Shown one piece after another: positions 1 to 64,000 of a stretch of DNA of 64,000 nucleotides. This stretch comes from a phage. How positions within the stretch are numbered: position 1 is the stretch's first letter; each line of letters starts with the position of its first letter. The notes under the pieces were generated by a model. The model was not told the DNA's origin. It searched no databases and saw nothing but the letters and a program-made list of their open reading frames with translations. Location: NCBI GenBank assembly GCA_012411765.1, contig GCA_012411765.1_3031.1. One strand, 5' to 3'. A program made the position numbers and the translations under genes.

Positions 1-24
1 AAAAAAAATTTTTGAAATAAAAAA

Positions 25-44
25 GGGAGAGCCGAGGCTCTCCC
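25..44 (-). terminator. GC hairpin (GGGAGAGCC/GGCTCTCCC) followed by T-run on minus strand
   Basis: Inverted repeat read directly; lies downstream of gene 52 and the 49-aa ORF; rc strand continues TTTTTTATTT. Confidence 0.45.
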
Positions 45-49
45 TAAAA

Positions 50-199
50 TTACTGCATGACTGTGATAACTGTCATGATAACACGTTGAATTCCGAACGC
101 AAGAAGACCTCCTGCTACGGCTGGAACAACGCCTAAACCCGCTAGTAAAATGCTACCAGATACTAATGCAGCGCTTGTAATACCTATGAATGGACTCAT
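50..199 (-). CDS. small hydrophobic peptide (49 aa), start overlaps gene 52 stop (ATGA)
   Basis: Hand translation MSPFIGITSAALVSGSILLAGLGVVPAVAGGLLAFGIQRVIMTVITVMQ; below ORF-track size cutoff. Confidence 0.35.
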   Translation of the reverse strand: MSPFIGITSAALVSGSILLAGLGVVPAVAGGLLAFGIQRVIMTVITVMQ

Positions 200-1524
200 T
201 TGATTTCCTCTAAATCTTTGGTGTATTCTGTAACTACATCAGTAGTTTTCCAATATTCGTTTTCTTCTTTTTTAGCTTTAGCTTCTTCAGCAAGTTTCTT
301 CGCTTCATCGGAAGTCATATGAAAAATATTCATTCCAACTAGTTTATCAACATAAGAAGAATACATATCGATTTTCGAAAGTTCTTCGGTCAGTTCTTTA
401 CGAGTTTTACCCTGTACAACAATTTCACCTGAAATTACTTTCTTAATGAAATGTGCCTTGGCAAAGGCTAAACGAAAAGCTGACTCAGTTTCTTTAATTT
501 TGTTATCAATTCGCTTTTGGACATAAGTTTTACGAACTTCAACAAAGTCTTTAATTAAATCGACTACGTTATCATAAACTTGTAGTTTTCCTTTCTCATT
601 AATAACCGTAATATTCTGAGAACGACGCTCAATCAACCCGAAGTCTTTCATAATTTTTGCATGGCGTTCTTCTTCGTTATCGCTCAAAGAGTATTCTTTG
701 CGGAATTTAACTTTGAATCCAAAACCATGCTCACCGCAAGCATCATCCCATGTAATGAAGCCTTTATCTTCAAGTGGGTCTAAGATTTTACTCACGTAAG
801 TTTCACGATCATACTTATACGGAATCTCAGTGATATGCATTTGAGTTCGTGAAGTAAACTTATATGTTCCACGAATTTCATACTGCCCATCAATTTCAAC
901 AACTTCACCACGAAATTCTGGGAATTCTACCTTCGGTTTAGTTACTTTCTTTCCTTGAAGAGCTTGCAGTACAGCTTTCTTAACAGAAGAAACACTATGA
1001 GGAAGAATGTAAGTTGCATAACCAGTTGCAATACCGGAAACGCCATTAAGAAGAACAGTAGGAATAATAGGCAAATAGAAAGCAGGCGGAATGTGTTCTT
1101 TATCTTGATGTACTGGAGCATATTCAGTATCTTTATATACGTTATAGAAATTTTTACTTACACGAGCAAAAATATAACGACTTGCTGCTGCTTTTTGGAC
1201 GGTACGAGAACCAAAGTTTCCTTGACCATCTAACAGAGGAAAGTTATTATTCCAAGTGTTAGCCATCAAAGCCCCCGCATCTTGTGCAGAGTTTTCACCA
1301 TGATGATATCCAAGGTCCGCTACACCACCTGCAATAGAAGCGAGTTTGTGAAACTTATCTTTATTTCCTCGTGCCAAATCAAGAGCTCGAGCAATAACAA
1401 ATCGTTGAACTGGCTTAAATCCATCAATCATATTTGGAATAGCACGATTTTCAACCGTGTACATAGCATAAGCCAATGCTTCATTATCAATGATACTTTT
1501 TAAATCGCGATTATTCAGTTGCAT
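196..1524 (-). CDS. 52: DNA topoisomerase II medium subunit (GyrA-like cleavage/religation subunit)
   Basis: 442 aa, length and sequence match recalled T4 gp52; position next to ac/stp/ndd. Confidence 0.95.
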   Translation of the reverse strand: MQLNNRDLKSIIDNEALAYAMYTVENRAIPNMIDGFKPVQRFVIARALDLARGNKDKFHKLASIAGGVADLGYHHGENSAQDAGALMANTWNNNFPLLDGQGNFGSRTVQKAAASRYIFARVSKNFYNVYKDTEYAPVHQDKEHIPPAFYLPIIPTVLLNGVSGIATGYATYILPHSVSSVKKAVLQALQGKKVTKPKVEFPEFRGEVVEIDGQYEIRGTYKFTSRTQMHITEIPYKYDRETYVSKILDPLEDKGFITWDDACGEHGFGFKVKFRKEYSLSDNEEERHAKIMKDFGLIERRSQNITVINEKGKLQVYDNVVDLIKDFVEVRKTYVQKRIDNKIKETESAFRLAFAKAHFIKKVISGEIVVQGKTRKELTEELSKIDMYSSYVDKLVGMNIFHMTSDEAKKLAEEAKAKKEENEYWKTTDVVTEYTKDLEEIK

Positions 1525-1528
1525 AAAT

Positions 1529-1600
1529 TTACCATACTAGTGAATGTAGTGCCATAATAACATCAGAAATGAAAAGCACGACTTGAATTAATCCGAACAT
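1529..1600 (-). CDS. micro-ORF (23 aa, hydrophobic) between ac and gene 52
   Basis: Hand translation MFGLIQVVLFISDVIMALHSLVW; position only. Confidence 0.2.
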   Translation of the reverse strand: MFGLIQVVLFISDVIMALHSLVW

Positions 1601-1661
1601 TACTCCATAATATAGTGCTACCAATAAAGTAGCAAGGGCTAATGAATAGCCCAAGATTTTC

Positions 1662-1820
1662 TTAATCATTAGTAGATAACAACACAAATGTTAAATATGC
1701 ACACATACCCTGGGCTAAAGCTTGTGAAAACACACTGCTAGCATCGATACAGATAGTTAAAACACATGCTACTATCCAACAAATAAATGAAATAACTCCT
1801 AATAATTTTGCAATATTCAT
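1662..1820 (-). CDS. ac: Ac-like small membrane protein (acridine sensitivity)
   Basis: Hand-translated 52-aa hydrophobic peptide MNIAKLLGVISFICWIVAC...; position between stp and 52 as in T4. Confidence 0.55.
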   Translation of the reverse strand: MNIAKLLGVISFICWIVACVLTICIDASSVFSQALAQGMCAYLTFVLLSTND

Positions 1821-1827
1821 ATTTTCC

Positions 1828-1908
1828 TCACTGGCGTCCGAAGACGCCTTTAGTTTTAAGATTGTTACGATAAAACTGCATCACATGTTCGTTGTGGAAA
1901 TTACTCAT
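1828..1908 (-). CDS. stp: Stp peptide (26 aa, host restriction-system interacting peptide)
   Basis: Hand translation [26 protein letters not shown] matches recalled T4 Stp; start overlaps ndd stop (TAATG). Confidence 0.8.
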
Positions 1909-2363
1909 TAATATGCCTGCAAAACGAATTTAAAGTTATCAGCCAACATACGGTTCATTTCTTCAAGCGTTTGATACTCAGAATGATGATTACGAGTAAA
2001 TGCCAAAGCTAACTGACCTTTACCAAATCCTGTCGTCAGAGGTTTCATCTTAGAAGCAGGCAGATAAAATACTGTGTATGGAACATTGTTATTTGCAATA
2101 GTACGTGCAAGTTGAGACCGACGTTGACGAATATGACTTAGAACCGCACTGAATCCTTGCTTAGAACGCTGATTACCTACATAAAATCGTGCAGATACGC
2201 ATGGACTACTAAATGGACCACCGAGTTTACTCACTAAAAAGTAAAATCCAGGTTTAGACAAAATGTCTTTGTGCGGAGTTCCCAAAAACCACTCACCGCC
2301 CTTGATTGTACCAATAACAGTAGCGCCTGCATTGTTCAGATCAGTAACAGTCATGTATTTCAT
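1908..2363 (-). CDS. ndd: nucleoid disruption protein
   Basis: 151 aa, same length as recalled T4 Ndd; synteny with stp/ac/denB. Confidence 0.7.
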
Positions 2364-2422
2364 ATTAATTTCCTCTAATTATTTTCTACTCCAAGGCCGC
2401 ATGAATACACACGGCCGATAAA

Positions 2423-2638
2423 TTAATCGTCGCAGTCGACGCTCAATTCCCAGAATTCTTCTACGGTATAAGTTTCAGTATCATTTTTAATACAGAAACG
2501 TTCATTACTGTTATTTGCTAAAGTAGCGTTAACTGTCATTTTCTCGCTGGTGCTCTTAAGAGGTGAAATACGAATTAACTGATCACCACTATCCAAGCAA
2601 AAAATTTCGCCAACTTTTACATCTTTAAAAATTTTCAT
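2423..2638 (-). CDS. hypothetical protein (71 aa)
   Basis: ORF in tightly packed minus-strand array in ndd-denB interval. Confidence 0.4.
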   Translation of the reverse strand: MKIFKDVKVGEIFCLDSGDQLIRISPLKSTSEKMTVNATLANNSNERFCIKNDTETYTVEEFWELSVDCDD

Positions 2639-2753
2639 AATTCACCTCAGGGAGTATAAAATCCGAATGCAGTTGTTGACCATCCCATCCAATATGGAAA
2701 ATTTGCACCAATGTAAAACATAAGAATATAAAACCAAACGTTCAGCAAATTCA

Positions 2754-2972
2754 TCATTTTACACCATTCCAAATTGTTTCAACTACGGATTTTAAACCAT
2801 TTTGATGAATATCCATTCCGACTACTGCCATCAAATAGATTCCAACTACAACTGAACCTAAGGCAAAAATCAGCATGAAAATGAATAAAGCCGGAAAAAT
2901 ATTATCGAAAAACCATTCAATAAATGTAAAAGCACTGCGTTTACGCTTCATATTTTCCTCACATAAATCCAA
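2754..2972 (-). CDS. small membrane protein (72 aa)
   Basis: Long hydrophobic stretch; minus-strand array. Confidence 0.4.
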   Translation of the reverse strand: MDLCEENMKRKRSAFTFIEWFFDNIFPALFIFMLIFALGSVVVGIYLMAVVGMDIHQNGLKSVVETIWNGVK

Positions 2973-3072
2973 AGTAAACGTTTAATACATCAATCATTAA
3001 AACGATTGGGAATATACTCAAAACTATTAGTATTATAACTACATTCCATATAGCTTTAACAATCTTTTTCAT
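2959..3072 (-). CDS. small membrane protein (37 aa); ORF-track N-terminal extension is translated promoter/leader
   Basis: Internal Met MKKIVKAIWNVVIILIVLS...; upstream part of track ORF 2959..3207 encodes the repeated leader motif. Confidence 0.35.
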   Translation of the reverse strand: MKKIVKAIWNVVIILIVLSIFPIVLMIDVLNVYFGFM

Positions 3073-3315
3073 TTTCTGTTCCTCCGTAGTTGATAGGGTA
3101 ATAGTACCACGGAAGAACAGTCTTGTAAACAACTTTTTTAAAAATATTCGTAATAAATGTGAATACCAACTACTACCGCTGAAACCTGTGCAACCCACCA
3201 CGCACAAGCAATAAGTACAGAATTCAAAATTTTCATAATAACCTCATCACAAAAGTAAATGTTAAACAAATTAATGGAATACTAATTAACCAAACAAAAC
3301 ACCACCATAATGAAC

Positions 3316-3579
3316 TCATAGTTCAATCTCAGCGATTTTCATTTCATTATTGTTAATAGCATTTTTAAGACTATCCGAAAGAATTACATTCCAGTGGTCA
3401 TTCATATGACCATTAACTAAGCGTGTAATTTCTTCGGGAGTTGAAAAATAAGGCGTATCAGACTCCCAATGCGATAATCCTAAGCGAGTATAAATCATAC
3501 CTTCATCATCGCTAGAATATTCAACTGACACAAACTCATCAGTTATTTTATGCTTAGCATAATAAAATTTAAATTTCAT
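3316..3579 (-). CDS. hypothetical protein (87 aa from internal Met of track ORF 3316..3678)
   Basis: Track ORF N-terminus (GTIQLSTDTDLE) is the translated promoter-leader repeat and overlaps denB 3' end. Confidence 0.45.
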   Translation of the reverse strand: MKFKFYYAKHKITDEFVSVEYSSDDEGMIYTRLGLSHWESDTPYFSTPEEITRLVNGHMNDHWNVILSDSLKNAINNNEMKIAEIEL

Positions 3580-3659
3580 TTTACTCTCCAAATCAGTATC
3601 AGTTGATAGTTGTATAGTACCACGGTCCTTGTGGTATGTAAACTGTTTTGTGAAATTTT

Positions 3660-4217
3660 TTAAATGGAAAGATACCATCCGTTGTAGTTGCTTTTTCTTA
3701 CAACCTTACGAAGGTCTTCTCTGTCACCGATGAACTTCGGAGTGTACTGGATGACACCTGGGTGAATTTCTTTAGTGTTGAATATAATTATACAGTCAGC
3801 GACTTGGTGATTCAGAATGGGCCCTAGATTTATTCCAGAACCATATGGATACTCTCCGCTGCATCCTGTTGTTACCGAAATCCAACGTGAGTCAGTTTGA
3901 TGTGTCTTAACTTCTACACGAAGCCCGCAGTATTTTGGATGTGCTAAAACATCCCATGCATATGTGTACGGATCATCGACATCTTCTTGGCCTTTATTGA
4001 CATATCCGCTTAGCCAATCTGCCACAAAAAACTCTGCGTACACAGCGATACGGCATCTTTCGATAACTTCTGCCTTATCCTGATTTGGGTTTTGTTTTAA
4101 AGAGTATCTTGCAGTATCAGCAATTTTGACCTTCATTTCACTAGTCAAGTCACTGTTCGATAGGGTAAATGTCGGAATCTGAAATAGTCTCTGTAACCCA
4201 GGATTCGTTTTCTGCAT
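3660..4217 (-). CDS. denB: endonuclease IV (DenB-like)
   Basis: 185 aa, matches recalled T4 DenB length; position between rIIB and ndd. Confidence 0.7.
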   Translation of the reverse strand: MQKTNPGLQRLFQIPTFTLSNSDLTSEMKVKIADTARYSLKQNPNQDKAEVIERCRIAVYAEFFVADWLSGYVNKGQEDVDDPYTYAWDVLAHPKYCGLRVEVKTHQTDSRWISVTTGCSGEYPYGSGINLGPILNHQVADCIIIFNTKEIHPGVIQYTPKFIGDREDLRKVVRKSNYNGWYLSI

Positions 4218-4283
4218 TTAAACTTTCCTTTATGTCGGAATCACTGATATTCATATAATAAATCATAATTTCTCTTAAAACAA

Positions 4284-4299
4284 AAGGGCCGAAGCCCTT
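4284..4299 (-). terminator. GGGCCGAAGCCC hairpin with flanking A/T runs
   Basis: Inverted repeat read directly; intergenic. Confidence 0.45.
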
Positions 4300-4302
4300 A
4301 TT

Positions 4303-4497
4303 TTATTTGAATTGTTCAATTCTTTTCTCTAAACAGTCAGCATAAGATTTCATTGAGATAAACTGCGAAAGTAACAGTTCTTGCTCAACTGCACTAACTG
4401 TTAGAAACTTTGCGCTTTCTAAAAATTTGCTCAGTGCATTAATTTTGAGCATTAATTGATCGTATTCTTCTTTTACTCGTGCTTGATAACCTAACAT
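4303..4497 (-). CDS. hypothetical protein (64 aa, helical)
   Basis: ORF bracketed by two GGGCCGAAGCCC hairpins. Confidence 0.4.
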   Translation of the reverse strand: MLGYQARVKEEYDQLMLKINALSKFLESAKFLTVSAVEQELLLSQFISMKSYADCLEKRIEQFK

Positions 4498-4515
4498 AAT
4501 TTTCCTTAATGTGAT

Positions 4516-4531
4516 AAGGGCCGAAGCCCTT
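4516..4531 (-). terminator. GGGCCGAAGCCC hairpin downstream of rIIB
   Basis: Inverted repeat read directly. Confidence 0.45.
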
Positions 4532-5468
4532 ATTTAAATTGTTCAGTAACGTCTTCAACTACTTCGTATTGGCAGGTACGCATTTTAGCATCGTTGTAAT
4601 CAATCGGAATTGATACTACATCACGCGGATGTACTTTAACTTTTACAACTCGGCTAGTTGAACTGCCAAAGTGACGAATATAAGATTTAGAACACACATG
4701 CAGACCACGAGAACAAGTTTGTGTATCATCGTCATTCACACGAGTACGTGGCATTTTAACTACTTTACCCGGACTGTTATCAAAAGTATTTGAGTGACAG
4801 TCAAAGTAATTGCTGCGAACTACTTTCCAAGCATAGAAGTAGCCATCTTCTGTAATTTCAATATCGTTTGCTACCAAGAAATCAAAGAGTCGAGATACCG
4901 CTTTCTGGCTCGGGTTTTCCAGTAGATTTTCCAAGAACGGAAAATAAAATTCAAAGTTTTCGCCTTTTTCCATCGAGTCAAGAATACGATCAACCAAACC
5001 AGACCGCAATTCAATATTTTGATAGAACAAGCTTCCACCTTCAATTCGAACATCACCGGAAATATATTTTTCAACAGCGCGACGAACATTAATTTTTTGT
5101 GCCGCTTCTTCCAACTTATCCGCTACAAGCATATTAAGAATTTCCTGGAAGTTTGAATGAGTATTAGGAGTTGCGTTATAAGTTACACCGTCAACAGTAA
5201 TTGAAATGAATTTTTTAGATGCATTCCAAATAATGTCAGATTTAGCAACTGGAGCAATAACTGCATCGCTATTAACTTTAACTGTAATATCACCGCTAAT
5301 AGTAACTTTAGGGCGTTTAGCTTCTTCAGCATTTTTCAAAACACGACGGATTGTGTCAACCGATACACCTTGCCAATCAGCTAATTCCTGTTGGGTGTAA
5401 TTACCACTTGAATACAGTTCAACAATTTCAGCTTGTTCATTTTTGGTCAGGCATTTAATATTGTACAT
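4530..5468 (-). CDS. rIIB: rIIB rapid-lysis/exclusion-sensitivity protein
   Basis: 312 aa, matches recalled T4 rIIB length; immediately downstream of rIIA. Confidence 0.9.
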   Translation of the reverse strand: MYNIKCLTKNEQAEIVELYSSGNYTQQELADWQGVSVDTIRRVLKNAEEAKRPKVTISGDITVKVNSDAVIAPVAKSDIIWNASKKFISITVDGVTYNATPNTHSNFQEILNMLVADKLEEAAQKINVRRAVEKYISGDVRIEGGSLFYQNIELRSGLVDRILDSMEKGENFEFYFPFLENLLENPSQKAVSRLFDFLVANDIEITEDGYFYAWKVVRSNYFDCHSNTFDNSPGKVVKMPRTRVNDDDTQTCSRGLHVCSKSYIRHFGSSTSRVVKVKVHPRDVVSIPIDYNDAKMRTCQYEVVEDVTEQFK

Positions 5469-5479
5469 AATTTTCCTTA

Positions 5480-7657
5480 TTAGGCCGCAAGGGCCTTCAT
5501 AGTTTTAGCGATTTGGGAAACTTCATCATCACTTAAAGAGTTACGATAACCGATGAAGTCGGAAACAATACGGAATTTCTTGGTAAACTCAGCAACCATT
5601 TTATCACTGTTTTTTGAAGCATTATTTGATAATACATCAAAAAGATTAGTTACTGTCCAGATGTCATGACCGATGGTATCTTTTCCACCATTAAAATATA
5701 CACCCTGTAATGAACTAACCATATTAGCGAGTCGTGTATATTCTTCAGAAACTTCATCTACACTGAAGTACTTCATCATAAAATCTAACTCGGGATACTT
5801 GATAATTTTATCAATATATCGTTTAGCTGAACTTGAATAACCTACATACTTATCATAATCTACATCATCAAAAGCATCTACATATAAATCACGCAAAGCT
5901 TCAAAAATACATTGGCACTGACCGAGTTCTTTTACCTTTTTCTGCAAAAGCGGACGAATAACATAAAACTCATTAATGCCAATAAGATTAGCCATACGAA
6001 TCAAAATATTCATAGATGGATGACAAAGAGATGTAGTACCATCCATAGAGAAAATATCAGAACGATGCATATACGCTACATAACCAGTAATTTCATCTGC
6101 TTCTGACGTGAGTGTAAATAGTTCCTCTTTTTCCCAGCGCCCATCTTTAATTTCAAACTTAAATGCTGTAGCAGCTTTAGGACGAGGAGCTTTACTTTTA
6201 ACTACCTTTGGAATATAGCTTTTAACTAAAGCTTCAATTTCTGACAAATAATGAATGTTAACTTCATCACTTTCAAACATTGCCATAATATCAGGAAGTA
6301 AATCAATCTGCGATTCTACTTCTGGATTAATAAACAGAAGACGCTCATTATGATGAATATTCAAAGTGTTATTAAATTCACTATCATCTAACGCTCGTGC
6401 TAATCCACGAACAATATTAACACGATTTTTAATATTATCAATAACGATATTAATTTTTGTTGTATTAATACCAAACAGACGATAACTTGATGCAACGGCT
6501 GAAGTTTCATGACTTTGCTTAATACGTTTCAGTCGAGGGTCAAGATTTACTTCATACACAACTCCTGCATTGCATAACTTACTATCAGGTTCAAACATGC
6601 TTTGCATCTTCTTATATGACAGATTTTTAGTCGTGAATTTGACTGAATTACTAATCATATAATCTCGAGCAGAATATCCCATCTTCATCAATTCACGATA
6701 TGTGTGACGAGGAGATGTAGATTCTTTAAATCGTTTTACATCTTCATTAAATGCTTTCTCACTGAGTTCTTTAACTCGTTCAATAATATTTTTACGAGTA
6801 CGATCATCCAGTGAAAGAGCCTCGCGAGATGGAGCAATATCAAGTGAACCCATTGGAAACTTAATGTAATTCACTTCATTGCGAATGCTTAGCCAGTTAC
6901 GGTCTCTAATAACACCATCGATAGGATAAACAATACCGCCATAGATAGCATATAATCCACCACGATCAGGCCAGTATCTTTCTGGATTTACGCCGTAATA
7001 GTCATCGAAATCCGGAAAATAATCAATTTCGCGGTCAAGACCATTAATGATAGCCAAATCTTTGAACGGTCGCATGATATAAGAAACTTCATAAGCAAAG
7101 TTTCTAAAGTCTTTTTCTTCAACTGGAACTACGATTTCAATACCAGTTTTATCATCTGGACCCATTTCTTTTACGAATGTAGGTTTAATTTGTGGGCCAT
7201 CACCATCCATGTAAGCTACATAACCACGAATTTCACCTTTATGGTATGAAGTAATACTAAACGTATCAGTATAACTAAACGGAGATTTAGAACCTAAACC
7301 AAATCCGCCAATGAAATCGTTAGATTCAGCCTTAGATGAACTGAAGTATGAATTATACAACCCAGGAGAATTATCATCACCTTGAATATCAAAATCACTC
7401 ATACCCGGACCAAAATCTCGACAAACAAATCGTGGGTCTAAACGTCCTGGAACTTGTATGATAAATTTTTCAGGATTTCCATTGAGAGCATGGGCATCAA
7501 TCATATTAGTAATCAATTCACGGACTACTGCGCGAATCTTGTTTGTATACAAATCAGATGACAGAATTTTAAATACTTTAGGATTTGCTGCGATGCTAAA
7601 TGCTTTTGATTTAGAACCATTGCCAAGAATTGTTTCTTTTTCAGTGGTGATAATCAT
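5480..7657 (-). CDS. rIIA: rIIA membrane-associated protein (ATPase-like N-terminus)
   Basis: 725 aa, matches recalled T4 rIIA length; synteny. Confidence 0.9.
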
Positions 7658-7667
7658 AATTTCCTCA

Positions 7668-7871
7668 TTAATTCATATTACGTTTAATAACTTCGGCAAC
7701 TTCTAGTAGTTCATCTTTAGTTGCGGTGTCGGATTGAATTTTATCTCTAATATCCTTAAAGCGGTTTTTAAATTCTTCGGCTTCTCCCATATCGAAAAAG
7801 CGTTGAATGATTCTATATTCTCGATGAACTGCTTTATCAAAAAGTTCTAAATTTACTTTATATGATTTCAT
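7668..7871 (-). CDS. hypothetical protein (67 aa), rIIA.1 position
   Basis: Small ORF immediately upstream of rIIA. Confidence 0.5.
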
Positions 7872-7896
7872 TTCAATATCCTCATTTGCCCAATTA

Positions 7897-7926
7897 ATTA
7901 TACCACATCCTTGTGGTAAAGTAAAC
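7897..7926 (-). promoter_or_regulatory. early promoter (-35 GTTTAC, 18-bp spacer with TACCAC/GTGGTA palindrome, -10 TATAAT)
   Basis: Read on minus strand: GTTTAC tttaccacaaggatgtgg TATAAT, upstream of rIIA.1/rIIA. Confidence 0.6.
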
Positions 7927-9746
7927 TACTGGCTCATCCATTCTTTACGAAGGTCAGCATTATCTCCCATGAGCATTTCAAAAAGCTCTTTCCAGTTCTC
8001 AGGAAGTTTAACAACATCATATACTGGGTTTTGAATCATCTCACGATATTCAGATTTTTCCAAAGAGCCAAGTCCTTTAATATAACGGATGCTATGTTTA
8101 GGTAGAGCATCTTTGGCACTCTCATATTCAGCGACTGTATAAAACCATTCTTGTTTTTTACCGACCTGAGCGATGATTACAGGAGTTTTGACAAAGCGAA
8201 TTCGTCCTTGCTCAAACAATTCTGGCCAATTACTAAAAAATCCGAGCAGAGAAGGATAAATGCTTCCTAGACCATCATGGTCAGCATCAGTCATAATAGC
8301 AATATTATGATAATTCAAGTTTTCAGCTTTTTCACCAAGAACTAATCCAGTGATTGCGCAAATATCAAACAGTTCTTTGTTTTTAAGCATATCAGCATAT
8401 GACATACCCCAACTGTTGAGAACTTTACCACGCAATGGATAACCACCATGAAGTTCTTTATTACGAACATCAATAAGATACCCGATAGCAGAATCACCCT
8501 CAGTCAAGAAAAGAGTAGTGTCAGCATCTTTACCACAAAGATTCGCTTTGATATGTTTATGAACCTTAGCTTTAGAAGCCTTTTTAGCTGCTTTAGTTTC
8601 TGCTGCTTTTTCTGCCGCCAATTTACGAGCCAAAGCAGCTTCGATAATCGGCATTAGAATTGCTTCATTATTTAGAATAGCGCGTGAAATCTTTTTAGCA
8701 TCAAGCTGAATATGACTACGAATTTCGCCAAATGGAGAAGTCAAACGCTCTTTAGTTTGAGAATCAAATCGCATGTTTTTCATATCACGGACAAACATAA
8801 CGATAGTCAAACATTCTTTAACGCGTGCTTTAGTCACATCAATTTTGAACTTACGTTTGATTTGTGGAATAAGGTCTTCACAAATATCATCCATAACACA
8901 GTCAATGTGATGGCCACCATTCTTAGTGTGGATGTTATTCACATAAGTTAATTGACGAAATCCATCCGGTGAACGACCAACCGCAATAGAACAATTTTCT
9001 TGTTCTTGAACGATAGCATGCTCATCATATTGGCGTGCATATTTCTTAAAATTGCCCTGAACCTTTTTACCATTAAAGGTAAATTGAATATCAGGATAAA
9101 CTACTGCAAGTGTCTGGAGACGATCTAGTGTAATGTCAAGATAAACTTGGGACAGCTCATTAGTTTCAAATGACATAAAATCAGGAATGAAAGTAACACG
9201 AGTTCCTTTCCATTTTCCAGGAATATCTTCCCATGATTTATTTTCCATGCCATTTGAACAACGAACTACAATATTATTTTGACCATCACCAGTTTCACCG
9301 ACAAACATCACAGAAAAAATGTTTGTCAAACTAGAACCAACACCATTCATACCGCCAGTGACGCGTTCTTTGTCATCACCGAAGTTACCACCTGCTTTTG
9401 GAATAGTCCATGCAGCAACAGGACCAGGAATTTCTTCACCGGTAGGTGTTTTAACCATTGCCTGCGGAATACCACGACCGTTATCTTCAACTGTTACTTG
9501 ATTGTTTTTAATAGTAACATTAATTTTATTTGCGAATTTAAACTTAGTACGAATACCTTCATCTACTGAGTTATCGATAATTTCATCAATAAGCTTAACA
9601 AGACCAGGTACATATTGAACACTTTCCCATTTACCAAACAGAAAGCGCTCATGCATTTCATTAGCAGAAGAGCCAATGTACATGCCGCTACGCTTTTTGA
9701 TATGTTCAATATCGCTCAGAATTTTAATTTCATTCTTAATCATCAC
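7926..9746 (-). CDS. 39: DNA topoisomerase II large subunit (GyrB-like ATPase + toprim), uninterrupted
   Basis: 606-aa continuous ORF; no gene 60 split or bypass. Confidence 0.95.
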   Translation of the reverse strand: MMIKNEIKILSDIEHIKKRSGMYIGSSANEMHERFLFGKWESVQYVPGLVKLIDEIIDNSVDEGIRTKFKFANKINVTIKNNQVTVEDNGRGIPQAMVKTPTGEEIPGPVAAWTIPKAGGNFGDDKERVTGGMNGVGSSLTNIFSVMFVGETGDGQNNIVVRCSNGMENKSWEDIPGKWKGTRVTFIPDFMSFETNELSQVYLDITLDRLQTLAVVYPDIQFTFNGKKVQGNFKKYARQYDEHAIVQEQENCSIAVGRSPDGFRQLTYVNNIHTKNGGHHIDCVMDDICEDLIPQIKRKFKIDVTKARVKECLTIVMFVRDMKNMRFDSQTKERLTSPFGEIRSHIQLDAKKISRAILNNEAILMPIIEAALARKLAAEKAAETKAAKKASKAKVHKHIKANLCGKDADTTLFLTEGDSAIGYLIDVRNKELHGGYPLRGKVLNSWGMSYADMLKNKELFDICAITGLVLGEKAENLNYHNIAIMTDADHDGLGSIYPSLLGFFSNWPELFEQGRIRFVKTPVIIAQVGKKQEWFYTVAEYESAKDALPKHSIRYIKGLGSLEKSEYREMIQNPVYDVVKLPENWKELFEMLMGDNADLRKEWMSQ

Positions 9747-9795
9747 TTATCCTCGTTTGGTTTCGGGAATATTATACTCCAATAATCATAAAGCT

Positions 9796-9813
9796 AAAGG
9801 CCCGAAGGCCTTT
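9796..9813 (-). terminator. hairpin AAAGGCC-CGAA-GGCCTTT
   Basis: Inverted repeat read directly; intergenic. Confidence 0.4.
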
Positions 9814-10082
9814 TATTTAAAACGGATAGTCGAATCCTTGAAGAATAGACCAGAACATACTGTTCCTTCTACTTTCTGCCCAGTAGGTCCAACAGCACGA
9901 AATCCAGTGTGTTGGAAATCATTTTCAGAGCAACCGAACCAGTTATATCCAGTGATTTCAATATTAGTAAAACCACTTGAAGACAAAACTTTAGTTGCAT
10001 TATCAGCATCAGTACATCCTACTAAAGACACTGCTAATACTAATGCTGCGATAGAACGATTAATATATTTCATAATTTTCAC
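9813..10082 (-). CDS. putative lipoprotein (89 aa)
   Basis: N-terminal signal peptide followed by Cys (LVGC) lipobox-like motif. Confidence 0.5.
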   Translation of the reverse strand: MKIMKYINRSIAALVLAVSLVGCTDADNATKVLSSSGFTNIEITGYNWFGCSENDFQHTGFRAVGPTGQKVEGTVCSGLFFKDSTIRFK

Positions 10083-10450
10083 TTAAATTTAATGGCTTGA
10101 AGAAGACTAATAACTCTCAAGCGACTTCTTTCATCTTTAACTGTAAAAGAAAGAGGGTCACCAGATTTCATAGTAATGGTACATTCAAAATCAAAATCTT
10201 CGGAAACTTCTTTGAAGAAGTCAAATTCTTCATCATAAATTAGAACATTACTCTGACAACTATGAAGAATTTTTCCATCATTTCCAGATGCTGTACTAAT
10301 CATTGTAACATTATGACCTTTCATATCTTCAACGATAAATTCACTAGTCAATATTACAGCATTAATAGAACTATTCCTATTACTAGCAGAAAGTAGATAC
10401 TTCTGTTCTTCACCTTCGCGAATACGATATTTCTTACCGATTTTAAACAT
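10079..10450 (-). CDS. hypothetical protein (123 aa)
   Basis: ORF in minus-strand array, start overlaps neighbour. Confidence 0.45.
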   Translation of the reverse strand: MFKIGKKYRIREGEEQKYLLSASNRNSSINAVILTSEFIVEDMKGHNVTMISTASGNDGKILHSCQSNVLIYDEEFDFFKEVSEDFDFECTITMKSGDPLSFTVKDERSRLRVISLLQAIKFK

Positions 10451-10452
10451 AA

Positions 10453-10629
10453 TTACCCTTTAAGTAAGTCGTAAAATCCACCATTCACATGTTTAGGAGC
10501 AGAAGGCCGACGAATAGATAGACGATGACATTTAGGGCAAACATCATTTTCTCGTTCAGAAATCTTTTTAATTTTTTCATATTCATGCCCGCAATCTTCG
10601 GATTGGCATTTATAATCATACATTGGCAT
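10453..10629 (-). CDS. zinc-ribbon micro-protein (58 aa, CxxC...CxxC)
   Basis: Hand translation MPMYDYKCQSEDCGHEYEKIKKISERENDVCPKCHRL...; below ORF-track cutoff. Confidence 0.4.
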   Translation of the reverse strand: MPMYDYKCQSEDCGHEYEKIKKISERENDVCPKCHRLSIRRPSAPKHVNGGFYDLLKG

Positions 10630-10631
10630 AA

Positions 10632-11057
10632 TTATTCCTTAAAGTGTGCTTTCAACATCTGATACAAGGACCATGCCTGTTCATTATTTTCAATAGTAAC
10701 TTTCATGACCGGGAATTCTGTGAAATCTTCTATTTGTTCTTGCTCTTTCTCTTCCTGCTCTTGCTCTTCAGCTGCCTGATATGGATTTTCCACTTCATCA
10801 AAGAACCCAGCTTCGTTAGTAGAAAGCCAGATAAAGTTTTCGTCAAGGATATCACCATGTGTTGCATATCCAACTGTGCCAGCAGATGTCACAATTTTAG
10901 TAGGACGACCAAGATGGTCAACATCTAAAATTTTAAAAGGATGCATACCTAAACGACGTGCATAGATTCCGTTATCAGTATGGTCTTTAATAAAATTTTC
11001 TTGAGCTTGTTTATTTTTAAATTGATACCATTTATTAACTTCAAATTTAATAGCCAT
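10632..11057 (-). CDS. goF: GoF-like protein (mRNA metabolism modulator)
   Basis: 141 aa, length and position match recalled T4 goF. Confidence 0.5.
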
Positions 11058-11272
11058 TAATAAATTTCCTTCCAGTAAGTTGTACCGTCTTCAGTGATTT
11101 CACGGAATACACCGTAAATTGGCTGTTTATCGCCGACTTTCTCATACACATAAACCGAAGTCAAGTGAGTAAACTTGATGGTGTGTTCCTTTTGAACTAC
11201 TACCAAATCTGGATCGAATAATACATCTTCAAATTCGTCATTAGTACAATTCTGAACAATTTTACGTTTCAT
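11057..11272 (-). CDS. cef: Cef-like protein (tRNA processing modifier)
   Basis: 71 aa, length and position match recalled T4 cef. Confidence 0.5.
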
Positions 11273-11285
11273 TACAATTTCCTCA

Positions 11286-11567
11286 TTAATTGAACAGTGG
11301 AGCGATGCGTTTCAGAAGAGTAGCAGCACCTTTGGCGAATTTTACATCATGAAAAACAGTTTCTTCTTCCGTTACAACTCGAACTTTAATATTTTCACAA
11401 TCCCAATTTTTGCGAACAATCTTCAAAAGCTGCAGTAAATCTTTACATTCAGCAATATCGATAACACATCCACGAGAATCTTCCATTATCGCACGATAAC
11501 CATAAGCCATACCATAATCGTTGAAAGATTGCTCGATGATAATTAAGTTTTCCATTTCATTCTCCAA
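11286..11567 (-). CDS. hypothetical protein (93 aa)
   Basis: ORF preceded by early promoter-like element with 11-bp inverted repeat at 11575..11625. Confidence 0.45.
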   Translation of the reverse strand: MENEMENLIIIEQSFNDYGMAYGYRAIMEDSRGCVIDIAECKDLLQLLKIVRKNWDCENIKVRVVTEEETVFHDVKFAKGAATLLKRIAPLFN

Positions 11568-11653
11568 GTTGTTTTCTGTATCAGTAGTTGATATTGATAT
11601 AGTACCATAATCAACTACTGATGTATATAGTTTTATGAAAAAAATTTTAAACT

Positions 11654-12145
11654 TTATGCATAGCGAGCTTTGCTGTAGTGTTTAATCCAACTTTCAGGAA
11701 TGACTTTGTATGTTCCTAAAAATACTGCGTTGTATAACTTAACGCCATCTTCTACCCATTGATCAGTAATGTATGCACACATAGCGCGAGTACGGTTAAC
11801 AACACCTTCCTCACCTTCAGTAAATTCAAACTCATAAGGAGCAACGAACTTGATAGCTTGACCGAGTTTCCACTTAAAGTCTACACCTACATGCGAAGTA
11901 TCAATCGTTTCAATTCCTTTAGCGGGAACAGCTTTCAAAAATGCAGATTCAAGAAATTTCGCGCGAACATAACCAAACTGAGGTTTAGACTTTCCATCTT
12001 TAGGAATGATACGCACTTTTACTTCAGAATCTTCATCTTTAACGCCGTGTTTAAGCTGAATGCTTACAATTTCGACCAATTTTCCTGCTGCTTTAGAGCG
12101 GGATTTATCAGATACACGAGCTAATTCACCAATATTAATAATCAT
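11654..12145 (-). CDS. motB: MotB-like protein
   Basis: 163 aa; position between cef and dexA as recalled for T4 motB; paralogous to next ORF. Confidence 0.45.
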   Translation of the reverse strand: MIINIGELARVSDKSRSKAAGKLVEIVSIQLKHGVKDEDSEVKVRIIPKDGKSKPQFGYVRAKFLESAFLKAVPAKGIETIDTSHVGVDFKWKLGQAIKFVAPYEFEFTEGEEGVVNRTRAMCAYITDQWVEDGVKLYNAVFLGTYKVIPESWIKHYSKARYA

Positions 12146-12221
12146 AGTTATCTCTCACTTGTTAAAAAGATTTTATACTCCACGGGACCATTATACTCTG
12201 GTCCCAAGAGTTTGTAAACTA

Positions 12222-12764
12222 TTAATTCAAAATAGCTACCACTGCACTACGAGGTACTACGCTAAAATCACCTGCATGAACAACGTTCAGAAGTTCAACA
12301 CCATCTTCAATCCATTGGTCTGTTACCCAACCACAGACCGAAATAAATGGGGTCTTAATAGCTACCGCATGAGTCAAAAGGTCAGTAGGATCAACTTCTT
12401 TGAAGAGGATAAGCTCTGCTTCAAAGGCCATAGTTTTAATTACTTCATCATTATCTAAGCGATGTGCTCGAATCACGTAAGCTTTATTCTTATCATACCA
12501 ATTACTTTTTGAAAAACTTTTAACCACAAACTCGCCTTCACCCAAAACACTGGTCAATGCTTTATAACCCAAACTTAGTTCAGTAGTTTTAATTTCAGTT
12601 TCAACCAGTTTGTAGGTTTTGCCAATTTCGATGGTCCGAGCAGTCATAAAGGTTTCCTTAATTTCTAATGGTTTAACAAGAGTGCCGTACATGCTTGCTA
12701 TATCCATATCAAATATTTTATCTATAGGATTTGGGGTGTATTCAGGATTATAATTAAATTTCAT
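12222..12764 (-). CDS. MotB-like paralog (180 aa)
   Basis: Shared motif DQWVEDGVKLYNAVFLG versus DQWIEDGVELLNVVHAG with ORF 11654..12145. Confidence 0.45.
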   Translation of the reverse strand: MKFNYNPEYTPNPIDKIFDMDIASMYGTLVKPLEIKETFMTARTIEIGKTYKLVETEIKTTELSLGYKALTSVLGEGEFVVKSFSKSNWYDKNKAYVIRAHRLDNDEVIKTMAFEAELILFKEVDPTDLLTHAVAIKTPFISVCGWVTDQWIEDGVELLNVVHAGDFSVVPRSAVVAILN

Positions 12765-12766
12765 AA

Positions 12767-13309
12767 TTATCTCATTTCAATAAAATCTACAAGTTCAGCA
12801 TGGGATTTGCGGAACATTACTTGGTGCCCGCCAATGATAACTTGGTCATCTGGCACTTCGTATACAGCAAGATAAAATCCTTTAGAAGATAATTCTTCAC
12901 GCTCTTCTCGTGTAAACCATCTCATCATATCATATTCACTAGCGAAAGCAAAATGATAAAGAGCTATAAACCATCCGGGAATATAATGATCTACGCCTAC
13001 ATATTCTTCTTTCTCAAATTTAGTATTAATTGCTATATTAGCATTTTTAACTAATAATTTGTCTTCGCGCGGAAGAGGAATTCTTTTGTTATCATTACTA
13101 TGATGCATAAAATTAGGTCTATCATAACCTACGTGTAATAACCACTCTTCGCTCCATGAATCTATTATACTCCTGTATGGCGTTATTTGAACACAAAGAT
13201 TTCGACGTATTGTTATAGCATCTTCACAATTAAGAATACTAAAAGATGATTCAACACGATAAATTTTCATTTTATTATCCTCAGTAGCTATGGTGTTATA
13301 GTACCACAA
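12767..13309 (-). CDS. hypothetical protein (180 aa, start possibly internal)
   Basis: ORF in array upstream of dexA. Confidence 0.45.
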   Translation of the reverse strand: MWYYNTIATEDNKMKIYRVESSFSILNCEDAITIRRNLCVQITPYRSIIDSWSEEWLLHVGYDRPNFMHHSNDNKRIPLPREDKLLVKNANIAINTKFEKEEYVGVDHYIPGWFIALYHFAFASEYDMMRWFTREEREELSSKGFYLAVYEVPDDQVIIGGHQVMFRKSHAELVDFIEMR

Positions 13310-13336
13310 CTAACCGAGGAAGTAAACAACTTTTTA

Positions 13337-14017
13337 TCATTTTGTTGGAAGAGATAGAGGATCGCACTCTTCCTCTGACGGAGCATCTTCAAGACCCATA
13401 GCATACCGCAAAGCATACTTCATCATCAGGATGTCTTTCGCACAGTCATGAATAGAATCATGTGCAACGAATCCATCTAAAGTTCCCTTTGGAAGAGGAC
13501 ATGTAGTCATATCACGAACAAGCAGAAGTGCTTCAATTCTGGTGCGAATATCGCGTTGATTCCAGAATTTACAAGGTTCTAACTTAAACGTATCAAGCTC
13601 ATTCTCGGAAACGCCATTAAGACGTTGAATATCGCGAATGAGATCAACTAAAATTGGAAAATCAAACGACATTCCACGACACCAGCCTTGAGATTTCCAA
13701 GGATCGATATTATGCGCATTGATGTAATCATTAAATTTTGCAATACCATCGATAGTACTTACATCTTCATCTGATGGCGCAATATTTTTTCGAGCTTCAG
13801 GAGATTGATTTTTCCACCATTCGATAGTGCTTTTAGTAAAAAGACGATGTCCTTTTTGGCTTTTTAAATCAAACTTGATTTTAATGCCGCGTGAAACTAA
13901 TTCATCAAATGTTTCAACTACTTCTGGATTAGGGTCAAAGGCAATAACAGCCAAATCAATAACAGCTGCCTTTTCACCGCTTCCCATTGTTTCAAAATCT
14001 ATAATAAAATCAAACAT
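13337..14017 (-). CDS. dexA: exonuclease A (DEDD-type 3'-5' exonuclease)
   Basis: 226 aa; N-terminal FIIDFETMG motif typical of DnaQ-like exonucleases; synteny. Confidence 0.8.
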   Translation of the reverse strand: MFDFIIDFETMGSGEKAAVIDLAVIAFDPNPEVVETFDELVSRGIKIKFDLKSQKGHRLFTKSTIEWWKNQSPEARKNIAPSDEDVSTIDGIAKFNDYINAHNIDPWKSQGWCRGMSFDFPILVDLIRDIQRLNGVSENELDTFKLEPCKFWNQRDIRTRIEALLLVRDMTTCPLPKGTLDGFVAHDSIHDCAKDILMMKYALRYAMGLEDAPSEEECDPLSLPTK

Positions 14018-14274
14018 TAAATTTTCCTTGCTAAATCGCGAATTTGACCTACAGTATAATCTTGAATATAAACTTTATTAATAGGCTCATCAATAAATTT
14101 TGCCATAGATTCAATATCTTTTTGTATCTCTTCAAGACTGTATACTATCTTTAAAGCTTTTTCGCGAATAGTAACATTATCAGGTCCTGGATTTTCTTGA
14201 ATGACAGCTTTAACATTTGTCATAAGAGATTTAAACTGGTACCAACTTAATTCAATCATTAATAATCGCCTCAT
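14017..14274 (-). CDS. hypothetical small protein (85 aa), member of 3-ORF paralog set
   Basis: Similar to 14252..14512 (LEEIQKDIE versus LEEIERDLI; C-terminal DYTVGQI versus DYVLGEI). Confidence 0.4.
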   Translation of the reverse strand: MRRLLMIELSWYQFKSLMTNVKAVIQENPGPDNVTIREKALKIVYSLEEIQKDIESMAKFIDEPINKVYIQDYTVGQIRDLARKI

Positions 14275-14512
14275 AAAGATAGCTAATTTCGCCTAAAACG
14301 TAATCATTGATTGTAACAGTTTTCACTTCACCACAAAAGAATTCTAATGCAATTAAATCTCGCTCAATTTCTTCTAATTGAAGCATCAACTTACTAGATT
14401 CAATTTTTACAGTTTCACGATTTTTACCATGAGCAATTTCATAAATTTCGCTAACTTTATCCTGAAGAAGATAAAACTGATCTTTAGTTATTTCCACGAA
14501 TAGCTTCCTCAA
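14252..14512 (-). CDS. hypothetical small protein (86 aa), paralog
   Basis: See neighbouring ORFs. Confidence 0.4.
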   Translation of the reverse strand: MRKLFVEITKDQFYLLQDKVSEIYEIAHGKNRETVKIESSKLMLQLEEIERDLIALEFFCGEVKTVTINDYVLGEISYLYEAIIND

Positions 14513-14744
14513 ATTTAATTAGTAATTTACAGACACTTTCATCTAGTGTAATTACTGTATCTGTATTACTGTGATATGATTGTTTTTCAATTCGTTTAAT
14601 TGCTAATATAGTATCACTTATAAGATAAAGCTTATGAAGGAGCTCAGCTCCTGTTACCATAACATTAAGATTGTCTTGCTTATTAGTATGCTTCCTTATA
14701 CTATCTATTAGACGATTTAAATATTTTGAATTGATGTTAATCAT
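14484..14744 (-). CDS. hypothetical small protein (86 aa), possible paralog
   Basis: Similar size and architecture to two downstream ORFs. Confidence 0.35.
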   Translation of the reverse strand: MININSKYLNRLIDSIRKHTNKQDNLNVMVTGAELLHKLYLISDTILAIKRIEKQSYHSNTDTVITLDESVCKLLIKFEEAIRGNN

Positions 14745-14750
14745 ATAGCC

Positions 14751-16070
14751 TCACACATAAAACACATCATAGCGACCACGGGTGACACCAACATAAAGAA
14801 GTTGTTGAGCCAATTCAGCATCTGCATAATGAATACAAGGCGTATAAATGAAAGCACGGTCTACAGACATACCTTGAGCTTTATGGAATGTTGATGCAGG
14901 AAGTGCTTTCACTTTACTAAACTGTGATTTAGCATCCCAAAAATCACTCCATGGAGCTTTTCCGCCTTTATTCCAATTTTTATAAGTTTCTGCCGTTTTA
15001 CCTAAAAATAAGTTAAACTTATACAATTCTTCGTCAGATGAAATTATTTTAATCTTTTCACGATAATATTCATCATCGCCATAAGTTTCTACTGTTAAAT
15101 CCCAATGACGAATTAAGTATTCTCCAGAAACACCACGAGCTTTAACAAAGGTTGATGTATACTCTGCTTCTATAATACGAACTAATTGTCCGTTATTAAA
15201 AATAATTTCTGACACAGGCTTTCCATCAATTTTATATGTTTTAATTAATGGTTCCTGCATTACAATAATTTCACCAACAATAAAATCTTTATCAGTTTCA
15301 AAAATCTTTTTACGAATAATGCTATTTAACTTGTCAACAGATTTATTCGTAAATGCCATTACACGATTTTCAAACAAATCATCTAGTGATTTGACGATTG
15401 AAAAATAATTTACCATAAAATCACGTAAAGCGGTATCACCAGTAAATCCACGTACTCCATGCCCGTCAACAACTTTATCATAAATCCACTTACCGTTGCG
15501 AACATCAGTAGCTACATCAATAATAGGAGCATTACTGCGTTTAACTTCAGTGAGTTCACACTGATAAAAATCTTTATGTGTAAAGAATGGACTGATATAA
15601 GCAGTGTTTTCTCCTGGGTCAACAGGTCTAATTTGCTTATTATCGCCTATTCCAATTATAGTACACCAAGGTGGAATAGTTGAAAGCAGAATTTTGAATA
15701 GCTTTCTATCATACATTGACACTTCATCACAGATTAATACTCTGCATTTAGCTAAATCCGGTACTTCCTTCTGTTCAAAAAGAACATTTTCTTCATACGT
15801 AACTGGGTTAATTTTAAGAATACTGTGAATAGTACTCGCTTCTTTCCCTGACAGTTTTGAAAGAATCTTTTTAGCTGCATGAGTAGGAGCTGCTAAAATA
15901 ATACCAGTTTCACCCATAGATATTAAAGCTTCAATGATGAACTTAGTAAGAGTAGTCTTACCGGTACCGGCAGGTCCATTAATAGTTACATGGTGTTTCT
16001 TTTCTTTAATAGCCTTCATAACAATGTTAAAGGCATTTTTCTGGCCTTCGGTCAAATCATCAAATGTCAT
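14751..16070 (-). CDS. dda: Dda DNA helicase (SF1B)
   Basis: 439 aa; Walker A GPAGTGKT; sequence matches recalled T4 Dda. Confidence 0.95.
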   Translation of the reverse strand: MTFDDLTEGQKNAFNIVMKAIKEKKHHVTINGPAGTGKTTLTKFIIEALISMGETGIILAAPTHAAKKILSKLSGKEASTIHSILKINPVTYEENVLFEQKEVPDLAKCRVLICDEVSMYDRKLFKILLSTIPPWCTIIGIGDNKQIRPVDPGENTAYISPFFTHKDFYQCELTEVKRSNAPIIDVATDVRNGKWIYDKVVDGHGVRGFTGDTALRDFMVNYFSIVKSLDDLFENRVMAFTNKSVDKLNSIIRKKIFETDKDFIVGEIIVMQEPLIKTYKIDGKPVSEIIFNNGQLVRIIEAEYTSTFVKARGVSGEYLIRHWDLTVETYGDDEYYREKIKIISSDEELYKFNLFLGKTAETYKNWNKGGKAPWSDFWDAKSQFSKVKALPASTFHKAQGMSVDRAFIYTPCIHYADAELAQQLLYVGVTRGRYDVFYV

Positions 16071-16378
16071 CGTAAATTCCCTGCAATTGGTATACTAACA
16101 ATACGCCCAGTATCTAAAATTCGCTGATATAATCTTTGCGTGTCTACGTCAGGCTTAACATGTTTAACTTCTATTTTATTAAACCAAAATTTACGTGGAG
16201 TCTCAACTAATCTTGGAATTCCCTTACCTAAAGCTAGTCGATACTGCTCTTTAAGAGTAGTAAATACTTTATCAGCAATATTCCATTCAAAAAATACAGC
16301 AGGACGATGTTCATCAAGTGGAACTGGCGCTGTAAATCCGTCTTTGTCTCGGTAAACTATCGCATATACATAAACCAT
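16067..16378 (-). CDS. hypothetical protein (103 aa)
   Basis: ORF overlapping dda start. Confidence 0.45.
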   Translation of the reverse strand: MVYVYAIVYRDKDGFTAPVPLDEHRPAVFFEWNIADKVFTTLKEQYRLALGKGIPRLVETPRKFWFNKIEVKHVKPDVDTQRLYQRILDTGRIVSIPIAGNLR

Positions 16379-16379
16379 A

Positions 16380-17126
16380 TTATCCTCGGATAAGTTTAAA
16401 AATTGAACAATTTAGCGGGTATCCTCTTTTCAGTTTAAGTTTATCAATAAAAGACAAATTTTGATACCGCTCTACACCTTGAATAATTTTATCACACATA
16501 TCATATTGCATTTCTGCTTCTGACAGCTTTTTCACAATTTTCCAATCCGAGCCTTTAAGAAGAACGTTCAATTTAACAACTTCAGCGCCTTCTGCTATGC
16601 GAGAACCATCAATACGTGCTTTAAGTGCTATAATCCTTAGCTTAATGTCAGAGGTCTGTTTTGATTTAGAAAGCTGAGAAATGTGTTCAATTCGGTTTTC
16701 ACGTTTTTTCTGTATAGCTTTAATTTGATTATAAGTCTTTTTGATTTTAGCCCATTTCTTTTCATCTAAATTTAGTTTATGAACTTTTTTCGCAGATGAA
16801 CGACCAATTCGCAAAGCAAATAAATCACGCTTTTCAATTAACTCTTCTAAAGTATAATCAGAACGAAATGTATTATACTTTTTCTTTACTGCAATAACAT
16901 TTCCTTTAATGTATCCAACGTTATTATCAAAACGTTCTAATGATAATTTCTCTCCTTCAATACGATTATCAAAAGGTTCTCCCGAGTAAGCACAAACTTT
17001 TTGATCTAAAATGTTCTTAATGTAATTGAAGTCTAAGTTAAAATCTTTAGAACGTCTTTTAGCAGATGCCTGAGTATGCTCTAGACGACGTTTAATTTTA
17101 CGAATTTGATTATTAGTCAGTTTCAT
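16380..17126 (-). CDS. srd: Srd-position protein (248 aa, basic)
   Basis: Position between dda and modA; length as recalled for T4 Srd; identity not verified. Confidence 0.45.
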   Translation of the reverse strand: MKLTNNQIRKIKRRLEHTQASAKRRSKDFNLDFNYIKNILDQKVCAYSGEPFDNRIEGEKLSLERFDNNVGYIKGNVIAVKKKYNTFRSDYTLEELIEKRDLFALRIGRSSAKKVHKLNLDEKKWAKIKKTYNQIKAIQKKRENRIEHISQLSKSKQTSDIKLRIIALKARIDGSRIAEGAEVVKLNVLLKGSDWKIVKKLSEAEMQYDMCDKIIQGVERYQNLSFIDKLKLKRGYPLNCSIFKLIRG

Positions 17127-17156
17127 ATTTTTCTCACGGACGGGTTAACTACTTAT

Positions 17157-17186
17157 ACTATAACATTTTTACTTCAGCTTGTAAAC
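17157..17186 (-). promoter_or_regulatory. early promoter (-35 GTTTAC, -10 TATAGT)
   Basis: Read on minus strand upstream of srd-position ORF. Confidence 0.45.
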
Positions 17187-17242
17187 AACTTTATGAAAAA
17201 TGCTTTAAAACTTTCATGGTATAATGAATCTAAGTCCTTCCA

Positions 17243-17845
17243 TTATAGATTAAATCCTTCAAAATCAAGAGTATAGATAGTGTATGTTGAATGCTTTTTA
17301 TACTCATATCTATCTGCAATTCTAAATACACTTCCAGCTGGTATCATTACTTCTTGTTCATCTGAAACTAATTCCATATTACGATAACGATGGCTATCCG
17401 GAAACTTAAAGTTTGGATTGTATTCTTTACAGCGTAGAGCTTTTATAGCATACTCCTGGAAATTGAATACCATAGGAGCTTTGAATTCAAAAATAACTTG
17501 TGTGTTATACTCTAAACCAGAAGCAAAATGTAGAGCTATATTTTTATCATATGAAGCTGATACTACTTTATCAAATGTAATAATATCAATTCCTTGATTT
17601 AACACCTGCTTAGTCTCAGCTGGAACACCTCTCCAAAGAGGTTTATCGTTTGGAACCAAACGAGATTTGATTATTTCATTTAACCAAGTATGGTCATCTG
17701 GTTTATTAGTAATACAATGAATTAAAAGTTCAATTTCAGATAAATTAAACCCTTCAGAAAGTAATTCTTCACGAATAGAAGCACGCACCGATGCATCCAT
17801 TGATTTTATTTTAAAATCTTTTAGTTGCATTACTGAGTATTTCAT
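17243..17845 (-). CDS. modA: ADP-ribosyltransferase ModA-like
   Basis: 200 aa; paralogous to adjacent 207-aa ORF; position as in T4. Confidence 0.55.
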   Translation of the reverse strand: MKYSVMQLKDFKIKSMDASVRASIREELLSEGFNLSEIELLIHCITNKPDDHTWLNEIIKSRLVPNDKPLWRGVPAETKQVLNQGIDIITFDKVVSASYDKNIALHFASGLEYNTQVIFEFKAPMVFNFQEYAIKALRCKEYNPNFKFPDSHRYRNMELVSDEQEVMIPAGSVFRIADRYEYKKHSTYTIYTLDFEGFNL

Positions 17846-18465
17846 TCAACTACCTCAATATCATAAACTTTAAATGTTCCAAATGAATCGTGTAATTTTT
17901 CTTTTGAAATAGAAGTTATTCTATACTTTCCAATTGGAATCATCCATTCTTGTTCACGCACAATCATCATTAAGTTATCAGTACGCTCTGAATCTAGCCC
18001 ATCAGTATCTTCATACGTGTACTTAAACTCAGTATTAGGAGAAGAAAGTATAATATCGCTGATATGGTCAGAATAATTAAAAGCTTTATCAGTTTTTAAA
18101 CGAAGTATTATTTTAGTAAAATATTCAGCATAAGAAAAAGAACACGCTGTGAGCAAACTAGTAGTAAATGAATCTACTCTATTCGTTGAAAACACTTCTC
18201 CAACTTGTAAATCTTTAATAAGTTCTTCTGTTGATTTTGATATACCACGATATAACTGATAAGGCGATTTAGTTAAATGCTTTTTAATGATTTTATTCAA
18301 CTGCCTATGAAGAGCTTCATTCTTTTTAGCTTCCATACATTGCCAAAGAATTGACTGCTCAAAGTCAGTAAATTTTTCACAGACTTTTTTATACATATCA
18401 TATTGAAAATCAACGCTTTCAGCTTTTATAGATAACTGTTCAACATCTGCAAGATTAATAATCAT
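17842..18465 (-). CDS. modB: ADP-ribosyltransferase ModB-like
   Basis: 207 aa; overlapping start with modA; position as in T4. Confidence 0.55.
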   Translation of the reverse strand: MIINLADVEQLSIKAESVDFQYDMYKKVCEKFTDFEQSILWQCMEAKKNEALHRQLNKIIKKHLTKSPYQLYRGISKSTEELIKDLQVGEVFSTNRVDSFTTSLLTACSFSYAEYFTKIILRLKTDKAFNYSDHISDIILSSPNTEFKYTYEDTDGLDSERTDNLMMIVREQEWMIPIGKYRITSISKEKLHDSFGTFKVYDIEVVE

Positions 18466-18532
18466 GATAGCCTCCGTATACTTCAGAAGCTATCATATCA
18501 TCGTTAGAAAGGAAAGTAAACAACTTTTTGAA

Positions 18533-18715
18533 TTATTTTGCCCAGGGAGCCCAGGGCGGAGGGTCAAGATGGTATGAAGCTAGTTCTTCTAGAAGAGCAT
18601 CTGGGGCTTCAATTCCATAATTCTGTAATACTATACGGTACTCTTTCTTATAATCACTAGAATCATTCTGGATATTCGTAGAATGATTATCTTCTAACAT
18701 CTCAAATAAATCCAT
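18533..18715 (-). CDS. hypothetical protein (60 aa)
   Basis: ORF in array. Confidence 0.35.
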   Translation of the reverse strand: MDLFEMLEDNHSTNIQNDSSDYKKEYRIVLQNYGIEAPDALLEELASYHLDPPPWAPWAK

Positions 18716-18723
18716 ATTAATTC

Positions 18724-19194
18724 CTAGCGATAAAAACCAAAATAACGATTAGCTTCAATAATCTTTCTTTCTTCTTCGGACATTCTCCAGCGTAGTCCAA
18801 CATCAAAATGAGCCCAGACCATCTTAACAAATGCATTTATATCTTTAATATCTTCAATAATGAATGTTTTACTTTTAGAAGGTTGACTAGCTAATTTAAC
18901 TTTATCATCTTCAAACATGTCAAAAAGACCATATTCATGAGCTCTTTTATAGCCTTTAATAGTTAAAGCTTCAGAAGAAGAAAACGGTGAATCAGTATTC
19001 TGCAAAATATCTTCAGTATGCTTTATAATTAGAATAATATTTTCTGGATATTTTCTTTCTTTTATATCTTTAATTAAAAAATCCGGATTTTCTGCTAAAG
19101 GAATAATTAATGAGCATTTTTTATCAAGTGTATTTACTGATTTACCTTCTTTAGACATAAATTCTATTGAATATAGTTTTGCTACTTCAATCAT
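18724..19194 (-). CDS. hypothetical protein (156 aa)
   Basis: ORF; a 51-aa micro-ORF at about 19192..19347 is translationally coupled upstream. Confidence 0.45.
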
Positions 19195-19347
19195 GTGATT
19201 TCCTTTTGCCTACTAATGGACCGTCAGGAATTTTGTTTTCCTGGATATATTTCTCATTTTCTTCCATCATTTTACTGCCAATTTTAAGAAGCAAATCCAT
19301 TGCTTCATTTGCTTTAGCTTTAGCCTCTTCTAACGTCATATTCTTGT

Positions 19348-19551
19348 TCACGATTTATCCCCATAGATGTCTCTCATCAATTTAAGCGCTGAGCGTTCTA
19401 ATTTCTTTTCTTTCTCAGCACTAATCATTGATTTCATCCATTCTTCCGATTCGTTCTGCATTTCTTTATTTGCCTGTTCAACCCAACCATCATCAATATA
19501 CATTGAGTTTGGTCTATTAAACCATTCAAGCATTTTCTTCAGAACTTTCAT
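19348..19551 (-). CDS. hypothetical protein (67 aa)
   Basis: ORF in array. Confidence 0.35.
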
Positions 19552-20023
19552 TTGTTTTACCTAAAACAATAGTAGGAGCATCGTCAAATTCATGAATTTT
19601 TAGCAATTTTGGATTTAAATTATTCCATAAAGAGGTAATAAAATATGATAGCGCACTTTCGTCTGTAATTATAAATTTATTTCCTTTATCTATTTTCCAA
19701 TCATATATTGAATCATATGAATAGAAGGATAACGGTTTATTATTATAATATGCTTCAGCAACATCAATATAGTTAGATTTAGTAAATGCTTGAATTGCCA
19801 TAAATGGAGAATTTTGTACAGTTTCAATAATTCCGATCTTTTTAAGTTTTATTTCAACATCTTCTGGAATTGGCATTGAAATAAAATCTTCTACTAGATA
19901 CATGTTATTGTCATATCTTTTATCAATCATTACTGCTACGGTAATTGGAACATCCTTGACAAACGCCATACTAATACTATTGATAGACATTTCAAACAAA
20001 ATCGCTTCCATAATTTTCCTCAA
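19526..20023 (-). CDS. hypothetical protein (165 aa), mrh-region
   Basis: Position between modB and soc. Confidence 0.4.
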
Positions 20024-20361
20024 TCACAAGATGTAGATGAACAACCAGAATCACAAGAACTTCCACATGAATCACCTGCCCATACATGAACAGGAACATT
20101 AGTGTCATATGAATCAGAACTAGACTGTGTATTCTGTGTGTTAGATGATGTAGTAGGTGTTGACCAGCGCCAAGGATTTTTATAATATTCTTGGGCTTCT
20201 TCATAAGTCATAGTAACTGCTTCTACTGTTCCATCTCCCATATAAACATACTCAACTACAGTTAAAGGAAGGTAGTCATTTGAAATAGGAACTACACCTT
20301 CCCCAGGAGTTGTAGAGAAAAAATCCGTAAAGAAACTTTTAAACCAATTAAAGATAAACAT
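20020..20361 (-). CDS. hypothetical protein (113 aa) with Ser/Thr-rich linker and Cys-rich C-terminus
   Basis: C-terminal [15 protein letters not shown] read from translation. Confidence 0.45.
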
Positions 20362-20567
20362 TACAAAAAGCCTCTTTTGAATTCAACTTGCTTTTCACCA
20401 TAATCATATCGAATCTCTGCATTAAATTCAACAGAACCATCTGCGTACATCATAAATGAATGCACAACAACTTCTGTAGACCATGGTTGCAATTCATATT
20501 TCTTCATTACATGCCGTGAAATGATAATATCTAAATCTTCATTCGGTTTAATCCAACGATTTAACAT
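20361..20567 (-). CDS. hypothetical protein (68 aa)
   Basis: ORF preceded by hairpin-promoter cassette. Confidence 0.4.
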   Translation of the reverse strand: MLNRWIKPNEDLDIIISRHVMKKYELQPWSTEVVVHSFMMYADGSVEFNAEIRYDYGEKQVEFKRGFL

Positions 20568-20640
20568 AGTGCTCTCCTCTATAAGATAATTCTATTATAC
20601 CATACTCATTTTGGAAAGTAAACCATTTAAATGAAAAAAA

Positions 20641-20658
20641 GGACTCCCGAAGGAGTCC
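20641..20658 (-). terminator. hairpin GGACTCC-CGAA-GGAGTCC downstream of soc
   Basis: Inverted repeat read directly; followed on minus strand by T-run and GTTTAC promoter. Confidence 0.5.
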
Positions 20659-20664
20659 TTGAAT

Positions 20665-20910
20665 TTATTCACCAGTTACTTTCCACAAATCTTCATTTGC
20701 AGCAATCCATTCAGTACGTTGATTTTCTTCATATACTGTAGAATATGCTGCTTTTTCTGAAGGGAATGTCTGGTAATGAGCACCAGAAATTTTGTGAACA
20801 TCAGAATAAAGAGGGAAAGCTACGGAAATTTCCTTTCCTTCAATTTTCTTATTTCCATCTAATTTCTGCTCAAATGTTTTGATATTAACATAACCGCGAG
20901 TACTAGCCAT
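20665..20910 (-). CDS. soc: small outer capsid protein
   Basis: 81 aa; sequence MASTRGYVNIKTFEQKLDGNKKIEG... matches recalled T4 Soc. Confidence 0.9.
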   Translation of the reverse strand: MASTRGYVNIKTFEQKLDGNKKIEGKEISVAFPLYSDVHKISGAHYQTFPSEKAAYSTVYEENQRTEWIAANEDLWKVTGE

Positions 20911-20926
20911 GTAATTCTCCTTTTAT

Positions 20927-21136
20927 TTAAATTACATGATTATTTATAATAAATTCTCGCGGAACGTTAAAATACCCAATTTTAGTTAATATAACAACAT
21001 CGCCGTTAATAATTACCGGAGAATAATCGGCTGGAGCATTAAATTTCCAATGGGCTCTAATATTATATCCATCAGAACCAAATGCTCGACTAGCCGGTCT
21101 CCCGCCTCTTTGCCATGCATAAAAATCAAATTTCAT
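20927..21136 (-). CDS. hypothetical protein (69 aa)
   Basis: ORF between soc and 56. Confidence 0.4.
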   Translation of the reverse strand: MKFDFYAWQRGGRPASRAFGSDGYNIRAHWKFNAPADYSPVIINGDVVILTKIGYFNVPREFIINNHVI

Positions 21137-21339
21137 TTTGAATGCTCTATAATTAATTTTAAGGCTTCTTCGCGCACCAACTTGCCTAATGGTATATGCC
21201 CAGTTTTAATTGTGTAAGCTTTGTGGAGCTGATTAGATAAGAGCTCACATACGAGCTCCTTGTCATAATCTTTAAATAGCTGGTCAATACGTTTCTTGCG
21301 GGCTTTCTTAAGCTGGCGTTTATTTAAACGAGCCATCAA
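21133..21339 (-). CDS. hypothetical protein (68 aa, basic)
   Basis: ORF between soc and 56. Confidence 0.4.
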   Translation of the reverse strand: MMARLNKRQLKKARKKRIDQLFKDYDKELVCELLSNQLHKAYTIKTGHIPLGKLVREEALKLIIEHSK

Positions 21340-21854
21340 TAACCTCGGTCTTGACGAGCGAAATTTTCAGCATTTTTCAGATAATAAAGTTTAAATATTT
21401 CTTCAGCTGACATTCCAAGAGCAATGAATTTATTCATGAAAAAGTGAAATTGATCAATCAGTTCAAATTTAATTTCAAGTTGATCTTCAGGAGATAAATC
21501 TTGAATTTTCTTGGATTGCATTTCAGAATAACGTTTCTTCCAAGGTTTCCATACAGCAGAAGCTTCTTTTTCACCATTACTCATACCGCCAAGAGAAGTA
21601 TATAGCTCGCGAGTTTCATCTGCGATATAATCGTCTTGGTTTCGCAACCAAGCAAGAACTTCTCCTGCAGTTTCAAGTGAATCAGGATGACGATTTGTTT
21701 CTGGCTTATCATTAGCCAAACGAATCTGTAAATGCCGCTGCATATCAAGCATAACCTGCAATGGGTCAATATTGTGCATAATATTCTCAGCATATGCACG
21801 ATTTGCTTTATCAACGCCTTCGATCAAATGAGCGCATTCATTAAAGTGAGCCAT
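21336..21854 (-). CDS. 56: dCTP pyrophosphatase (MazG-like dCTPase/dUTPase)
   Basis: Likely start MAHFNE gives about 172 aa; position between soc and dam. Confidence 0.8.
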   Translation of the reverse strand: MAHFNECAHLIEGVDKANRAYAENIMHNIDPLQVMLDMQRHLQIRLANDKPETNRHPDSLETAGEVLAWLRNQDDYIADETRELYTSLGGMSNGEKEASAVWKPWKKRYSEMQSKKIQDLSPEDQLEIKFELIDQFHFFMNKFIALGMSAEEIFKLYYLKNAENFARQDRGY

Positions 21855-21914
21855 TATTTTTCCTTTCAATTCATTAATAAGTTAAATAATTATATCATTT
21901 GAATATATAAGCAA

Positions 21915-23254
<1,340 letters not shown>

Positions 23255-23353
23255 TATATCATCCTCAGCAATTTATTTTATAATACCATAACAAGCTGAG
23301 AAAGTAAACAAATTTGTGAAATTTGCGATAAATATTAATTTAAAGGAGGACAT

Positions 23354-23554
23354 ATGGTACAAAAATTAATGGCACTTGTTAATGCCATCAAAGGTAATAA
23401 AAAGCGTATAGCTTTTACTATTTCTGCTATGGTAGGAATTTTACTCTGGAACTTTATTTTATCACCTGTTGCAATTGCGCATGGTATTAATATTCCAGTA
23501 GTTACTCTTGATACATTCGTAGATTTAGCATTTGCTTTAGTTGGGTTAATTTAA
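23354..23554 (+). CDS. small membrane protein (66 aa), plus strand
   Basis: Strong RBS AAAGGAGGA upstream of ATG; two hydrophobic segments; stop overlaps gene 61 stop (convergent). Confidence 0.4.
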   Translation: MVQKLMALVNAIKGNKKRIAFTISAMVGILLWNFILSPVAIAHGINIPVVTLDTFVDLAFALVGLI

Positions 23555-24579
23555 ATCTTAGCATATTTAGATAGCCGCATTTTAGCCATCAACCCCTGGG
23601 CAATATTATTTTTCATATATTCCATAATTTGTTCAGGGGTTGCACCTTCCTTTCTAATCATATCATTAACATCTTTTGATTTCCAGGGAGATTTATCCCA
23701 AAACATAACCCTTTCTCCTGCATCAACTAATTTAGTCATTCGCTTAATAGTGTCAGGATGACGAGGTTCATTATCTAAAACCCACACGCGTCTATCTTTA
23801 AATGGAACAACTTCTAGGTCTAATTGACCACCTGTAATAGCTATACCATTTTCAATAAAAAGTGAATCTATAGGTCCTTCTAGAACATATACATCACCAT
23901 CTTTAACTCGTTCGACTCCATAGATTTTTGTTGCCTCAGGATAAGCTTTGATGGTGATATATTTTTGAGGAGCATCTTTCTTTAATGCACGTCCTTGAAA
24001 AGACTCAGCTTTTCCATTAGCATTATAAATTGGAATAACAAGACGAGGCTCAGGTATTTCCTTTTTATATGTTCCCGGTGCTATGCTATTAACTAATTTA
24101 GGCCATTCGGTTGTAAACCAAAGATATTTCCATTTATCCTTTGGAATACAACGAGCTTTTACATATTTTATAATTGGATGGTCTTCCGTCAGTTTATCTA
24201 ATCTAACACATGACGGAAGAGATTTAATTATTTTCTTCTCAGGTTGTTTAGGAAGTTCTTTAGGTTTTTCTACTGGACGACTTTTACCTTTTTCTTTTCT
24301 TATTTCAAAGATATACTCACGATATAAATCAGGTTCAAACTCCTTTAAATATATTCCGATTGGTGCATGATAGTTACAGTTATAACAATGAATATTTCCT
24401 TCATTATTATCACCATAATACCATCCACGGGCTTTATTCTGGTCGGTTTTTGAATCTCCACAAACAGGGCATCTAAACCGTAATTTAAAAGTTGAACTAT
24501 TATTTACTTGTGTGAATTTAGGTAAATGAGCCAATGCACGATACGCAAACTCATTATCAATCCAAGGTATTGATGACAT
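23551..24579 (-). CDS. 61: DNA primase
   Basis: 342 aa; N-terminal zinc ribbon CPVCGDS...CYNC; synteny with 41. Confidence 0.9.
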   Translation of the reverse strand: MSSIPWIDNEFAYRALAHLPKFTQVNNSSTFKLRFRCPVCGDSKTDQNKARGWYYGDNNEGNIHCYNCNYHAPIGIYLKEFEPDLYREYIFEIRKEKGKSRPVEKPKELPKQPEKKIIKSLPSCVRLDKLTEDHPIIKYVKARCIPKDKWKYLWFTTEWPKLVNSIAPGTYKKEIPEPRLVIPIYNANGKAESFQGRALKKDAPQKYITIKAYPEATKIYGVERVKDGDVYVLEGPIDSLFIENGIAITGGQLDLEVVPFKDRRVWVLDNEPRHPDTIKRMTKLVDAGERVMFWDKSPWKSKDVNDMIRKEGATPEQIMEYMKNNIAQGLMAKMRLSKYAKI

Positions 24580-24747
24580 TTTTACTCTTCTTTTTCTTTA
24601 GATTCCTCTTTTTTCTTTTTAGGAATCTGTTCAGGACCTTTATTTACTACAGCGCCTGACGTTGTTCCAGTAGAGATATTTTCAGGATTACCACCTGAAT
24701 CTCCAGCGACCATATCTTCTTTGATAAATTCTTTATATGTTTTCATA

Positions 24748-25104
24748 TTAACCTCTATTCATAAAAGCATTAAAAATTTGGTCATCAATCGATGGAATAG
24801 CAACTTTTTCTGCATCATTTAGCAAATCATTAATTTCATCAGATAGCATAACACATGTACCTTTATTTCCTGTAATTGTTACTGCGCAATTACGAACGTT
24901 TTCTTTATTAAATTTTAGGTTAATATTTTCGTAATGAAAATCCTTTAATGCTGAATATATTTTTAAAATAAAATTGTCTTTTACTGCAATAAACCCAACC
25001 TCACTATTAAAACGTGGTTCATGGAAACTGTAATAAACCTTTTCATCTATAAAATCGTATGAAATTTTTTCCATTTTTAAATATGAAAATTCAGAACTAT
25101 GCAT
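24748..25104 (-). CDS. hypothetical protein (118 aa), 61.1/61.2 position
   Basis: ORF between primase and sp. Confidence 0.45.
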   Translation of the reverse strand: MHSSEFSYLKMEKISYDFIDEKVYYSFHEPRFNSEVGFIAVKDNFILKIYSALKDFHYENINLKFNKENVRNCAVTITGNKGTCVMLSDEINDLLNDAEKVAIPSIDDQIFNAFMNRG

Positions 25105-25116
25105 ACTAACCTCTAA

Positions 25117-25410
25117 TTACTCACCTACCACTTCAGCGATGATATTTTTATTATTAAAGTTTTTATCGCAATATAGAACATAATTATACTGCATTACACC
25201 ACCAGACTTAAGCTGTTTTTGCACTTCGGCTTTCATTTCAGGACGATCGCGCTCAACGATATTCATAATATCTGCTTCAATTTGGGTTTCAACCTCAGTC
25301 TGATCAGCAGTCATAGACCATTCGCACAAATCTTTATCATAACCTGCCATAGCAGGCTGAGCAGCACAAGAAGCTAAAGCAAAAATTGTAGCAAAGATAA
25401 ATTTTTTCAT
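25117..25410 (-). CDS. sp: Spackle-like periplasmic protein
   Basis: 97 aa with N-terminal signal peptide; position between 61 and 41. Confidence 0.65.
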   Translation of the reverse strand: MKKFIFATIFALASCAAQPAMAGYDKDLCEWSMTADQTEVETQIEADIMNIVERDRPEMKAEVQKQLKSGGVMQYNYVLYCDKNFNNKNIIAEVVGE

Positions 25411-25470
25411 GATAATCTCCTCAGTAGTTTATGTTTATATAGTATCTCAATTTCCAATAAAAGTAAACAG

Positions 25471-25728
25471 TTATTTTAAAACTTCTGCATAATCACATGT
25501 TACAAACTGGTTCTCTAACTTGACGATTTTACGAAAGTATCTTTTGCATTGGCGAATCTGCCGCTTCGTAGGGCGAACAGCAAACTTAATAAATTCCACT
25601 CGACCAAATGGAGGACTTTCTTCTGCTGGAATATCTAACACCAATTCCCACGTATCTGCAATAAGTGCTTTGAATTGCGTATTTTTCCTGACGCTATACG
25701 GAGTAGGTTTAAATAAAACAATATGCAT
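25471..25728 (-). CDS. hypothetical protein (85 aa from internal Met), 61.4 position
   Basis: Track ORF 25471..25782 overlaps dmd; internal start MHIVLFKPTPYS avoids overlap. Confidence 0.4.
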   Translation of the reverse strand: MHIVLFKPTPYSVRKNTQFKALIADTWELVLDIPAEESPPFGRVEFIKFAVRPTKRQIRQCKRYFRKIVKLENQFVTCDYAEVLK

Positions 25729-25729
25729 A

Positions 25730-25912
25730 TTATCCTCGGCAATCCACTTCACATACTTTCTTGTCATCAATGAAAGCTTCAACTAATGCTTTATTAACTT
25801 CAGCATATTGAGTAGTAGCCCATTGAACGTCATCTTTCATCATTGTGATTTCTTTAGTAAACATACTTTCGTTCTTAAACCACCCCATAAAAACTACTTT
25901 TACCAATTCCAT
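25730..25912 (-). CDS. dmd: Dmd-like antitoxin (inhibitor of RnlA/LsoA)
   Basis: 60 aa, MELVKVVFMGWFKNES...; size and position match recalled T4 dmd (61.5). Confidence 0.6.
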   Translation of the reverse strand: MELVKVVFMGWFKNESMFTKEITMMKDDVQWATTQYAEVNKALVEAFIDDKKVCEVDCRG

Positions 25913-25970
25913 AACAATCTCCTCATTTAACCAACAAGACTACTATACCATAGTCTTGTCAGCTTGTAAA

Positions 25971-27398
25971 CTAAAATTTTAATTCATTTGCCAAAGCATC
26001 TAACTGAGCTCGAGTGGATTCATTTCTTTGATAGCGATTCTGCTCAGCTTGTATCTGTTGTGAACCTGCTACCTCACTCACTTCAGTTGGAGTAGAATCT
26101 TGTTCAATTTCTACCCATTTCTGATTTCCTTTTTGAACACCCATCAAAAACTTATTCCATTTATTCTTATCACCATATCGTGATTTGATTTGCTTAATGA
26201 GTTGTTGTTCAGCAGCTGCTAGCTCCTCGGTTTCAATGACCGCAAGCATAAAATCGGCTGTTGCTGGAAGACCAGCAGATTCTGCAATATCGCTCATGTT
26301 AACATCGGAAGAATCCCAAGCTTGCTTACCAACCTGTGCTGCAGTCCAAAGAACAGTTTCGGTTTCAACAGCCAGAGCACGCAATTCCTCTGCGATAGCT
26401 TTAACAGTTGTGTAACTATTTTCTGAATAAACTCTAATGCGGCAAGATTTACAAATACCTAGATAGTCGACAATAATGATTGTTGGAACAAAATTCTTTT
26501 TGAGCTTCAATTCATTCAAGAGAGACCTGAATGTATTAGCATCTGCTCCACCAGTAGGATACTGTTTAACGATTAAACGTCCAAGAGTAGATTTCTCACG
26601 CCATTTTTCCATTTTTCCTTTATACTCAGCGTAAGAAATATGCCCATCATCAATATCATCAAGAGAAACATCAAGCATATTAGCATCAATACGTTTAGCG
26701 CAGACTTCTTCTGCCATTTCCATGGAAATGTAAAGAACATTATGTCCGAGCTGTAAATAATCTGCTGCCAATGAACACAGACCTAATGACTTACCAACGT
26801 TAACGCCAGCCATTAAAACGTTCAGTGTTCCAGTCTCAGCTCCGCCTTTAGTAATTTTGTTTAGAATTCTGAGTTTAAATGGAACCTTACGAGCTTTATT
26901 CATATAAGATAGCCAACGTGCTTCATAGTCATCCATCCAATCATGACCAACGTAACTATCAAATGAAATTGATAATGCCTGCCGCATGATGTCAGGAATA
27001 GCACCAACATCCGGCATTTTCTTATTTCGTTTTTCCGGAGGAAGCTCAGCATTAGTTTGAATTTCGATTATTTTAGACGTAGCATTAAACATCGCCCTTT
27101 GCTGAACATATTTTTCTGTTTCTTTTATTAACCAGCTGTGGTCTTCCGGAGAATCAGCCAGTTTTGAAATAAGTGTTTTTACACCAGAATATTCTGTTTC
27201 AGTAAATGAACTATTTTCTAATGCAACATTTAACGCATTAATAGATGGAACGCTATGATACTCATTGACATGAGATTTAATTAATTTGAATGTATTTTTA
27301 GCTGGACCACTTTCAAAATATTCTGAATCCATATATGGCCAAACTTTTGAAAAATAAGCTTGATCAAATATGAGATGAGAAAGAATAATTTCTACCAC
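25971..27398 (-). CDS. 41: replicative DNA helicase (DnaB-like)
   Basis: 475 aa; Walker A GVNVGKS; synteny. Confidence 0.95.
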   Translation of the reverse strand: MVEIILSHLIFDQAYFSKVWPYMDSEYFESGPAKNTFKLIKSHVNEYHSVPSINALNVALENSSFTETEYSGVKTLISKLADSPEDHSWLIKETEKYVQQRAMFNATSKIIEIQTNAELPPEKRNKKMPDVGAIPDIMRQALSISFDSYVGHDWMDDYEARWLSYMNKARKVPFKLRILNKITKGGAETGTLNVLMAGVNVGKSLGLCSLAADYLQLGHNVLYISMEMAEEVCAKRIDANMLDVSLDDIDDGHISYAEYKGKMEKWREKSTLGRLIVKQYPTGGADANTFRSLLNELKLKKNFVPTIIIVDYLGICKSCRIRVYSENSYTTVKAIAEELRALAVETETVLWTAAQVGKQAWDSSDVNMSDIAESAGLPATADFMLAVIETEELAAAEQQLIKQIKSRYGDKNKWNKFLMGVQKGNQKWVEIEQDSTPTEVSEVAGSQQIQAEQNRYQRNESTRAQLDALANELKF

Positions 27399-27407
27399 AC
27401 TTACTCC

Positions 27408-27770
27408 TTAAAAGAATTTAAATTTTTTCTTTGACCTTTTATTAAATGCATCTTGCAGTTGCATTGTAATACATTTTTCTACATGAGGAGCTAACTCAGC
27501 TTTTCTTTCTTGGTCAAGAACAGCAAAGTCCATTACAACCTTTCCATCAACCCAATCTAATTTTGTCACATACACAATGTGTGTAGAACCGTCTTCTAGT
27601 TTAATGACAATCTCCTGGATAACATTTTCCATGGCAGATTTAATTATCTTAAGAGATTCATTAAAAAGACGTTCTTTTCTTTCTTCTTCCCCCTCCGAAG
27701 AGGGGGATTCGTCGATAATTTCTAGATCTAAATCTAAATCATCTTTATTCATTAAATTCTTCCATATCAC
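27408..27770 (-). CDS. 40: gp40-position protein (120 aa)
   Basis: Position between uvsX and 41; contains intragenic CCCCCTC-TTCG-GAGGGGG hairpin. Confidence 0.5.
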   Translation of the reverse strand: MIWKNLMNKDDLDLDLEIIDESPSSEGEEERKERLFNESLKIIKSAMENVIQEIVIKLEDGSTHIVYVTKLDWVDGKVVMDFAVLDQERKAELAPHVEKCITMQLQDAFNKRSKKKFKFF

Positions 27771-28926
27771 TTAACTGTTCGAGGTCAGTTTCTAAATCAG
27801 CTGCTGATTTACTTTTACTTTCTGGAGATTTAAATTTTTCAACCTTTGAGTTAATCAATTCATCAACTTCAGCTTCAACAATTTCATTACTATCAATAGC
27901 ACCTAACTGATAAGCACGTTTAATAGCATCTCGGAATGGTTGATGCTTAAATAAAGGACCCCAGAATGTAGTGCAGTTGGTATCTTTTGCACGCCAAGAT
28001 TTTTCTTCGCGAATCATCTCGCCGGTTTCTTCGTCAAGAAATTCACGAGCATACCAGCCATTTTTAGGTTTTACCACGAATCCTAATTCTAGAGCCATAT
28101 CTAACAATCCAGAATAAGGATCGATACCACCGTCAAATTTAACATCAATAAAGAATTTACTTTTTTCTTTAACGGTACGAGATTTTTCTACATTTAGAAC
28201 AAATTGATACCCCTGAAGATCAGAACCATCTTTAATCTGACGTTTACCGATAATGAATACGGTATCAGCCGAATACATTACGCCTGTACCACCTGTCATT
28301 ACGGTTTTACTAAACATTTCAATTGTTTCAATTGTATGGTTAACCGCAACACATGGAATATTTTTAATGCTAAAATAAGGAGTAACAATACGGAATAATG
28401 ACTTCAGTGATTTAGCACGAGTCATATCTGCCACAGATTTTTCATTCAAGGCATCTTCCGTTTCTTTCTTAGAAGCCATATTACCGATTGAGTCGATGAA
28501 TACAATAACCTTTTCACCACGCTCAATAGCTTCAAGCTGATTCACCATATCAATTTTCAGCTGTTCAACTGACTGAATTGGTGTATGAATTACTCGTTCC
28601 GGGTCAACTCCCATGGATCGCAAATAAGCTGGAGTAATACCAAATTCGCTATCATAGAATAGACAAACCGCGTCAGGATATTTGTTCAAATATGCCGCAA
28701 CCATAGTCAAAGACATATTTGATTTAAAGTGTTTAGAAGGCCCTGCGAAAATAGTTAAACCAGACTGCATACCGCCATCAATCGCGCCAGAAATAGCAAT
28801 ATTAAGCATTGGGATTTTTGTACGGATTACATCCTTTTCATTAAAGAATTTAGATGTAGTCAGTTCAGCAGTCATTTTAGAAGTGGAAGCTTTAATCAAA
28901 CGGGATTTTAAATCTGCAATAGACAT
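27745..28926 (-). CDS. uvsX: UvsX recombinase (RecA-like)
   Basis: 393 aa; Walker A GPSKHFKS; sequence matches recalled T4 UvsX. Confidence 0.95.
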   Translation of the reverse strand: MSIADLKSRLIKASTSKMTAELTTSKFFNEKDVIRTKIPMLNIAISGAIDGGMQSGLTIFAGPSKHFKSNMSLTMVAAYLNKYPDAVCLFYDSEFGITPAYLRSMGVDPERVIHTPIQSVEQLKIDMVNQLEAIERGEKVIVFIDSIGNMASKKETEDALNEKSVADMTRAKSLKSLFRIVTPYFSIKNIPCVAVNHTIETIEMFSKTVMTGGTGVMYSADTVFIIGKRQIKDGSDLQGYQFVLNVEKSRTVKEKSKFFIDVKFDGGIDPYSGLLDMALELGFVVKPKNGWYAREFLDEETGEMIREEKSWRAKDTNCTTFWGPLFKHQPFRDAIKRAYQLGAIDSNEIVEAEVDELINSKVEKFKSPESKSKSAADLETDLEQLSDMEEFNE

Positions 28927-29003
28927 TCATTTTTTCCATAGGCATCATTATATTTTCCTCACTGGTTAAAGATAGAGTAATTATAACACAATAAATTTAG
29001 GCA

Positions 29004-29852
29004 TTAATCAACTGCTATTGGATGAATAGCATTAAACTTATGAAATGCTTCTGATTTTTCTTTACGCGAAACACACATGCGAAGAACCTTTAGTGGTTCA
29101 TCTTCTTCACCCAACGATTTTCGTTTTTCAATATTAGAAGTTTTCCAACGAGCTTGCTCTGGAAACTCTCTATTGATTTGCTCAAGCGCTCTATTATGTT
29201 TAGAATTACTACGAATTGAACTACATCCGCCAGGAGCTTGTGCTTTTCCAGATACAACTAGATATTTGAACAAGGCCAAATGCGGATAACCTTGATTAAT
29301 TAAATTGAGAAATGCATACATATCTTCGCATAAATCAATTTTTCCATACCCAATTTGTTCTGTAGTAAGTTTTCCGAGGTCATACCATGTATTTGTGAAT
29401 CCATATGAATTTTCACGATAATTACCCCAAGATGAAGTAATTTTAAAAATAGGTAGACGAGCATGGCCATGATAATACCCACAATCCATGGCATCCTCAA
29501 CATATTGAATCAATTCATAGAACTGTTCACGAGTCAATTGATTGACTTTATCCACACAACGACGATCATCTCTTTTTCGCATTGAACTCATACGAATAGT
29601 AGTATCATCGTCAATCATCCAGATTCGTTGACCTGCATACATATCAGTAATTGCTTTACGAGTACCGGCAATTCCGTTTACATCATCAGGAATAGTTATA
29701 ATTTTAGCTCTAGACCCATAGGCATCATAATAAGCTTTTTCTTCGTGTTCACGCACTACAATATGCGGTTCATAATCAGTCGGAAACATATCAAGGGCAG
29801 AAACTGCCCCGACACGCTGATAACTTGGAATTACGAATTGAATCATTTCCAC
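29004..29852 (-). CDS. DxD glycosyltransferase (GT-A-like), in the locus where T4 has beta-glucosyltransferase
   Basis: 282 aa; motif IWMIDDDTT; does not resemble recalled T4 Bgt; consistent with T2/T6-type beta-glucosyl-HMC-alpha-glucosyltransferase. Confidence 0.5.
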   Translation of the reverse strand: MEMIQFVIPSYQRVGAVSALDMFPTDYEPHIVVREHEEKAYYDAYGSRAKIITIPDDVNGIAGTRKAITDMYAGQRIWMIDDDTTIRMSSMRKRDDRRCVDKVNQLTREQFYELIQYVEDAMDCGYYHGHARLPIFKITSSWGNYRENSYGFTNTWYDLGKLTTEQIGYGKIDLCEDMYAFLNLINQGYPHLALFKYLVVSGKAQAPGGCSSIRSNSKHNRALEQINREFPEQARWKTSNIEKRKSLGEEDEPLKVLRMCVSRKEKSEAFHKFNAIHPIAVD

Positions 29853-30583
29853 TCACCGTTATAATCTTTTTTCACAATATGAGTTTCGCCAGTATTCCAC
29901 CAATGATCAACCAAGTAAAAATGACGAGAATATACATGAAGACTTCCAACATTCCATATAATAGAACCTGCTTTATACTGACGAGTTGAATCGCCTGCAT
30001 TCAAATCAGATACTAATTTATCTAGTACGTATTTTTGCCATGCATAGTCATTACGGAATCCGAAGACCACGTCATTTGAGCGCATGCTTACTACTGCATT
30101 GACTTTCTTATCACGAATCAGGTACTGTACTGTATTAGTACACATGAAATCTGACATACCATCTTTATTGTAGTCAAATTGCATGGATGGACGAGTATAA
30201 ATCATGATACCACGTCGAGAATCAGGATTTTGACCAAGTTCAGCTAAACACATATCATACTGGGCATAGTTATCTTCTGACCAAATAGCCCAACCATAAT
30301 TCGAGTTAATTTCGCCTTTAGAAGATGCTACCTGCTGCCAAATCTTTGGTGTTTCACCTGGAATATCTTTAACAAACAAGCTCTTAGATTTATACCATTC
30401 AAGTTCACGCTGAATGTATTCATCATTAAGAGCGCCAAAAATAAACGGTTCATCTGCTACAAATGATGCGCCAATAATTTCAATAGTTTTAACACCAGTT
30501 TTATCAACTACGAAATCTTTTTCTTTTAATGCAAGCCCCAAATGAAGACGGATTTCTTCAACTGTCATAGAGTCACTAATCAT
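29843..30583 (-). CDS. 42: dCMP hydroxymethylase
   Basis: 246 aa; sequence MISDSMTVEEIRLHLG... matches recalled T4 gp42. Confidence 0.85.
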   Translation of the reverse strand: MISDSMTVEEIRLHLGLALKEKDFVVDKTGVKTIEIIGASFVADEPFIFGALNDEYIQRELEWYKSKSLFVKDIPGETPKIWQQVASSKGEINSNYGWAIWSEDNYAQYDMCLAELGQNPDSRRGIMIYTRPSMQFDYNKDGMSDFMCTNTVQYLIRDKKVNAVVSMRSNDVVFGFRNDYAWQKYVLDKLVSDLNAGDSTRQYKAGSIIWNVGSLHVYSRHFYLVDHWWNTGETHIVKKDYNGEWK

Positions 30584-30589
30584 TTAAAC

Positions 30590-30736
30590 CTCAATTGATA
30601 CATTCATATTTAACTTGTAACAGTAATAAACTCCAACCTAAAATAATAGTTGGAATCATAAGAGGAACCGTTACACTATAGTATATACTTATTATAACCA
30701 TCAAGATTAAAAGCAACACTGCTATAATTTTGCTTT
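30590..30736 (-). CDS. small membrane micro-ORF (about 49 aa)
   Basis: Hand translation MKSKIIAVLLLILMVIISIYYSV...; below track cutoff. Confidence 0.3.
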
Positions 30737-30988
30737 TCATTCCTTCTCTCTGATGATAATTACTTGATTTGGCTGTGCAGACTTTTTGGTTTCACCCGCA
30801 ATTGACCAAATAAATGTAATAAACCAACCAATAATTGACCAGTTAAACAGTAAAGATGTGAAAAAGATTCCTACTGTCGATTTTGACCCACGCATCAAGG
30901 CGATAAACCATGGAAGCATGTATATAATAATAGCCAACACACCTGAAACTAAAACCATAAAAATTGAACCTGCTACTAAAGTTTCCAT
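30737..30988 (-). CDS. imm: Imm immunity (superinfection exclusion) membrane protein
   Basis: 83 aa, two TM segments; length and position match T4 imm. Confidence 0.8.
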   Translation of the reverse strand: METLVAGSIFMVLVSGVLAIIIYMLPWFIALMRGSKSTVGIFFTSLLFNWSIIGWFITFIWSIAGETKKSAQPNQVIIIREKE

Positions 30989-30995
30989 GTTTTCC

Positions 30996-31376
30996 TCACT
31001 TAGTCAAATTTTTTACGCATGAATTATAAGAATTCACTACATACTCCATCGGAGCATTTTTACCAGTACGCCATTGGTAATTATTAGCCCAATTAGCCCA
31101 AATTTCGGCGCAGTAGTTTTCAATTTTTTCTTCGCGTGTAATTACATCCGAATTACGATATGCTTGAGCAGATTCATCTGGACGAATAGCTTCGTCAAAA
31201 TTCGCCTGCATTTGTTCGACTGTTTGCTTTGGAGCTTCTTTATAACACTTGACATTAGGATTATAAAATTTGCTTGAACAGTTTACAATTTTTCCTACAT
31301 CAGACTGATTTACTACCGGTCCTTGAGCTACACAACCAGTAAGACCTAATGCAATAACCAAAATAGCGATTTTCAT
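30996..31376 (-). CDS. putative lipoprotein (126 aa)
   Basis: Signal peptide with LTGC lipobox. Confidence 0.5.
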   Translation of the reverse strand: MKIAILVIALGLTGCVAQGPVVNQSDVGKIVNCSSKFYNPNVKCYKEAPKQTVEQMQANFDEAIRPDESAQAYRNSDVITREEKIENYCAEIWANWANNYQWRTGKNAPMEYVVNSYNSCVKNLTK

Positions 31377-31386
31377 AATAATTTCC

Positions 31387-31635
31387 TCAAATGCAAGTAG
31401 TAATTACTCCAGTAGTGCTTATGCAGGTATTACCCATTTGCACACCTAAAGATCCATTTGTATTCACATGAAGATTATCATCAATTTTAACTGATATTTT
31501 ACCATTAGTGTGAATAACGGTGCTAGATTCAATCACAGGTTGAGTATCATTTTCAACACTAACAAATGGAACTGCTGCTAATGCAACTAAACACACTGCT
31601 AAGCAACCATAAACAATTTTCATTTTATTCTCCAA
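31387..31635 (-). CDS. small secreted protein (82 aa)
   Basis: N-terminal signal peptide; preceded by promoter-leader cassette. Confidence 0.45.
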   Translation of the reverse strand: MENKMKIVYGCLAVCLVALAAVPFVSVENDTQPVIESSTVIHTNGKISVKIDDNLHVNTNGSLGVQMGNTCISTTGVITTCI

Positions 31636-31687
31636 ATCCGTATTAGTTGATAGTTGTATAGTACCACAGAGGAACAGTCTTGTAAAC
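31625..31687 (-). promoter_or_regulatory. repeated promoter-leader cassette (early promoter GTTTAC/-10 TACTAT plus conserved leader)
   Basis: Near-identical copies at about 3581..3644, 56885..56935, 58318..58380 and a diverged copy at 3073..3135. Confidence 0.55.
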
Positions 31688-31775
31688 AGTTTTGTGAAAA
31701 ATTTTTTAGGGAATTCTAAAGGTCCAGAATCATCTGTTTTTCATAAGTATAGATTTATATTACTTGTATGAAAAA

Positions 31776-31791
31776 GGGACCCGGAGGTCCC
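31776..31791 (-). terminator. hairpin GGGACC-CGGA-GGTCCC downstream of gene 43
   Basis: Inverted repeat read directly. Confidence 0.45.
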
Positions 31792-31804
31792 TAGATTTAT
31801 TCTA

Positions 31805-34501
31805 TCAGCCAAACAGGAAGTCTAACGAAGCTTTTTCTTCATAGTCCATACCAGCCGATTCACACATACCCGCAAGCGGTTTAACAAACGATTTTTGGAA
31901 CAAAGTTGAGTAGTCAATCCAAGACAGTACATCAGAACGAATTTCTTTTGGAAGTTCTGTGCCCGACGGCCAAGCAATGCACTTGTCACCAAATGGATTT
32001 CCTTCACGCAATGGAAGAACCATTACCTTATTTCCATCCAAAATTGGAGCTACACCCAGACCACTAACAGCTCGACGATAAGTTAGCACACCACGAATAT
32101 GGAACGGGCATTTAAATCCTGGCCAACCTTTATCATCATATTTCGCTATATCGTTCGCAGTTTTTACTTCAGCAATAACTTTATAATCAAGTTGACGATA
32201 TTCTTTCTCAAAGTTCTTGTAGTATTCTTGGACAGACTCTTCACCTTCCTGAAGAATACGACGAATACTTTCTTCGAGAGCTTCTTGCACTGCTTTTGGT
32301 GTTGAACTCTGCTGAGTTTCCATACCCATGATTTTTAGATGTGGTTCAGCAAATCGCTTATCTTCCATATCATAAACGTTCAGAGCATAACGCTTTTTCG
32401 CTTTCCAAAATCCACCAACGCCCTTTGAACCAAGTGGAGGGCAAGAAATAGCTTCACGGTCCATATGCATCAGATGCTCGCGGTTATTCATATAATCACA
32501 TAACTCACGATATGCAACATCAATCATAGGTTCCATCTTTTTCTTACCGAACTGATTCATGAATTCAACTAAATCATTTTGTTCTTTAAAGCGGTCAAGA
32601 CCAACTTTTTCAATAACTTTATCTACACAAACATATACCGAATCAGTATCACCTGCTGCAATGAAATCTTCACCATTAGTTCCGCATACTTTATTCAGAT
32701 ATTCATTAATTTTACGAGCAATCCACTGAATACCGACTTGACCAAAAATTGTGATAGCAGTAGCATTTCGCAAATCATAGTAACGGAAATGAATATTACC
32801 AAGAGCACCATAAAGACTGTTAATGAGAATTTTACGGTTCAGCTGATTTGTATTAGCAAGTGTAGCCGCTTTTTCACATTCTTCAATCAAACTATTGAGA
32901 ACAGATTCAGTATAATTCGATAGTTCATTTAAGAAATCATCACTGAACTTAACATATCGTTCAACTTCAGGTTTAGTTGAACAAGACCCTGCGCCTTTCA
33001 TAATAATCTTTTTAATAGCTTCGGCATTCATTTCTTCAGCGAACATTTTCTTTTTCCAATCTTTACGCTGGAAAAATACTTTAGCGATTTCCTTTGGAAT
33101 GATACCTTCTTGATGCTTATCATACATCCATCCATTCGGAGAACAAGAATATTCATCACTCGGTTTAGGAGCTGTTCCTGCGATATATTCATGAATTGGA
33201 TGAACTTTAAACTGCCCACGAATAGTCTCAGGACTAATGTTAACCTGACGAATAATGCTTGGATACAGAGACGTCAAGTCAAAACTCATAATATATCGAC
33301 GAGCAATTGGTTTAGGTTCAAATACAAATGCACCCGGAAAACTTTGTTTAACGTGCGAACCTTGTTGAGGAATAACCTTGTGTTCACCTTTCAATGAGTT
33401 AAAAATAATAGCATCCCAAGTTTTAATAGGACTCATTACACCGGAAAAAGGCATTTTAGCGTAATAAGACATACTTAAAACTAGATCGATAAACCCGCGA
33501 ATTTTATCAATTGCTTGAACTGATTCTACGTCAATGATGTTATAACTAATGTATCGTTGATGATTAGTCTCACGAAGTTTATTAATAGGACCGTCGTATG
33601 GTAATTTACCTTTTTTGGTTTCATGTTGAGCAACTGATTCCAAAGAGAATGACGGCAAATTAGTAAAAGCGAATTTCTTGTACAAATCTAAATAATCAAG
33701 AATAGATACGCCATCAATAGAATAAATTTCTTTGCTACCGTACATATTTTGAATTAGTTTAGATTTTACCCGACCGATTGGAGAGAAACGTTTCATACTA
33801 CGTTCGCCCAGAATCATTTTAACGCGATTCATGATATACGGAACGTCAAACCCCTCAATATTCCAACCAGTAAAAATAGCAGGTCGTTTCTGTTCCCAGA
33901 GATTGATATATTCCATGAGCATATCACGCTCATTATCGAATGGCATATAAATTACTCGGTCAAGAATTTCTTGAGGAACTTCATCACCACCTTCACAGTC
34001 AAGCTTAGCAGCTAACTTTGCATCCCATTTTGATACTGAACCGTACATTGAATTCAAAAGGTCGAAAACATAAAAACGGTCGTCAATTGAATCATAATGA
34101 GTGATAGCATCAATTTCATATTCTGCTTTCATTGGGTCAGGAAATTTATCACCAGTAACCTCAATGTCACAGTTAGCTACACGAACAAATTTTCGGTCAT
34201 AAACAATTTCTGAACCATATGTATCACTGATATAAGCGAGTTTAAAATCGTTCATACCGAGAGCTTCGAGACCGATGTCTTCCATTCGCTTCATCCAATC
34301 TCGAGCATCTTTCATTGATGGAAATTTTTGAGGAGCGCAGTTTTTACCATAGATGTCTTTGTATTTTGACTCTTCCTTACAATGCCTAAACATAGTCGGA
34401 AGATATTCTACTTCACGAGTACGTTCCTTTCCGTTTTCATCAATATAACGTTCAACAATGTTATTTCCGACTGTTTCAATAGAGATATAAAATTCTTTCA
34501 T
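31805..34501 (-). CDS. 43: DNA polymerase (family B)
   Basis: 898 aa; exonuclease and polymerase motifs (DTDS); matches recalled T4 gp43 length. Confidence 0.97.
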   Translation of the reverse strand: MKEFYISIETVGNNIVERYIDENGKERTREVEYLPTMFRHCKEESKYKDIYGKNCAPQKFPSMKDARDWMKRMEDIGLEALGMNDFKLAYISDTYGSEIVYDRKFVRVANCDIEVTGDKFPDPMKAEYEIDAITHYDSIDDRFYVFDLLNSMYGSVSKWDAKLAAKLDCEGGDEVPQEILDRVIYMPFDNERDMLMEYINLWEQKRPAIFTGWNIEGFDVPYIMNRVKMILGERSMKRFSPIGRVKSKLIQNMYGSKEIYSIDGVSILDYLDLYKKFAFTNLPSFSLESVAQHETKKGKLPYDGPINKLRETNHQRYISYNIIDVESVQAIDKIRGFIDLVLSMSYYAKMPFSGVMSPIKTWDAIIFNSLKGEHKVIPQQGSHVKQSFPGAFVFEPKPIARRYIMSFDLTSLYPSIIRQVNISPETIRGQFKVHPIHEYIAGTAPKPSDEYSCSPNGWMYDKHQEGIIPKEIAKVFFQRKDWKKKMFAEEMNAEAIKKIIMKGAGSCSTKPEVERYVKFSDDFLNELSNYTESVLNSLIEECEKAATLANTNQLNRKILINSLYGALGNIHFRYYDLRNATAITIFGQVGIQWIARKINEYLNKVCGTNGEDFIAAGDTDSVYVCVDKVIEKVGLDRFKEQNDLVEFMNQFGKKKMEPMIDVAYRELCDYMNNREHLMHMDREAISCPPLGSKGVGGFWKAKKRYALNVYDMEDKRFAEPHLKIMGMETQQSSTPKAVQEALEESIRRILQEGEESVQEYYKNFEKEYRQLDYKVIAEVKTANDIAKYDDKGWPGFKCPFHIRGVLTYRRAVSGLGVAPILDGNKVMVLPLREGNPFGDKCIAWPSGTELPKEIRSDVLSWIDYSTLFQKSFVKPLAGMCESAGMDYEEKASLDFLFG

Positions 34502-34560
34502 AGATATTCCTTAGTTTATAGCCCGAGTTATTAGGCTCTTGATATATTATACTCCAAATA

Positions 34561-34576
34561 AGGGGCCGAAGCCCCT
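34561..34576 (-). terminator. hairpin AGGGGC-CGAA-GCCCCT
   Basis: Inverted repeat read directly; between 85-aa ORF and gene 43. Confidence 0.45.
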
Positions 34577-34581
34577 TTGCT

Positions 34582-34839
34582 TTAAATTTCTATTGTACGA
34601 CGCGATATAACGGACTTGCCATCTTTATTTGCGGTTTTGATAATCGCATGAAATGCGCGTTGGTGCGGGTAAACTAATCGTTGGAATTCTTTTTGGAATT
34701 CTATTTGTTTATCTTCCGGGAGGTCAAAAACCAGTTGGGTAGAAGACAGACCATATGTTTGTTTTAGATTTTCGAATATTAGAAAAGCTTCGGTAAACTG
34801 AATCTCTGATTGTGTCATATAATTTGCCTTAATTACCAA
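34582..34839 (-). CDS. hypothetical protein (85 aa)
   Basis: ORF between regA and 43. Confidence 0.45.
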   Translation of the reverse strand: MVIKANYMTQSEIQFTEAFLIFENLKQTYGLSSTQLVFDLPEDKQIEFQKEFQRLVYPHQRAFHAIIKTANKDGKSVISRRTIEI

Positions 34840-35197
34840 TCGTATATTTAGGAACGAGTTTCCATTCGTGTTTTTGTTTAAAAGAAATAACTCGGAAGTT
34901 ATTAGTTAAATCTTTCATAAAAGTTCTTTGGCCAGGAACGATTTCAATCAATCCCCAATCTTCTAATAGCCATGCAATCGAATCACGACGAACTTCATCT
35001 TCTTCTGTCATTTCAACTTGGCGACCATCCATACGAAGCATTTCTTTAAAATGAACGATATAGTATAGTCCTTTTTTCTGAAGAATATGACAGGACTGAT
35101 ACAGAACTTTATCTTTATTATTAGCAATTCCCATACGAGTCAAAGTTTCTTTTACTTTCAGAAAATCTTCAGGTTTTTTAAGAGTAATTTCAATCAT
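34829..35197 (-). CDS. regA: RegA translational repressor
   Basis: 122 aa; synteny with 62/44/45. Confidence 0.85.
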   Translation of the reverse strand: MIEITLKKPEDFLKVKETLTRMGIANNKDKVLYQSCHILQKKGLYYIVHFKEMLRMDGRQVEMTEEDEVRRDSIAWLLEDWGLIEIVPGQRTFMKDLTNNFRVISFKQKHEWKLVPKYTIGN

Positions 35198-35198
35198 T

Positions 35199-35762
35199 TT
35201 ACCATTCCAATGCTAGTTTTTTGAGTTGTTTCTGTTCTTTTACGTTCTTAGTCACTTCTTTCAAAAAATCATCCGTGACTAAACCTTTTAGTTCTTTTAA
35301 TACTAAAGGTAGTTTTCCATTTTTAGTAAGAATTGATTTATAGTTAATTGCATCATTTGTATTAACTTGATACCGCTTAGCAAGTAACTTAATAATCAAT
35401 ACTTCGGTGGAATCTTCAACTAGTTTTGCCCATTTACCGTATCTTTTACCACGAGGAACTGCAGCCATTAGATAATTAAAATGAGCTTCATCACTTAAGC
35501 CTGATCCAATTAAATTCATAGCATATACAGCTGGCATGCACTCTGGAAATTGTGATAATGCATTTTCAACCATGAATTTTGAATAATCTTTTTGAGCAAT
35601 AGAGCATTTAGTTTTATTATTAATAGCTCCAATTATTTCAAAAAATTCATTTTCAGCTTTTTCTTTAAAAGTATCAGCAGCAGATTGGACAGCTGTCCAA
35701 TCTTTAGAATACCAAGCAACTTGATGCTCGTTTAATTGAATATCATCTTCAAATAAGCTCAT
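35199..35762 (-). CDS. 62: clamp loader small subunit
   Basis: 187 aa; synteny. Confidence 0.85.
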
Positions 35763-35763
35763 A

Positions 35764-36723
35764 TCACTTCCACTGCATTTCGCATGCTAATTGAATGAAA
35801 AGATAAACTAAATGTAATTCAGTGTTAGCTGCAATTCCATGATACTGATTATTTTCACCAACAATTTCGTACATACGAATAATACTTTGTGGAGTTACAC
35901 GTGAATAGATTTCTTCGGCAAGTTTACCCACGAACCACGAATAATCGGCTGCATATTTTGGTGCTAAAGCTCTGAGTTGTTTAACATCTTTATTTTTGAG
36001 AGACTCAAGAACATCATCAATAGCACCACGATCGTTAGTAACCAGTGATAAAATACCAGCATCCAAAACACCTTTAGATGAATAACTATCGAGCTCGCCA
36101 ATAGTTTTACGAAAATCAGGAAAATTCTTTTTAACCAAAGCTGCTACAACTTTCATATCAGCTATAGCAATACCTTCATGTTTACAGATTTCAGTCAATC
36201 GACGAATCATCTGCTTCATCATTTCAATTTTATCTTCATCGGTCGGTTGACCGAATGTAATAACTCGACAGCGTGACTGAAGTGGTTTAATAATACCATC
36301 AATATTGTTAGCAGTAATAATAATACTACAGTTTGAACTATAAGCTTCCATAAAGGAACGAAGATGTCGCTGAGACTCTGCTAACCCTGAGCGGTCAAAT
36401 TCATCAATAACGATTACTTTTTGACGACCATCAAATGAAGCGGCGCTGGCAAAATTAGTCAAAGGACCACGAACGAAATCAATTTTACAATCTGATCCAT
36501 TCACAAACATCATATCAGCATTTACATCATGACACAATGCTTTTGCTACAGTTGTTTTACCTGTTCCTGGAGAAGGAGAATGAAGAATAATATGTGGAAT
36601 CTTACCTTTACTTGTAATAGATTTAAAGGTTTCTTTATCAAAGGCGGGAAGAATACATTCATCGATAGTAGATGGACGATATTTCTGTTCAAGAATGTGT
36701 TCTTTTTCATTTACGGTAATCAT
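35764..36723 (-). CDS. 44: clamp loader AAA+ ATPase subunit
   Basis: Walker A GTGKTT; likely start MITVNEKEH gives 319 aa. Confidence 0.95.
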
Positions 36724-36756
36724 AATTTCCTCATTCAAGTTTTAGTGTAAATTATA

Positions 36757-36774
36757 AAGGGCCGAAGCCCTTTA
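36757..36774 (-). terminator. hairpin AAAGGGC-CGAA-GCCCTTT
   Basis: Inverted repeat between genes 44 and 45. Confidence 0.5.
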
Positions 36775-37461
36775 TTAAAAATCGTGGGTAGAATCAGCTT
36801 CAAGAGCTACTACATAATTCGCGTGTTCACCTTCAAATTTAGCAGCGCCTTGTTTACCTTTTGCCCAGAGCAGAAGTTTATAATTTCCTGGTTGCATTTT
36901 CATATTTGCCATATTGATAATGAAATTAAATGTATTTTCACCATCATAATCACCAAGAGTCAAAGAATATTTAACACGGGTCAGAGCAGAATCTTCTACT
37001 TTATTAAAACCGTTAATTACGATTTTACCTTCTTTTACCGTGATAGCAATTGTATCAATTTGCAGACCACGAGATACACGCAACAGTTGTTGAAGGTCTT
37101 CAGCTTTAATTTCAGTAACAACAGATGCTACCGGGAATGGAATTGGTTTATTAGGAGCAACTACTGTACTCGGATCAGCTGCTGGCCAAAAAATTGTTGA
37201 ACGAGCATCAGCAATTTTAATATTTCCATCTTCTGACTGGGAAATTTCTGCATCATCATTAACTAGAGACAGAATACCGAGAAAACCGTTCAAATCGTAA
37301 ATTGCTACATCAAAATCAATAACGTCAGAAATATTTGCTTCCGCATAAGTTGTACCATTAACTGCGCGAGTCATAATAAATTGACCGGATTTAAGCATAA
37401 TACCAGAGTTAATAGTAGCGAAATTTTTAAGCAGAGCAGTAGTATCTTTAGACAGTTTCAT
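36775..37461 (-). CDS. 45: sliding clamp
   Basis: 228 aa; synteny. Confidence 0.85.
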   Translation of the reverse strand: MKLSKDTTALLKNFATINSGIMLKSGQFIMTRAVNGTTYAEANISDVIDFDVAIYDLNGFLGILSLVNDDAEISQSEDGNIKIADARSTIFWPAADPSTVVAPNKPIPFPVASVVTEIKAEDLQQLLRVSRGLQIDTIAITVKEGKIVINGFNKVEDSALTRVKYSLTLGDYDGENTFNFIINMANMKMQPGNYKLLLWAKGKQGAAKFEGEHANYVVALEADSTHDF

Positions 37462-37490
37462 GTAATTTCCTTCAATTCAAATGAGATTTA

Positions 37491-37514
37491 ATTTTATAAC
37501 TAATTTAATAAAGC
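37491..37514 (-). promoter_or_regulatory. middle promoter (MotA box TGCTTTA, 11-bp spacer, -10 TAAAAT)
   Basis: Read on minus strand immediately upstream of gene 45. Confidence 0.45.
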
Positions 37515-37516
37515 AA

Positions 37517-37906
37517 TTAACGATTAAAATCAGCCGCAATTGTTTCCGCAACAATTTGAGCAGCAACAATTAGACGTTCATCTGCATTACCGCAATAATC
37601 ATCTTCAAGGCGTTCACCACATGAAGTCATAATAAATTTAGCACCGGCGTTTAGGGATTCTGCAGTATGTTTGCGCATTAGTTCAATCCATTTATTACTT
37701 ACTTCACGATCGATAGCTTCATAATACGCATGACGAGCAGGTGCAGATTTAATTTTGTTCTGAATAACTTCCATTGCGTTATCAGAAAGAGACAAAACCC
37801 ATGCTCGACGAATTTTATTTTGGTTTTGTGGATTTGATTCAGAACGCACGTGTTTTGGCTGAATATCTTTTACATCAACAGTATAATTCACAGTAATTTT
37901 AGTCAT
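37517..37906 (-). CDS. rpbA: RNA polymerase binding protein RpbA
   Basis: 129 aa; position upstream of gene 45. Confidence 0.55.
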
Positions 37907-37915
37907 AATACACCT

Positions 37916-38104
37916 TTAGTCATAATAATCAGTAACAGTCCAAGCTTCATTTCTATTGGACATTATTTTTGTATATTCTGCTTTAAATGCATTCCTAAGC
38001 ATAGATTCAGTAACTATATGCTCTTCATTAGAAAAATTATTTCTCAGAATATATCGTTTTATTTCAGGAATAGTTAATAGATGCTGTCCAGTTGAATATT
38101 CCAT
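37916..38104 (-). CDS. hypothetical protein (62 aa)
   Basis: ORF in array. Confidence 0.35.
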   Translation of the reverse strand: MEYSTGQHLLTIPEIKRYILRNNFSNEEHIVTESMLRNAFKAEYTKIMSNRNEAWTVTDYYD

Positions 38105-38159
38105 GTTTTTCCTCCATAGAGATTATACTCTAATAAATTAAAGCATAATCTCTTATAAA

Positions 38160-39842
38160 TTAAACCATTACAGTAAATCGACCAACTTTCTTCATTTGAA
38201 GATGCTGACCGTATGCTTGTGGGTCATGGTCTCTATGCGAAATAACAAAAACGTTAGTATTTTTTAAACTATCTAAAATAGTTGAAATAGCTTTTACACC
38301 TTCAACGTCGGTCGCTGAATCAAAAACTTCATCAAGAATTAGTGTGTTTATTTTAACACCTGAAACTTTTTCAGCAATATCACGCCAAGTAAATAAAAGA
38401 GCAATATCAATTCGTGCTTTTTCACCTTGACTGAATGAAGCATAACTAAAATCTTCACGACCACGGGATTTAATTGTCTCATTAAATTCTTCATCTAATG
38501 TAAACACATAATCCGCTTCCATTATTTTAAGATAATGGTTAATCTGCTTATTAAATAATGGAATGTACTTTTTAATAATAGCGCCTTTAATACCAGAATC
38601 TTTGAGCATATCAGTCAAAATTCCTCGGTGGTATTTTTCCATTACTAAATTAGTTTTTGTCTTAACAATTTTATCAAGTTCTTCTTGAAGCAGTGCTATT
38701 TCATCAGCATGGTCAATAAACTCAGAAGATGCTTTTTCTATAGCCGCTTTAACTTTTTTAGCTTTATCTACCGTCGTGATTAGAGATTGCTTTTTATTGC
38801 GAATATCATTTGCCAACGACTGTTGGGTTTTAATATTATCTCGGTATTCATCGACAAGAACTTTTAAATTATCACGGTGTATTGAAAGCTGTTCAAACGA
38901 ATGCGTACATTCAGAAACTTTATCTTTAATTTTAGAAACAACTTTATCACCGGAACTCAATTGTGACAAACAGGTTGGACATAATCCACCTTCGTGATAC
39001 ATATTAATGACTTTATTATACGAGTCAATTTTTGATTTAATTAAAACTGCTTCTTGACCGATTTTATTAAATGCATCAGTCGGGTCTTCGTCTAAAACAA
39101 TATTAACTAATCTTTCATTAGCTTCTTCTATTTCCGATTTTAGCGTTCTAGCTTCTTTTGCCAAATCATCATACATATTTTGCAGACGAGTAAGATTGTC
39201 ACCCGTTAATTTTTTCTGGCGTTCAACGTTATCATTATATATTTTAATTTGTTGGATAATACTATCTTTTTTAACATCAAGCACTTGGTTCTGCGAATTT
39301 AATTCACGTATTAGTGCTTTATTAAGCTTATCCATTTCAGCTAATGTTCCTACCTCAAGCAGGTCTTCCACAAGCTTTCTTCGCGCAGGGGTCGACAAAC
39401 CCATGAAAGGGGTATACCCTGCTGTACCAAGGACAACAATCTGCTTGAAACTGGCATATGACATTCCGATAAGCTGTTCAAATTCTGCTTGGAAATCTTT
39501 ACTGCTGGCAGATTCATTAAGACGTGTACCGTTAACGGTGATTTCGAAAACGTTTGGTTTTTGCCCTCTTTTGATATAGTACTTTTTCTCATCATATTCC
39601 ATCCACAGTTCAACTAAAAGTTCTTTCTTATTTGTGCTGTTTATTAATTGACCTTTCTTTACATCGCGAAATGGCTTGCCAAAAAGCCCAAATGTGATGG
39701 CTTCTAACATAGTAGACTTACCACCGCCATTTCGTCCAGTAATAAGAGTTTTTTGAACCTTATCTAATTGAATGTCAATAGGATTTCCACCTACTGACAT
39801 TATATTTTGATACCTAACTCGGTTTAGTTTAAAATTCTTCAC
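38160..39842 (-). CDS. 46: recombination endonuclease subunit (Rad50/SbcC-like ATPase)
   Basis: 560 aa; Walker A GRNGGGKST, long coiled coil, CPTC zinc hook, Walker B. Confidence 0.9.
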   Translation of the reverse strand: MKNFKLNRVRYQNIMSVGGNPIDIQLDKVQKTLITGRNGGGKSTMLEAITFGLFGKPFRDVKKGQLINSTNKKELLVELWMEYDEKKYYIKRGQKPNVFEITVNGTRLNESASSKDFQAEFEQLIGMSYASFKQIVVLGTAGYTPFMGLSTPARRKLVEDLLEVGTLAEMDKLNKALIRELNSQNQVLDVKKDSIIQQIKIYNDNVERQKKLTGDNLTRLQNMYDDLAKEARTLKSEIEEANERLVNIVLDEDPTDAFNKIGQEAVLIKSKIDSYNKVINMYHEGGLCPTCLSQLSSGDKVVSKIKDKVSECTHSFEQLSIHRDNLKVLVDEYRDNIKTQQSLANDIRNKKQSLITTVDKAKKVKAAIEKASSEFIDHADEIALLQEELDKIVKTKTNLVMEKYHRGILTDMLKDSGIKGAIIKKYIPLFNKQINHYLKIMEADYVFTLDEEFNETIKSRGREDFSYASFSQGEKARIDIALLFTWRDIAEKVSGVKINTLILDEVFDSATDVEGVKAISTILDSLKNTNVFVISHRDHDPQAYGQHLQMKKVGRFTVMV

Positions 39843-40102
39843 AAAAGATTCCTTTTAATGTATCTTTTAGACCATTCTATCATATCATCATAATCTAAAA
39901 AGTATTCATCAAATTCAGCCATGCAAACAACACCTTGTGCTGCTTTTGATGTGATATAAATTATTCCAACATATCTAGAATCTTCTTCGGTATAATCAAT
40001 GTTTGCTATGAATTCATCATTAATGTCAAATGTCGAAAACTTCACAATACGCATCCTTAATACAAGATACGGCCATATCTCGCAATGATTTAGGTGTGTC
40101 AT
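39839..40102 (-). CDS. hypothetical protein (87 aa)
   Basis: ORF between 47 and 46. Confidence 0.35.
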   Translation of the reverse strand: MTHLNHCEIWPYLVLRMRIVKFSTFDINDEFIANIDYTEEDSRYVGIIYITSKAAQGVVCMAEFDEYFLDYDDMIEWSKRYIKRNLL

Positions 40103-40289
40103 TATCTAAAATGTTGAAGTTAAAAGATACAGCCCAATCTGTACAGACCGTAACTTTTTTAATACAATTATCTTCAACTTCTAGCGGTTCAAACCAATAT
40201 TCAATAATTTCTTTATGCCCAATATCATCTTTTACTTCGCATTCAAAATGCTGACTCATCATAACATTTTTAAATTCATCAAAAGTCAT
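40026..40289 (-). CDS. hypothetical protein (87 aa)
   Basis: ORF between 47 and 46, overlaps neighbour in another frame. Confidence 0.35.
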   Translation of the reverse strand: MTFDEFKNVMMSQHFECEVKDDIGHKEIIEYWFEPLEVEDNCIKKVTVCTDWAVSFNFNILDNDTPKSLRDMAVSCIKDAYCEVFDI

Positions 40290-41305
40290 TGTGTTGCCTC
40301 TACATATAACTGATTTGCATATTGAATAAGTGCTTCACGGTCAGAATCAGTGATGTCTGGAATTGCATTAATGTATTCTTCCATCAATGTCTGAAGCGAT
40401 TGAACTTCAACTTCTTCACTGTCATCTGACTCGACAGAGTTATCAATCTTTGACACAACTCGTAATGAATGCACAACTTTTTCTAGTTCAGATTCGAACT
40501 TCGTCAGATTTTTGTCTACTTCAGTTACTATAACACGTACTGATAGATTTGTAAAATCTTTATAGTCAATTTTTCCTTTAAACGGATAATGAATTCTACG
40601 ATGCCAGGTAGTATTGTTTGGAATAAATTCCATTCGTTCTGTTTCTGTATCAAACATCCAGAACCCGCGAGGGTCATTCTCGTCACCTGCAGTTAGTGTC
40701 CATGGTGTCCCAATATATCTGACGTTAGCAGCCTCAGAGATAGTATGGAAGTGACCAGACCACACTTCTTTATAAGTCTTAAGGAAATCAGGTTCAAGAC
40801 CGTGAGATTTCATTCCTTTATAAAAATAAAATCCATTCAGTTCCCAGTGACCAACACAAAAAGAAGCAGATGAAGTTTTGATGTGTTCAAGAATTTCACC
40901 AGTATTTTCTTCGCACATCCAAGGAATCAAATCAATCAAACACCCGTCAAAATCTACCGTAGTAGGCTTATCATATACTTTAACATTAGGATATTTAGCC
41001 AAAAGCTCAGTAGAGGCATTTGGAGTTAAAGTATTTTTAAAGTGCATATCATGGTTTCCTACAACAGTATGTAGGGTAATACCAGCATCATCAAGCATTT
41101 GAACTATTTCACGAGCGAACTCCATAGTTTTATGCGTGATTGCTTTTCGCACATCAAAAATATCGCCGTATTGAATCCATGTAGTAATTCCATTTTTCTT
41201 AGAATATTCTATCGCTTGCTTAATTCCATCCAACTGAATGGATTGAACCCACTCATCATCGGCTTTAACGCCTAAATGCCAATCACCTAAATTTAAAATT
41301 TTCAT
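40286..41305 (-). CDS. 47: recombination endonuclease subunit (Mre11/SbcD-like phosphoesterase)
   Basis: 339 aa; metallophosphatase motifs (GDWHLG, GNHD). Confidence 0.9.
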   Translation of the reverse strand: MKILNLGDWHLGVKADDEWVQSIQLDGIKQAIEYSKKNGITTWIQYGDIFDVRKAITHKTMEFAREIVQMLDDAGITLHTVVGNHDMHFKNTLTPNASTELLAKYPNVKVYDKPTTVDFDGCLIDLIPWMCEENTGEILEHIKTSSASFCVGHWELNGFYFYKGMKSHGLEPDFLKTYKEVWSGHFHTISEAANVRYIGTPWTLTAGDENDPRGFWMFDTETERMEFIPNNTTWHRRIHYPFKGKIDYKDFTNLSVRVIVTEVDKNLTKFESELEKVVHSLRVVSKIDNSVESDDSEEVEVQSLQTLMEEYINAIPDITDSDREALIQYANQLYVEATQ

Positions 41306-41442
41306 ATATCAAGAACCGTCATTGAAATGCAAAATAAAATTATTGAAATAAATCCATCTGGAGTGCTAAAGAACCCAATCCAACATGCTCTAGCAAATAG
41401 ATAAAATGCAAGAAAAAGTATCACATATCCAAGAAATATCAT
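41302..41442 (-). CDS. small membrane micro-ORF (46 aa) translationally coupled to gene 47 (ATGA)
   Basis: Hand translation MIFLGYVILFLAFYLFARACWIGFF... Confidence 0.3.
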   Translation of the reverse strand: MIFLGYVILFLAFYLFARACWIGFFSTPDGFISIILFCISMTVLDI

Positions 41443-41466
41443 TATATCAAACTCCGTATAAAGCTA

Positions 41467-41484
41467 AAGGGCCGAAGCCCTTTA
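41467..41484 (-). terminator. hairpin AAAGGGC-CGAA-GCCCTTT
   Basis: Inverted repeat at 3' end of agt. Confidence 0.5.
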
Positions 41485-42684
41485 TTTTGTAATAATGTCA
41501 AACTGTTCTTTAAAGCAGAAGCTTGAATCTTGATGCTGATACAAAAATTCATATGCTTTTTCTCGCTCACGGTCATAAAGAGCTCGGTCAGATGACAGTT
41601 CTTTAATACGTTCAAATGTTGATTCCATATCATTTTCATCAAACCAAATGATACCGCTATCATGCGAGGTCAAAGGAGTATTATCAACACGGAATTTTAA
41701 ATTTTCGCCAGTAGATTTCCAAAATACCGGAATTGTTCCACATGCACCAAGCTCGAGATGAGTATATTCTAAAGAGCGCTGTAGATATTTTTTATCCAAC
41801 TTACTCAACTGATAACCAAAACCGGATTTACTCATACGTTCAAGCATTTCGCTATTTACATAACGATCAAGAATTTGCGTTGGTAAATTAGGAGCAATTT
41901 TAATTTGGTCTACTTGATGAAGACGATAATACTCGTATGGAATTCCTTTTTCTTTAATAGGAATGAACGCTGGAGAACGTTCCAGACCTTCCATAATAGT
42001 ACTTAGTCCTGCAGGTTTAAGATGTTTTTCGTGAAAATCAAACATCTGATAAAAACCTTTCCATGTAGTCGTACGACCAATCCAACGGTTAACATTCATG
42101 TTAATTTCAGAAACATCTTTCCAGTAGGTTGACCGAACCTTCGCAATATCCATAGGAGGCTGAAAGTTATATACTGTCGGTGCTTCTTCAATATCATCAA
42201 ACAGAGAAACTGTTTCAGGATACCATTCTTTCATCAGAACTTTATTAAAATCACCATTATCAGAATGGCTAAAAATAACATCAGCTCGACGAACAGTTTC
42301 TTCTAATCCCAAATTTCGGCGCAAAGAAAGAGAAGAATGGTCATGTTGATAAACTACAACACGAACCGAAGGTTTAATGTTATCAATAATTTTTTTATAG
42401 TTATTAATAGTGTCTTCTTCAACTGAAGTAGCAGGAACTGAATTGATAATTAGAATATCACAATCATTTACCAGCTTAAGTGTTTTATCGTATTCTTTTG
42501 CCAATAAAACCGGAATTGAAAATGATTTATAATCATGCGCACAGTTACGAGTAAATGATTTATCTTTGGCATAAACCAAAGTTACTTCATGACCATTTTT
42601 AATAAACCAATCACGTTGCTCAAGAGAAAATTTAGTTACACCGCAACCTTCAAGACCTCGAGCCATAAAAATACATACTTTCAT
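41482..42684 (-). CDS. agt: alpha-glucosyltransferase
   Basis: 400 aa; position after gene 47; matches recalled T4 Agt. Confidence 0.75.
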   Translation of the reverse strand: MKVCIFMARGLEGCGVTKFSLEQRDWFIKNGHEVTLVYAKDKSFTRNCAHDYKSFSIPVLLAKEYDKTLKLVNDCDILIINSVPATSVEEDTINNYKKIIDNIKPSVRVVVYQHDHSSLSLRRNLGLEETVRRADVIFSHSDNGDFNKVLMKEWYPETVSLFDDIEEAPTVYNFQPPMDIAKVRSTYWKDVSEINMNVNRWIGRTTTWKGFYQMFDFHEKHLKPAGLSTIMEGLERSPAFIPIKEKGIPYEYYRLHQVDQIKIAPNLPTQILDRYVNSEMLERMSKSGFGYQLSKLDKKYLQRSLEYTHLELGACGTIPVFWKSTGENLKFRVDNTPLTSHDSGIIWFDENDMESTFERIKELSSDRALYDREREKAYEFLYQHQDSSFCFKEQFDIITK

Positions 42685-42736
42685 TTAATATCCTCATTGT
42701 TTTGGTTTATTTTACCAAAAATTTATAAAGCAATAT

Positions 42737-42752
42737 AGGAGCCGAAGCTCCT
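42737..42752 (-). terminator. hairpin AGGAGC-CGAA-GCTCCT
   Basis: Inverted repeat read directly. Confidence 0.4.
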
Positions 42753-42927
42753 ATCCGCATAATACGCCATACAAAGGCTCATTAGAACTTCTAAATTTTA
42801 TGCGCTTATATGTTATAGTTCCTTCTGCTTTAGCTTTATCATAAGACTCTTTAAAGCGTCTCATCATTTCCTCTTTAGAGGAACGAATTTTATTATAATC
42901 TATTTCAGAAGTCTGGATGTTCATCTT

Positions 42928-43134
42928 TCATAACTGCCACCATTTTTTAACTTGATAAGAATCAACCCACACTTTCATATTAGGGTCTGCTCTTACAATA
43001 GGAGGATTAACTTCTTTAATTGAACTATCATGGTATTCTTTTTCAGAAATTTTCACACAAAGATGACCGTTCAAAGATTCAGTAAATCCTGCATTAATTT
43101 TAAGACGCTTGAATTTTACGTGTGTAAGCATCAA
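42928..43134 (-). CDS. hypothetical protein (68 aa)
   Basis: ORF in array. Confidence 0.35.
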   Translation of the reverse strand: MMLTHVKFKRLKINAGFTESLNGHLCVKISEKEYHDSSIKEVNPPIVRADPNMKVWVDSYQVKKWWQL

Positions 43135-43417
43135 TCATATCCTCAATCTGCGATCTAGTAGTCTTCCAAAGAATACTGATGAGTTCATCGTTATATGGCT
43201 GTTTTAGAATATCCCGACTTTTCTTGATAGCATATTCGTATTGAGCAAAATTATTATTTTCAGCTGCAATCTGAGCGTGCTTATAAAGACGATTCAGTTC
43301 GCGTTTGTTTTTAGACAATAACTTATTTGCTTTTCTTTCTGCTTCAAGACGGTTCTTTTCTTCAATAGAAGAAATAAGCTTTTCCACTTCATCATTAATT
43401 TCGGGTTTATCAGTCAT
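43100..43417 (-). CDS. hypothetical protein (105 aa)
   Basis: ORF in array. Confidence 0.4.
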   Translation of the reverse strand: MTDKPEINDEVEKLISSIEEKNRLEAERKANKLLSKNKRELNRLYKHAQIAAENNNFAQYEYAIKKSRDILKQPYNDELISILWKTTRSQIEDMIDAYTRKIQAS

Positions 43418-43418
43418 A

Positions 43419-43637
43419 TTATTTCTCTAATATAAAATAAAAATCATCATCTGTTAAATGATACCGATAGTTTAATTCTACACCATTAGATTTAAAAGCG
43501 GTATCATACGGATTTTCTGGATCAATATCAATGTCAAGAGCTAAAACTTCCCTGAGATACATTTTAAGTAAATAGGGAATAGCTTCAACTTCAGGTATTT
43601 CTTCCAAGAATCCGGAGAGGTTAATCGTTAGCCTCAT
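43419..43637 (-). CDS. hypothetical protein (72 aa)
   Basis: ORF in array. Confidence 0.4.
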
Positions 43638-44178
43638 ATAAAAAATCCAAACTAGGAGAATCGTCTACAACACTTTTCTTTTCAGCCCCCGGTGTTCTAT
43701 AGGTTGATTCTTCGTAATGCGTCATTTTATCGTAGATGTCTTGAATAAAAGTTTCATCTACTAACGCAACCATATCGTCGTCACGACTGTCATAGACATT
43801 GTGAACGAAGTAACTATATTTCTTTGCAACTTCCTTACGTTCTTTTTTAATACGTTGGACGAATGCATTAAAACAAGCTTGAGTTATATACGCATGTGGG
43901 TTTTTATATTTCGTTTCATCAAAATTGTGAAGCCCCTTAATAGAAGCTTCTATACCATCTGCAATCATTTCTTGTTTCCAAGACTGGGTGTATCCTGAAA
44001 AGTTGAAACGTTTAGATAAGCCTTCTGCAATAAGCATAATGGCTAATCCGATAGTATCATTTTGACGAACTACTTTATTTGGGTCTTTATTATTTGCTAA
44101 TTCTGTTTTCCAATCAATAATAGCTTGTAAAAGCTCTTTATTGTTTACGTAATTATATTTAGGCTTAGTTTCTGACAT
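43621..44178 (-). CDS. 55: late-transcription sigma factor
   Basis: Start [13 protein letters not shown] gives 185 aa; position. Confidence 0.85.
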
Positions 44179-44258
44179 TTTCACCTCTTAGCTCAATTCA
44201 TAGATCTATTATATCATAATATTTGAAGATCTATCTTAAAGCATAGAGGACGAATCAG

Positions 44259-44528
44259 TTATCTAAGTAAACAGTATGCTTGGAACACTTTCTCCATCAT
44301 CTTTTTAAATTCATGAATATCTATATAATGACTAGTTAAATCAGCATGATATAAAAAGTCTAAAAACTTTTCATGTGTGCTAACATATTCACTTTCATTT
44401 AATTCAGAAACATGACTTTCCCAATATCCAACACCAGTCTTATTTGGGAAAAATGAAATTTTCATGTATTGGTCAACATAGAAAATGCCATAATTTTCAA
44501 TAGTAATAGAAATATTAATAAATTTCAT
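44259..44528 (-). CDS. hypothetical protein (89 aa)
   Basis: ORF in array. Confidence 0.4.
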   Translation of the reverse strand: MKFINISITIENYGIFYVDQYMKISFFPNKTGVGYWESHVSELNESEYVSTHEKFLDFLYHADLTSHYIDIHEFKKMMEKVFQAYCLLR

Positions 44529-44740
44529 ACATTCATCAACTTAGCCGCTTCAAGAGCTGCATCTAGTGAATCAAATTGGTCAACATATTCAATTAATTCG
44601 CCGTAATTAGCGTATAACCACCATTGGCTAAATTCATACTCAAGGATGAATCCGTTTCCTTCAATTTGAGTTAAACCAATTCCATTTGTATTTACTTCAT
44701 ACCCAGCAAGACGTAAATCGTTAATAAGAGCTTCGTTCAT
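44525..44740 (-). CDS. hypothetical protein (71 aa)
   Basis: ORF in array. Confidence 0.4.
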   Translation of the reverse strand: MNEALINDLRLAGYEVNTNGIGLTQIEGNGFILEYEFSQWWLYANYGELIEYVDQFDSLDAALEAAKLMNV

Positions 44741-44742
44741 AA

Positions 44743-45069
44743 TTATACCTTAGTAATTTTCAGGTCTGCAAATTTTTTCTTGCGTTGATTTTTCATGCGA
44801 CGAATAGTTTTATCGGAAATTTCATGCTTTTGATAAGCTTTAGATTCTACGCCAAAAGCTTTAACATCAAATTCTGACAAGATATATTGAACCAACAATT
44901 CACGGACAGTATTGCGTCCAATCTTCTGATCATTCTGTTTCATCGTCTGATGAAGCTCTTTTTCCCATTTATCCAAAATTTGAGGAGTTACAATATCGCC
45001 TTTTTCTAGCAAAGAAACTACTTTATCATATGCGTAAGAATTAATGACGTTTTTAATTTGAATAGTCAT
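44743..45069 (-). CDS. hypothetical protein (108 aa)
   Basis: ORF in array. Confidence 0.4.
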   Translation of the reverse strand: MTIQIKNVINSYAYDKVVSLLEKGDIVTPQILDKWEKELHQTMKQNDQKIGRNTVRELLVQYILSEFDVKAFGVESKAYQKHEISDKTIRRMKNQRKKKFADLKITKV

Positions 45070-45107
45070 ACATTATCCTCAATTACGTTAAAATTTTATT
45101 ATCCAAA

Positions 45108-45123
45108 AAGGGCCGAAGCCCTT
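45108..45123 (-). terminator. hairpin AAGGGC-CGAA-GCCCTT
   Basis: Inverted repeat read directly. Confidence 0.45.
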
Positions 45124-45322
45124 AGCTAAACTTTTTGGCACCCTTCCAGCCTTCATACATCATTGCGGCTGATATTAATATTGCTCCTGAGCAACTTGAA
45201 TATTTGTGATTCCAAAACCAGTTCAGAAAAACTTCGTCATCAATACCTTGTGCTATCATATTTTCAAAGAATTGACGACGAGCTTCGGCAATTCGTTGTG
45301 ATAATTTAGATTCAGGATTCAT
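45122..45322 (-). CDS. hypothetical protein (66 aa)
   Basis: ORF in array. Confidence 0.35.
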   Translation of the reverse strand: MNPESKLSQRIAEARRQFFENMIAQGIDDEVFLNWFWNHKYSSCSGAILISAAMMYEGWKGAKKFS

Positions 45323-45538
45323 TTAAATTTCCCAATTGCCATTTTCATCAATAAATTTAATCCAGTCATTTACTGACCACTTGGTCGTATCGCCTTTTGG
45401 AGTAACATTTAAAGTATATAGTCCTTGTTTAAAAAGCATTCGTTTGATATTCATATTTTCCTCAGCTGTAACGATAACACTCGTTTGATTTACGTTTAGC
45501 AACTCGTTGAGAAGTATTATAATCAAAATCATCGTCAA
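45323..45538 (-). CDS. hypothetical protein (71 aa)
   Basis: ORF in array. Confidence 0.35.
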   Translation of the reverse strand: MTMILIIILLNELLNVNQTSVIVTAEENMNIKRMLFKQGLYTLNVTPKGDTTKWSVNDWIKFIDENGNWEI

Positions 45539-45800
45539 TGTAAACTGATTTTTTCAACTTTCTTACTTCACCGCGTAATTGACGATTTAACTCATCTTTA
45601 ACTTCTGAATCAATACCTTTCATTCTACGCCATTTATCTGAGCGAAAAATGTTTTCAACCATATCTTTATGACTTACACCATCAGGAGCTTTACGCTTTC
45701 CAAAATAGTCATAATCACGCACTTTTAAGTCTTTACGACGATACGTTTTACCCATGGAGTTTAATTTCCTTAGCAACTGAACTAAATACAGCACGATCAC
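45462..45800 (-). CDS. hypothetical basic protein (start likely internal)
   Basis: ORF overlaps neighbours; internal Met MGKTYRRKDL. Confidence 0.35.
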   Translation of the reverse strand: MIVLYLVQLLRKLNSMGKTYRRKDLKVRDYDYFGKRKAPDGVSHKDMVENIFRSDKWRRMKGIDSEVKDELNRQLRGEVRKLKKSVYIDDDFDYNTSQRVAKRKSNECYRYS

Positions 45801-46082
45801 AAATCATACGTTTGTTCCATTTAATCACAGTATAATGAACATCTAGATCATCGACTGCTGTAACAATAACGATATGTCCGTTAACACGATAATACTGGTC
45901 AATTTTAATCTCTTTATCAACCATATCAATTCCTCAAAGGTAATTCATATGTTAATAATACCACGGTTTGAACTTGTTGTAAACAACTTTGTGAAAAATA
46001 TTTTAGGGAATGATAAGAAAGGAACGATAGCTCAGAATGGTAATATACAGAATGTGAGAAAGAAAGGCCCAGAGGGCCCGTC

Positions 46083-46406
46083 TTAATCTTCTATGATATC
46101 TCTGTCATATCCAAGTGAAATGAGAGTTTCTTTGAAGTGTTTAATGTTCTTTTGTCTAGAATCATTAATGAAAATGACCGGATAACGAATGTTAAGAGAT
46201 GTGAATCCAGCGCGTTTAGCAAGAGATACAATCAGCGGACGATCATACTCAATCTTACCATTATTTGTAAGAACTTTATAGAAAGTAAAAGGAGCATTGA
46301 GCTCCTTTAGAAGTTTTGTAACTGATTGACATCCAGGACAACGACCTACTTCATCTGGAATTCCATAGACTTCAATCTTATTCTTTAAGTTCGAGTTTTG
46401 TTCCAC
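46083..46406 (-). CDS. nrdH: glutaredoxin-like protein (CPGC), possible GTG start
   Basis: CPGC redox motif; no in-frame ATG near domain start; candidate GTG with AAGGA upstream. Confidence 0.5.
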   Translation of the reverse strand: MEQNSNLKNKIEVYGIPDEVGRCPGCQSVTKLLKELNAPFTFYKVLTNNGKIEYDRPLIVSLAKRAGFTSLNIRYPVIFINDSRQKNIKHFKETLISLGYDRDIIED

Positions 46407-46689
46407 GAGAAATAATTCCTTGGTAAGCCCAATAAGGAGGATTAACAGAATCCTCACCAGAGTTTTCTTCAGGAAAATAAACCTGGATAACGAAGCCGGA
46501 TTCATCAAAGGTAAAATAAACCGTAGGCAGTTCACCTAACAAATCGGCACGAGCGTTGATTTCTTCGAGGTCTTGTTCACGTCCAGCCCAGAAGCTTGGG
46601 TTCAGACTACATTCATAGAAATAATAGTCATTACCGAACATATCAAAACCATTCCAACTCTCTACTACATACCGCTCAAAACTAATCAT
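46378..46689 (-). CDS. hypothetical protein (103 aa)
   Basis: ORF upstream of glutaredoxin-like gene. Confidence 0.4.
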   Translation of the reverse strand: MISFERYVVESWNGFDMFGNDYYFYECSLNPSFWAGREQDLEEINARADLLGELPTVYFTFDESGFVIQVYFPEENSGEDSVNPPYWAYQGIISRGTKLELKE

Positions 46690-46691
46690 AA

Positions 46692-46907
46692 TTAATCCTT
46701 TTTATCAAGAACCGCATTCAGCTTGTTAGTAATTTTATCCAGACGCTCATTGAACTCACTAGAAGATAAGCCCTTTTCTGGAGAAATTAAACTAATCACG
46801 AAAAATATAGCAATAAAAGGAATAAGGAAAATAGCTCCAACTGCCATAAACAGAAAGAATGTTACAGTTGTAAGAAAATCAGCTAAACCTTTACGAAATT
46901 TATACAT
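46692..46907 (-). CDS. small membrane protein (71 aa)
   Basis: Hydrophobic segment. Confidence 0.35.
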   Translation of the reverse strand: MYKFRKGLADFLTTVTFFLFMAVGAIFLIPFIAIFFVISLISPEKGLSSSEFNERLDKITNKLNAVLDKKD

Positions 46908-47022
46908 ATTTTACCCTTAATTGATTAACCAAGCATTGATAAGCACTAAACTATATTGCGAATAAAATTCTGGACCAAAATGAAAAATCATATCATTTAT
47001 AGTATCCATAATGTAATTCAAT

Positions 47023-47493
47023 TTAATCATGTGTCCACACCCCATCGGTATTTGACCAAAGTCGCTGATTATCTGATCCTCGCCACAGCTTTTTAGTCGG
47101 AAGATTTTTCTCATACTTCCCATCAATAATAACATCAACATATTTAAGCATTTCTAGTTGTTTAATATCTTCAAACTTATATCCTGTCCACAACCAAATG
47201 CTTTTATTGGGATAAAGATTTTTAATAGTTTGAACCACAGAGTGAATCACGTCTCTGTTATCAGGATAAAGAGGGTCACCTCCGGTTATAGTTAATCCTT
47301 CTATATAATCATTATTCAAACATTCAATCAATTGTTCTAGTGTTTCACCAGTAAATGGAATACCATTTCTAGCATTCCATGTTGATTTATTATAACACCC
47401 TTCGCATTTATGCAAACAACCTGTAACGAAAAGAACGGCCCTGCATCCAGGGCCATTCACAAAATCACAGGGATAAAATCTATCATAATTCAT
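47023..47493 (-). CDS. nrdG: anaerobic ribonucleotide reductase activating protein (radical SAM)
   Basis: 156 aa; CxxxCxxC cluster motif (CLHKCEGC). Confidence 0.9.
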   Translation of the reverse strand: MNYDRFYPCDFVNGPGCRAVLFVTGCLHKCEGCYNKSTWNARNGIPFTGETLEQLIECLNNDYIEGLTITGGDPLYPDNRDVIHSVVQTIKNLYPNKSIWLWTGYKFEDIKQLEMLKYVDVIIDGKYEKNLPTKKLWRGSDNQRLWSNTDGVWTHD

Positions 47494-49307
47494 TGGTGTT
47501 TAACCCTATGCATGATTTCTTTATTTTTACCGAGATTAAATCCGCGTTCGTTCGGATTTCCCAAATAACCACATGTTCTTCTTATTGTATTCATCTTTTT
47601 AGGATCAGTTTCTCCACAAATAGAACAAACAAATCCGTTTTCAGTAGGAGTCATTTCATGGGTACTTCCGCATGTAAAACATTTATCTACTGGCATATTA
47701 ACACCAAAATAATCTAAATGTTGTGCAGCATAATCCCATACGGCCTCAAGACCTTTTAGATTATTTTTCATATCAGGAAGTTCAACATAAGAAATGTGAC
47801 CACCTGTCGCAATGAAATGATATGGCGCTTCACGAGAAATCTTTTCAAACGGAGTAATATTTTCTTCTACTGAAACATGGAAACTGTTAGTGTACCAGCC
47901 TTTATCGGTAACATCTTTTACACTTCCATATTTTTCTGTATCGAGTTTACAGAAGCGATAACAAAGGTTTTCAGCAGGAGTAGAATATAAACTAAAAGCA
48001 AATCCGGTTATTTCGGTCCACTGTTTAAGATGAGCATTCATCTTAGTTAAAATTTCTTGTCCAATATCACGACCGACAAGAATATTCAATTCGTGAATAC
48101 CAATGTATCCTAGGGACACTGAACTTCTACCATTTTTAAATAACTCAATTATGTCGTCATCAGGTTTAAGACGAACCCCGAATGCACCTTCTTGGTAAAG
48201 AATAGGAGCAACAGTCGCTTTAACTCCTTTTAAGGAACTAATTCTACACATCAAAGCTTCAAAACACAAATCCATTCGTTCATTGAATAATTCAACAAAT
48301 TTCTGTTCATTGAACTGTGTTCCAATATAAGAATCTAACGCAATGCGAGGAAGATTCAGTGTTACAACACCAAGATTATTACGTCCATCAAGAATTTCAT
48401 TGCCAGTCGAATCTTTCCATACGCTCAAGAAACTACGGCAACCCATTGGAGAAACAGGAACAGATGAACCAGTGATAGCTTTATTGTTCTTAGCTGAAAT
48501 AATATCAGGATACATCCTTTTGCTTGCACACTCTAGAGCAAGCTGCTTAATATCATAGTTCGGATCGTCTTTATAAAGATTAACACCTTCTTCAACGAAC
48601 ATAACAAGCTTAGGGAAAATAGGAGTTATCCCATCACGACCAAGACCTTTAATACGATTTTTCAGAATTGCTTTCTGAATCATTCGTTCAGTCCAGTCAG
48701 TTCCCGTACCAAATGTAATTGTTACAAAAGGAGTCTGTCCGTTTGAACTAAAGAGAGTATTTACTTCATATTCATAAGCTTGGAATGCATCGTATACGTC
48801 TTTTTCTGTTTTAGATTGAGCATAATTTAACGCATCAGCGATTTGCCATTTTTCTGCATCCTCAATATGTTTTGCATAGGTGCGTTTAACATAAGGAGAA
48901 AGTACTTTATCTACATTCGCAAAAGTCGTTCCGCCGTATTGGTGAGAAGCAACCTGTGCAGTAATTTGTGCCATAATTGCAGTAGCAACGCCAATTGATT
49001 TAGGAGTTTCAATCTGCGCATTACCTAGCTTAAATCCGTTTTCAAGCATTCCTTTTAAATCTACTAAACAGCAATTAGTAAATGGAAGAGCAGGGGAATA
49101 ATCAATATCATGGAAATGAATAATTCCGCTTTCATGCGCTTTCATAATAAAAGACGGGACCATATTTTTGGCAATGTGTTTAGACACAATACCAGCCATA
49201 AGGTCCCGTTGAGTTGGAAAAACACGAGAATCTTTATTAGCATTCTCGTTTAAAAGGTCTTTATTAGTTTTATGAATCAATCCTTCAATTTCTTTTTCAA
49301 TTGTCAT
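47490..49307 (-). CDS. nrdD: anaerobic ribonucleoside-triphosphate reductase, uninterrupted
   Basis: 605 aa continuous; C-terminal glycyl radical region and Cys cluster. Confidence 0.95.
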   Translation of the reverse strand: MTIEKEIEGLIHKTNKDLLNENANKDSRVFPTQRDLMAGIVSKHIAKNMVPSFIMKAHESGIIHFHDIDYSPALPFTNCCLVDLKGMLENGFKLGNAQIETPKSIGVATAIMAQITAQVASHQYGGTTFANVDKVLSPYVKRTYAKHIEDAEKWQIADALNYAQSKTEKDVYDAFQAYEYEVNTLFSSNGQTPFVTITFGTGTDWTERMIQKAILKNRIKGLGRDGITPIFPKLVMFVEEGVNLYKDDPNYDIKQLALECASKRMYPDIISAKNNKAITGSSVPVSPMGCRSFLSVWKDSTGNEILDGRNNLGVVTLNLPRIALDSYIGTQFNEQKFVELFNERMDLCFEALMCRISSLKGVKATVAPILYQEGAFGVRLKPDDDIIELFKNGRSSVSLGYIGIHELNILVGRDIGQEILTKMNAHLKQWTEITGFAFSLYSTPAENLCYRFCKLDTEKYGSVKDVTDKGWYTNSFHVSVEENITPFEKISREAPYHFIATGGHISYVELPDMKNNLKGLEAVWDYAAQHLDYFGVNMPVDKCFTCGSTHEMTPTENGFVCSICGETDPKKMNTIRRTCGYLGNPNERGFNLGKNKEIMHRVKHQ

Positions 49308-49777
49308 TTTAAACTCTTTCTAAGCTGCTTCTTAAATGAAGCTATTAACTGTGTTTTGGTGTCAGATTCATTATATTCAAATCCTCTTTGAAGCATCTCA
49401 GCCATCATTTCCTCTTTTCCTAAACGAGAAAATTCCTTTGATTTATCTCCAACAAAGTTAGGGTGAATATTATTTTGGGTGTAATCGAATTTTAAATAAG
49501 TAAGTAAATTTTCTAACCATTCAAGATAATCAACACCTTGTCCCTTTAAGCCAGAACGATTAAATTTATGTTTCATTTGACCTTCTACAGCATTGCAGAG
49601 ATTACAAAGCAATCCACGCACCTTTCCTGCTTTTGGTCCATTTAATTCATGGTCATGGTCGAGGTGATTAGCTTGAACATCAGGATTTAGTTCTCGTTGG
49701 CAAATTAAGCATTTACCGTTTTGTGCGTTATAAAATTTCTGTTTTTCTTCTTTATATAATTTGCCAGTCAATAACAT
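49304..49777 (-). CDS. 49: endonuclease VII (Holliday junction resolvase)
   Basis: 157 aa; Cys-rich zinc site; position after nrdD. Confidence 0.85.
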   Translation of the reverse strand: MLLTGKLYKEEKQKFYNAQNGKCLICQRELNPDVQANHLDHDHELNGPKAGKVRGLLCNLCNAVEGQMKHKFNRSGLKGQGVDYLEWLENLLTYLKFDYTQNNIHPNFVGDKSKEFSRLGKEEMMAEMLQRGFEYNESDTKTQLIASFKKQLRKSLK

Positions 49778-49819
49778 AATAAAACCCTTACCTTAAATAG
49801 ATAAGGGTATTTATTATTT

Positions 49820-50305
49820 TCAAGTATTGTAAAACATTTGATTCAATCGCTTATATTGCCGAATCTTTTGGTCAGAAAAAGAAATTTGAGTTTCAAGCCA
49901 TTCAATATATTCTGCCGCAGCTTGCATCAAATTTCCTTCATAGCCATCGTTATTTTCTTGCGCAGCTAATTTAGCTAATGCGTATGAAATACGTTCACCT
50001 TGAAAATCGGCTTTAGGCTTCTGAACAACTTGATTAGTTCTCTCTACAACTTCTTCAATTTCGCCATTTTCTACTGATTCAGTATTCCATAAGCACCAAT
50101 ACGTAATTGGCTTATCGTAGATGTTAATAATCTTTCCATCAGAAAGTTCAATTTCAATAATTCCAGTATCAGGTTCTATATCATCTTCACATTCTTTTGC
50201 AAGTTCACGAACTTTAAAGACAGTACCTGCACTAAGTTCAGGCCAGTAATTACACAGCCCTGTATCAGCACGATTAATTCTAAACCACTTATCTACTGTA
50301 ATCAT
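49820..50305 (-). CDS. pin: Pin-like protease inhibitor
   Basis: Internal start MITVDKWF gives 161 aa; position after gene 49. Confidence 0.5.
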   Translation of the reverse strand: MITVDKWFRINRADTGLCNYWPELSAGTVFKVRELAKECEDDIEPDTGIIEIELSDGKIINIYDKPITYWCLWNTESVENGEIEEVVERTNQVVQKPKADFQGERISYALAKLAAQENNDGYEGNLMQAAAEYIEWLETQISFSDQKIRQYKRLNQMFYNT

Positions 50306-50428
50306 GTCCCATCTCCATATCAATTAAGTCATTTATTGTTGGTTCATTATATACTGTTTCTTCATCAGTGTAAACCGGTTCTTCCGGCTCTGGCTCTACA
50401 GTTTCCCATCTAGCCGCCCACCAAGGTT

Positions 50429-50749
50429 TTATAGTATAATCCATTCTCGTACTGTCTGAGTTACTACACGTTCTCGAAGCTCAACCAGTTCAACGGTAGG
50501 AACTGCATAATACCAGTCAGAATGGTAAGAACCTGAGCGAGATTCATTTACAGCCACATGTACATTATGTTTTGGACTAAAATAAACACACTGACGATAT
50601 TGGCATTTACCATCTTGCACCCAGTCTTCTATTTCGATAGGTTTAAGATAGTCGGAAAAATCGAAATCATAGTTTTCCGAAAATGCATCATGGTCTTCGA
50701 TGATTTCACTCAGAACTGCATCAACATCTAATTTATTTTCAATAGTCAT
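50429..50749 (-). CDS. hypothetical protein (106 aa)
   Basis: ORF in array. Confidence 0.4.
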   Translation of the reverse strand: MTIENKLDVDAVLSEIIEDHDAFSENYDFDFSDYLKPIEIEDWVQDGKCQYRQCVYFSPKHNVHVAVNESRSGSYHSDWYYAVPTVELVELRERVVTQTVREWIIL

Positions 50750-50760
50750 TTTTTCACCAA

Positions 50761-50970
50761 TTAATTTCGCAATTTATTAAGTTCTTCATAATCAATCCAG
50801 GATTCTAATCCTGATGGCAAATCAGATTCAATTTCCCAAAGAAGCTCTTCAATTTTCTGAAGACGATCTAGTTCTTCAGCTGGAATAGTAACCATTGATG
50901 GAGTTCTTGATACACTAATATCGTAAATCATATTTACCCCAGTTTGACCATACAATCGCCGTATTTCCAC
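50761..50970 (-). CDS. hypothetical protein (69 aa)
   Basis: ORF in array. Confidence 0.35.
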   Translation of the reverse strand: MEIRRLYGQTGVNMIYDISVSRTPSMVTIPAEELDRLQKIEELLWEIESDLPSGLESWIDYEELNKLRN

Positions 50971-51149
50971 TTAGAAATAGACTTTTCGCCATTAGAATAA
51001 TAAACTTCAAGTTTAGCACGGTTATTTTTAATTTGAATAACCTTGGCTGTCATCAAAGTTCCATACCCATAATAAACTGCAACTTCATCACCTACATATA
51101 CCGCGTTTCCGCGGTAGTCATGGATATAATCAGTTCCTTCGAGCATCAT
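50934..51149 (-). CDS. hypothetical protein (71 aa)
   Basis: ORF in array. Confidence 0.35.
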   Translation of the reverse strand: MMLEGTDYIHDYRGNAVYVGDEVAVYYGYGTLMTAKVIQIKNNRAKLEVYYSNGEKSISKWKYGDCMVKLG

Positions 51150-51409
51150 TTAAAGTATTCCCGCAATTGGTCAAATCCACCAATATGACTTCCATCAGGA
51201 GCAAATACCTGAGGCATTGTCAAGCCGATTTGAGTATCACGACCTAGTTTAGTCAGAAGCTCAGCAATTTTCTCATCATCAAAAACACCTTTTTCCGGCA
51301 TAATGTTGATAAATTCAAACGGCTGTTTCTTCACGGTCAAAAGACGCTTTGCATTATCGCAATACACGCATTTATGGATGTTGCTATCATAACCATATAC
51401 TTTAAACAT
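51146..51409 (-). CDS. nrdC: thioredoxin/glutaredoxin NrdC
   Basis: 87 aa; CVYC redox motif; matches recalled T4 NrdC. Confidence 0.85.
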   Translation of the reverse strand: MFKVYGYDSNIHKCVYCDNAKRLLTVKKQPFEFINIMPEKGVFDDEKIAELLTKLGRDTQIGLTMPQVFAPDGSHIGGFDQLREYFK

Positions 51410-51410
51410 A

Positions 51411-51653
51411 TTATTCCTTAATTCCTAGTACTTGTTTAAAAGTTTCGTCGTAATCAAGACTTTGGCCCGTTTGTTCTTTATGTTTGTATATAATATCACT
51501 TACTTCTGACAGCATATTTTTATATGAACGAGTTAAAGCAGATTTAAGCACGCTGTATCTATCAGGAAATTTACCATGTTCATTATAATACGCTATTGCT
51601 AATTCACGGACTGCCTTTTCAGCAGTCTCCATATATTCTTTACGCTTTGTCAT
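51411..51653 (-). CDS. hypothetical protein (80 aa from internal Met of track ORF 51411..51812)
   Basis: Internal start [13 protein letters not shown] avoids overlap with zinc-ribbon ORF. Confidence 0.4.
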
Positions 51654-51936
51654 TTTCTTCTCGGTTAAATCGGTGTTTGCAATGACGACATTTATAACGA
51701 AGATTACTAGTCTGCCAATGGACCAATTGCACCTGTTCAGTTCCACATTCAGGGCAATTAGGAACGTTTTTAGAAGCCCTTTCGCGACGTTCAACCATAG
51801 CCATAATGGCATCCCATGCTGGAGGTTTAAAATCTAAATCGTCAGTAACTAGCAGTCCTTTATCAAACCCAGCGCATGGAGTCCATTCAGGAAAATCTGA
51901 AGCTTCTGCAATATCTTCTAATAGACGCTTTTTCAT
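51640..51936 (-). CDS. zinc-ribbon protein (98 aa, CPEC...CRHC)
   Basis: Two CxxC pairs read from translation. Confidence 0.45.
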
Positions 51937-52859
51937 TTCAATACCTCAATAGCATTACGTAAACCATTTGCTTTGGCGGTTAAAGCCTTAAGAACTTTAG
52001 TATGCTCTTCAATTTGTTTTTCAACCTCAATCAAACGAGCATTGAGATATTCGCGTTCTTCTTTCATAGTATCATTTCCATGATTGGGTTTTGGTGCAGA
52101 TTTAAATTCACTAGGGTCCTTTAATTTAATAACAAATTTAGTTTCAAACAGTGAAAGACCATAATTCGTATTATCATCAAAGGATTTGACTACATCCATA
52201 TCAGATAATAACACGCGCAAATTATAAGCCAAAGAACTAATAGTTTCATTGTGTTTATTAGCTTCGCGTGGTTTCATATACGGAAGATTTTTATATATCT
52301 CATGCGGAGCGCAAACGATAATTGACAATTCAAATTGTCCATTCTGGGACGATGGAGTGAATTTAGCCGTAACCCAGTCTTTTACATTCACATTAATAGT
52401 ACGGTTATCACCATGACAAAACAGTCTACGAGAATGCTTAAAAAGCATATTCACGTTATTATTGAATTCGTGTGAAAATTCACTAGCAAATTTTTCTTTA
52501 CTGTCTTTAGAAAACCATTCTTCTAAATAAGTTCTTTTCACGTCGTTAATAATATTAAATGTAACAACATTAGCATTTGTTACATTAGTCTCAATGTAGC
52601 TTGGATACATAAATTTTTTAACATTATTAACAGCTATCACAGAAGATAGTAATCGGGAACGTTTGAACCACTCTAGCAAAGAACCAAGAGAATGTGAATA
52701 TGCATTTTGTGTATCTTTACAAATATGGTTTTCCCATCCAATATAGTCTAAAAAATCACGAAGAATATTATTGATTACTGCTCTGTGTCCGATCTGATAA
52801 TTACGGTGTTTAGTAATAAGACTGTCAAAATAATCAATATAATGTTTACGAGTTTTCAT
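51933..52859 (-). CDS. paralog family protein A (about 308 aa) with C-terminal coiled coil
   Basis: Start MKTRKHY; shared internal motif and heptad-like C-terminus with the three following ORFs. Confidence 0.55.
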   Translation of the reverse strand: MKTRKHYIDYFDSLITKHRNYQIGHRAVINNILRDFLDYIGWENHICKDTQNAYSHSLGSLLEWFKRSRLLSSVIAVNNVKKFMYPSYIETNVTNANVVTFNIINDVKRTYLEEWFSKDSKEKFASEFSHEFNNNVNMLFKHSRRLFCHGDNRTINVNVKDWVTAKFTPSSQNGQFELSIIVCAPHEIYKNLPYMKPREANKHNETISSLAYNLRVLLSDMDVVKSFDDNTNYGLSLFETKFVIKLKDPSEFKSAPKPNHGNDTMKEEREYLNARLIEVEKQIEEHTKVLKALTAKANGLRNAIEVLK

Positions 52860-52911
52860 GTTCTTCTCACTTGGTGAATGATTTATACTCCGAGCCATCC
52901 TTGGCTTTAAA

Positions 52912-53913
52912 TTACTTAATTAACTGTAAAGCTTGTTCAAGACGATCCAGGCGATTAACAGATTCTTCCCAAATCCTTTTAGCCTGCTCATATTCTTTCT
53001 GCGCTTTATTAGAAATTTCTAGAACTTCTTTATAAGCTTTTTCTAGTGCAATAACTTCTGGACGAATTTCTACCGGTTCAGGTGAATCATCAAGATTATC
53101 CATTAGTTCCTCAAGGGTAGTTTCTTCTTTAGGAGTATTCACAATTTCATCACATTTTTGTTGGTAAATTTCTTTATCAGTAGGTGAATAAGCACATTTC
53201 ACTTCACGAAGGCTAATTACGAGTTTATATCCTTCCCAACCGCATATATTTTTAAAAGGATATGTATGAATACTTTTTACAGTTTCCATACAGCCCAAAG
53301 CCGTCTCTAATTGATAAGTTATAGTGCTAGCAATTGAGAAAAATTTATTAATATTCTTTTGGTTAGCGTTTGGTGTAAAAAATCCATAATTCACAAAAAT
53401 AGCTACTTTATTTTCATCAAGCTCATATTCTTTTACGATAATCATATCAGAAGCCAAAGGATGAATTTGACGATAATCGCCATAACATAATTTAGAAGCT
53501 GATTTTAGAATTTGTCCTTTGAAAAGTCTGAAATTACTAATCCAACGACGAGTAAAAATATTCTCAGGGTCTTCTTTATTATTAAGATGATAAGAATTAA
53601 CATCACCGAACCAATTATATCCTACTACATCTTTAGTTCGTTTAATTTCTTTCCCAAATTTACTAAGAATATCTCTGTTGACTAAGTATGAAAGAAGACG
53701 AGACCCTTTAAAGGTTTTCTTAATGTCATCTTTATCTGTACGACTAGAAATTTCACGAACTTCATGAATAAATTTGCCGGAAGAAACAATACTTGCATCA
53801 GTATTATTGAGCCATTGATTGATAATAGAAAGAACGCTATTTTGGCCAAACATCGGTATAGCTTTATCATCAATAACGCTATTGAATGATTTGATATATT
53901 CGTTACGAGTCAT
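52912..53913 (-). CDS. paralog family protein B (about 333 aa) with C-terminal coiled coil
   Basis: Start MTRNEYI; motif RRWISNFRLFKGQIL; own early promoter. Confidence 0.55.
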   Translation of the reverse strand: MTRNEYIKSFNSVIDDKAIPMFGQNSVLSIINQWLNNTDASIVSSGKFIHEVREISSRTDKDDIKKTFKGSRLLSYLVNRDILSKFGKEIKRTKDVVGYNWFGDVNSYHLNNKEDPENIFTRRWISNFRLFKGQILKSASKLCYGDYRQIHPLASDMIIVKEYELDENKVAIFVNYGFFTPNANQKNINKFFSIASTITYQLETALGCMETVKSIHTYPFKNICGWEGYKLVISLREVKCAYSPTDKEIYQQKCDEIVNTPKEETTLEELMDNLDDSPEPVEIRPEVIALEKAYKEVLEISNKAQKEYEQAKRIWEESVNRLDRLEQALQLIK

Positions 53914-53942
53914 AATAATCTCCTCAGTAGAAAGTAAGAACA

Positions 53943-53971
53943 TTATACCACATCCTTGTGGCAAAGTAAAC
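53943..53971 (-). promoter_or_regulatory. early promoter (-35 GTTTAC, spacer palindrome, -10 TATAAT), near-duplicate of 7897..7926
   Basis: Sequence acattataccacatccttgtggcaaagtaaac read directly. Confidence 0.55.
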
Positions 53972-54990
53972 TAGTTCAGTGCATTTAGTGCATTGTTCAG
54001 TTTAGAACGTTGCTTCGTGAGATTTTTGACTTTTTCTTGAGCTTTTTCTAGCATCTTTTCAGCTTCTAGCACTTCATTTGTCGCTTTAACGAGTTCATCA
54101 TCTACTGCCTTGATAGACTTCTCAATCGCATCCGCGTGCCATTTTTCAACAGGTTTAAGACTCGGATTTTCAATAGGAAGAAAATTCACTTTATTGAATT
54201 TCCATGCATCTTTATTGCCTGAACTATACATCCAAAATTTAGGATCGTTTGATGAGTAATTAGATAAATTTAAGTTATCTTGCACTTCCTGCTTTTTCTC
54301 TTGCGGGACTTCGTCCTTTCTCAAAAAATCGTATTTAAATGAAACGATCATATCAAGTTCATATGTTGTTGTATGTTCCCAATTTCGCTCAAAACGAGGT
54401 AAAATCTTAGAATGAACAGCGGCAACAACATCCATATACTTAAATGCTTCTGTCAACTGCGATTTAAGGCATTCGCAAATTGAAAGAGAATTTTTTGTAT
54501 TAGGTTTAAAGCTAATTCGTGCAGTTCTGTTATTTTCTTTTAATGGTCTTACTTCCATCTGAAGAGTATAACCATCAAATTTCAGGTTCTTTAAGTTAAT
54601 GTCAGAACCTTTTAATCGACTAGCCGTTGACAAAATTTGCTTTAATTGTTTACGGAATAGAGCAATAAATCTCCATTCAATACGATAATGATTTGGATTG
54701 AAAAATCCAGATGATAAATCGACCTTACTCTGACCAACACCTTGAACAAATAGAGGATTTTTATAATCAATAGTTTTACAGAAATCGGTGAGCTGCTCAC
54801 GAGCAGTCATTTGTGTAATATACCCCGCTTTACTAAAATGACGTAACCATTCACTGCTATTCATATATTTAAAGTGAATATCACGATTAACTTTATCAGG
54901 GTCTAAATTATTTTGGCACAAAAATGTCATAACATCACGAGTATAGCTGGCATTACGAACCATATCTTCAATTTGAGAACGAGTTTTCAT
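53971..54990 (-). CDS. paralog family protein C (339 aa) with C-terminal coiled coil
   Basis: Start MKTRSQI; motif IEWRFIALFRKQLKQIL. Confidence 0.55.
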   Translation of the reverse strand: MKTRSQIEDMVRNASYTRDVMTFLCQNNLDPDKVNRDIHFKYMNSSEWLRHFSKAGYITQMTAREQLTDFCKTIDYKNPLFVQGVGQSKVDLSSGFFNPNHYRIEWRFIALFRKQLKQILSTASRLKGSDINLKNLKFDGYTLQMEVRPLKENNRTARISFKPNTKNSLSICECLKSQLTEAFKYMDVVAAVHSKILPRFERNWEHTTTYELDMIVSFKYDFLRKDEVPQEKKQEVQDNLNLSNYSSNDPKFWMYSSGNKDAWKFNKVNFLPIENPSLKPVEKWHADAIEKSIKAVDDELVKATNEVLEAEKMLEKAQEKVKNLTKQRSKLNNALNALN

Positions 54991-54998
54991 GGTGTTCC

Positions 54999-55907
54999 TT
55001 AAGATTTAAGTAAATCAACAATTTTAATTAATTTTTCACGTTCAGATTTAGCTTTACTACTCAGTCCAGATAGTCTGAAAATTTCATCGTCATATTGTTG
55101 AATAGAAATATTCAGCTCTTCAATTTGCTTATTAAAATAATCAATTTGTTCAGAATGTTTTTCATTACTACGAACTGATACAGGGTTTGTAGGCAATTTA
55201 GTTAAACTGGATTCATTCGGGCGATAAATTAAAATGCAATTTGAACCAATCGGGCATTTAGCACCAGATGAATATTCTAACGTTCCAGCTTCTTTTAAAA
55301 CTTCAAAAGCTAAACAGAGATGATGCCCCATATTGACATAATCTGTAGAGTGAGCTCTGACATAATAATCATCTCCACGAGTACTAAATTTAAAGCATTT
55401 AAGGTCTTCTGTATTATTAGTTTTAAAAATCATTTGTTTATCTAGACCTTTAGCTAATCGAGCGCCTAATGCTAATAATCGTCGTTGATTTTCCCACAAA
55501 TCCGCAATCATTTGGTCAAATGATAATTTTGGCATTAGTCGACCATAAAGGTCATATCCTTTATTATAATTACGAAGGATTTCACTCGCGTTAATACGAG
55601 ACAACGCTCCAATTTTATTAAGGGCTTTCATGATGCGATTAGATAAACCCATTCCAGACCCGTTTGTTCGTTGTAAATGTTTATCTAATCCAAACCCAAT
55701 ATCAACTTTAAATTTATCTAAAATTTCAGCATGAACATCTCTGTCAATAACATTCAAATCCAAAGTTGGGTTAAATCTATGAAAAAATTTATCTGGCTCT
55801 CCACGACGAAGTACAGTCCATTCATTCAATTTTTTATTAACTAAAGATTTAATTACTGCATTGACATTATTAATTACTACTGACATATTTTCCTCACTCA
55901 ATTTCAA
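54999..55907 (-). CDS. paralog family protein D (302 aa) with C-terminal coiled coil
   Basis: Motif LWENQRRLLAL; heptad-like C-terminus. Confidence 0.5.
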   Translation of the reverse strand: MKLSEENMSVVINNVNAVIKSLVNKKLNEWTVLRRGEPDKFFHRFNPTLDLNVIDRDVHAEILDKFKVDIGFGLDKHLQRTNGSGMGLSNRIMKALNKIGALSRINASEILRNYNKGYDLYGRLMPKLSFDQMIADLWENQRRLLALGARLAKGLDKQMIFKTNNTEDLKCFKFSTRGDDYYVRAHSTDYVNMGHHLCLAFEVLKEAGTLEYSSGAKCPIGSNCILIYRPNESSLTKLPTNPVSVRSNEKHSEQIDYFNKQIEELNISIQQYDDEIFRLSGLSSKAKSEREKLIKIVDLLKS

Positions 55908-56301
55908 TTTTACTAAATATACAGAATAAGATGGAACAGACTATATAAGCACCACACACAGATTGAACTAATACCATTCCAAAGAACCAAACAATATTAT
56001 CAAACAATGTCTGTTTTACGTCGAAAGGACGTAAACTTACAGTAATATTATCACCTTTTTCTATTGATGAATACATCTCCGGTGAAATATATTCGCTAAA
56101 TCTATAACCGTCTTTGAGTTCATATACAGCAATAAACGATAAACTAGACCCCTTTCCTTGAGTTCCTGTAAGGGTATTAACTACAGTAACATCATAATCT
56201 TTATAATGCATATAATCATTAATTGCGTAATAACCATATGCAACTACTACACATAAACAACATATCAATAAATTCAATCTTTTAATTATCAACTGTTTCA
56301 T
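55894..56301 (-). CDS. membrane protein (135 aa)
   Basis: N- and C-terminal hydrophobic segments. Confidence 0.45.
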   Translation of the reverse strand: MKQLIIKRLNLLICCLCVVVAYGYYAINDYMHYKDYDVTVVNTLTGTQGKGSSLSFIAVYELKDGYRFSEYISPEMYSSIEKGDNITVSLRPFDVKQTLFDNIVWFFGMVLVQSVCGAYIVCSILFCIFSKIEIE

Positions 56302-56356
56302 AATAATCTCAATTAAAAGGGCTTAGAACCATTATACCATCCTTGGTATAAAGCGG

Positions 56357-56884
56357 TTATGCGAGTACCGTCTTTAACCGTTCTTCAAACTTCCGAAGAG
56401 TATTTTGGCGTTCAGCTCTTTGCTTTTTGTAAGTTTCAATACGCTCTGAAATGAGAGTGTATCGTTCATTTACTGATTCTTTCATAAAATCAGGAATTTC
56501 ACGAGAAGCTTTAATCTCATCAAATTTATCAATAACAGCTTGCTCTTCAGCAATTAAGTTATCATACATTAAAATATCTTTCTTGATGAACTCAATATCT
56601 TCTTGAGTTACACGAGATAATTTAGATGCTTTATCCTTTTTGTACTGTTCGTTAGTATCACGAGACCAGTGTAATGTACGATTTTTATTCGTATTCTTGT
56701 AAATTTCTACAATACCGATCTCATCAATAATAACGATCCAATTCCAACAGGATTTGTAAATTTGTCCTCCATCAACAGTGATTTCACCTCCGATTGAGAT
56801 GTCATTAAAGAACTTGCTTTGCGCTTCAGATTTAAATTTACCATCATTGTAATTTACCAGGTTGAAAATATCTTTAGCGTTCAT
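56357..56884 (-). CDS. hypothetical protein (175 aa from internal Met)
   Basis: Track N-terminal extension is translated promoter-leader repeat; real start MNAKDIFNLV. Confidence 0.5.
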   Translation of the reverse strand: MNAKDIFNLVNYNDGKFKSEAQSKFFNDISIGGEITVDGGQIYKSCWNWIVIIDEIGIVEIYKNTNKNRTLHWSRDTNEQYKKDKASKLSRVTQEDIEFIKKDILMYDNLIAEEQAVIDKFDEIKASREIPDFMKESVNERYTLISERIETYKKQRAERQNTLRKFEERLKTVLA

Positions 56885-56935
56885 TTTGTATTCCTCCGTA
56901 GTTGATAGTTGTATAGTACCACAGAGGAACGGTCT
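56885..56935 (-). promoter_or_regulatory. promoter-leader cassette copy
   Basis: gtagttgatagttgtatagtaccacagaggaacggtcttgtaaac read directly. Confidence 0.5.
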
Positions 56936-56944
56936 TGTAAACAA

Positions 56945-57259
56945 CTAAAAGAAACTTCTTTCACAATTTTTTCCACTGAACCAGGCGCTCACTGCTTTCT
57001 TAGTCTCAGGAGCAGTGTTATCCATAAACCATTCAAAGGCAGCCTTTTTATGATTCTGGAGGGCTTCTCGGGCTTTAATCTGCTCACGGTCTATTAACAC
57101 TAACATATGAGCCTTTCTTGTCACCATGGGCTTCTTATGATTTTTTGAATACTCCCAATCATTTGTCCATCGCATTGTTGTTGCGAACTGAAATACTGCT
57201 TCTTTAATTTTAGTTTCGTAAATTTCACGAGCCTTTGAGTATAACATCACTACCTCCAT
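56945..57259 (-). CDS. hypothetical protein (104 aa)
   Basis: ORF in array. Confidence 0.45.
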   Translation of the reverse strand: MEVVMLYSKAREIYETKIKEAVFQFATTMRWTNDWEYSKNHKKPMVTRKAHMLVLIDREQIKAREALQNHKKAAFEWFMDNTAPETKKAVSAWFSGKNCERSFF

Positions 57260-57348
57260 TTACCAGTTTAATTCTAGTCATCTTTTTGATGGCAGTCCAT
57301 ATAATCTATTTCTGAACTGCCTTTTTGTCATAGAAGTCCTCTTATGAA

Positions 57349-58317
57349 TTATTTCAGAAGAGTAACCTCAGCAATTTCTTCCCAACCGTTTTTGTCGGTC
57401 ATAATAAAGTCAGCAAGATAAAGTGCAGTACGCAGTGAAACATTGCGTAAACGGTTAACATTGACTTTCATCCATGATAATGCTTTATAAGTTTCTTCAT
57501 CAGAAAGACCGCGCTTTTGCATCATGTCGGTTGAAAGAATAACATCTTCAACCCTAACCATAATTTCTTCATTAGTGTGAACACCCAAATCCAAATAAAC
57601 TGAGCGGGACACTAATGCTTGTAAATGTGGAGCAAGTTTAGTACCACGGTCTAATTCGCGGTCAATATCAACGTTTGTAATAAAAACAATCGTTCCTTTA
57701 AATTCAAACTCACGGTCAATGCCTTTTTCTTCTAAGTAAGAAGATGCAGTGCTCCAGCAGACTTTACGGGTCTCTCCAGTGTCCAGAGCAGCTTTCAGAA
57801 GATTAAGAATGTCCATATCAGAGAAAACATCCACATCATCAATCAAAAGGACAGAATTCTCTTCACGATTATTCCAAAGCTGCTCATAAAGACCGATACC
57901 AGAGATTTTACCATTAATGCTTTTATACTCAATGTATCCAATATCATTTGCTTTATTTAAAGCTTTATCTAAAGAATACGTTTTACCAATACCTGCTGCT
58001 CCCGAGATAATTAATGAACGAATGTTTCCGTTAATAATACCATTCGTCATCATTCCCATAACATTAAATCTTTTATTAATGCGGGTTTTCATATCTTCAT
58101 ACGATTCTTTAACTTCTTCAACTTTTACACCATCATATGAAATGTCTGATTTGTAAACCCAAACACCGCGACGTTTACCGTCAATTTCAACAAAAACTTT
58201 ACCATCTCCTTGCGCATCTACCGGAGCATTATCTGGGAACCATTCGCCTAAGAGCTCAAAAGTTCCAGAGATTTCTTTACCGAAGTAGATACCCTTATTG
58301 ATAGTTACAGTTTTCAT
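57349..58317 (-). CDS. P-loop (AAA-like) ATPase, about 322 aa
   Basis: Walker A GAAGIGKT, Walker B LLIDDVD; start MKTVTINKG after promoter-leader cassette. Confidence 0.6.
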   Translation of the reverse strand: MKTVTINKGIYFGKEISGTFELLGEWFPDNAPVDAQGDGKVFVEIDGKRRGVWVYKSDISYDGVKVEEVKESYEDMKTRINKRFNVMGMMTNGIINGNIRSLIISGAAGIGKTYSLDKALNKANDIGYIEYKSINGKISGIGLYEQLWNNREENSVLLIDDVDVFSDMDILNLLKAALDTGETRKVCWSTASSYLEEKGIDREFEFKGTIVFITNVDIDRELDRGTKLAPHLQALVSRSVYLDLGVHTNEEIMVRVEDVILSTDMMQKRGLSDEETYKALSWMKVNVNRLRNVSLRTALYLADFIMTDKNGWEEIAEVTLLK

Positions 58318-58380
58318 TTTATTCTCCAAATCCGTATCAGTTGATAGTTGTATAGTACCATAAAGCTTTATGCTTGTAAA
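58318..58380 (-). promoter_or_regulatory. promoter-leader cassette copy
   Basis: Near-identical to 31625..31687. Confidence 0.5.
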
Positions 58381-58412
58381 CCGTTTTGTGAAAAAATTTT
58401 TGAAATAAAAAA

Positions 58413-58430
58413 GGGAGCCCGAAGGCTCCC
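58413..58430 (-). terminator. hairpin GGGAGCC-CGAA-GGCTCCC followed by T-run (minus strand)
   Basis: Inverted repeat immediately downstream of the nucleotidyltransferase-fold ORF. Confidence 0.5.
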
Positions 58431-58432
58431 TA

Positions 58433-59446
58433 TCATTTATAATAACTTCGATGGTTTTCAAGATAAACCCTCTCAAGGAAGTCATCCCAGAAACCCATGT
58501 CTACTTTTTGCTGCATACCGTTCTTAGAAGCTTCAATGGATGCTGCTTCTACTTGATCGACCACATCTTCCAAAAACTCTTGAACAGTTTTAAATGGGTG
58601 TTTACCCAACTTCACGTCGAGAATAAATGGAGCGTCTTGAAGTGGATAGACTAAGTCACCAGTTTTGTAAATTTCCAATAGTTGGAGTCCACCACGACAA
58701 GCATGACTCAGAGCTTTCCAGTCAATGCCCTCATTCGCTTCAGCTTTACGAGCACGTTCGCCGTATTCAGCATCAAGTTTATTCAAAGACTGCTTAAGCT
58801 CAATAAGAGAAAGCGTTGTCTGATATTTACGACCCAACACAGTGTAAAACGTTTGTGGACCTGTTTTCTCATGATTATGGAACACCCATTCACAGAATTC
58901 GTTTTCTGGAAGACGATGCTTAATATCTTCAACTTTAGTACGACGCTGCTTAATGGAACCGTCTTCTTGGTAATCAACCCATTGCTCAGGGATTTGATTA
59001 ACTACTTTCAATACATCGCGTAATGCAGCCAAACGAGAACCCTTGACGCCGTATTTAGAAGCTTGCTTGCGGACATATCCTAAATAGGATTTCATGTTAG
59101 TCGTATAAAAACGAGAACGGTTGTCTTGAATAAACTTCCACACATCAGGCAAATCTGATTTAACTACTAGCTCAGGTGGAGTGTGAAGCATATCCAATGC
59201 TACGGTTTCACCATCTGCTGCTAATTTAAAGAAATACTTAAGACTATACAATTCGTGGTCAATATCATCTTTAGTGTTTTTAGATGATGTGTTGTTGGTA
59301 TTTTTACTCATATGCTCTTTAACATTTCCGATAAGAATATCACGAGCAGGAGGAACAAAGATTTCTTTAAAATCTACATCAGATTCTGGGGTAGAAGTTC
59401 CATAAAGATGACTACCAAAATAGCTTTTCATTACTGTTTTCATCAT
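58433..59446 (-). CDS. nucleotidyltransferase-fold protein (Pol-beta superfamily signature), 337 aa
   Basis: N-terminal FGSHLYGTSTPESDVDF fits G[GS]x(9-13)Dh[DE]h; start overlaps upstream membrane ORF. Confidence 0.55.
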   Translation of the reverse strand: MMKTVMKSYFGSHLYGTSTPESDVDFKEIFVPPARDILIGNVKEHMSKNTNNTSSKNTKDDIDHELYSLKYFFKLAADGETVALDMLHTPPELVVKSDLPDVWKFIQDNRSRFYTTNMKSYLGYVRKQASKYGVKGSRLAALRDVLKVVNQIPEQWVDYQEDGSIKQRRTKVEDIKHRLPENEFCEWVFHNHEKTGPQTFYTVLGRKYQTTLSLIELKQSLNKLDAEYGERARKAEANEGIDWKALSHACRGGLQLLEIYKTGDLVYPLQDAPFILDVKLGKHPFKTVQEFLEDVVDQVEAASIEASKNGMQQKVDMGFWDDFLERVYLENHRSYYK

Positions 59447-59904
59447 TCAGCCTTATATTCAATAACAGGACATACTTTAGCTTTACGAGCTTTTAAAAAT
59501 TCAACGATAATCGATTTCTTGGGTTGAATAGGAGGTAAACCTTTATACGCCCTATCAATATTTTCTACGTGTAAAGCATAATCCTTTTTCCATTTATAAT
59601 CTTTATATTTTTCACGCAAATGTGCAGGAATAACAAATGAACCGATAATAAGTAAAACAACCAAAAGCGCAAGTATAAATGCCGATGGAAGAAGAGTCCA
59701 TAAACTACCGAAAATAAGCCAACGTTGTAGGCTTTCTGCACAAATAATTGTTAGCCCTACGAGTATAGCACATCCAAAAATAGAAACGAAAAATGCAGGA
59801 ATGGCAATAGACCAAAAATATGCGCATAGTGTCTTAGGTCGTTGCCATTCATCGTTAAACAATTTGAATAATTTATAATGCCAAGAGTTTTCATTAATAA
59901 TCAT
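59443..59904 (-). CDS. membrane protein (153 aa, multiple TM segments)
   Basis: Hydrophobic segments read from translation. Confidence 0.5.
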   Translation of the reverse strand: MIINENSWHYKLFKLFNDEWQRPKTLCAYFWSIAIPAFFVSIFGCAILVGLTIICAESLQRWLIFGSLWTLLPSAFILALLVVLLIIGSFVIPAHLREKYKDYKWKKDYALHVENIDRAYKGLPPIQPKKSIIVEFLKARKAKVCPVIEYKAE

Positions 59905-59906
59905 AA

Positions 59907-60428
59907 TTATCCTTTCATTGAAGGCGTAACGGTTGTTAAATACTTAATCATAGCTTCAGCTTCTGATTTTGATAATGAAATTTCTCCATTGTTTTGACGA
60001 ATAGAAATAAAATCCGGATGACGGTCACCACCAGCTTTTAAAACACACATATAAGTATCAGTTTCACCTTCAATATTTGAAATGATTGAAGCAGTTCCGC
60101 ATGAATGTGGTTTTTGATAAATCAATACAGCTTTTCTTCCGCCATTTGACTGCTCATAGGCTTTTAATACATCAAACAAATCAGTTCTTTTATCGATAGC
60201 TAAAATGTTATTTTCATCTTCAATGTTAAATCCTTCGGATACTTTATAAAGTGTTACCCATAAATCACCAATGTCAATAACAGCATTTACTTTTCCACGG
60301 CTTTCAAGAGTATGACAAATTTTCTTGATTTCGTCATAACTCATTTTAATAATATCATCTCCTTGACTAAGGAAGATGTCATTTTCAAATTCAACACGAA
60401 TTAAACCACTTCCACTTGAAATAAACAT
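59907..60428 (-). CDS. hypothetical protein (173 aa), paralog of next ORF
   Basis: Shared motifs GFNIEDEN versus GFNIESES and C-terminal YLTTVTPSMKG versus YLDSVIPTMISK. Confidence 0.45.
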   Translation of the reverse strand: MFISSGSGLIRVEFENDIFLSQGDDIIKMSYDEIKKICHTLESRGKVNAVIDIGDLWVTLYKVSEGFNIEDENNILAIDKRTDLFDVLKAYEQSNGGRKAVLIYQKPHSCGTASIISNIEGETDTYMCVLKAGGDRHPDFISIRQNNGEISLSKSEAEAMIKYLTTVTPSMKG

Positions 60429-60434
60429 ATTTCC

Positions 60435-60980
60435 TCACTTTGAAATCATAGTTGGAATAACAGAATCAAGATAAGTCTTTAATGCAATAGCTTCGTCTTT
60501 GGTAAATGTGACAATATGCGCTCGAAAATCATCAATTTGACGAATAGTTAAGACATCTCCATCTTCATAACATTTTGATACGTTTAAAGCAGTTTCATCA
60601 TTCTGATCGCAAGCGTTAGTAATAATAGCATTGCAATTTTTAAGCCATTTTAAACTATGTTTTCTTTCATTAGAATAATAAAAATATTTAATCTTAGTTA
60701 TAAAATTATCCCAATTATTAATTGATAAGCATATTGACTCGCTTTCAATGTTAAATCCTGGGCATAAAGAATAAAAATGAATTTTATGCTCATCATTAAT
60801 GCTTACAATTTTATCAGTATAAGAATTTTCAATTTGGGTTAAATGAATAATTTCATTAGGAGTAAAATATAGCATATCGTCTTCTTGTGTCAAACGATAC
60901 ATATTATTTACTTTTTCTATAGCCAATTCACCAAAAAGTGAACTAACTTCTAATACTAATCGTTTCGCCTCGCTCATCAT
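60435..60980 (-). CDS. hypothetical protein (181 aa), paralog
   Basis: See previous. Confidence 0.45.
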   Translation of the reverse strand: MMSEAKRLVLEVSSLFGELAIEKVNNMYRLTQEDDMLYFTPNEIIHLTQIENSYTDKIVSINDEHKIHFYSLCPGFNIESESICLSINNWDNFITKIKYFYYSNERKHSLKWLKNCNAIITNACDQNDETALNVSKCYEDGDVLTIRQIDDFRAHIVTFTKDEAIALKTYLDSVIPTMISK

Positions 60981-61307
60981 TACATACTCCTCTGAATCAT
61001 ATCAATAATGTTGTTCACCAGATTATAAGTAAACATTGGGTAATTATATTGAATCATCACATACACAACAAACAAAACTTTCATTCTCTTCTCCTTGGCA
61101 GTTGACAAGATTACTATACCATAACCTTGCCAACTTGTAAACCATTAAATGACGTTTTCGATAAAATTCTGAAGCTTTGTATGAGCATCAACCATGATTT
61201 TCATTTCTTCCTTTGCGAAAGCTGTACCTCTTTCCCGAGCAGAATACTCATAGTCAGAAACTGCATTAGCATATTCTTCAATTAGCTTCATTAAAAACAT
61301 CTGCTTT

Positions 61308-61502
61308 TCAGTTTTCATTATTCCACCTAATCATTTCAAGATATTGAACTAACTTAGCTTTGGATTTATCCAAATCCTTTTTAGCTGCTTCTATACCGTC
61401 GTATGAATATCCTTCACAATGCTCAACTGCTAATTGATATGAATCTATTTCAATATCACGTGCTAATTTAATGATTTTTTCAAACTGTTCGCGCGTTAGC
61501 AT
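61308..61502 (-). CDS. hypothetical protein (64 aa)
   Basis: ORF in array. Confidence 0.35.
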   Translation of the reverse strand: MLTREQFEKIIKLARDIEIDSYQLAVEHCEGYSYDGIEAAKKDLDKSKAKLVQYLEMIRWNNEN

Positions 61503-61504
61503 AC

Positions 61505-61723
61505 TTAAACTCTCGTATTATGATCGATAATTTCATCAAGAAACATATCTAACGCTTCTAAAGCATTATCAACTTTAGCTTCAAATTCTTTAATACCTGA
61601 TAAGGCAAAGTTAATGCGTTCCTCATCTGCTTTACGAATTAAAGCTACCAATTCCTTAATTTTATCCGCTTGTTCGATACTAATCATTATTCCACCACAT
61701 ATGAAAGAGAGAATATTGCACAC
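61505..61723 (-). CDS. hypothetical protein (72 aa)
   Basis: ORF in array. Confidence 0.35.
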
Positions 61724-61920
61724 GCCATGTGAGTTGCAACTTCATCACACATATTATAACGTTTCTTAAGAAGTTCTACAAGTTCTTCACTAGTAACTTC
61801 ATCCATGTCGACGAAAAAATCACCATTAATGATGACGTAGATATTTCCTTCTTGATTAAGTGCTTCAATTTTCATGATGTTCTCCTCTTTATCCGATGGT
61901 TGTATAGTACCACAGCTCAA
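61687..61920 (-). CDS. hypothetical protein (77 aa)
   Basis: ORF after hairpin-promoter cassette. Confidence 0.35.
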
Positions 61921-61949
61921 ACGGAAAGTAAACCGGTAAAATGAAAAAA

Positions 61950-61965
61950 GTCTCCCGAAGGAGAC
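61950..61965 (-). terminator. hairpin GTCTCC-CGAA-GGAGAC followed by T-run and GTTTAC promoter
   Basis: Inverted repeat read directly. Confidence 0.45.
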
Positions 61966-61970
61966 TAATG

Positions 61971-62357
61971 TTATTCGAGGGAAAGAAGATACTTACTCTG
62001 GTAAAACATTCCAGTAATATCATCTATCGTGCTTTGGATGGCTGGAGGCATTTCTTTATAAATGCTGTTAGATTGGTCTAGTATGCGATCAATCATTTTA
62101 ATTGTGTCGGTAGGAAGTTTACTGGCATCTGGAATTGAAGGTGTGTATTTTCTACCAGAATACCCCAAATATTGCTCACCAAATTTATCAATCAAATCTG
62201 GCAACTCGGAGAAAATAAAATCGTATGCTTTGTGTCTAGCATAACTTTTAGTTTCAAAATGTGCAGAATGAAAATAAGCTTGTGCAGCCATTAATAAACC
62301 TAAGTATTCATCTGCCTTTGAAGGTTTTCCACTTTGTGAAAAGTCGCTGAATTTCAT
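61971..62357 (-). CDS. hypothetical protein (128 aa), immediately downstream of rI
   Basis: ORF overlapping rI stop. Confidence 0.45.
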
Positions 62358-62647
62358 TCAGTCTCCAATTTAATATTCATAATTCTAGCGTATGATTGTG
62401 CCATCTCCGCGCCTCGTTCTATACATTCAAAATCAGAAGAGCACGGGTCATTTTTATAGGTCGTTCTCATAAAACTATAGAATTGTTCAGACGATTCTAC
62501 GCTTTTATTTTCAAAAAGCATATAAACGTGCCTAATACCAGATTCCATAAATTTATCAAAATGAGGATCGACATTCGCTTCAATCGATGGAGATAAAACA
62601 AATGACAATCCTAGCATGGCAAATAGTGCCGTTGCTTTTAAGGCCAT
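62354..62647 (-). CDS. rI: RI antiholin (lysis inhibition)
   Basis: 97 aa, N-terminal signal-anchor; matches recalled T4 RI. Confidence 0.7.
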   Translation of the reverse strand: MALKATALFAMLGLSFVLSPSIEANVDPHFDKFMESGIRHVYMLFENKSVESSEQFYSFMRTTYKNDPCSSDFECIERGAEMAQSYARIMNIKLETE

Positions 62648-62659
62648 AAAGGCCTCCTA

Positions 62660-62872
62660 TCATTTTTGTCCTGTATTTACTTTATGCCGATGCACGGCCT
62701 TAACTTTATCAAGGTATTTTTCAAAATTTCGCAATCTAGTATAGTCTGCCGGAGATTGGTTGAGTGATACTTCTCGACGCAAAGCTGAAATGATATTTCC
62801 AACTTCCCTACGAATTTCATCTAATTGAAGCACAGTAAGATTGCGAAGTTGCTTTTCAGTTAATTGTAGCAT
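62660..62872 (-). CDS. hypothetical protein (70 aa)
   Basis: ORF between tk and rI. Confidence 0.4.
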
Positions 62873-62914
62873 ATATACCCCTTTAGTTAGATAAACCTAT
62901 TTATAACTTTTGCA

Positions 62915-63496
62915 CTAACCGAGCTTTTTAGTTAATTCATTCCAATGTTTTCTACACAAAGAAACATAAATTTCATCACCAATACAGATTTGATTACCTT
63001 CTTTAACTGGTGTTCCATCTTCCATTAATCGAGCTGTCATAATCGCTTTTTTACCACAATGACAAACTGCCTTTAGTTCAATAAGTTTATCTGCAATCGC
63101 TAAAAGTTCTTTAGAACCTTCAAATAATTTTCCAGCGAAATCAGTCCTTAATCCATAAGCCATAACAGGAACATTATATGTATCAACAATTCGGCTTAAT
63201 TGATGCACCTGTTCAGTTTTTAAAAACTGAGCTTCATCTACAAATACGCAATGAATATCTTTTTGTGCTTCAGCCCATTTATAGAACTCGAAAATATCCA
63301 TATCATCTGTAATAATATTCGCTTCCTGCTTAATTCCAATGCGAGAAACAACTTCACAGACAGAATCGCGAGTATCAATAGCAGGCTTAAGAACTAATAC
63401 ACTCATTCCACGTTCTTTATAATTATGTGCAGCAGTCAAAAGAGAAGCAGATTTTCCAGCATTCATTGCTGCATAAGTAAAAATTAAACTCGCCAT
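62915..63496 (-). CDS. tk: thymidine kinase
   Basis: 193 aa; P-loop MNAGKS; C-terminal zinc-binding cysteines. Confidence 0.9.
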   Translation of the reverse strand: MASLIFTYAAMNAGKSASLLTAAHNYKERGMSVLVLKPAIDTRDSVCEVVSRIGIKQEANIITDDMDIFEFYKWAEAQKDIHCVFVDEAQFLKTEQVHQLSRIVDTYNVPVMAYGLRTDFAGKLFEGSKELLAIADKLIELKAVCHCGKKAIMTARLMEDGTPVKEGNQICIGDEIYVSLCRKHWNELTKKLG

Positions 63497-63497
63497 C

Positions 63498-63686
63498 TTA
63501 GTCCTTAGTTAAATTTTCTAAATATGTTTCTAAATCATTTTCAGCTTTATCGATAGATTTTACTAATTCGTAATATGTTTCGGCATCTCCATATTCAGAA
63601 GATATTTCAAAAGACAAATCCTTTTCTAAACTAATAATTTCATCAACTAAAAATAATATTTCGTTCTTTTGTTCGCGAGTAATCAT
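63498..63686 (-). CDS. hypothetical protein (62 aa)
   Basis: ORF upstream of tk. Confidence 0.35.
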   Translation of the reverse strand: MITREQKNEILFLVDEIISLEKDLSFEISSEYGDAETYYELVKSIDKAENDLETYLENLTKD

Positions 63687-63868
63687 AAGGAATTTATATA
63701 ATCAATGAGTTCTTGTTCTTTATTATCAAATTCTTTGGAAAGTTCTTCATATTCATTTGCGCTAAAAGGACCGCATTCATTACAAACTTTTTCCAATTCA
63801 CTATTTTTATCCATAATTTCGTGGATAAGAGAAAAGAGTTTGTCTTTTTGTTCTTTGCTTAGGCTCAT
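63683..63868 (-). CDS. hypothetical protein (61 aa, CxxC)
   Basis: ORF upstream of tk. Confidence 0.35.
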   Translation of the reverse strand: MSLSKEQKDKLFSLIHEIMDKNSELEKVCNECGPFSANEYEELSKEFDNKEQELIDYINSL

Positions 63869-64000
63869 ATATTAATTTCCAGAAGTTTTAAAATAATTCG
63901 CTTTTGCTTAAATATTTCCACAGTTAAATGATCAGTATCTTTTTGACCAATTCCAATGGCAAAACCTTTATTAACAGCGAGTTCAATTAAATTATCAAGT

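Follow-up and report, generated by a model that had tools for sequence, protein, structure and literature searches.

Introduction

The interval between the primase and helicase genes of T-even phages was named the "anti-TA island" by Srikant, Guegler & Laub in 2022, and its described contents are dmd, directed against RnlA, tifA (61.4), directed against ToxN, and adfA (61.2), directed against DarT1; other genes of the interval have already been put forward as anti-toxin candidates (PMC9391042). The dmd and tifA genes were described as an operon, with an early promoter upstream of dmd in T4, and inhibition of ToxN was shown for the TifA proteins of T2, T4 and T6 (PMC9391042). RNA binding by TifA needs a central cluster of basic residues (PMC10853763).

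A bacterial two-hybrid assay showed association of AdfA (anti-DarT factor A) with DarT1, the strength of which depends on residue 164 (PMC11825919). T4 does not need its AdfA to resist DarTG1, and the protein is a weak DarT1 binder; in RB69, binding was observed for AdfA(R164H) but not for the wild-type protein (PMC11825919). Phage T2 deprived of adfN forms no plaques on DarTG1 cells (PMC11825919). The literature states that T2 "lacks an adfA homolog", and the published adfA search retained only BLAST matches covering more than 75% of the full length. Here, we describe this interval in a 64,000-nucleotide stretch of phage DNA (GCA_012411765.1, contig GCA_012411765.1_3031.1; hereafter, the window) and compare it with these systems.

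Results

Gene content and order of the interval

The four minus-strand ORFs that an initial annotation had placed between the primase and helicase genes were all present at the positions given in Table 1, in a phage that we identify as a T2-like Tequatrovirus. The annotation had overlooked the fifth gene of the interval, 61.1. The region matches 510 phage records with a DNA identity of 90–99%; because of these matches, a dN/dS ratio of 0.27 and a confident AlphaFold model for the 118-aa ORF, the four ORFs are real genes, and chance ORFs are excluded. Seven proteins were compared with NCBIfam, and none had a model there.

Table 1. Annotated features of the primase–helicase interval, with position in the window, strand and basis or description
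tifA (gene 61.4), 85 aa from ATG	25471..25728	-	Pfam DUF7279 (PF23945), 72.8 bits vs. threshold 24.5
dmd (gene 61.5), 60 aa	25730..25912	-	Pfam PF17587, 154 bits
Sigma-70-type early-promoter-like site	25942..25970	-	TTTACA, 17 nt spacer, TATAGT, extended TG; upstream of dmd
sp (Spackle, gene 61.3), 97 aa, signal peptide	25117..25410	-	Pfam PF25676, 151 bits
12-nt spacer TTAGAGGTTAGT	25105..25116	-	DNA comparison with JLBYU22 and T4
Short single-module AdfA-family gene (T2-type 61.2), 118 aa	24748..25104	-	Pfam AdfA PF23813
49-nt 3' repeat	24744..24792	-	Encodes tail SIDDQIFNAFMNRG, stop codon and overlapping 61.1 start (TAATATG)
Gene 61.1, 54 aa	24582..24746	-	96% identical to T4 gp61.1

In T4, the interval comprises five slots, 61.1, 61.2, sp, 61.4 and dmd, and their order is identical in the window. 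Alignment to the T4 products, which had been suggested as a check, gave 96% identity for 61.1, 96% for 61.4 and 34% for 61.2, the latter over the C-terminal half. The claim that the ORF complement differs from that of T4 consequently applies to the 61.2 slot, the sole one unlike T4 (118 aa in the window vs. 208 aa in T4), and fails for the other four. The layout of the window is that of the classical phage T2.

The interval had been presented as a counter-defence islet holding two uncharacterized candidates. Its theme was well chosen, and DarTG, tied to the 61.2 family, was rightly named among the relevant defences; the inclusion of Spackle, which acts in superinfection exclusion, was mistaken, as was the view of the interval as unexplored (PMC9391042). 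A reading in which both the 85-aa and the 118-aa ORFs are novel counter-defence candidates within a gene complement unlike that of T4 gains from the enrichment of the region in anti-defence genes and from the label "hypothetical", which the 118-aa protein carries in all records listed. We nevertheless regard it as improbable: the 85-aa ORF is TifA, characterized in 2022–2024, with 96% identity to its tested T4 counterpart, so that the reading is already refuted for this ORF; the 118-aa ORF, taken for an orphan, matches the Pfam AdfA family above threshold; and the slot order and layout are those of T4 and of classical T2, respectively. In our assessment, the interval is very probably the conserved T-even anti-TA island, in which the 118-aa gene is an AdfA-family member with a putative DarT-type target and the layout arose by deletion.

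Dmd, TifA and Spackle

The Dmd-like assignment proved correct: 59 of 60 residues (98%) are identical to T4 Dmd, and the protein matches PDB 5hy3, "Antitoxin Dmd" (E 7e-37). By homology, it is an antitoxin-like inhibitor predicted to bind and block the RNase toxins RnlA and LsoA. The promoter-like site upstream of dmd had the top score in the scan, with 10 of 12 matches, and its position agrees with that of the T4 early promoter (PMC9391042); it probably drives the dmd–tifA operon.

TifA matches T4 gp61.4 from end to end, with 82 of 85 residues identical, and it is almost the same as the T2 and T6 proteins that were tested. A TTG-extended reading of 103 aa is possible; we prefer the 85-aa start because its ATG lies 2 nt past the dmd stop (stop and start together reading TAATATG) and because of the end-to-end match with T4 gp61.4. 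From this similarity, the product is predicted to be an RNA-binding inhibitor of the ToxN endoribonuclease that traps ToxN on cellular RNA. A sequence search of solved structures gave no match for TifA.

Spackle acts in superinfection exclusion as an inhibitor of the tail lysozyme gp5. The Spackle-like protein of the initial annotation was confirmed as such, with 96 of 97 residues (99%) identical to T4 Sp and matches to PDB 6x6o and 7cn6. The 7cn6 chain corresponds to residues 23–97, the mature protein, which begins directly after AQPAMA. The window protein is likewise predicted to be exported to the periplasm and then to block the tail lysozyme of superinfecting phages.

Gene 61.1

Gene 61.1 is the sole gene of the interval that is genuinely uncharacterized, and its homologs occur in ~1400 phage records. 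Its product, which includes the peptide DMVAGDSGGNPENISTGTTSGAVVNK, combines a start resembling the capsid-targeting start of T4 internal proteins with a likeness to the cleavage region of gp23. The start, MKTYKEFIKE, is identical at 8 of 10 positions to that of IPII/IPIII (MKTYQEFIAE) and keeps all four key positions (Tyr/Phe4, Phe7, Ile8 and Glu10) of the rules for the capsid targeting sequence, or CTS (PMC9026906). A segment of gp61.1 is 43% identical to residues 57–93 of gp23. The literature search yielded no publication that connects 61.1 with the CTS.

The 118-aa protein is assigned to the AdfA family

The 118-aa protein scored 34.1 bits against PF23813 (gathering threshold 27; E 2.3e-8), the match covering profile positions 113–211 of 211 and hence only the C-terminal half, and its near homologs bear a precomputed PF23813.2 annotation. 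It is 34% identical to residues 109–208 of T4 gp61.2, and hhalign aligned it with the C-terminal half of the long form with a probability of 98.3% (E 1.8e-14). When the common tail was removed, the values were 60% and E 8.6e-5, indicating moderate homology of the body. By these sequence comparisons, we place the protein in the AdfA family.

An exhaustive HMM search of 1.84 billion representatives recovered only short forms (118, 119 and 125 aa) and a 210-aa AdfA, and Foldseek matches among viral models were confined to proteins of T4-like phages (118, 157, 212 and 145 aa); the AdfA family profile had no sequence match among solved structures. Two further candidates were rejected: a 459-aa match in the exhaustive search (P0009) was a translated tandem repeat rather than a relative, and a tblastn match at 60528–60791 of the window (E 0.084) was judged to be due to chance.

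The short gene is found in 334 phage records, and the T2 protein is 95% identical to that of the window. Against a 75%-identical homolog, the ORF shows a dN/dS of 0.27 at a dS of 0.51, and the gene is under purifying selection. Half the length of AdfA, the clear deletion scars in the 61.2 slot and the count of T2 among phages without adfA could suggest a decaying, functionless remnant of a rearrangement of the slot. This explanation is very unlikely and largely refuted by the selection values, by the ORF being intact in ~300 phage genomes, by short forms in distant genera at 40–47% identity (e.g., the 119-aa VR7 protein and a 125-aa form), by the intact long gene that stands in tandem with it in many phages, and by a confident fold prediction and a conserved GAGG ribosome-binding site.

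Modules, specificity position and C-terminal tail

The AlphaFold model of the 118-aa protein (pLDDT 82.9) comprises a five-strand beta sheet (residues 8–64), a helix (67–78) that includes Asn72 and Cys73, and then a flexible, conserved C-terminal helix. In the long-form model, of modest confidence (pLDDT 70.9), the strand–helix pattern occurs twice, at residues 2–78 and 98–171. The comparison suggests that the short form consists of a single five-strand-plus-helix module, the C-terminal one of the two that T4 AdfA (208 aa) and RB69 AdfA would have. By sequence, the internal duplication of long AdfA is weakly supported (E 0.003–0.016); its main basis is the repeated secondary-structure pattern in a medium-confidence model.

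The residue corresponding to position 164 of RB69 AdfA and His165 of T4, where DarT1 binding requires a His, is Asn72 according to MAFFT and hhalign, or Cys73 according to pairwise BLAST. This column holds His, Arg or Asn in long forms and Asn, His or Asp in short forms; the natural variant that is 75% identical to the 118-aa protein has His72.

The protein retains the invariant C-terminal tail of the family, IDDQIFNAFMNRG; the tail pattern is [SI][IV]DDQIFNAFM[NK][RK][GD], and the 14-residue tail (sequence in Table 1) is identical in the window short form and T4 AdfA. In IMG/VR, all three body classes end with the same tail. It shows three synonymous and no non-synonymous changes, and synonymous changes that leave the amino acids unaltered in VR7 and L006 place the constraint at the protein level. 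A role of the tail as a nucleotide element, i.e., a ribosome-binding site or promoter for 61.1, was therefore rejected, only the final AGAGG fitting a ribosome-binding site. A sliding-clamp-binding motif was rejected as well, the resemblance to T4 polymerase C-termini being loose.

Slot layouts and their origin

In phage JLBYU22, and in many other phages, the long and short genes stand in tandem. The two genes have in common the 49-nt repeat, which matches both 3' ends in JLBYU22 at 92–96% (blastn). Since both forms occur together in some phages, the short one is a paralogue of long AdfA and not an allele of it.

At the DNA level, the window and T4 both appear to derive from the tandem layout, each by a simple deletion. 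In the window, the long gene would have been lost precisely from a long-plus-short ancestor, which leaves the short-only layout; in T4, the 49-nt 3' repeats of the two genes would have recombined to give the long-only layout. Both steps are suggested by the DNA junctions. On the same comparison, the 12-nt spacer upstream of the short gene is identified as a leftover of the last ~10 nt (..AATAGAGGTTAAT) of the deleted long adfA, and it gives the short gene its GAGG ribosome-binding site.

Discussion

Target and function of the short form

Short forms in T2-like phages were overlooked because of the length filter of the published search. Since T2 ΔadfN is sensitive to DarTG1 while carrying a short gene whose product is 95% identical to that of the window, the short form appears ineffective on that DarT1 at native expression, and the E. 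coli DarT1 examined so far is probably not blocked by it. The AdfA family may have a main natural target other than DarT1, given that the long AdfA of T4 is dispensable and binds DarT1 weakly.

Like AdfA, the short protein would bind a host toxin one-to-one and non-enzymatically, the likeliest target being a DarT-type DNA ADP-ribosyltransferase. The variable body, whose helix holds the specificity position (Asn72 in the window protein), would determine which target is bound. We tentatively propose, as a possibility, that the IDDQIFNAFMNRG-ending proteins are one modular inhibitor family with long (208–216 aa), medium (145–157 aa) and short (117–125 aa) classes, which T4-like phages mix, duplicate and delete via the 3' repeat, and that the short class neutralizes a host toxin that is not the E. 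coli DarT1 studied so far, such as another DarT allele or DarT2.

Alternatively, the native function of the whole tail-bearing family, the short form included, might not be DarT inhibition: the tail helix would engage some conserved partner from the host or the phage, the variable body would have a different task, and the binding of RB69 AdfA(R164H) to DarT1 would be a side activity. The dispensability of T4 AdfA, its weak binding to DarT1, the absence of binding by wild-type RB69 AdfA and the sensitivity of T2 ΔadfN speak in its favor, as do the invariance of the tail over three body classes that are otherwise only 17–45% identical and the low pLDDT of the tail (57–62), as expected of a flexible docking motif. 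On the other hand, no activity except DarT1 binding and neutralization is known from experiments on family members, the gene lies among three other single-protein inhibitors of toxins or lysozyme, and the long-form column that controls DarT1 binding is also variable in short forms, which fits a shared specificity surface. On balance, we consider this alternative rather doubtful.

Implications for annotation

Since most of the finding has already been published, its chief value lies in correct annotation: hundreds of Tequatrovirus records that read "hypothetical protein" ought to carry the names TifA, Dmd, Spackle and AdfA-family instead. A modest new point is that the AdfA family has a wider range and a more modular make-up than published, and that phages said to be without adfA, T2 included, carry a single-module paralogue. 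If the short form does target a toxin other than DarT1, T2 would hold an unrecognized anti-toxin specificity. Should the short and medium classes have toxin specificities of their own, the known anti-DarT repertoire would be extended, host-range differences among therapeutic T4-like phages would be explained in part, and a natural system would be available for the study of how binding modules are re-targeted.

Comparison with known systems

In its genes, their order and their proposed role, the interval of the window is like the anti-TA island of Srikant et al. (2022). Dmd differs by one substitution from T4 Dmd, whose structure is solved (5hy3). TifA, encoded directly downstream of dmd in the same operon in both phages, is a T4-type allele, with Phe41 as in T4 and an identical basic RNA-binding cluster (RPTKRQIRQCKRYFRK); none of its three substitutions (S12 for N, N73 for K and V83 for I) falls at a position reported to matter. 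Spackle also differs from its T4 counterpart by one substitution, and its role is superinfection exclusion, not counter-defence.

The short form occupies the same slot as AdfA in T4 and RB69, between sp and 61.1, and, like AdfA, it is without an enzymatic domain and without a relative among solved structures. In contrast to AdfA (208–216 aa), it lacks the N-terminal module, and at the key position it has neither the His of active AdfA nor the Arg of RB69. The T2-type layout of the window, with the short AdfA-family gene only, does not appear in the discussion of Srikant et al. (2022). While the island itself is already published, the new part is a half-size, single-module relative in the AdfA slot.

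Gene content of the primase–helicase interval

The phage is a T2/T4-like Tequatrovirus. A DNA search with the 1.5-kb region matched 510 phage records at 90–99% identity, led by Shigella phage ESh17 (98.3%), with phage T2 at 97.5%. Five genes are tightly packed between primase and helicase, all on the minus strand, and are joined either by TAATATG overlaps or by GAGG ribosome-binding sites preceding the genes. Directly upstream of dmd lies the strongest promoter-like site of our scan (TTTACA, 17 nt, TATAGT, with an extended TG). The initial annotation had placed four of these ORFs with exact coordinates and lengths; gene 61.1 was absent from its list.

Features of the primase–helicase interval and its surroundings, with protein identity to the T4 counterpart
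Feature	Coordinates	Strand	Product length	Identity to T4 protein
186-aa ORF	22694-23254	minus	186 aa	
66-aa ORF	23354-23554	plus	66 aa	
Primase gene 61	23551-24579	minus		
Gene 61.1	24582-24746	minus	54 aa	96%
Short AdfA-family gene (61.2)	24748-25104	minus	118 aa	34% (C-terminal half)
sp (61.3)	25117-25410	minus		99%
tifA (61.4)	25471-25728	minus	85 aa	96%
dmd (61.5)	25730-25912	minus		98%
Promoter-like site	25970-25942			
Helicase gene 41	25971-27398	minus		

The table includes the alignment of the 61.1, 61.2 and 61.4 products with T4 that the initial annotation had proposed. Its suggestion of an ORF complement unlike that of T4 held for a single slot: 61.1, 61.2, sp, 61.4 and dmd follow one another in the same order in T4, in T2 and in the window, and only 61.2 differs, encoding 118 aa in the window and in T2 versus 208 aa in T4. 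The T2 gene (3249–3605 of L001, the T2 RefSeq record NC_054931) is given by RefSeq as 108 aa from a later, internal start; the whole 118-aa ORF is intact there, with its upstream ATG and GAGG site, and the RefSeq annotation is probably 10 codons too short.

Two further ORFs lie outside the interval. The hydrophobic 66-aa ORF, a member of PHROG 2024 (function unknown), is on the opposite strand to every neighbour and shares 4 nt with the primase gene at the 3′ end of the latter; it is an annotated gene in phages JLBYU22 and VR7 (ORF033w). The 186-aa ORF, which lies just upstream of dam and overlaps it by 1 nt, occurs in T2 and 164 phage records, always as ‘hypothetical’, and T4 has no counterpart. 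It gave weak, sub-threshold Pfam matches to the DpnII (GATC) and BanI restriction endonucleases and contains a PD-(D/E)xK-like motif (FDIVIS...IIEIKHQ). Located beside the GATC methylase, it is a possible candidate nuclease.

TifA, Dmd and Spackle

The 85-aa ORF, initially regarded as uncharacterised, is TifA, as its identity to T4 gp61.4 indicates; the protein scored 72.8 bits against Pfam DUF7279 (threshold 24.5). T4 gene 61.4 was renamed tifA by Srikant, Guegler & Laub (eLife 2022, PMC9391042), who described an inhibitor of the type III toxIN toxin ToxN whose gene shares a two-gene operon with dmd. In T2, T4 and T6 the TifA proteins are near-identical, and all three inhibit ToxN (PMC9391042). 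TifA binds ToxN and RNA, trapping the toxin in a ribonucleoprotein complex, and its potency is tuned by residue 41 (Guegler et al., NAR 2024, PMC10853763). In the window protein the basic cluster RPTKRQIRQCKRYFRK is unaltered relative to T4, and residue 41 is Phe, i.e., the weaker T4-type allele. In L005, an otherwise T2-like IMG/VR contig, the TifA match ends at residue 76 of 85 and ~390 nt of unmatched DNA (1806–2195) lie between tifA and sp, which suggests an insertion altering the TifA C-terminus.

Dmd and Spackle scored very highly against their own Pfam families and matched solved structures (5hy3 for Dmd; 6x6o and 7cn6 for Spackle). Spackle inhibits the gp5 tail lysozyme during superinfection, and its role is to exclude other phages rather than counter-defence. 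The counter-defence theme proposed for 24748–25912 is borne out for the interval. The dmd, tifA and adfA region has already been termed the “anti-TA island”, with the remaining genes there proposed as candidates (PMC9391042), so the central idea of the initial annotation was correct but published.

The 118-aa protein as a putative single-module AdfA variant

The 118-aa ORF, first taken to be uncharacterised, belongs to a known family as a putative single-module variant and is present in T2 and about 300 other genomes. Its product scored 34.1 bits against Pfam AdfA (PF23813; threshold 27), aligning to profile positions 113–211 of 211 only. AdfA is the product of T4 gene 61.2 (PMC9391042). The pairwise BLAST match to T4 gp61.2 is restricted to T4 residues 109–208, and the final 14 residues of the two proteins are identical. 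When 1.84 billion representative proteins were searched exhaustively with the profile, only four true relatives emerged (the 118-aa cluster, a 119-aa and a 125-aa protein, and the 210-aa AdfA); a fifth match was rejected as a repeat artefact. Aligned profile to profile, the short family and the C-terminal half of long AdfA matched with a probability of 98.3% (E 1.8e-14); removal of the shared 16-residue tail lowered this to only 60%, with E still at 8.6e-5.

For the short form, AlphaFold predicts (pLDDT 82.9, pTM 0.72) five strands (residues 8–64), a helix (67–78), a short strand and a second helix (89–100), followed by a C-terminal helix of low confidence (106–115). In the model of a T4-like long form (pLDDT 70.9), the five-strand-plus-helix pattern appears twice (2–78 and 98–171), followed by the same terminal helix (196–205). 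From these models, we take the short protein to be one module, the counterpart of the C-terminal module of long AdfA, and the long protein to have arisen by tandem duplication of that module; at the sequence level, the duplication is weakly supported (E about 0.003–0.016).

With the R164H substitution, RB69 AdfA gains the ability to bind DarT1, a DNA ADP-ribosyltransferase, and to neutralise it; T4 AdfA has the His, yet binds weakly and is dispensable (PMC11825919). In our alignment, the RB69-type Arg is residue 168 (164 when numbered from the second Met) and occupies the position of T4 His165. Its short-form counterpart is Asn72 according to MAFFT and hhalign; pairwise BLAST, with the register shifted by one, gives Cys73, which is invariant. 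The residue-72 column contains Asn (window, T2), His (a 75%-identical variant) or Asp (VR7-type) in short forms and His, Asn or Arg in long forms, a variability consistent with a specificity surface common to both.

By tblastn, 334 phage records hold the short gene, T2, RB32, RB51 and PP01 included; identity reached 90% or more in about 293, and 82 of the 334 had two matching places. Compared with the 75%-identical homolog in the IMG/VR locus L006, dN/dS was 0.27 (dS 0.51), which marks it as a genuine gene under selection. In L006 and JLBYU22, a 210-aa long AdfA is directly followed by a 118/119-aa short gene, and because the two adjoin there, the short form is a paralogue able to coexist with AdfA, not merely an allele.

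Probable role of the short form

The family relationship suggests, as the most likely mechanism, that the short protein binds a host toxin one-to-one; the variable body would determine specificity, and the target is most plausibly a DarT-type enzyme. Our literature search found no experiments on the short form. According to Johannesman et al., T2 “naturally lacks an adfA homolog”; their BLAST filter retained only matches covering >75% of full length, which is why the short form was overlooked. T2 without adfN forms no plaques on DarTG1 cells (PMC11825919), so the short protein at its native level probably does not neutralise that DarT1. The short form may be directed at a different DarT allele, at DarT2 or at some other target. 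Both T2 and T4 without adfN are still DarTG2-resistant (PMC11825919).

Gene 61.1

Gene 61.1 is the sole truly uncharacterised gene of the interval. Its product starts with MKTYKEFIKE, identical in 8 of 10 positions to the T4 IPII/IPIII capsid targeting sequence MKTYQEFIAE, and keeps the residues that the published rules assign to targeting (positions 4 and 7) and to processing (8 and 10) (PMC9026906). Residues 2–38 share 43% identity with gp23 residues 57–93. The gp21 protease cleaves gp23 within this segment, after Glu65, and the mature capsid protein begins there. About 1400 records of T4-like phages hold a homolog, Klebsiella, Acinetobacter and Aeromonas phages among them. The CC31 and Ac42 homologs measure ~150 aa, their C-terminal third representing the T4-type 61.1, and an [LI]xE motif directly ahead of (D/E)(M/V)VAGDSGG is kept in T4-type, CC31 and Ac42 proteins alike. 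Our literature search found no paper linking 61.1 to capsid targeting. The gp61.1 product may be a small peptide that is packaged and injected, or it may mimic the N-terminal arm of the capsid protein.

Layout of the 61.2 slot in T4-like phages

In DNA alignments, the window has the JLBYU22 layout without the long gene, and T4 has the same layout without the short gene. In the window, the sp stop is followed by a 12-nt spacer, TTAGAGGTTAGT, which represents the final ~10 nt of a gene of the long type (AATAGAGGTTAAT) and whose GAGG is the ribosome-binding site. The T4 junction falls within a 49-nt sequence common to the 3′ ends of long and short genes, which codes for the tail SIDDQIFNAFMNRG and the TAATATG junction to 61.1. 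Protein-level selection maintains the tail, which in VR7 and L006 has synonymous differences and zero amino-acid changes. Scanning IMG/VR with a degenerate DNA pattern for DDQIFNAFM yielded 16 loci, all of them large T4-like contigs where size allows judging (mostly 115–172 kb). The tail is attached to long (208–216 aa), medium (145–157 aa, the VR7 ORF039c type) or short (117–119 aa) bodies. The 61.2 slot is a site of modular, recombining cassettes.

In the Gaprivervirus VR7 (L004, 222–3442), the same interval is expanded by several extra small ORFs and contains a pair of TifA-like genes (98 and 73 aa) that share the RPTKRQIR motif. VR7 also has a medium (145 aa) and a short (119 aa) AdfA-tail gene in tandem. 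As the VR7 interval illustrates, the anti-TA island is a hot spot of paralogue turnover.

Follow-up and report, generated by a model that had tools for sequence, protein, structure and literature searches.

Repeated promoter-leader cassettes in a T4-like phage probably represent early promoters of the T4 class

The window (the whole 64-kb stretch of phage DNA that was analysed) holds a short repeated cassette, and we are quite confident that the copies are early promoters of the T4 class (Pe), each together with its 5'UTR; we include in this reading a leader targeted by RegB and a role of the copies as dispersed homology. For the window copies we observe the motif anatomy, orthology to T4 sites, a match to the RegB consensus, unstructured RNA and non-coding status. 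The first-pass annotation had proposed repeated promoter-leader cassettes here. That observation was correct and its interpretation is supported, since the copies have the form of sigma-70-type T4 early promoters, lie at orthologous sites and fit one published start coordinate, but the matter was already known: T4 early promoters, their extended consensus, the promoter-early-stem-loop (PeSL) cassettes of the T4/PST group and the RegB site GGAGAAUAAAA have all been published. The cassettes are useful in that they mark true start codons (five window ORFs are over-extended through them), delimit the immediate-early transcription units, and point to small accessory genes that differ among otherwise near-identical phages, which bears on the comparison of therapeutic T4-like phages. 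The conservation of a block from -6 to +7 is a modest, testable question that remains.

Genomic setting

The window is from a Tequatrovirus; over the 6-kb stretch around the focus copy (31624..31712), identity is 99.8% to Yersinia phage PYps55T and 97-99% to hundreds of Tequatrovirus (T4-like) genomes. On a BLAST map the window is collinear with T4 over a span that begins a short way upstream of motA, passes the T4 coordinate origin and ends at tk.2, and all of its early genes are on the minus strand. The regB gene is outside the 64 kb; in the nearest genome it lies ~3 kb past the window's right end, and the RegB encoded there is 99% identical to that of T4.

Several differences from T4 lie elsewhere in the window. 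The gene 39/60 topoisomerase subunit is undivided, without the mobA insertion or the gene 60 bypass segment, nrdD has no intron, and segA, segF, mobB, mobC and mobD are absent; a different glucosyltransferase replaces T4 segA and beta-gt. The stretches holding the gene 39/60, nrdD, homing-endonuclease and glucosyltransferase differences are 7926-9746, 47490-49307, 28915-29860 and 59448-60409.

The cassette family

The 33-nt leader, searched with no more than two mismatches, gave three matches, all on the minus strand (3580-3612, 31624-31656 and 58318-58350), where 100 shuffles gave an expectation of 0. A repeat finder returned a 95-nt unit in five copies of 68-100% identity (3056-3150, 3569-3663, 31613-31707, 56868-56962 and 58307-58401), confirming the earlier report of five minus-strand copies of a cassette of ~65 bp, among them a diverged one at 3073..3135. 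It also returned a 76-nt unit in seven copies, the extra ones at 11585-11660 and 45941-46016. The five copies, named here by the first base of their -35 element (Table 1), form a subfamily among ~20 minus-strand promoters of the form GTTTAC-N18-TAnnnT that a motif scan placed ahead of early genes; weaker relatives of the cassette lie at 61933, ~11628 and 45984, and the window's left edge truncates a sixth copy, the motA promoter.

Each copy consists of a UP tract, GTTTAC, an 18-nt spacer ending in TGG, TACTAT, a near-invariant block ACAACT|ATCAACT, the leader, GGAG, six nucleotides and the ATG. The element coordinates of all five thus agree with the order first described for them, of a minus-strand GTTTAC, a -10 region and a conserved leader ending at an ATG, and all five have TTTACA-N17-TACTAT with TG ahead of the -10 hexamer. 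Copies 3643, 31687 and 58381 share the UP tract aaaaattttttcacaaaac(t/g) and a long leader of 28 nt (...GATACGGATTTGGAGAATAAA). Copies 3130 and 56942 have a short leader of 22 nt (ATCAACTACGGAGGAA...); the UP region is a related A/T-rich tract at 3130 and is more diverged at 56942. The 5'UTRs of the five are thus 22-28 nt, and early promoter, SD and ATG are joined in one short conserved unit that is repeated in the genome, as in a PeSL.

Alignment of the copies, extended to nine paralogous sites, showed that conservation is uneven along the unit: mean pairwise identity is 37% over the first 14 spacer bases, 100% over the -10 hexamer and 86% over the 13 nt that follow it. Most of the Tequatrovirus genomes listed have the cassette at 7-11 places; over 643 records the places add up to 4500. 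When IMG/VR was scanned for the exact pattern, only 20 loci from about six genomes were recovered, which we used for the site table and which are too small a sample for population statistics. A full-text literature search with the motif strings returned no relevant paper.

The nrdC.10 homologue behind copy 58381 (57349-58317) has a full-length match to phrog_1250, of unknown function, and matches AAA/STAND NTPase domains weakly, below threshold (best E = 8e-5).

Table 1. Cassette copies, related promoters and associated features in the window.
Feature	Position	Strand	Elements and context
Focus copy (31687)	31624..31712	minus	-35 GTTTAC 31687-31682; -10 TACTAT 31663-31658; UP-like A/T tract 31688-31712; ACAACT discriminator; predicted +1 A 31651; 28-nt 5'UTR 31651-31624
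SD GGAGAATAAAA of focus copy, inside optimal 11-nt RegB/S1 site	31623..31633	minus	predicted cut G31632/A31631
78-aa small membrane-type ORF, phrog_4189	31387..31623	minus	gene behind focus copy
Terminator-like hairpin after gene 43	31775..31792	minus	7-bp stem, UCCG loop, T-run; 88 nt upstream of focus -35
Long-leader copy 58381	58318..58406	minus	-35 58381-58376; -10 58357-58352; predicted +1 58345
RegB-consensus SD of copy 58381	58327-58317	minus	ahead of nrdC.10 homologue (ORF 57349-58317)
UUCG-tetraloop terminator hairpin	58412..58431	minus	8-bp stem and T-run; 31 nt upstream of 58381 -35
Long-leader copy 3643	3580..3668	minus	-35 3643-3638; -10 3619-3614; predicted +1 3607; SD GGAGAGTAAAA, 1 mismatch to RegB consensus (3589-3579); ATG 3579; precedes 87-aa ORF (3316-3579, phrog_2390)
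Short-leader diverged copy 3130	3073..3155	minus	-35 3130-3125; -10 3106-3101; predicted +1 3094; ATG 3072; precedes ndd.4 homologue (2959-3072)
Short-leader copy 56942	56885..56967	minus	-35 56942-56937; -10 56918-56913; predicted +1 56906; ATG 56884; precedes nrdC.8 homologue (56357-56884)
Related early promoter of mobD.5 homologue	61876..61966	minus	GGTACTATACAACCATCGGAT; UUCG hairpin 61949-61966, 16 nt upstream
Related copy near cef	11556..11650	minus	degenerate -35 ATATAC; TGG-TACTAT; ATCAATATCAACT; 37-nt leader; SD GGAGAATGAAA; upstream of 89-aa ORF adjoining cef
motA early promoter, terminator hairpin (24-45) and UP tract	1..45	minus	-35 just past window's left edge; piece 89% identical to 58391-58428; window 3 = T4 163683, T4 motA -35 at 163673

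Correspondence with T4 early promoters

The five copies align with T4 sites ahead of ndd.6, ndd.4, imm.1, nrdC.8 and nrdC.10. The cassette core is also found in T4 ahead of motA, e.8, trna.4 and denV, and in part ahead of frd.3. The focus copy is orthologous to T4 27080-27014, that is, to Pe26.4 upstream of imm.1, and the T4 orthologue of copy 58381 has its -35 at 55384. A transcription study places the start of the region downstream of Pe26.4 at T4 map unit 27,044 (PMC6024815). In the T4 sequence, base 27,044 is the A of ATCAACT, seven bases past TACTAT, which is the predicted +1, and it is by homology to this base that we predict the start and the 28-nt 5'UTR of the focus copy. On the collinear map, and with the Pe26.4 start falling on the predicted +1, the focus copy is equivalent in position and orientation to a mapped T4 early promoter. 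In the record of Yersinia phage fPS-2 this site bears the label 'predicted early promoter', and the hairpin upstream of it is labelled 'terminator'.

Compared with the T4 promoters (Pe26.4 and those of ndd.6, ndd.4, nrdC.8, nrdC.10, motA, e.8, trna.4 and mobD.5), the window copies have collinear positions and the same UP tract; GTTTAC, TGG-TACTAT and ACAACTATCAACT are common to both, and the leaders are the same or nearly so. The differences are that the leader reads CAACT-GATAC or CAACT-AATAC in the window but CAACT-ACT-GATAC in T4, that the spacer at the imm.1 site differs slightly, and that three window promoters still drive genes (of 87, 78 and 89 aa) that are lost from T4. We considered the ACT indel in the leader (CAACT[ACT]GATAC) as evidence of concerted evolution and rejected it, as a tandem slip that varies within one site across phages.

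The promoter class, the one start-site coordinate and the RegB specificity are taken from the T4 literature, and the start sites and RegB cleavage assigned to the window copies are thus predictions by analogy with T4. We infer on the same footing that these particular copies would fire, and be cleaved, in this phage. For the T4 mobD.5 promoter, published work describes a start seen by primer extension and a transcript insensitive to RegB. A literature search found no genome-wide mapping of transcription start sites in T4. Among other candidates, DnaA, IHF and MotA boxes and the late-promoter consensus gave no convincing match in a comparison by eye.

A review describes T4 early promoters as composed of UP, -35, TGn and -10 elements, with extra consensus regions of unexplained role. 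In the window copies, unmodified host sigma-70 RNA polymerase would recognise the UP tract, GTTTAC(A), the TGn extended -10 and TACTAT, and transcription, beginning as soon as the cell is infected, would start from the A of ATCAACT, seven bases past the -10 hexamer. The product would begin with an unstructured, A/U-rich leader of 22-28 nt with a GGAG SD 6 nt ahead of the AUG, which would permit prompt translation of small early accessory genes. The cassette family would also act as dispersed homology, which could account for the mosaic copies described below.

The leader as RNA: coding, structure and a RegB site

A possible objection is that the leader is coding sequence for a shared N-terminal peptide, GTIQLSTDTDLENK. 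The leader frame is indeed open in all five copies, and the in-frame read-through GTIQLST(D/N)TDLE(N/S)KM (elsewhere given as GTIQLSTDTDLENKM) is present. However, the open frame passes through the -10 and -35 elements, and in copies 31687 and 56942 meets a stop just upstream of the -35; the sole start codon in the 31687 extension is a TTG just before the SD, GGAG is spaced 6 nt from the ATG, and in T4 this leader is fused to another gene. Alignments to PHROG profiles begin at residue 1 of the proteins defined by the ATG, and the deposited annotations of the nearest genome start there too, from which we conclude that the N-terminal ORF extensions are spurious; the copies are not confined to the frame of real proteins. 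Given the PHROG starts, the position of the SD and the frame running through promoter elements, we reject the coding reading, to which we give practically no credence. The first-pass annotation had likewise called the translation of the leader spurious, counting four lengthened ORFs where the ORF tool lengthens five. It is also very improbable that the leader is a structured cis-regulatory RNA (attenuator, thermosensor or riboswitch-like). The T4 variant does hold a short inverted repeat, UAUCA-ACUAC-UGAUA, but we dropped this hairpin because the window variants shorten or break the UAUCA/UGAUA repeat (CAACTGATAC, CAACTAATAC), and the short leaders are without it. Seven leaders were folded, with minimum free energies of 0 to -6.8 kcal/mol that do not improve on those of shuffled sequences (z -0.9 to +1.4), and no Rfam family reached the gathering threshold anywhere in the 64-kb window; we set the structured-RNA reading aside on these folds and the Rfam scan.

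The early-promoter reading gives the 3' end of the long leader a role of its own. The suggestion in the first-pass annotation of an RNA-processing control element fits, in that the long leader ends in the RegB/S1 consensus, from which cleavage would be predicted, and GGAGAATAAAA equals the published RegB/S1 optimum, so that the suggestion has a specific known candidate mechanism. In two papers on T4 (PMC1702504, PMC3014915), the RegB/S1 consensus is given as GG^AGRAYARAA, GGAGAATAAAA is reported to be needed for efficient cutting by RegB with ribosomal protein S1, nothing 5' of GGAG is said to be needed by RegB, and RegB is described as inactivating early mRNAs by cutting their SD. The 64 kb contain only two strict matches to GGAGRAYARAA, both in long leaders, and the exact optimum GGAGAAUAAAA stands at 31633-31623 and 58327-58317. 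In the focus copy the last A of GGAGAATAAAA is the first base of the ATG (31623-31621). The GGAG is left without stable pairing in the predicted folds, and lies 6 nt before an ATG and downstream of an early promoter.

These sites resemble those of T4 (PMC1702504, PMC3014915) in that GGAGAAUAAAA is identical to the T4 optimum and in being single-stranded (by prediction), intergenic and within the SD of an early transcript, with the AUG directly after; they differ in that the short-leader copies are off consensus and that cleavage, measured in T4, is predicted here. The short-leader SDs (GGAGGAAYA...) fit the consensus poorly, and such a deviation would fit published statements on T4 that the nrdC.8 GGAG is only moderately cut by RegB and denV is resistant (Durand et al. 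2006, PMC1702504; Uzan & Miller 2010, PMC3014915). In the long leaders, RegB with S1 would cut GG^AG and so destroy the ribosome-binding site, and the genes behind them would thus have only a brief immediate-early burst of expression; this cleavage is predicted from the consensus.

Of the perfect GGAGAATAAAA sites, eight in the T4 sequence that was examined (6567, 55330, 70633, 73524, 167029 and 129863, 130263, 146014), five are members of this single family of paralogous cassettes. Shared ancestry may therefore inflate the published RegB consensus in part, as it would rest to some extent on non-independent sequences.

Hairpins and likeness to PeSLs

Several copies had been placed just downstream of a CGAA-loop hairpin, as terminator-promoter modules. 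This holds for copy 58381, whose hairpin loop is CGAA on the plus strand and UUCG on the transcribed strand. Copy 31687 has a UCCG hairpin farther upstream (Table 1), and copies 3643, 3130 and 56942 have no hairpin within 100 nt upstream, so that the module applies to two of the five.

The likening of the cassettes to PeSLs was apt, and it had already been published for the PST/T4 pair. A PST/T4 PeSL is defined as an AT-rich region, TTTACW-N17-TAYWAT, an SD and a start codon, with a stem-loop just upstream, and these units lie near indels in hyperplastic regions that include the ndd.4/.5 locus (Comeau, Arbiol & Krisch 2014, PMC4122927). The window copies match this promoter as TTTACA-N17-TACTAT, and two of them (58381 and 31687) have the upstream stem-loop; the other three are unlike the definition in being without one nearby, and some copies have an inverted repeat in the spacer (3643 and 58381, with none at 3130 or 56942). 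The PeSLs of RB49/phi1 (Arbiol et al. 2010, PMC2839356) are likewise composites of promoter, stem-loop, SD and ATG. Often their stem-loop covers the -10 or is found in the spacer that separates it from the -35, an arrangement shared by copies 3643 and 58381. Crossovers in RB49/phi1 were located to the stretch from the -10 to the SD/ATG, and mini-circles formed between direct copies. These PeSLs differ from the window cassettes in their near-perfect TTGACA/TATAAT promoters, in belonging to another genus and in having no sequence homology to the window leader.

Gene content and mosaicism

PeSL cassettes have been proposed to mediate gene shuffling, a role that may apply here in part. The window cassettes are mosaic, with chimeric combinations of spacer, core and leader across seven genomes, and the extra genes of the window relative to T4 include three directly behind cassette leaders, of 87 aa (3316-3579), 78 aa (31387-31623) and 89 aa (11286-11555). 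Indels between the window and T4 fall at three cassette ATGs and at one entire promoter-gene module, although most breakpoints lie elsewhere. The 78-aa ORF (orf78) is absent from T4, where the leader joins imm.1 directly. At the ndd.6 and cef sites T4 has kept the leader, the ATG and 3' remnant mini-ORFs (MKIAEIEL* and MENSLKVLILF*); from these remnants of the 87-aa and 89-aa genes we conclude that T4 lost both by deletion between 5-8 nt start-codon repeats. The T4 sites corresponding to the three genes are at L004 46996-47030 and at L002 27006-27020 and 6500-6560. The 87-aa gene (orf87) is present in 426 phage records.

The module at 22782-23321 is also in the window and absent from T4; it comprises promoter 23309 and a 186-aa ORF (22694-23254), with an 8-nt direct repeat, ATCGCAAA, on either side. 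The imm.1 gene of RB69 is located between imm and 61.4, not after gene 43 (L027 19321-19747), and has the promoter-leader GTTTAC...TACTAT-CTTT-CTATCAACTAC. As imm.1 is displaced yet keeps its own promoter-leader, the two appear to have moved together.

Two further readings have to be weighed against these data, and both are compatible with some of them. One, itself compatible with promoter function, is that the units are conserved mainly as mobile recombination cassettes (PeSLs), such that ectopic recombination or gene conversion homogenises the copies and moves or deletes the genes between them; we hold this possible, though we lean against it. Exchange between copies would be seen in the spacer of the imm.1/orf78 site, which is e.8-type in two phages, identical to the nrdC.8-type in the window and another variant in T4, in the nrdC.8-type core at the ndd.4 site of one phage, and in the T4 frd.3 and nrdC.10 promoters, which share UP tract and spacer and have different leaders. 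Three gene presence/absence differences from T4 abut a cassette ATG; orf78 is found in 322 records, as against ~541 with the cassette at the imm.1/orf78 site; direct-repeat pairs lie 513 bp and 1439 bp apart, the geometry of the RB49/phi1 mini-circles; and the RB69 imm.1 has another genome position with its CTATCAACTAC promoter kept. Yet most sites keep their own site-specific spacer across seven genomes, which argues for vertical inheritance, and homogenisation alone would not leave a 37% spacer beside an 86% block of 13 nt. The indel junctions are microhomologies of 5-8 nt (ATGAAAAT, ATTATG, ATCGCAAA), of the same kind as at indels without a cassette (ATTATG, ATTAA, ATCGCAAA), and of the 19 breakpoints between window and T4 only ~4 adjoin an early promoter, while T4 homing-endonuclease genes or an intron are involved in many of the others. 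The mosaic cassettes and the indels agree with the PeSL model published for RB49/phi1 and PST/T4 (PMC2839356, PMC4122927), but the indication of a shuffling role is suggestive and not specific, since gene-sized indels outside cassettes rely on the same microhomology at the start codon. Rather than a dedicated mechanism, the cassettes appear to be one contributor to plasticity.

The other reading concerns the block ACAACT|ATCAACT, which would be a separate control element, of undefined role, in a subclass of early promoters; we think this rather unlikely. Its starting point is that the strong conservation of ACAACTATCAACT is explained neither by sigma-70 elements nor by the RegB site, the latter because no sequence 5' of GGAG is required by RegB. 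Paralogues with unrelated spacers share the block at 86% identity; it is unchanged at six sites in all seven genomes compared and is partly retained, as CTATCAACTAC, at the imm.1 promoter of RB69, which is of another genus. According to the review, moreover, stimulation by Alt does not map to the -35, TGn or -10 elements, and the extra consensus regions of early promoters are unexplained. The block could act in start-site choice or promoter escape, in the response to Alt/ModA-ADP-ribosylated polymerase or early shut-off, or in the stability of the RNA 5' end. Against a control element, the block is found only in a subset of early promoters, others in the window having unrelated sequence after the -10; no structure is predicted for it, and shared ancestry together with conversion could contribute to its conservation. 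We prefer to read the cassettes as T4-class early promoters with their leaders.

Inverted repeats and other elements near early promoters

Many early promoters of the window have an inverted repeat within the spacer or around the -10, which is the RB49-type PeSL layout and not the PST/T4 'stem-loop upstream'. In copy 3643 the spacer repeat is TACCAC..GTGGTA (3614-3643), and in copy 58381 it is a 14-nt palindrome, CATAAAGCTTTATG (58352-58381). Promoters 7926 and 53971 (7897-7928 and 53942-53973), a pair 97% identical, carry TACCACAAGGATGTGGTA; promoters 25971 and 61142 (25934-25971 and 61105-61142) have a 9-bp stem enclosing the -10; and the early promoter at 12182-12219 is also among those with an inverted repeat. 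Between the gene 43 terminator and the focus promoter, at 31740-31770 on the minus strand, lies a TATAAATC motif that is conserved in T4; it matches seven of the eight positions of TATAAATA, the T4 late-promoter box.

Follow-up and report, generated by a model that had tools for sequence, protein, structure and literature searches.

The tandem genes nrdC.3 to nrdC.6 of a T4-like phage form one ancient family that includes the orthologue of an anti-Dsr1 protein

Four consecutive minus-strand open reading frames at positions 51933–55907 of the 64,000-nucleotide stretch of phage DNA analysed here (the window) are the genes nrdC.3, nrdC.4, nrdC.5 and nrdC.6 of a T4-like phage, and our profile comparisons indicate that they are real but very old tandem duplicates of one gene. 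The genes are long-annotated in T4 and the locus is not new; the family link among them is. A first-pass annotation of the sequence had described this run as four paralogues, and both its placement and that description hold. Taken as a whole, the explanation that we consider rather probable is that these ancient tandem duplicates encode non-essential, early-made inhibitors of host immune proteins.

The window belongs to a Tequatrovirus with ~96% nucleotide identity to T4-like phages; the region was matched in 594 T4-like phage records, the best at 96.5% identity, and the gene names follow the annotations of T4 and PP01. The first two genes, nrdC.3 (51933..52859, minus strand, 308 aa; allele type 1, the T4/T2 type) and nrdC.4 (52912..53913, minus strand, 333 aa), have phrog_1435 in common (E 2e-100 and 7e-168, respectively), and each product is 92% identical to its T4 counterpart. 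The product of nrdC.5 (53971..54990, minus strand, 339 aa) matches Pfam DUF7235 (PF23882) with E 1.8e-126 and 422 bits (cut-off 30) and is 93% identical to T4 NrdC.5 over its full length; the genomic position is also the same, and the gene is the orthologue of that anti-Dsr1 gene. The fourth gene, nrdC.6 (54999..55886, minus strand, 295 aa), is a family member of the PF26899/phrog_2257 type, with a phrog_2257 match of E 4e-151, 97% identity to T4 NrdC.6 and homologues that carry PF26899. Lengths of 308, 333 and 339 aa had been given before and are unchanged, but the 302 aa assigned to the fourth protein counts from an alternative TTG at 55907; the start is most likely the ATG at 55886 (MSVVINN..., 295 aa), because this is the annotated start in T4 and also the point where the PHROG match and every orthologue begin. 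The PHROG category of the array proteins is 'unknown function'. Three of the four are basic (pI ~9; 9.1–9.3), which would suit nucleic-acid binding too. Profile HMMs run against the 64-kb window found exactly these four family members and none beyond them.

Direct comparison establishes relatedness for nrdC.3 and nrdC.4 only (BLASTP, E 3e-6, 26% identity over 265 aa). Neither pairwise BLASTP nor small-profile hhalign linked nrdC.5 or nrdC.6 significantly to the others, and Pfam and PHROGs keep these two in separate families; DUF7235 scores nrdC.3 at 13.5 bits, below the cut-off of 30, and gave no match to nrdC.4 or nrdC.6 in the Pfam search. Similarity became significant with enlarged profiles, in which each group was extended with relatives from other T4-like phages. 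With these, hhalign placed C3+C4 against C5 at 94.6% (E 6.5e-8, 288 co-linear columns), and probabilities against a hub group, GX, were 97.4% for C3+C4, 98.9% for C5 and 99.3% for C6, nrdC.6 being joined to the other families through GX only, since its direct comparisons were not significant. Values remained at 91–98% without the last 60 residues, and real scores of 52–98 stood against near-background controls of 12–16 for reversed targets and at most 17.4 for column-shuffled ones. Additionally, a GX HMM whose input included no nrdC.5 or nrdC.6 sequence found both in the window (8e-10 and 3e-18, respectively), and the single-copy genes of Marfavirus and Kanagawavirus each match several family HMMs. 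A combined profile of the four families (A5) matched just 40 of 1.84 billion representative proteins at E<=0.001, the full-length matches being mostly ~280–350 aa. Foldseek with the nrdC.6 model retrieved ~300–335-aa proteins of Enterobacter, Acinetobacter, Pectobacterium and Yersinia T4-like phages, as well as a 308-aa fPS-65 protein (E 3.7e-3, probability 0.85) whose length suggests that it is NrdC.3. Judged by these profiles, all four proteins belong to one small phage-only superfamily, detectable solely with enlarged profiles, whose paralogues are 8–37% identical block by block.

All four are built alike: the N-terminal part is helical, two motifs and a helix-ββ-α-ββ core come next, and a variable, probably disordered linker leads to a heptad helix at the C terminus. 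In the superfamily alignment, the two conserved motifs read K-x-G-x-L-S-R-x-x-A-x-x-x-L-x-x-F and L-x-x-x-A-R-L-x-x-G-x-x-R-x-h-x-F-K, and both lie outside the tail. Conserved blocks had been anticipated in the form of one shared central motif, and blocks 1 and 2 are indeed conserved in 4/4 proteins; the stretch quoted for nrdC.3, LLEWFKRSRLL, however, belongs to block 1, a short helical motif, whereas those quoted for nrdC.4 to nrdC.6 are block 2, whose counterpart in nrdC.3 is NMLFKHSRRLFCHGDNR. The M(K)TR start attributed to nrdC.3, nrdC.4 and nrdC.5 is present, and recurs in distant relatives (Marfavirus MTRNEV, P0057 MITREEF). In AlphaFold2 (AF2) models, nrdC.5 has a helix at 102–126 followed by ββ, α and ββ elements, a disordered stretch at 220–279 and a helix at 280–338, with an overall pLDDT of only 51, and nrdC.6 (pLDDT 77.6) has a helical N-domain at 3–146, ββ-α-ββ at 165–221, a linker and C-terminal helices at 245–294. 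The order of secondary-structure elements is the same in both; given the poor nrdC.5 model, the shared fold rests on this order and on the profiles, not on superposed structures. PDB sequence searches (nrdC.5 and nrdC.6 profiles, nrdC.4) and a fold search with the nrdC.6 model returned no solved structure resembling the proteins; Pfam, NCBIfam, PDB sequence and fold searches detected no DNA-binding or enzymatic domain, and anti-defence and defence models gave no match.

The heptad-like C-terminal tails that had been proposed go beyond chance in shuffles (n=2000). That of nrdC.3 (~aa 260–308; 51936..52082, minus strand) scores 9.5 against a shuffle mean of 6.1, a value reached by 0.1% (0.001), and that of nrdC.4 (~aa 286–333; 52915..53058, minus strand), the weakest of the four, scores 7.5 against 5.6, reached by 2.6% (0.026). 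In nrdC.5, the long helix (aa 280–339; 53974..54153, minus strand; AF2 helix 280–338, block-mean pLDDT rising from 69 to 89) was matched by 0/2000 shuffles (<0.0005), and in nrdC.6 the C-terminal helices (aa 245–295; 55002..55154, minus strand; AF2 helices 245–271 and 277–294, block-mean pLDDT ~80–90), which break at SGLS, by 0.3% (0.003). Counted from the terminal L-K, the a/d register is identical in 4/4 tails, which all end in L-x-x-A-h-x-x-L-K. This amphipathic helix most likely makes the protein oligomeric.

The array lies within nrdC-mobD, an early accessory region transcribed counter-clockwise. A predicted T4 early-type promoter lies at 53942..53970 (minus strand; TTTACT, 17 nt, TG-n-TATAAT with an extended TG), in agreement with the first-pass annotation, and would serve nrdC.4, nrdC.3 and nrdC.2; downstream of it, a GAGGAG ribosome-binding site stands 7 nt before the nrdC.4 ATG. 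The promoter is 100% conserved in six Tequatroviruses, and its -35 and -10 hexamers do not differ between Tequatro-, Gapriver- and Dhakavirus, with the spacer changed in the latter two genera; the fPS-65 record labels the equivalent spot 'predicted early promoter'. A putative T4 middle-type promoter (56331..56355, minus strand; GCTTTA, 12 nt, TATAAT) lies upstream of nrdC.7, at a position where fPS-65 carries a 'predicted middle promoter', and would also drive nrdC.6 and nrdC.5, which follow nrdC.7 with gaps of 7 and 8 nt. The array genes are probably expressed before the late genes.

The number of family copies differs among T4-like genera: Marfavirus and Kanagawavirus have one, Mosig-, Dhaka- and Gaprivervirus three, and Tequatrovirus four. 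Some phages carry truncated or fused members. In every genus examined the last family copy overlaps nrdC.2, which here (51640..51936, minus strand) encodes a 98-aa CxxC...CxxC zinc-ribbon protein with weak, sub-threshold zinc-ribbon matches only, its start overlapping the nrdC.3 stop by 4 nt. The Cys pairs are conserved in Tequatro-, Mosig-, Gapriver-, Dhaka-, Marfa- and Kanagawavirus (alignment A6). The more distant T4-like phages have a single family gene, translationally coupled to nrdC.2, and nrdC.2 may have a role in array function.

The genes had been supposed to be under diversifying selection. Gene-wide dN/dS among 5–6 Tequatroviruses is 0.18 for nrdC.3, 0.23 for nrdC.4, 0.17 for nrdC.5 and 0.09 for nrdC.6, compared with 0.016 and 0.018 for the neighbours nrdC and nrdC.10; all four are therefore under purifying rather than positive selection, more relaxed than on these neighbours. 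Diversification appears instead as allele replacement: nrdC.3 and the co-varying nrdC.2 occur as two haplotypes with ~61% protein identity within flanks that are 95–100% identical, and the second nrdC.3 allele class (~60% identical) is present in roughly at least 240 Tequatrovirus records.

Viable T4 mutants without the fragment nrdC.1-6 have been reported (PMC9825161), in line with the earlier assignment to an accessory region. Dsr1, a SIR2 defence of ECOR17, is described as counteracted by T4 nrdC.5, which, as the only gene expressed from a plasmid, enables a deletion mutant to plate on dsr1 cells again (PMC9391042; Srikant, Guegler and Laub, eLife 2022). The counter-defence role once suggested for the whole array hence finds support for nrdC.5, by way of the T4 gene rather than that of the window phage, and 'function unknown' is outdated for this member. 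The products of nrdC.3, nrdC.4 and nrdC.6 are distant paralogues of NrdC.5 with the same architecture, differing in that they fall below the DUF7235 threshold; since nrdC.5 counters Dsr1, they are good counter-defence candidates. Two neighbours 1–3 kb from the array, transcribed in the same direction, are gp49.2, which acts against OLD (PMC13096335), and pin, annotated as anti-Lon.

No mechanism for NrdC.5 was found in the literature searched. We propose that the array proteins are pre-emptive inhibitors that would be made early and bind defence proteins stoichiometrically before the triggering late phage proteins appear. NrdC.5, possibly through direct binding, would block Dsr1. This SIR2 NADase recognises the phage major capsid protein through a sensor also present in Avs7 (PMC13581612); with such a trigger, an early-made blocker makes temporal sense. 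The logic may be analogous to that of DSAD1, an SPbeta-type phage protein which is reported in structural papers to repress the SIR2 defence DSR2, itself activated by a late tail tube protein; both phage proteins would neutralise a sirtuin-domain NADase defence. PDB sequence searches (nrdC.5 and nrdC.6 profiles, nrdC.4) gave nothing relevant to a DSAD1 relationship, and the fold matches listed for the nrdC.6 model include no DSR2 or DSAD1 chain.

The dmd-tifA-adfA anti-toxin island, gp49.2 (anti-OLD) and Pin (anti-Lon) are likewise small, non-essential and clustered in accessory regions, and each acts against a single host system, but they are unrelated single-copy genes, whereas the nrdC array is one family tandemly expanded to three or four copies. 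The T-even internal proteins IPI, IPII and IPIII are variable, dispensable proteins that protect against strain-specific host defences and are packaged into the capsid via an N-terminal targeting sequence, then injected. The nrdC.3-6 proteins, in contrast, are expressed post-infection from early or middle promoters, and we saw no homology between the two groups. IPIII is described as needed on ECOR17 (PMC9391042).

Could nrdC.5 and nrdC.6 resemble the related pair nrdC.3 and nrdC.4 merely through coiled-coil tail composition? The missing BLASTP and small-profile links and the separate Pfam and PHROG families would fit, but the tail-free profile values, the controls, the GX HMM hits and the motifs outside the tail all speak against it, and this reading is already strongly disfavoured, with a very slight probability. 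Slighter still, to the point of being negligible, is the chance that the four are virion or other well-characterised structural proteins: their sole resemblance lies in coiled coils, common in fibre and tail proteins, whereas the genes follow early or middle promoters in the nrdC-mobD region, are not needed to form plaques (PMC9825161), fall in PHROG's 'unknown function' category, and have no structural protein among their PDB matches.

Two further explanations carry more weight. It is unlikely, yet conceivable, that the proteins are subunits of one hetero-oligomeric machine assembled via the C-terminal helices, possibly with NrdC.2, and having a single function (anti-Dsr1 or other), as the identical heptad register and tail ending, the adjacent and partly co-transcribed genes and the conserved nrdC.2 pairing might suggest. 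Plasmid nrdC.5 alone nevertheless restored plating on dsr1 cells (the text of PMC9391042 consulted does not specify the mutant's other nrdC losses), genera differ in having between 1 and 4 copies, with single copies evidently enough, and members are truncated or fused in some phages. We give slightly more credence, though still little, to a family role in host takeover or regulation rather than immunity, with the anti-Dsr1 effect a side effect or recent gain of one member. The basic pI of three members, the short helical motif of block 1, the purifying selection on average and the lack of a match to any anti-defence or defence model would be compatible with this; against it, the array as a whole can be dispensed with on laboratory hosts, its presence, absence and alleles differ between close relatives, the surrounding genes are anti-defence genes, and Pfam, NCBIfam, PDB sequence and fold searches gave no DNA-binding or enzymatic domain.

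If, as we favour, the array encodes early inhibitors of host immunity, the three paralogues of nrdC.5 would have drifted to other host targets and may themselves act against defences, although at only 8–37% identity they may by now serve functions well outside defence. The superfamily link yields predictions that can be tested.

The array comprises four consecutive open reading frames (ORFs) at 51933-55907, all on the minus strand, confirming the tandem arrangement described in the first-pass annotation. They sit between nrdC.2 and nrdC.7 in the same order as in T4T, PP01 and RB18, and comparison of gene order with the PP01 and T4T annotations places nrdC.7 to nrdC.11 upstream and nrdC.2, nrdC.1 and nrdC downstream. 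A 4.9-kb stretch around the array matches 594 phage records, nearly all Tequatrovirus, with a top match of 96.5% identity and 95.3% identity to the T4-derived record T4_ev240. Over their full length, the encoded proteins are 92.2% (nrdC.3), 92.5% (nrdC.4), 92.9% (nrdC.5) and 97.0% (nrdC.6) identical to those of T4, and the four ORFs are assigned as the orthologues of these T4 genes. The ORF lengths first reported stand for three of the four; for nrdC.6, a protein of 295 aa starting at ATG 55886 is preferred, because the T4 annotation, all orthologues and the PHROG profile begin there. Sf25 carries an nrdC.6 variant of 378 aa. In PP01 (comparison locus L001), the annotated nrdC.5 (5472-6317, 846 nt) and nrdC.6 (6507-7340, 834 nt) are shortened, and two tblastn pieces were needed for nrdC.5; individual genes of the array thus seem to have suffered frameshifts or to be in decay in certain phages.

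To curated databases, nrdC.3/4, nrdC.5 and nrdC.6 are separate families, since they fall under different Pfam and PHROG entries. The nrdC.5 protein scores 422 bits against DUF7235 (PF23882, the NrdC.5 family), for which the Pfam gathering threshold is 30 bits; nrdC.3 stays below this threshold (13.5 bits, tail only), and nrdC.4 and nrdC.6 give no match. The nrdC.3 and nrdC.4 proteins share phrog_1435, PF26899 is present in nrdC.6 homologues, PF26897 is present in a chimeric relative with an NrdC.3-like C-terminal part, and an NCBIfam search of the array proteins returned sub-threshold matches only. Direct pairwise BLASTP among the four proteins demonstrated only the nrdC.3-nrdC.4 link (E 3e-6, 26% identity across 265 residues). 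Small-profile hhalign (alignments of 3-7 sequences; A3 and A4 with 22 and 26 sequences) likewise proved this link alone, with hints for nrdC.4 versus nrdC.5 (E about 0.002) and nrdC.5 versus nrdC.6 (E 0.006) that aligned the same two motifs, blocks 1 and 2 of the superfamily alignment described below.

We then searched a profile blending the four families against 1.84 billion representative proteins, which yielded just 40 proteins at E<=0.001, the full-length ones mostly of about 280-350 aa. The harvested sequences were built into enlarged groups for nrdC.3 plus nrdC.4 (G34), nrdC.5 (G5) and nrdC.6 (G6), along with a hub group (GX) of ten proteins resembling the Kanagawavirus single-copy gene and containing no nrdC.5 or nrdC.6 sequence. 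With these groups, hhalign connected G34 to G5 at 94.6% (E 6.5e-8, 288 co-linear columns), G34 to GX at 97.4%, G5 to GX at 98.9% and G6 to GX at 99.3%. The similarity persisted when the last 60 residues were removed (91.0% with E 1e-6, 95.7%, 95.2% and 98.2%, respectively), which excludes the coiled coil as the source of the match. The real comparisons without tails scored 52-98, reversed targets 12-16 and column-shuffled ones <=17.4. Direct hhalign comparisons of G6 with G34 and with G5 were not significant, so that nrdC.6 is linked only through GX, whose HMM matches both nrdC.5 (8e-10) and nrdC.6 (3e-18) of the window. We propose on these profile comparisons that nrdC.3, nrdC.4, nrdC.5 and nrdC.6 form one superfamily; the paralogy originally suggested is real, though visible only with sensitive methods, namely enlarged profiles and negative controls.

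Across the 64-kb window, the profile HMMs recover exactly four family members. NrdC.8 (56357-56884, 175 aa) ends in an amphipathic helix, ...RQNTLRKFEERLKTVLA, resembling the family tail; it was considered as an extra member and rejected, having no family-HMM match. The same holds for NrdC.7, NrdC.9 and a 167-aa ORF at 49820-50323, as well as for ORFs of 256/257 aa that lie upstream of the single-copy gene in Marfa and in IME523. P0219, a 528-aa protein with a Walker-A-like motif, is regarded as a false positive of the blended profile, because its match lies only in a coiled-coil stretch.

In the superfamily alignment, a variable N-terminal part, with an M(K)TR start in the nrdC.3, nrdC.4 and nrdC.5 lineages, is followed by block 1 (approximately K-x-G-x-L-S-R-x-x-A-x-x-x-L-x-x-F), block 2 (approximately L-x-x-x-A-R-L-x-x-G-x-x-R-x-h-x-F-K), an α/β core and a linker of 9 to 47 residues, and the C-terminus consists of a conserved proline and a helix of roughly 50-60 residues ending in L-x-x-A-h-x-x-L-K. 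The central motif first proposed as common to all four proteins is thus partly redrawn: the stretches quoted for nrdC.4, nrdC.5 and nrdC.6 correspond to block 2, and the one quoted for nrdC.3 belongs to block 1, a different block. The AF2 model of nrdC.6 (pLDDT 77.6, pTM 0.64) shows a helical N-domain, a ββ-α-ββ unit, a low-confidence linker and C-terminal helices. For nrdC.5, the model is poor overall (pLDDT 51), with a long helix, ββ, α, ββ, a disordered stretch of roughly 60 residues and a terminal 59-residue helix along which block-mean pLDDT climbs from 69 to 89; these elements follow one another as they do in nrdC.6, subject to the poor quality of the nrdC.5 model, which was left out of fold searches for this reason. 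Foldseek matched the nrdC.6 model to a 308-aa protein of fPS-65, inferred to be NrdC.3, with probability 0.85, and found no match in the PDB at E<=0.001. Sequence searches of the PDB gave nothing relevant, and PADLOC gave a single weak match (E 0.0045) limited to the nrdC.4 coiled-coil tail. The heptad-like C-terminal tails noted at the outset hold up well, as in each of the four only a fraction of 0.0000-0.026 of the shuffles attained the observed score, and all share one heptad register counted from the C-terminus; heptad periodicity in four of four tails is accompanied by confident AF2 helices in nrdC.5 and nrdC.6, supporting a coiled coil.

Copy number differs between genera. Tequatrovirus has four copies (nrdC.6, nrdC.5, nrdC.4, nrdC.3), Mosigvirus (RB69) has three (nrdC.6, nrdC.5 and nrdC.3 types), Gaprivervirus and Dhakavirus have three (nrdC.6, nrdC.5 and nrdC.4 types), and Marfavirus and Kanagawavirus, counted over loci of roughly 10 kb, have one, which matches several family HMMs at once. 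In all six genera examined, the zinc-ribbon gene nrdC.2 comes directly after the copy closest to nrdC and overlaps it by 1-4 nt (window 51933-51936 and, in the comparison loci, L004 8943, L006 8079-8082, L010 5945-5948 and L011 5759-5762), and the Cys pairs of nrdC.2 are conserved across genera. This arrangement looks like translational coupling and hints that the family copy and nrdC.2 may be a functional pair. The simplest reading is an ancestral two-gene unit, a family gene plus nrdC.2, that was enlarged upstream through tandem duplication. In a chimeric ORF (P0056) on a 167,058-bp metagenomic/ENA contig, NrdC.5 from about residue 145 to 270 is fused to the C-terminal half of NrdC.3 of type 2; recombination between paralogues therefore occurs.

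Pairwise Nei-Gojobori dN/dS among 5-6 Tequatroviruses was 0.18 for nrdC.3, 0.23 for nrdC.4, 0.17 for nrdC.5 and 0.09 for nrdC.6, compared to 0.016, 0.018 and 0.05 for the neighbours nrdC, nrdC.10 and nrdC.8. The array genes are under relaxed purifying selection. The diversifying selection suggested in the first-pass annotation thus fails as gene-wide positive selection, which values of 0.09-0.23 rule out, and survives as diversification through allele replacement. Tequatrovirus has two classes of NrdC.3: about 140 records are >=80% identical to the window (T4-type) protein, and 242 records lie in a 60-80% identity band, with further ones slightly under 60%. Compared at the nucleotide level with phage YUEEL01, the window is 95-100% identical in the flanks and only 40-78% identical between about 52760 and about 51580, a stretch holding nrdC.2 and all of nrdC.3 beyond about codon 35 (compare locus L012, 4501-5816). 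Between the alleles, NrdC.3 is 93% identical in its first 70 residues, 85% in the tail and 39-50% in the middle. Together, nrdC.3 and nrdC.2 form an allelic cassette, and since the other NrdC.3 allele is 79% identical to the NrdC.3 of Mosigvirus RB69 and only 61% to that of the window, exchange between genera is suggested.

The early promoter flagged upstream of nrdC.4 is borne out by conservation. The site lies at 53970-53942 on the minus strand and has the form TTTACT, 17 nt, TG-n-TATAAT. Its sequence does not vary among six Tequatroviruses, two other genera retain both hexamers even though the spacer has changed, and the fPS-65 annotation gives it as a predicted early promoter; conservation is the evidence here, because promoter-like matches are not enriched over the region (38 observed versus 31.5 expected). 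The nrdC.6 and nrdC.5 genes trail nrdC.7 nearly gapless, downstream of a middle-type promoter-like site. Further upstream, a strong GC-rich hairpin, AGGGAGCC-TTCG-GGCTCCCT (58412-58431, minus strand), is followed by a T-run and an early-type promoter-like site in front of nrdC.10 (58380-58352, minus strand); Aplg8 and fPS-65 carry annotated terminators and an early promoter near the nrdC.11/nrdC.10 boundary, and the hairpin and promoter-like site probably mark a transcription-unit boundary. Additionally, the intergenic regions preceding nrdC.3 and nrdC.7 each contain a small palindromic element, CCAAGGATGG, flanked by a -35-like and a -10-like hexamer (52895-52904 and 56337-56346, respectively, both on the minus strand), and the region preceding nrdC.4 contains it as the variant CCACAAGGATGTGG (about 53948-53961). 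Its only two exact copies in the 64 kb are both upstream of array-region genes; with one mismatch allowed there are four matches, a number attained by 9 of 100 shuffles, and the element may have been left over from a duplication of regulatory DNA or may have arisen by chance.

A T4 deletion mutant cannot plate on ECOR17, nor on MG1655 carrying the ECOR17 dsr1 gene, which encodes a SIR2-domain defence, and nrdC.5 expressed alone rescues this mutant (PMC9391042). The counter-defence role guessed from the sequence is thus upheld for nrdC.5 and is plausible for nrdC.3, nrdC.4 and nrdC.6; we infer from its 93% identity to T4 nrdC.5 that the window gene is also anti-Dsr1. The sensor of E. coli Dsr1 is common to Avs7, and its trigger is the phage major capsid protein (2026, PMC13581612). 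T6 gp49.2 was recently reported to inhibit the OLD defence (PMC13096335), and its homologue is found in the window at 50429-50749 (106 aa), about 1.2 kb beyond the downstream end of the array; with this anti-OLD gene so near, the stretch from pin, also in the neighbourhood, to nrdC.11 behaves like an anti-defence island. Viable T4 mutants without the fragment nrdC.1-6 were obtained in a genome-reduction study (PMC9825161).

Other identities for the four proteins fare poorly. Many T4-like GenBank records (e.g. teqhad, Aplg8, fPS-65) label all nrdC.1 to nrdC.11 ORFs as 'thioredoxin', and a paper on DRT1, which reports nrdC.8 as down-regulated in DRT1-expressing cells, treats that gene as a nucleotide reductase, apparently from its name. 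A thioredoxin or glutaredoxin identity is rejected for the array, as the proteins match no Pfam or NCBIfam thioredoxin entry and all four lack CxxC; the label is name propagation from nrdC. Acidic DNA mimicry, as in anti-restriction proteins of the Ocr/Arn type, does not fit proteins that are not strongly acidic (pI 9.07, 6.20, 9.26 and 9.17). DSAD1, the SPbeta-type phage inhibitor of the SIR2 defence DSR2, offers a parallel, as the DSR2 papers describe it, to the pre-trigger blocking proposed below; the NrdC.3-6 proteins differ from it, with no similarity to DSAD1 detected in PDB sequence searches with nrdC.4 and the nrdC.5 and nrdC.6 profiles or among the fold matches listed for the nrdC.6 model.

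The searchable literature, in which the names nrdC.3, nrdC.4, nrdC.5 and nrdC.6 are rare, yielded no account of the NrdC.5 mechanism. In the scheme that we propose, NrdC.3-6 proteins would be made ahead of the late genes and, probably as oligomers formed via the C-terminal helix, would bind a host immune protein stoichiometrically, so that the host sensor would be pre-blocked by the time its late trigger appears; nrdC.3, nrdC.4 and nrdC.6 would have diverged to other targets. A broader and tentative reading, which we consider less likely than not, is that the family is a modular platform in which each paralogue plugs the sensor of a different defence protein detecting a late structural phage protein. 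Here, the target would be the Dsr1/Avs7-type capsid sensor for nrdC.5 and other Avs-like or SIR2-linked sensors for the remaining paralogues; the conserved coiled-coil tail, perhaps with the coupled zinc-ribbon NrdC.2, would be a common oligomerisation or delivery module, and phage genera would swap the nrdC.3-nrdC.2 cassette to retarget it.

The genes of the array have long been known, and nothing here points to a novel class of system; this analysis contributes the link between the families, their common architecture, the nrdC.2 coupling and the exchange of alleles. Even in T4, the most intensively studied of phages, three of the four 300-aa proteins still count as 'hypothetical proteins'; their kinship to one member with known anti-defence activity makes them specific candidates that would be cheap to test. 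The copy-number series of one, three and four, together with the swapped nrdC.3-nrdC.2 alleles, provides a concrete case of a phage expanding and retargeting a counter-defence gene.

Follow-up and report, generated by a model that had tools for sequence, protein, structure and literature searches.

The window analysed here is a single stretch of 64,000 nucleotides from a T2/T4-like phage, and the two genes of interest are orthologues of T4 nrdC.11 and nrdC.10. The nrdC.11 orthologue (58433..59446, −) encodes a Pol-beta-type nucleotidyltransferase of 337 aa from the RlaP family (PF10127), an assignment based on the ORF call, synteny, Pfam, PHROG, and a structural model. The nrdC.10 orthologue (57349..58317, −) encodes a protein of 322 aa with an N-terminal beta domain (residues 1–61) followed by an AAA+ ATPase and a lid domain. 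A terminator-like hairpin and an early-type promoter separate the two genes. Upstream of the nucleotidyltransferase, and considered as context only, is an ORF for a membrane protein of 153 aa (59443..59904, −; phrog_944, membrane protein).

T4 nrdC.11 occupies the syntenic position in the nrdC-rI block. Position, length, and the RefSeq name "nucleotidyltransferase" are shared between the window protein, T4 NrdC.11 (NP_049709), and the T-even orthologues. The window protein shares 99% identity with its T2 counterpart, and its match in Shigella phage SF2-1 is 100% identical. Nothing of substance distinguishes it from T4 NrdC.11; only the upstream gene differs, as T4 carries the mobD homing endonuclease where the window has the membrane ORF.

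The first-pass annotation had stated that neither gene has an assigned role in the classical T-even gene set. Both genes belong to this set, and domain calls for both were published in a 2006 paper. In addition, a preprint of December 2025 names T4 NrdC.11 as RlaP and places it in cluster 5 of the RlaP similarity network (PMC12776372). RefSeq and published work thus already cover both genes, their folds, and the identity of T4 NrdC.11 as an RlaP. The earlier calls of a nucleotidyltransferase and an ATPase are right, but the finding is a known one, and the two genes do not make up a joint system. T4 nrdC.11 is dispensable, and both genes lie within a block of dispensable accessory genes. Literature searches on nrdC.10 and nrdC.11 returned no functional study and no experimental T4 role on record.

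The N-terminus of the nucleotidyltransferase reads MMKTVMKSYFGSHLYGTSTPESDVDFKEIF. When all ORFs of 60 aa or more in the six frames of the window are pooled (~32,000 residues), the signature hG[GS]x(9-13)Dh[DE]h occurs a single time, namely in this ORF. As 149 of 20,000 shuffles of the protein also carry the signature, the motif by itself is just modestly significant. The PF10127 model matches with 43.8 bits against a gathering cut-off of 23 (E 3.3e-11); the match spans just residues 7–135 (model positions 23–142 of 249). All 40 diverse relatives match PF10127 as well. The protein also matches phrog_388 (nucleotidyltransferase, 7e-137), and a representative search retrieved 3,421 cluster representatives at E ≤ 1e-3.

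Residues G11, S12, D23, D25, and D63 are invariant across 40 cluster representatives with 34–55% identity. G11-S12 and D23-V-D25 form the active-site motif (59372..59416, −), that is, the nucleotide-binding loop and two metal-binding carboxylates. In the model, this region consists of a strand (3–10), a helix (12–15), and a second strand (24–31). D63 (59258..59260, −) is located at the start of the beta strand 62–68 and is the probable third catalytic carboxylate, assigned from the topology and secondary structure of the model. This is the additional acidic residue that the first-pass annotation had proposed to look for. In the C-terminal domain, the motif D-W-K-A-x-S-H-A-x-R (residues 242–251; 58694..58723, −) contains the invariant residues W243, K244, H248, and R251 and is specific enough to pull out 156 cellular relatives. 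By analogy to the cleft described for the RlaP enzyme PfRlaP, it probably lines the RNA/NTP cleft. Two tyrosines are also invariant among the 40 representatives.

The AlphaFold2 model (pLDDT 93.4) consists of an N-terminal nucleotidyltransferase domain (1–113) and a helical C-terminal domain with helices at 119–150 and 214–308 and a last helix at 317–336. In the PfRlaP crystal structure, a nucleotidyltransferase domain at the N-terminus is followed by a helical domain, whose final helix is packed back on the N-terminal domain. NrdC.11 resembles RlaP (PF10127) in its family match above threshold, in its three conserved aspartates, and, judging by its model, probably also in a helical C-terminal domain that ends in a long helix. 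The NrdC.11 clade differs by a beta-rich segment of ~60 residues (roughly 151–212), which lies beyond the end of the Pfam match at residue 135. Structural matches of the model are nucleotidyltransferase folds only, specifically two-domain nucleotidyltransferases. With the fold recovered by both profile and structure, and with the GS and DxD residues conserved in 40 relatives, the fold call made from a short motif is borne out.

The families that had been suggested along with this fold do not fit. Minimal nucleotidyltransferases of the MntA type have ~100–140 aa and a HEPN toxin partner, whereas NrdC.11 has 337 aa and no adjoining HEPN gene; the MntA model reaches 13.2 bits where the cut-off is 60, and NTP_transf_2 reaches 13.9 bits where it is 21. 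NrdC.11 also does not fit the CD-NTases (cGAS/DncV-like), for which a family match by sequence or structure and a linked effector gene would be expected. CCA-adding enzymes and poly(A) polymerases are absent from the Pfam matches at E ≤ 0.1 and from the top structural matches. Kanamycin nucleotidyltransferase/ANT(4′) and related two-domain antibiotic nucleotidyltransferases have 8–11% identity with no family-level sequence match, and they act on small molecules, whereas RlaP acts on RNA ends. For both NrdC.11 and NrdC.10, PADLOC gave no match, NCBIfam gave nothing above cut-off, and the PDB, searched by sequence and by profile, yielded no relative of known structure. The family of NrdC.11 is RlaP.

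For NrdC.10, the P-loop ATPase call was confirmed. Walker A (GAAGIGKT, residues 106–113; 57979..58002, −) contains the invariant residues G106, G109, G111, and K112, and Walker B (LLIDDVD, residues 157–163; 57829..57849, −) contains the invariant residues D160, D161, and D163. Further invariant residues are N215, R238, and R296. The gene starts with the ATG at 58317 behind GGAG, which yields 322 aa and agrees with the start annotated in RefSeq and with where 26 homologues begin. A longer ORF of 378 aa (to 58485) was rejected because its first 56 codons read through the terminator and the promoter. The protein matches phrog_1250 (function not annotated) at 1e-166. With the model (pLDDT 89), a fold search gave 144 PDB matches at E ≤ 1e-3, and the best 50 of the 144 are AAA+-type ATPases. 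Generic AAA+ proteins such as RuvB, PspF, RFC, ORC/Cdc6, Hda, and dynein are among the matches listed, with E ~1e-5 and TM-scores of ~0.4. T4 NrdC.10 (NP_049708) and generic AAA+ proteins have Walker A, Walker B, the sensor-1 asparagine, conserved arginines, and the lid domain in common. In contrast to RuvB, PspF, RFC, ORC/Cdc6, and Hda, NrdC.10 has an extra N-terminal beta domain of ~60 residues, which jumbo-phage NrdC.10 homologues lack. As every Pfam AAA model falls short of its cut-off, NrdC.10 is given no AAA+ sub-family.

Both signals that had been noted between the two genes were found. Downstream of the nucleotidyltransferase, a G+C-rich stem with a TTCG loop (GGGAGCC-TTCG-GGCTCCC, 58431..58412, −) and a T-run form an intrinsic-terminator-like hairpin (58402..58431, −), which ends the transcription unit with the nucleotidyltransferase. 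It is followed by a T4-early-type promoter (58352..58380, −) with TTTACA, a spacer of 17 nt, and the extended TG-n-TACTAT, which starts the nrdC.10 transcription unit. The −10/leader cassette of this promoter recurs at 56900–56926 and 61891–61917.

At the other end of the nucleotidyltransferase gene, the reported overlap with the membrane ORF was observed as an ATGA, in which the TGA of the membrane ORF overlaps the ATG of the nucleotidyltransferase. The ORF has two hydrophobic stretches of ~36 residues (25–60 and 62–98). A homologue lies upstream in 45 of the 78 viral loci examined and overlaps the nucleotidyltransferase start in 12; in most T4-like loci, a gap of 350–1200 nt separates the two. 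Cellular loci of NrdC.11 relatives contain no homologue of this ORF. In view of this spacing, of its replacement by mobD in T4, and of its absence from cellular loci, the membrane ORF was rejected as an obligate partner of the nucleotidyltransferase.

What RlaP enzymes do is known from two Pseudomonas proteins. According to later papers, the family was named by Burroughs and Aravind (2016). PfRlaP and PaRlaP add one or two NMPs to RNA 3′-OH ends with a preference for Mn2+, do not act on DNA or protein, and left E. coli proteins unlabelled (PMC12776372). They prefer mimics of broken tRNA, in which the 3′ end of the 5′ half is used over the acceptor 3′ end, and the product ends fit 5′-phosphate ligases (PMC12776372). 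RlaP also raises the aminoacylation of repaired tRNA that had been one nucleotide short; the preprint authors noted that random nucleotide addition would often yield non-functional tRNA (PMC12776372). The repair role favoured below for NrdC.11 has also been predicted for jumbo-phage RlaPs; in the papers searched, no RlaP from a phage was the subject of an experiment. The two Pseudomonas enzymes fall in similarity cluster 1a, in contrast to cluster 5 for T4 NrdC.11.

New here is the observation that full-length relatives of the phage enzyme itself, beyond the assayed Pseudomonas sub-cluster, are encoded in Pnkp/Hen1, RtcB, and Pnkp/Rnl1 operons. Among 80 cellular loci encoding full-length NrdC.11 relatives (32–54% identity), 17 have RNA-repair genes within ~6 kb: RtcB (10 loci), Pnkp (7), Hen1 (7), T4-type Pnkp (4), Ro60 (2), and Rnl1 (1). 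Several are Hen1-Pnkp-nucleotidyltransferase operons with gaps of 0–14 nt, and one has the gene order nucleotidyltransferase, T4-type Pnkp, Rnl1. The other 63 of the 80 loci lack such a neighbour, which is in part due to the short length of many contigs. Encoding beside RtcB, Pnkp/Hen1, or Rnl1 is a further likeness of these relatives to RlaP.

In viruses, Pnkp, Rnl1, or RtcB lies within 10 kb in 5 of the 78 loci. Unlike the RlaPs encoded beside ligase genes, T-even nrdC.11 is unlinked to ligase genes; it does not adjoin pseT or rnlA, which are ~80 kb away in T4. The window contains no RNA-repair gene, and Rfam and tRNA scans of its whole length gave nothing. Phage records counted by a host-name word gave matching numbers for NrdC.11, Pnkp, and Rnl1 (Klebsiella 286/286/287, Shigella 83/83/83, Enterobacter 56/56/56), but these are totals that ignore kinship rather than intersections of genomes and may reflect only that nearly every T4-like phage carries all three genes.

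On this evidence, we favour, at a probability of roughly 0.6, that NrdC.11 is an RlaP enzyme that restores excised tRNA nucleotides and hence provides a third, accessory step in T-even healing and sealing. By analogy to the characterized RlaPs, the pathway would begin with a tRNA cut by a host anticodon nuclease, sometimes with one or two nucleotides trimmed. A known example of such excision is RloC, which removes the wobble base. The phage Pnkp would then remove the 2′,3′-cyclic or 3′ phosphate to leave a 3′-OH, on which NrdC.11 would put one or two NMPs using its G-S loop, D23, D25, D63, and two divalent ions, probably Mn2+. RNA ligase 1, which requires a 3′-OH and a 5′-phosphate, would seal the break, and a fraction of the repaired tRNAs would again be functional and of the right length. 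In this pathway, NrdC.11 would act in trans with pseT and rnlA, which are encoded elsewhere in the genome. A 2008 proposal holds that the RloC lesion defeats Pnkp/Rnl1 repair, which leaves a gap that an NrdC.11-like enzyme would fill. As the function would be accessory, the dispensability of nrdC.11 in T4 is as expected.

NrdC.11 might instead work on RNA 3′ ends in another way, either in the repair or maturation of tRNA CCA ends or by tailing RNAs of the host or the phage and so altering how stable they are. We regard this as unlikely, even if it is the strongest of the alternatives. The missing linkage of T-even nrdC.11 to pseT or rnlA would be compatible with another purpose at RNA ends. 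Maturation of CCA ends is disfavoured by the lack of any match of NrdC.11 to a CCA-adding family in Pfam. Classical genetics points the same way, as T4 tRNAs without an encoded CCA rely on the host CCA-adding enzyme. In total RNA, the assayed RlaPs labelled rRNA-sized species, full-length tRNA, and cleaved tRNA with little NTP specificity, which would fit another purpose, but their preference in the broken-tRNA mimic was for the 3′ end of the 5′ half (PMC12776372). Moreover, the relatives of NrdC.11 are found in healing and sealing operons with Pnkp, Hen1, and RtcB, which indicates internal breaks as the target.

That NrdC.11 nucleotidylylates a protein or a small molecule and thereby neutralizes a host toxin or metabolite is somewhat less probable still. 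Precedents are the MntA-type antitoxins, which AMPylate HEPN toxins, and the aminoglycoside and lincosamide nucleotidyltransferases. The MntA score of NrdC.11, however, is far under the 60-bit cut-off, neither Pfam nor PADLOC matches it to protein- or small-molecule-modifying families, and the neighbours of its relatives are RNA-repair genes and not HEPN toxins. Nor were E. coli proteins labelled by the RlaPs that have been assayed (PMC12776372).

The adjacency of the two genes had also been taken to imply a pair, for example a counter-defence module in which the AAA+ ATPase brings a substrate to the nucleotidyltransferase or remodels that substrate. In the window, both genes are adjacent on one strand, the ATPase is directly downstream of the nucleotidyltransferase in 37 of the 78 viral loci, and both belong to the dispensable accessory block. 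The pairing nevertheless fails the co-occurrence tests, and we consider it very improbable. None of the 80 cellular loci encodes the ATPase, and 41 of the 78 viral loci lack it within 10 kb, among them some whose nucleotidyltransferase has 82% identity. In Vibrio phage D480, the two genes are 68 kb apart in unrelated neighbourhoods. Where they are neighbours, the spacing varies from 112 to 2290 nt, and T2 carries a ModA-like ADP-ribosyltransferase gene plus a small ORF in the interval. The genes of the window are separated by the terminator and a separate early promoter. Record totals by host-name word also diverge between nucleotidyltransferase and ATPase (Klebsiella 286 vs 149, Vibrio 59 vs 121), and the unrelated genes rI and tk are more constant neighbours of the nucleotidyltransferase than the ATPase is. 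In our reading, NrdC.10 is an AAA+ ATPase that works independently and is transcribed from a separate early promoter, and its gene adjoins nrdC.11 only because T4-like phages share gene order.

The nearest solved fold to the NrdC.11 model is HalB of the Hailong system (PDB 9dbh), which, with the two invariant tyrosines, would at most hint at signal mimicry. NrdC.11 might make an oligonucleotide like HalB and, as a mimic, hold a host DNA-gated channel closed, which we consider a far-fetched reading. HalB (217 aa) synthesizes long poly-dA from a tyrosine primer and acts together with the HalA channel, whereas the NrdC.11 locus has no HalA-like partner; the membrane ORF has only 153 aa, gives way to mobD in T4, and has no homologue in the cellular loci. 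The identity to HalB is just 15%, with no relationship at the sequence level. RlaPs stop after one or two added nucleotides and leave DNA unextended (PMC12776372), and the RNA-repair operon context favours repair over HalB-like synthesis. The most specific form, in which NrdC.11, alone or with the membrane protein of the overlapping gene, is a HalB-like synthase whose nucleic-acid signal shuts a Hailong-type abortive-infection channel, would amount to counter-defence through signal mimicry and is the least probable of all.

The comparison also removes a false lead: the nucleotidyltransferase is not partnered by the AAA+ ATPase encoded next to it. If the restoration of excised tRNA nucleotides by NrdC.11 is true, T-even phages would have a third tRNA-repair enzyme that lets them survive nucleotide-removing anticodon nucleases such as RloC.

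The NTase gene encodes a nucleotidyltransferase of the RlaP family whose active site is intact. The first-pass annotation had called the fold from the motif FGSHLYGTSTPESDVDF, and rightly so. The motif is present as described, and its pattern occurs only once among the ~32,000 ORF residues of the window; shuffling the NTase protein yields it in 0.75% of shuffles. Pfam PF10127 (RlaP), a Pol-beta-type nucleotidyltransferase family, matches the NTase with 43.8 bits (cut-off 23), and its PHROG family is 'nucleotidyltransferase'. An exhaustive search of cluster representatives gave 3,421 relatives at E ≤ 1e-3, and all 40 sampled relatives (34–55% identity) match PF10127 alone. Membership in the RlaP family is almost certain.

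Across the alignment of these 40 relatives, G11, S12, L14, G16, S22, D23, D25, N57, D63, Y124, Y132, R231, W243, K244, H248, R251, P268, and K279 are invariant. In a confident AlphaFold2 model (pLDDT 93.4), D23 and D25 lie where strand 24–31 begins. D63 is likely the third catalytic carboxylate, which had been left to be located, because it sits at the start of the modeled strand 62–68. Past the core, the model has a long helix (119–150), a beta-rich segment (~151–212), a helical domain (214–308), and a final helix (317–336). Y124 and Y132 of the long helix fall in the motif G-Y-x3-Q-A-x-K-Y-G-x-K-G-S-R. The nearest solved fold is HalB, which primes synthesis on tyrosine (compare the invariant Y124 and Y132).

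The region belongs to a T-even (Tequatrovirus) genome and lies on its minus strand; a 3-kb stretch around it, used as a query, matches numerous T4-like and T2-like phages at 97–98% identity. By synteny with the annotated T4 genome, the NTase gene is nrdC.11 and the ATPase gene is nrdC.10. The NTase shares 99% identity with its T2 counterpart and 100% with that of Shigella phage SF2-1. Neither the genes nor their families are new: nrdC.11 was assigned to the COG3541 nucleotidyltransferases and nrdC.10 to the AAA ATPases (Nolan et al. 2006). T4 tolerates deletion of the nrdC.11–mobD.3 segment, and a literature search for nrdC.10 and nrdC.11 found no functional study of either gene. In RefSeq, the NTase already has the name 'nucleotidyltransferase'; a single GenBank entry uses 'RNA repair pathway DNA polymerase beta family protein'. 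In numerous GenBank and UniRef entries, orthologues of both genes appear as 'thioredoxin', a label probably propagated from the nrdC prefix of the gene names; other public labels are 'HNH homing endonuclease' and 'prohead core protein'. Likewise, mobD.4 in the T4 RefSeq is labeled 'molybdopterin-guanine dinucleotide biosynthesis protein MobD'.

The described layout was borne out. First in transcription order is a 153-aa membrane ORF (59904–59443, −), at a position occupied in T4 by the homing endonuclease mobD. Its stop overlaps the start of the 337-aa NTase ORF (59446–58433, −) (ATGA). A terminator hairpin with a TTCG loop and T-run (58431–58402, −) lies 3′ of the NTase, followed by a T4-early-type promoter (58380–58352, −), a GGAG ribosome-binding site, and the 322-aa ATPase ORF (58317–57349, −). 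The ATG at 58317 was set from RefSeq gene calls and 26 aligned homologue N-termini; accordingly, a 378-aa mechanical ORF traversing promoter and terminator was discarded as an artefact. Automatic gene calls in public assemblies also use the over-long ORF (57349–58485). As this ORF reads through the terminator and promoter, the cluster representative (P0121, 377 aa, from Logan assemblies) has 55 extra residues at its N-terminus that are spurious. The −10/leader cassette GGTACTATACAACTATCAACT occurs three times on the minus strand of the window (56900–56926, 58339–58365, and 61891–61917), preceding an nrdC.8-like ORF, nrdC.10, and a mobD.5-like ORF, and it gives three mechanical ORFs a common '...GTIQLST...' start. 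It looks like an extended T4 early-promoter consensus. A T4 y05I/MobD.1-like protein is encoded twice in tandem in the window (59907–60428 and 60435–60980, −). Both paralogues contain the domains PF24449 and PF24448 ('putative transcription factor'); the annotated T4 region has a single such gene, mobD.1.

The evidence does not support a pairing of the NTase with the ATPase. A terminator and a promoter separate them. Of 78 viral NTase loci, 37 have the ATPase downstream (gaps of 112–2290 nt) and 41 lack it within 10 kb; in the 80 cellular loci, it was looked for and found in none. T2 has two other genes between nrdC.11 and nrdC.10 (PV958097, locus positions 5441–6057): a ModA-like gene of 486 nt annotated 'RNA polymerase ADP-ribosylase' and an ORF of 102 nt. 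The corresponding interval in the window is 115 nt long and holds just the terminator and promoter. The two genes of Vibrio phage D480 are 68 kb apart; one is beside rIIA/rIIB and dda, and nrdAB and topoisomerase II flank the other. Phage-record counts for the two genes diverge by host genus, and unrelated genes such as rI and tk accompany the NTase more steadily than the ATPase does. Given the intervening signals, patchy co-occurrence, D480 separation, and divergent counts, the adjacency is inherited gene order and no functional module. A module with the overlapping membrane ORF was rejected likewise.

The P-loop ATPase call itself stands. Walker A, Walker B, sensor-1, and arginine residues of NrdC.10 are invariant, and a confident model (pLDDT 89) places a ~60-residue N-terminal beta domain ahead of an AAA+ core with its lid. 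Structural matches are generic AAA+ proteins only (TM-scores ~0.4), Pfam AAA models score under their cut-offs, and the PHROG family has no known function. A homologue in the jumbo phage Atu_ph07 of Agrobacterium lacks the beta domain and lies ~2 kb from the gene for tRNA-His guanylyltransferase (Thg1), another RNA-end repair enzyme; the two genes are at locus positions 933–1721 and 3752–4798. This single case may be chance.

PF10127 proteins were named RlaP because their genes adjoin RNA ligase genes; they were predicted, also in jumbo phages, to put back the nucleotides that cut RNAs have lost, ahead of ligation. In a December 2025 preprint (PMC12776372), two Pseudomonas RlaPs added one or two NMPs to RNA 3′-OH ends. 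They were inactive on DNA and protein and favored Mn2+; in a broken-tRNA mimic, their preferred substrate was the 5′ half, and they partly rescued aminoacylation of a tRNA short of one nucleotide; the structure of PfRlaP was also solved. Ends extended in this way fit ligases joining 3′-OH to 5′-phosphate. T4 NrdC.11 is listed there as an RlaP of similarity-network cluster 5 with 'unknown function', whereas the assayed enzymes belong to a different sub-cluster. Hence, we examined the phage sub-clade itself for ties to RNA repair.

Close relatives of the NTase are encoded in RNA healing-and-sealing operons. Scanning one genome per prokaryotic species gave 80 cellular loci with full-length relatives (32–54% identity). 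Their recurrent neighbors, clustered and Pfam-confirmed, are RtcB, Pnkp, Hen1, and Ro60; the others are mostly unrelated. By tblastn, 17 of the 80 have at least one RNA-repair gene within ~6 kb. Hen1-Pnkp-NTase operons, their genes 0–14 nt apart, make up four of these loci; at another, a T4-type Pnkp precedes the NTase by 18 nt and RtcB follows 2 kb downstream. A further locus, on a Bathyarchaeota MAG contig (DAOUTL010000132.1, 80–3626), has the NTase, a T4-type Pnkp, and a T4-type Rnl1 in that order, side by side on one strand: the T4 tRNA-repair set and an RlaP in one cluster. This 4-kb contig may be viral. A Nitrosospira contig (CAADGK010000054.1, 1675–13378) carries Ro60, RtcB, the NrdC.11-like NTase, Hen1, and Pnkp on one strand, an RNA-repair island of unusual completeness.

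Pnkp, Rnl1, or RtcB lies within 10 kb of the NTase in 5 of the 78 viral loci. The NTase is present in 1,518 records of the phage collection, and its counts by host-name word, which are totals and not intersections, track those of T4-type Pnkp and Rnl1 near-exactly (NTase/Pnkp/Rnl1: Klebsiella 286/286/287, Shigella 83/83/83, Enterobacter 56/56/56, Acinetobacter 69/70/69). This match may reflect T4-like ancestry alone.

Pnkp turns the ends left by anticodon nucleases (2′,3′-cyclic phosphate and 5′-OH) into 3′-OH and 5′-phosphate, which Rnl1 then seals. RloC additionally excises the wobble nucleotide, which is proposed to defeat Pnkp/Rnl1 repair. NrdC.11 would act between the two enzymes by refilling gaps of the RloC type, and we put the probability of this role in infection at about 0.6. 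A third T-even tRNA-repair enzyme has already been proposed by others; the value left is a clean, testable hypothesis of such an enzyme.
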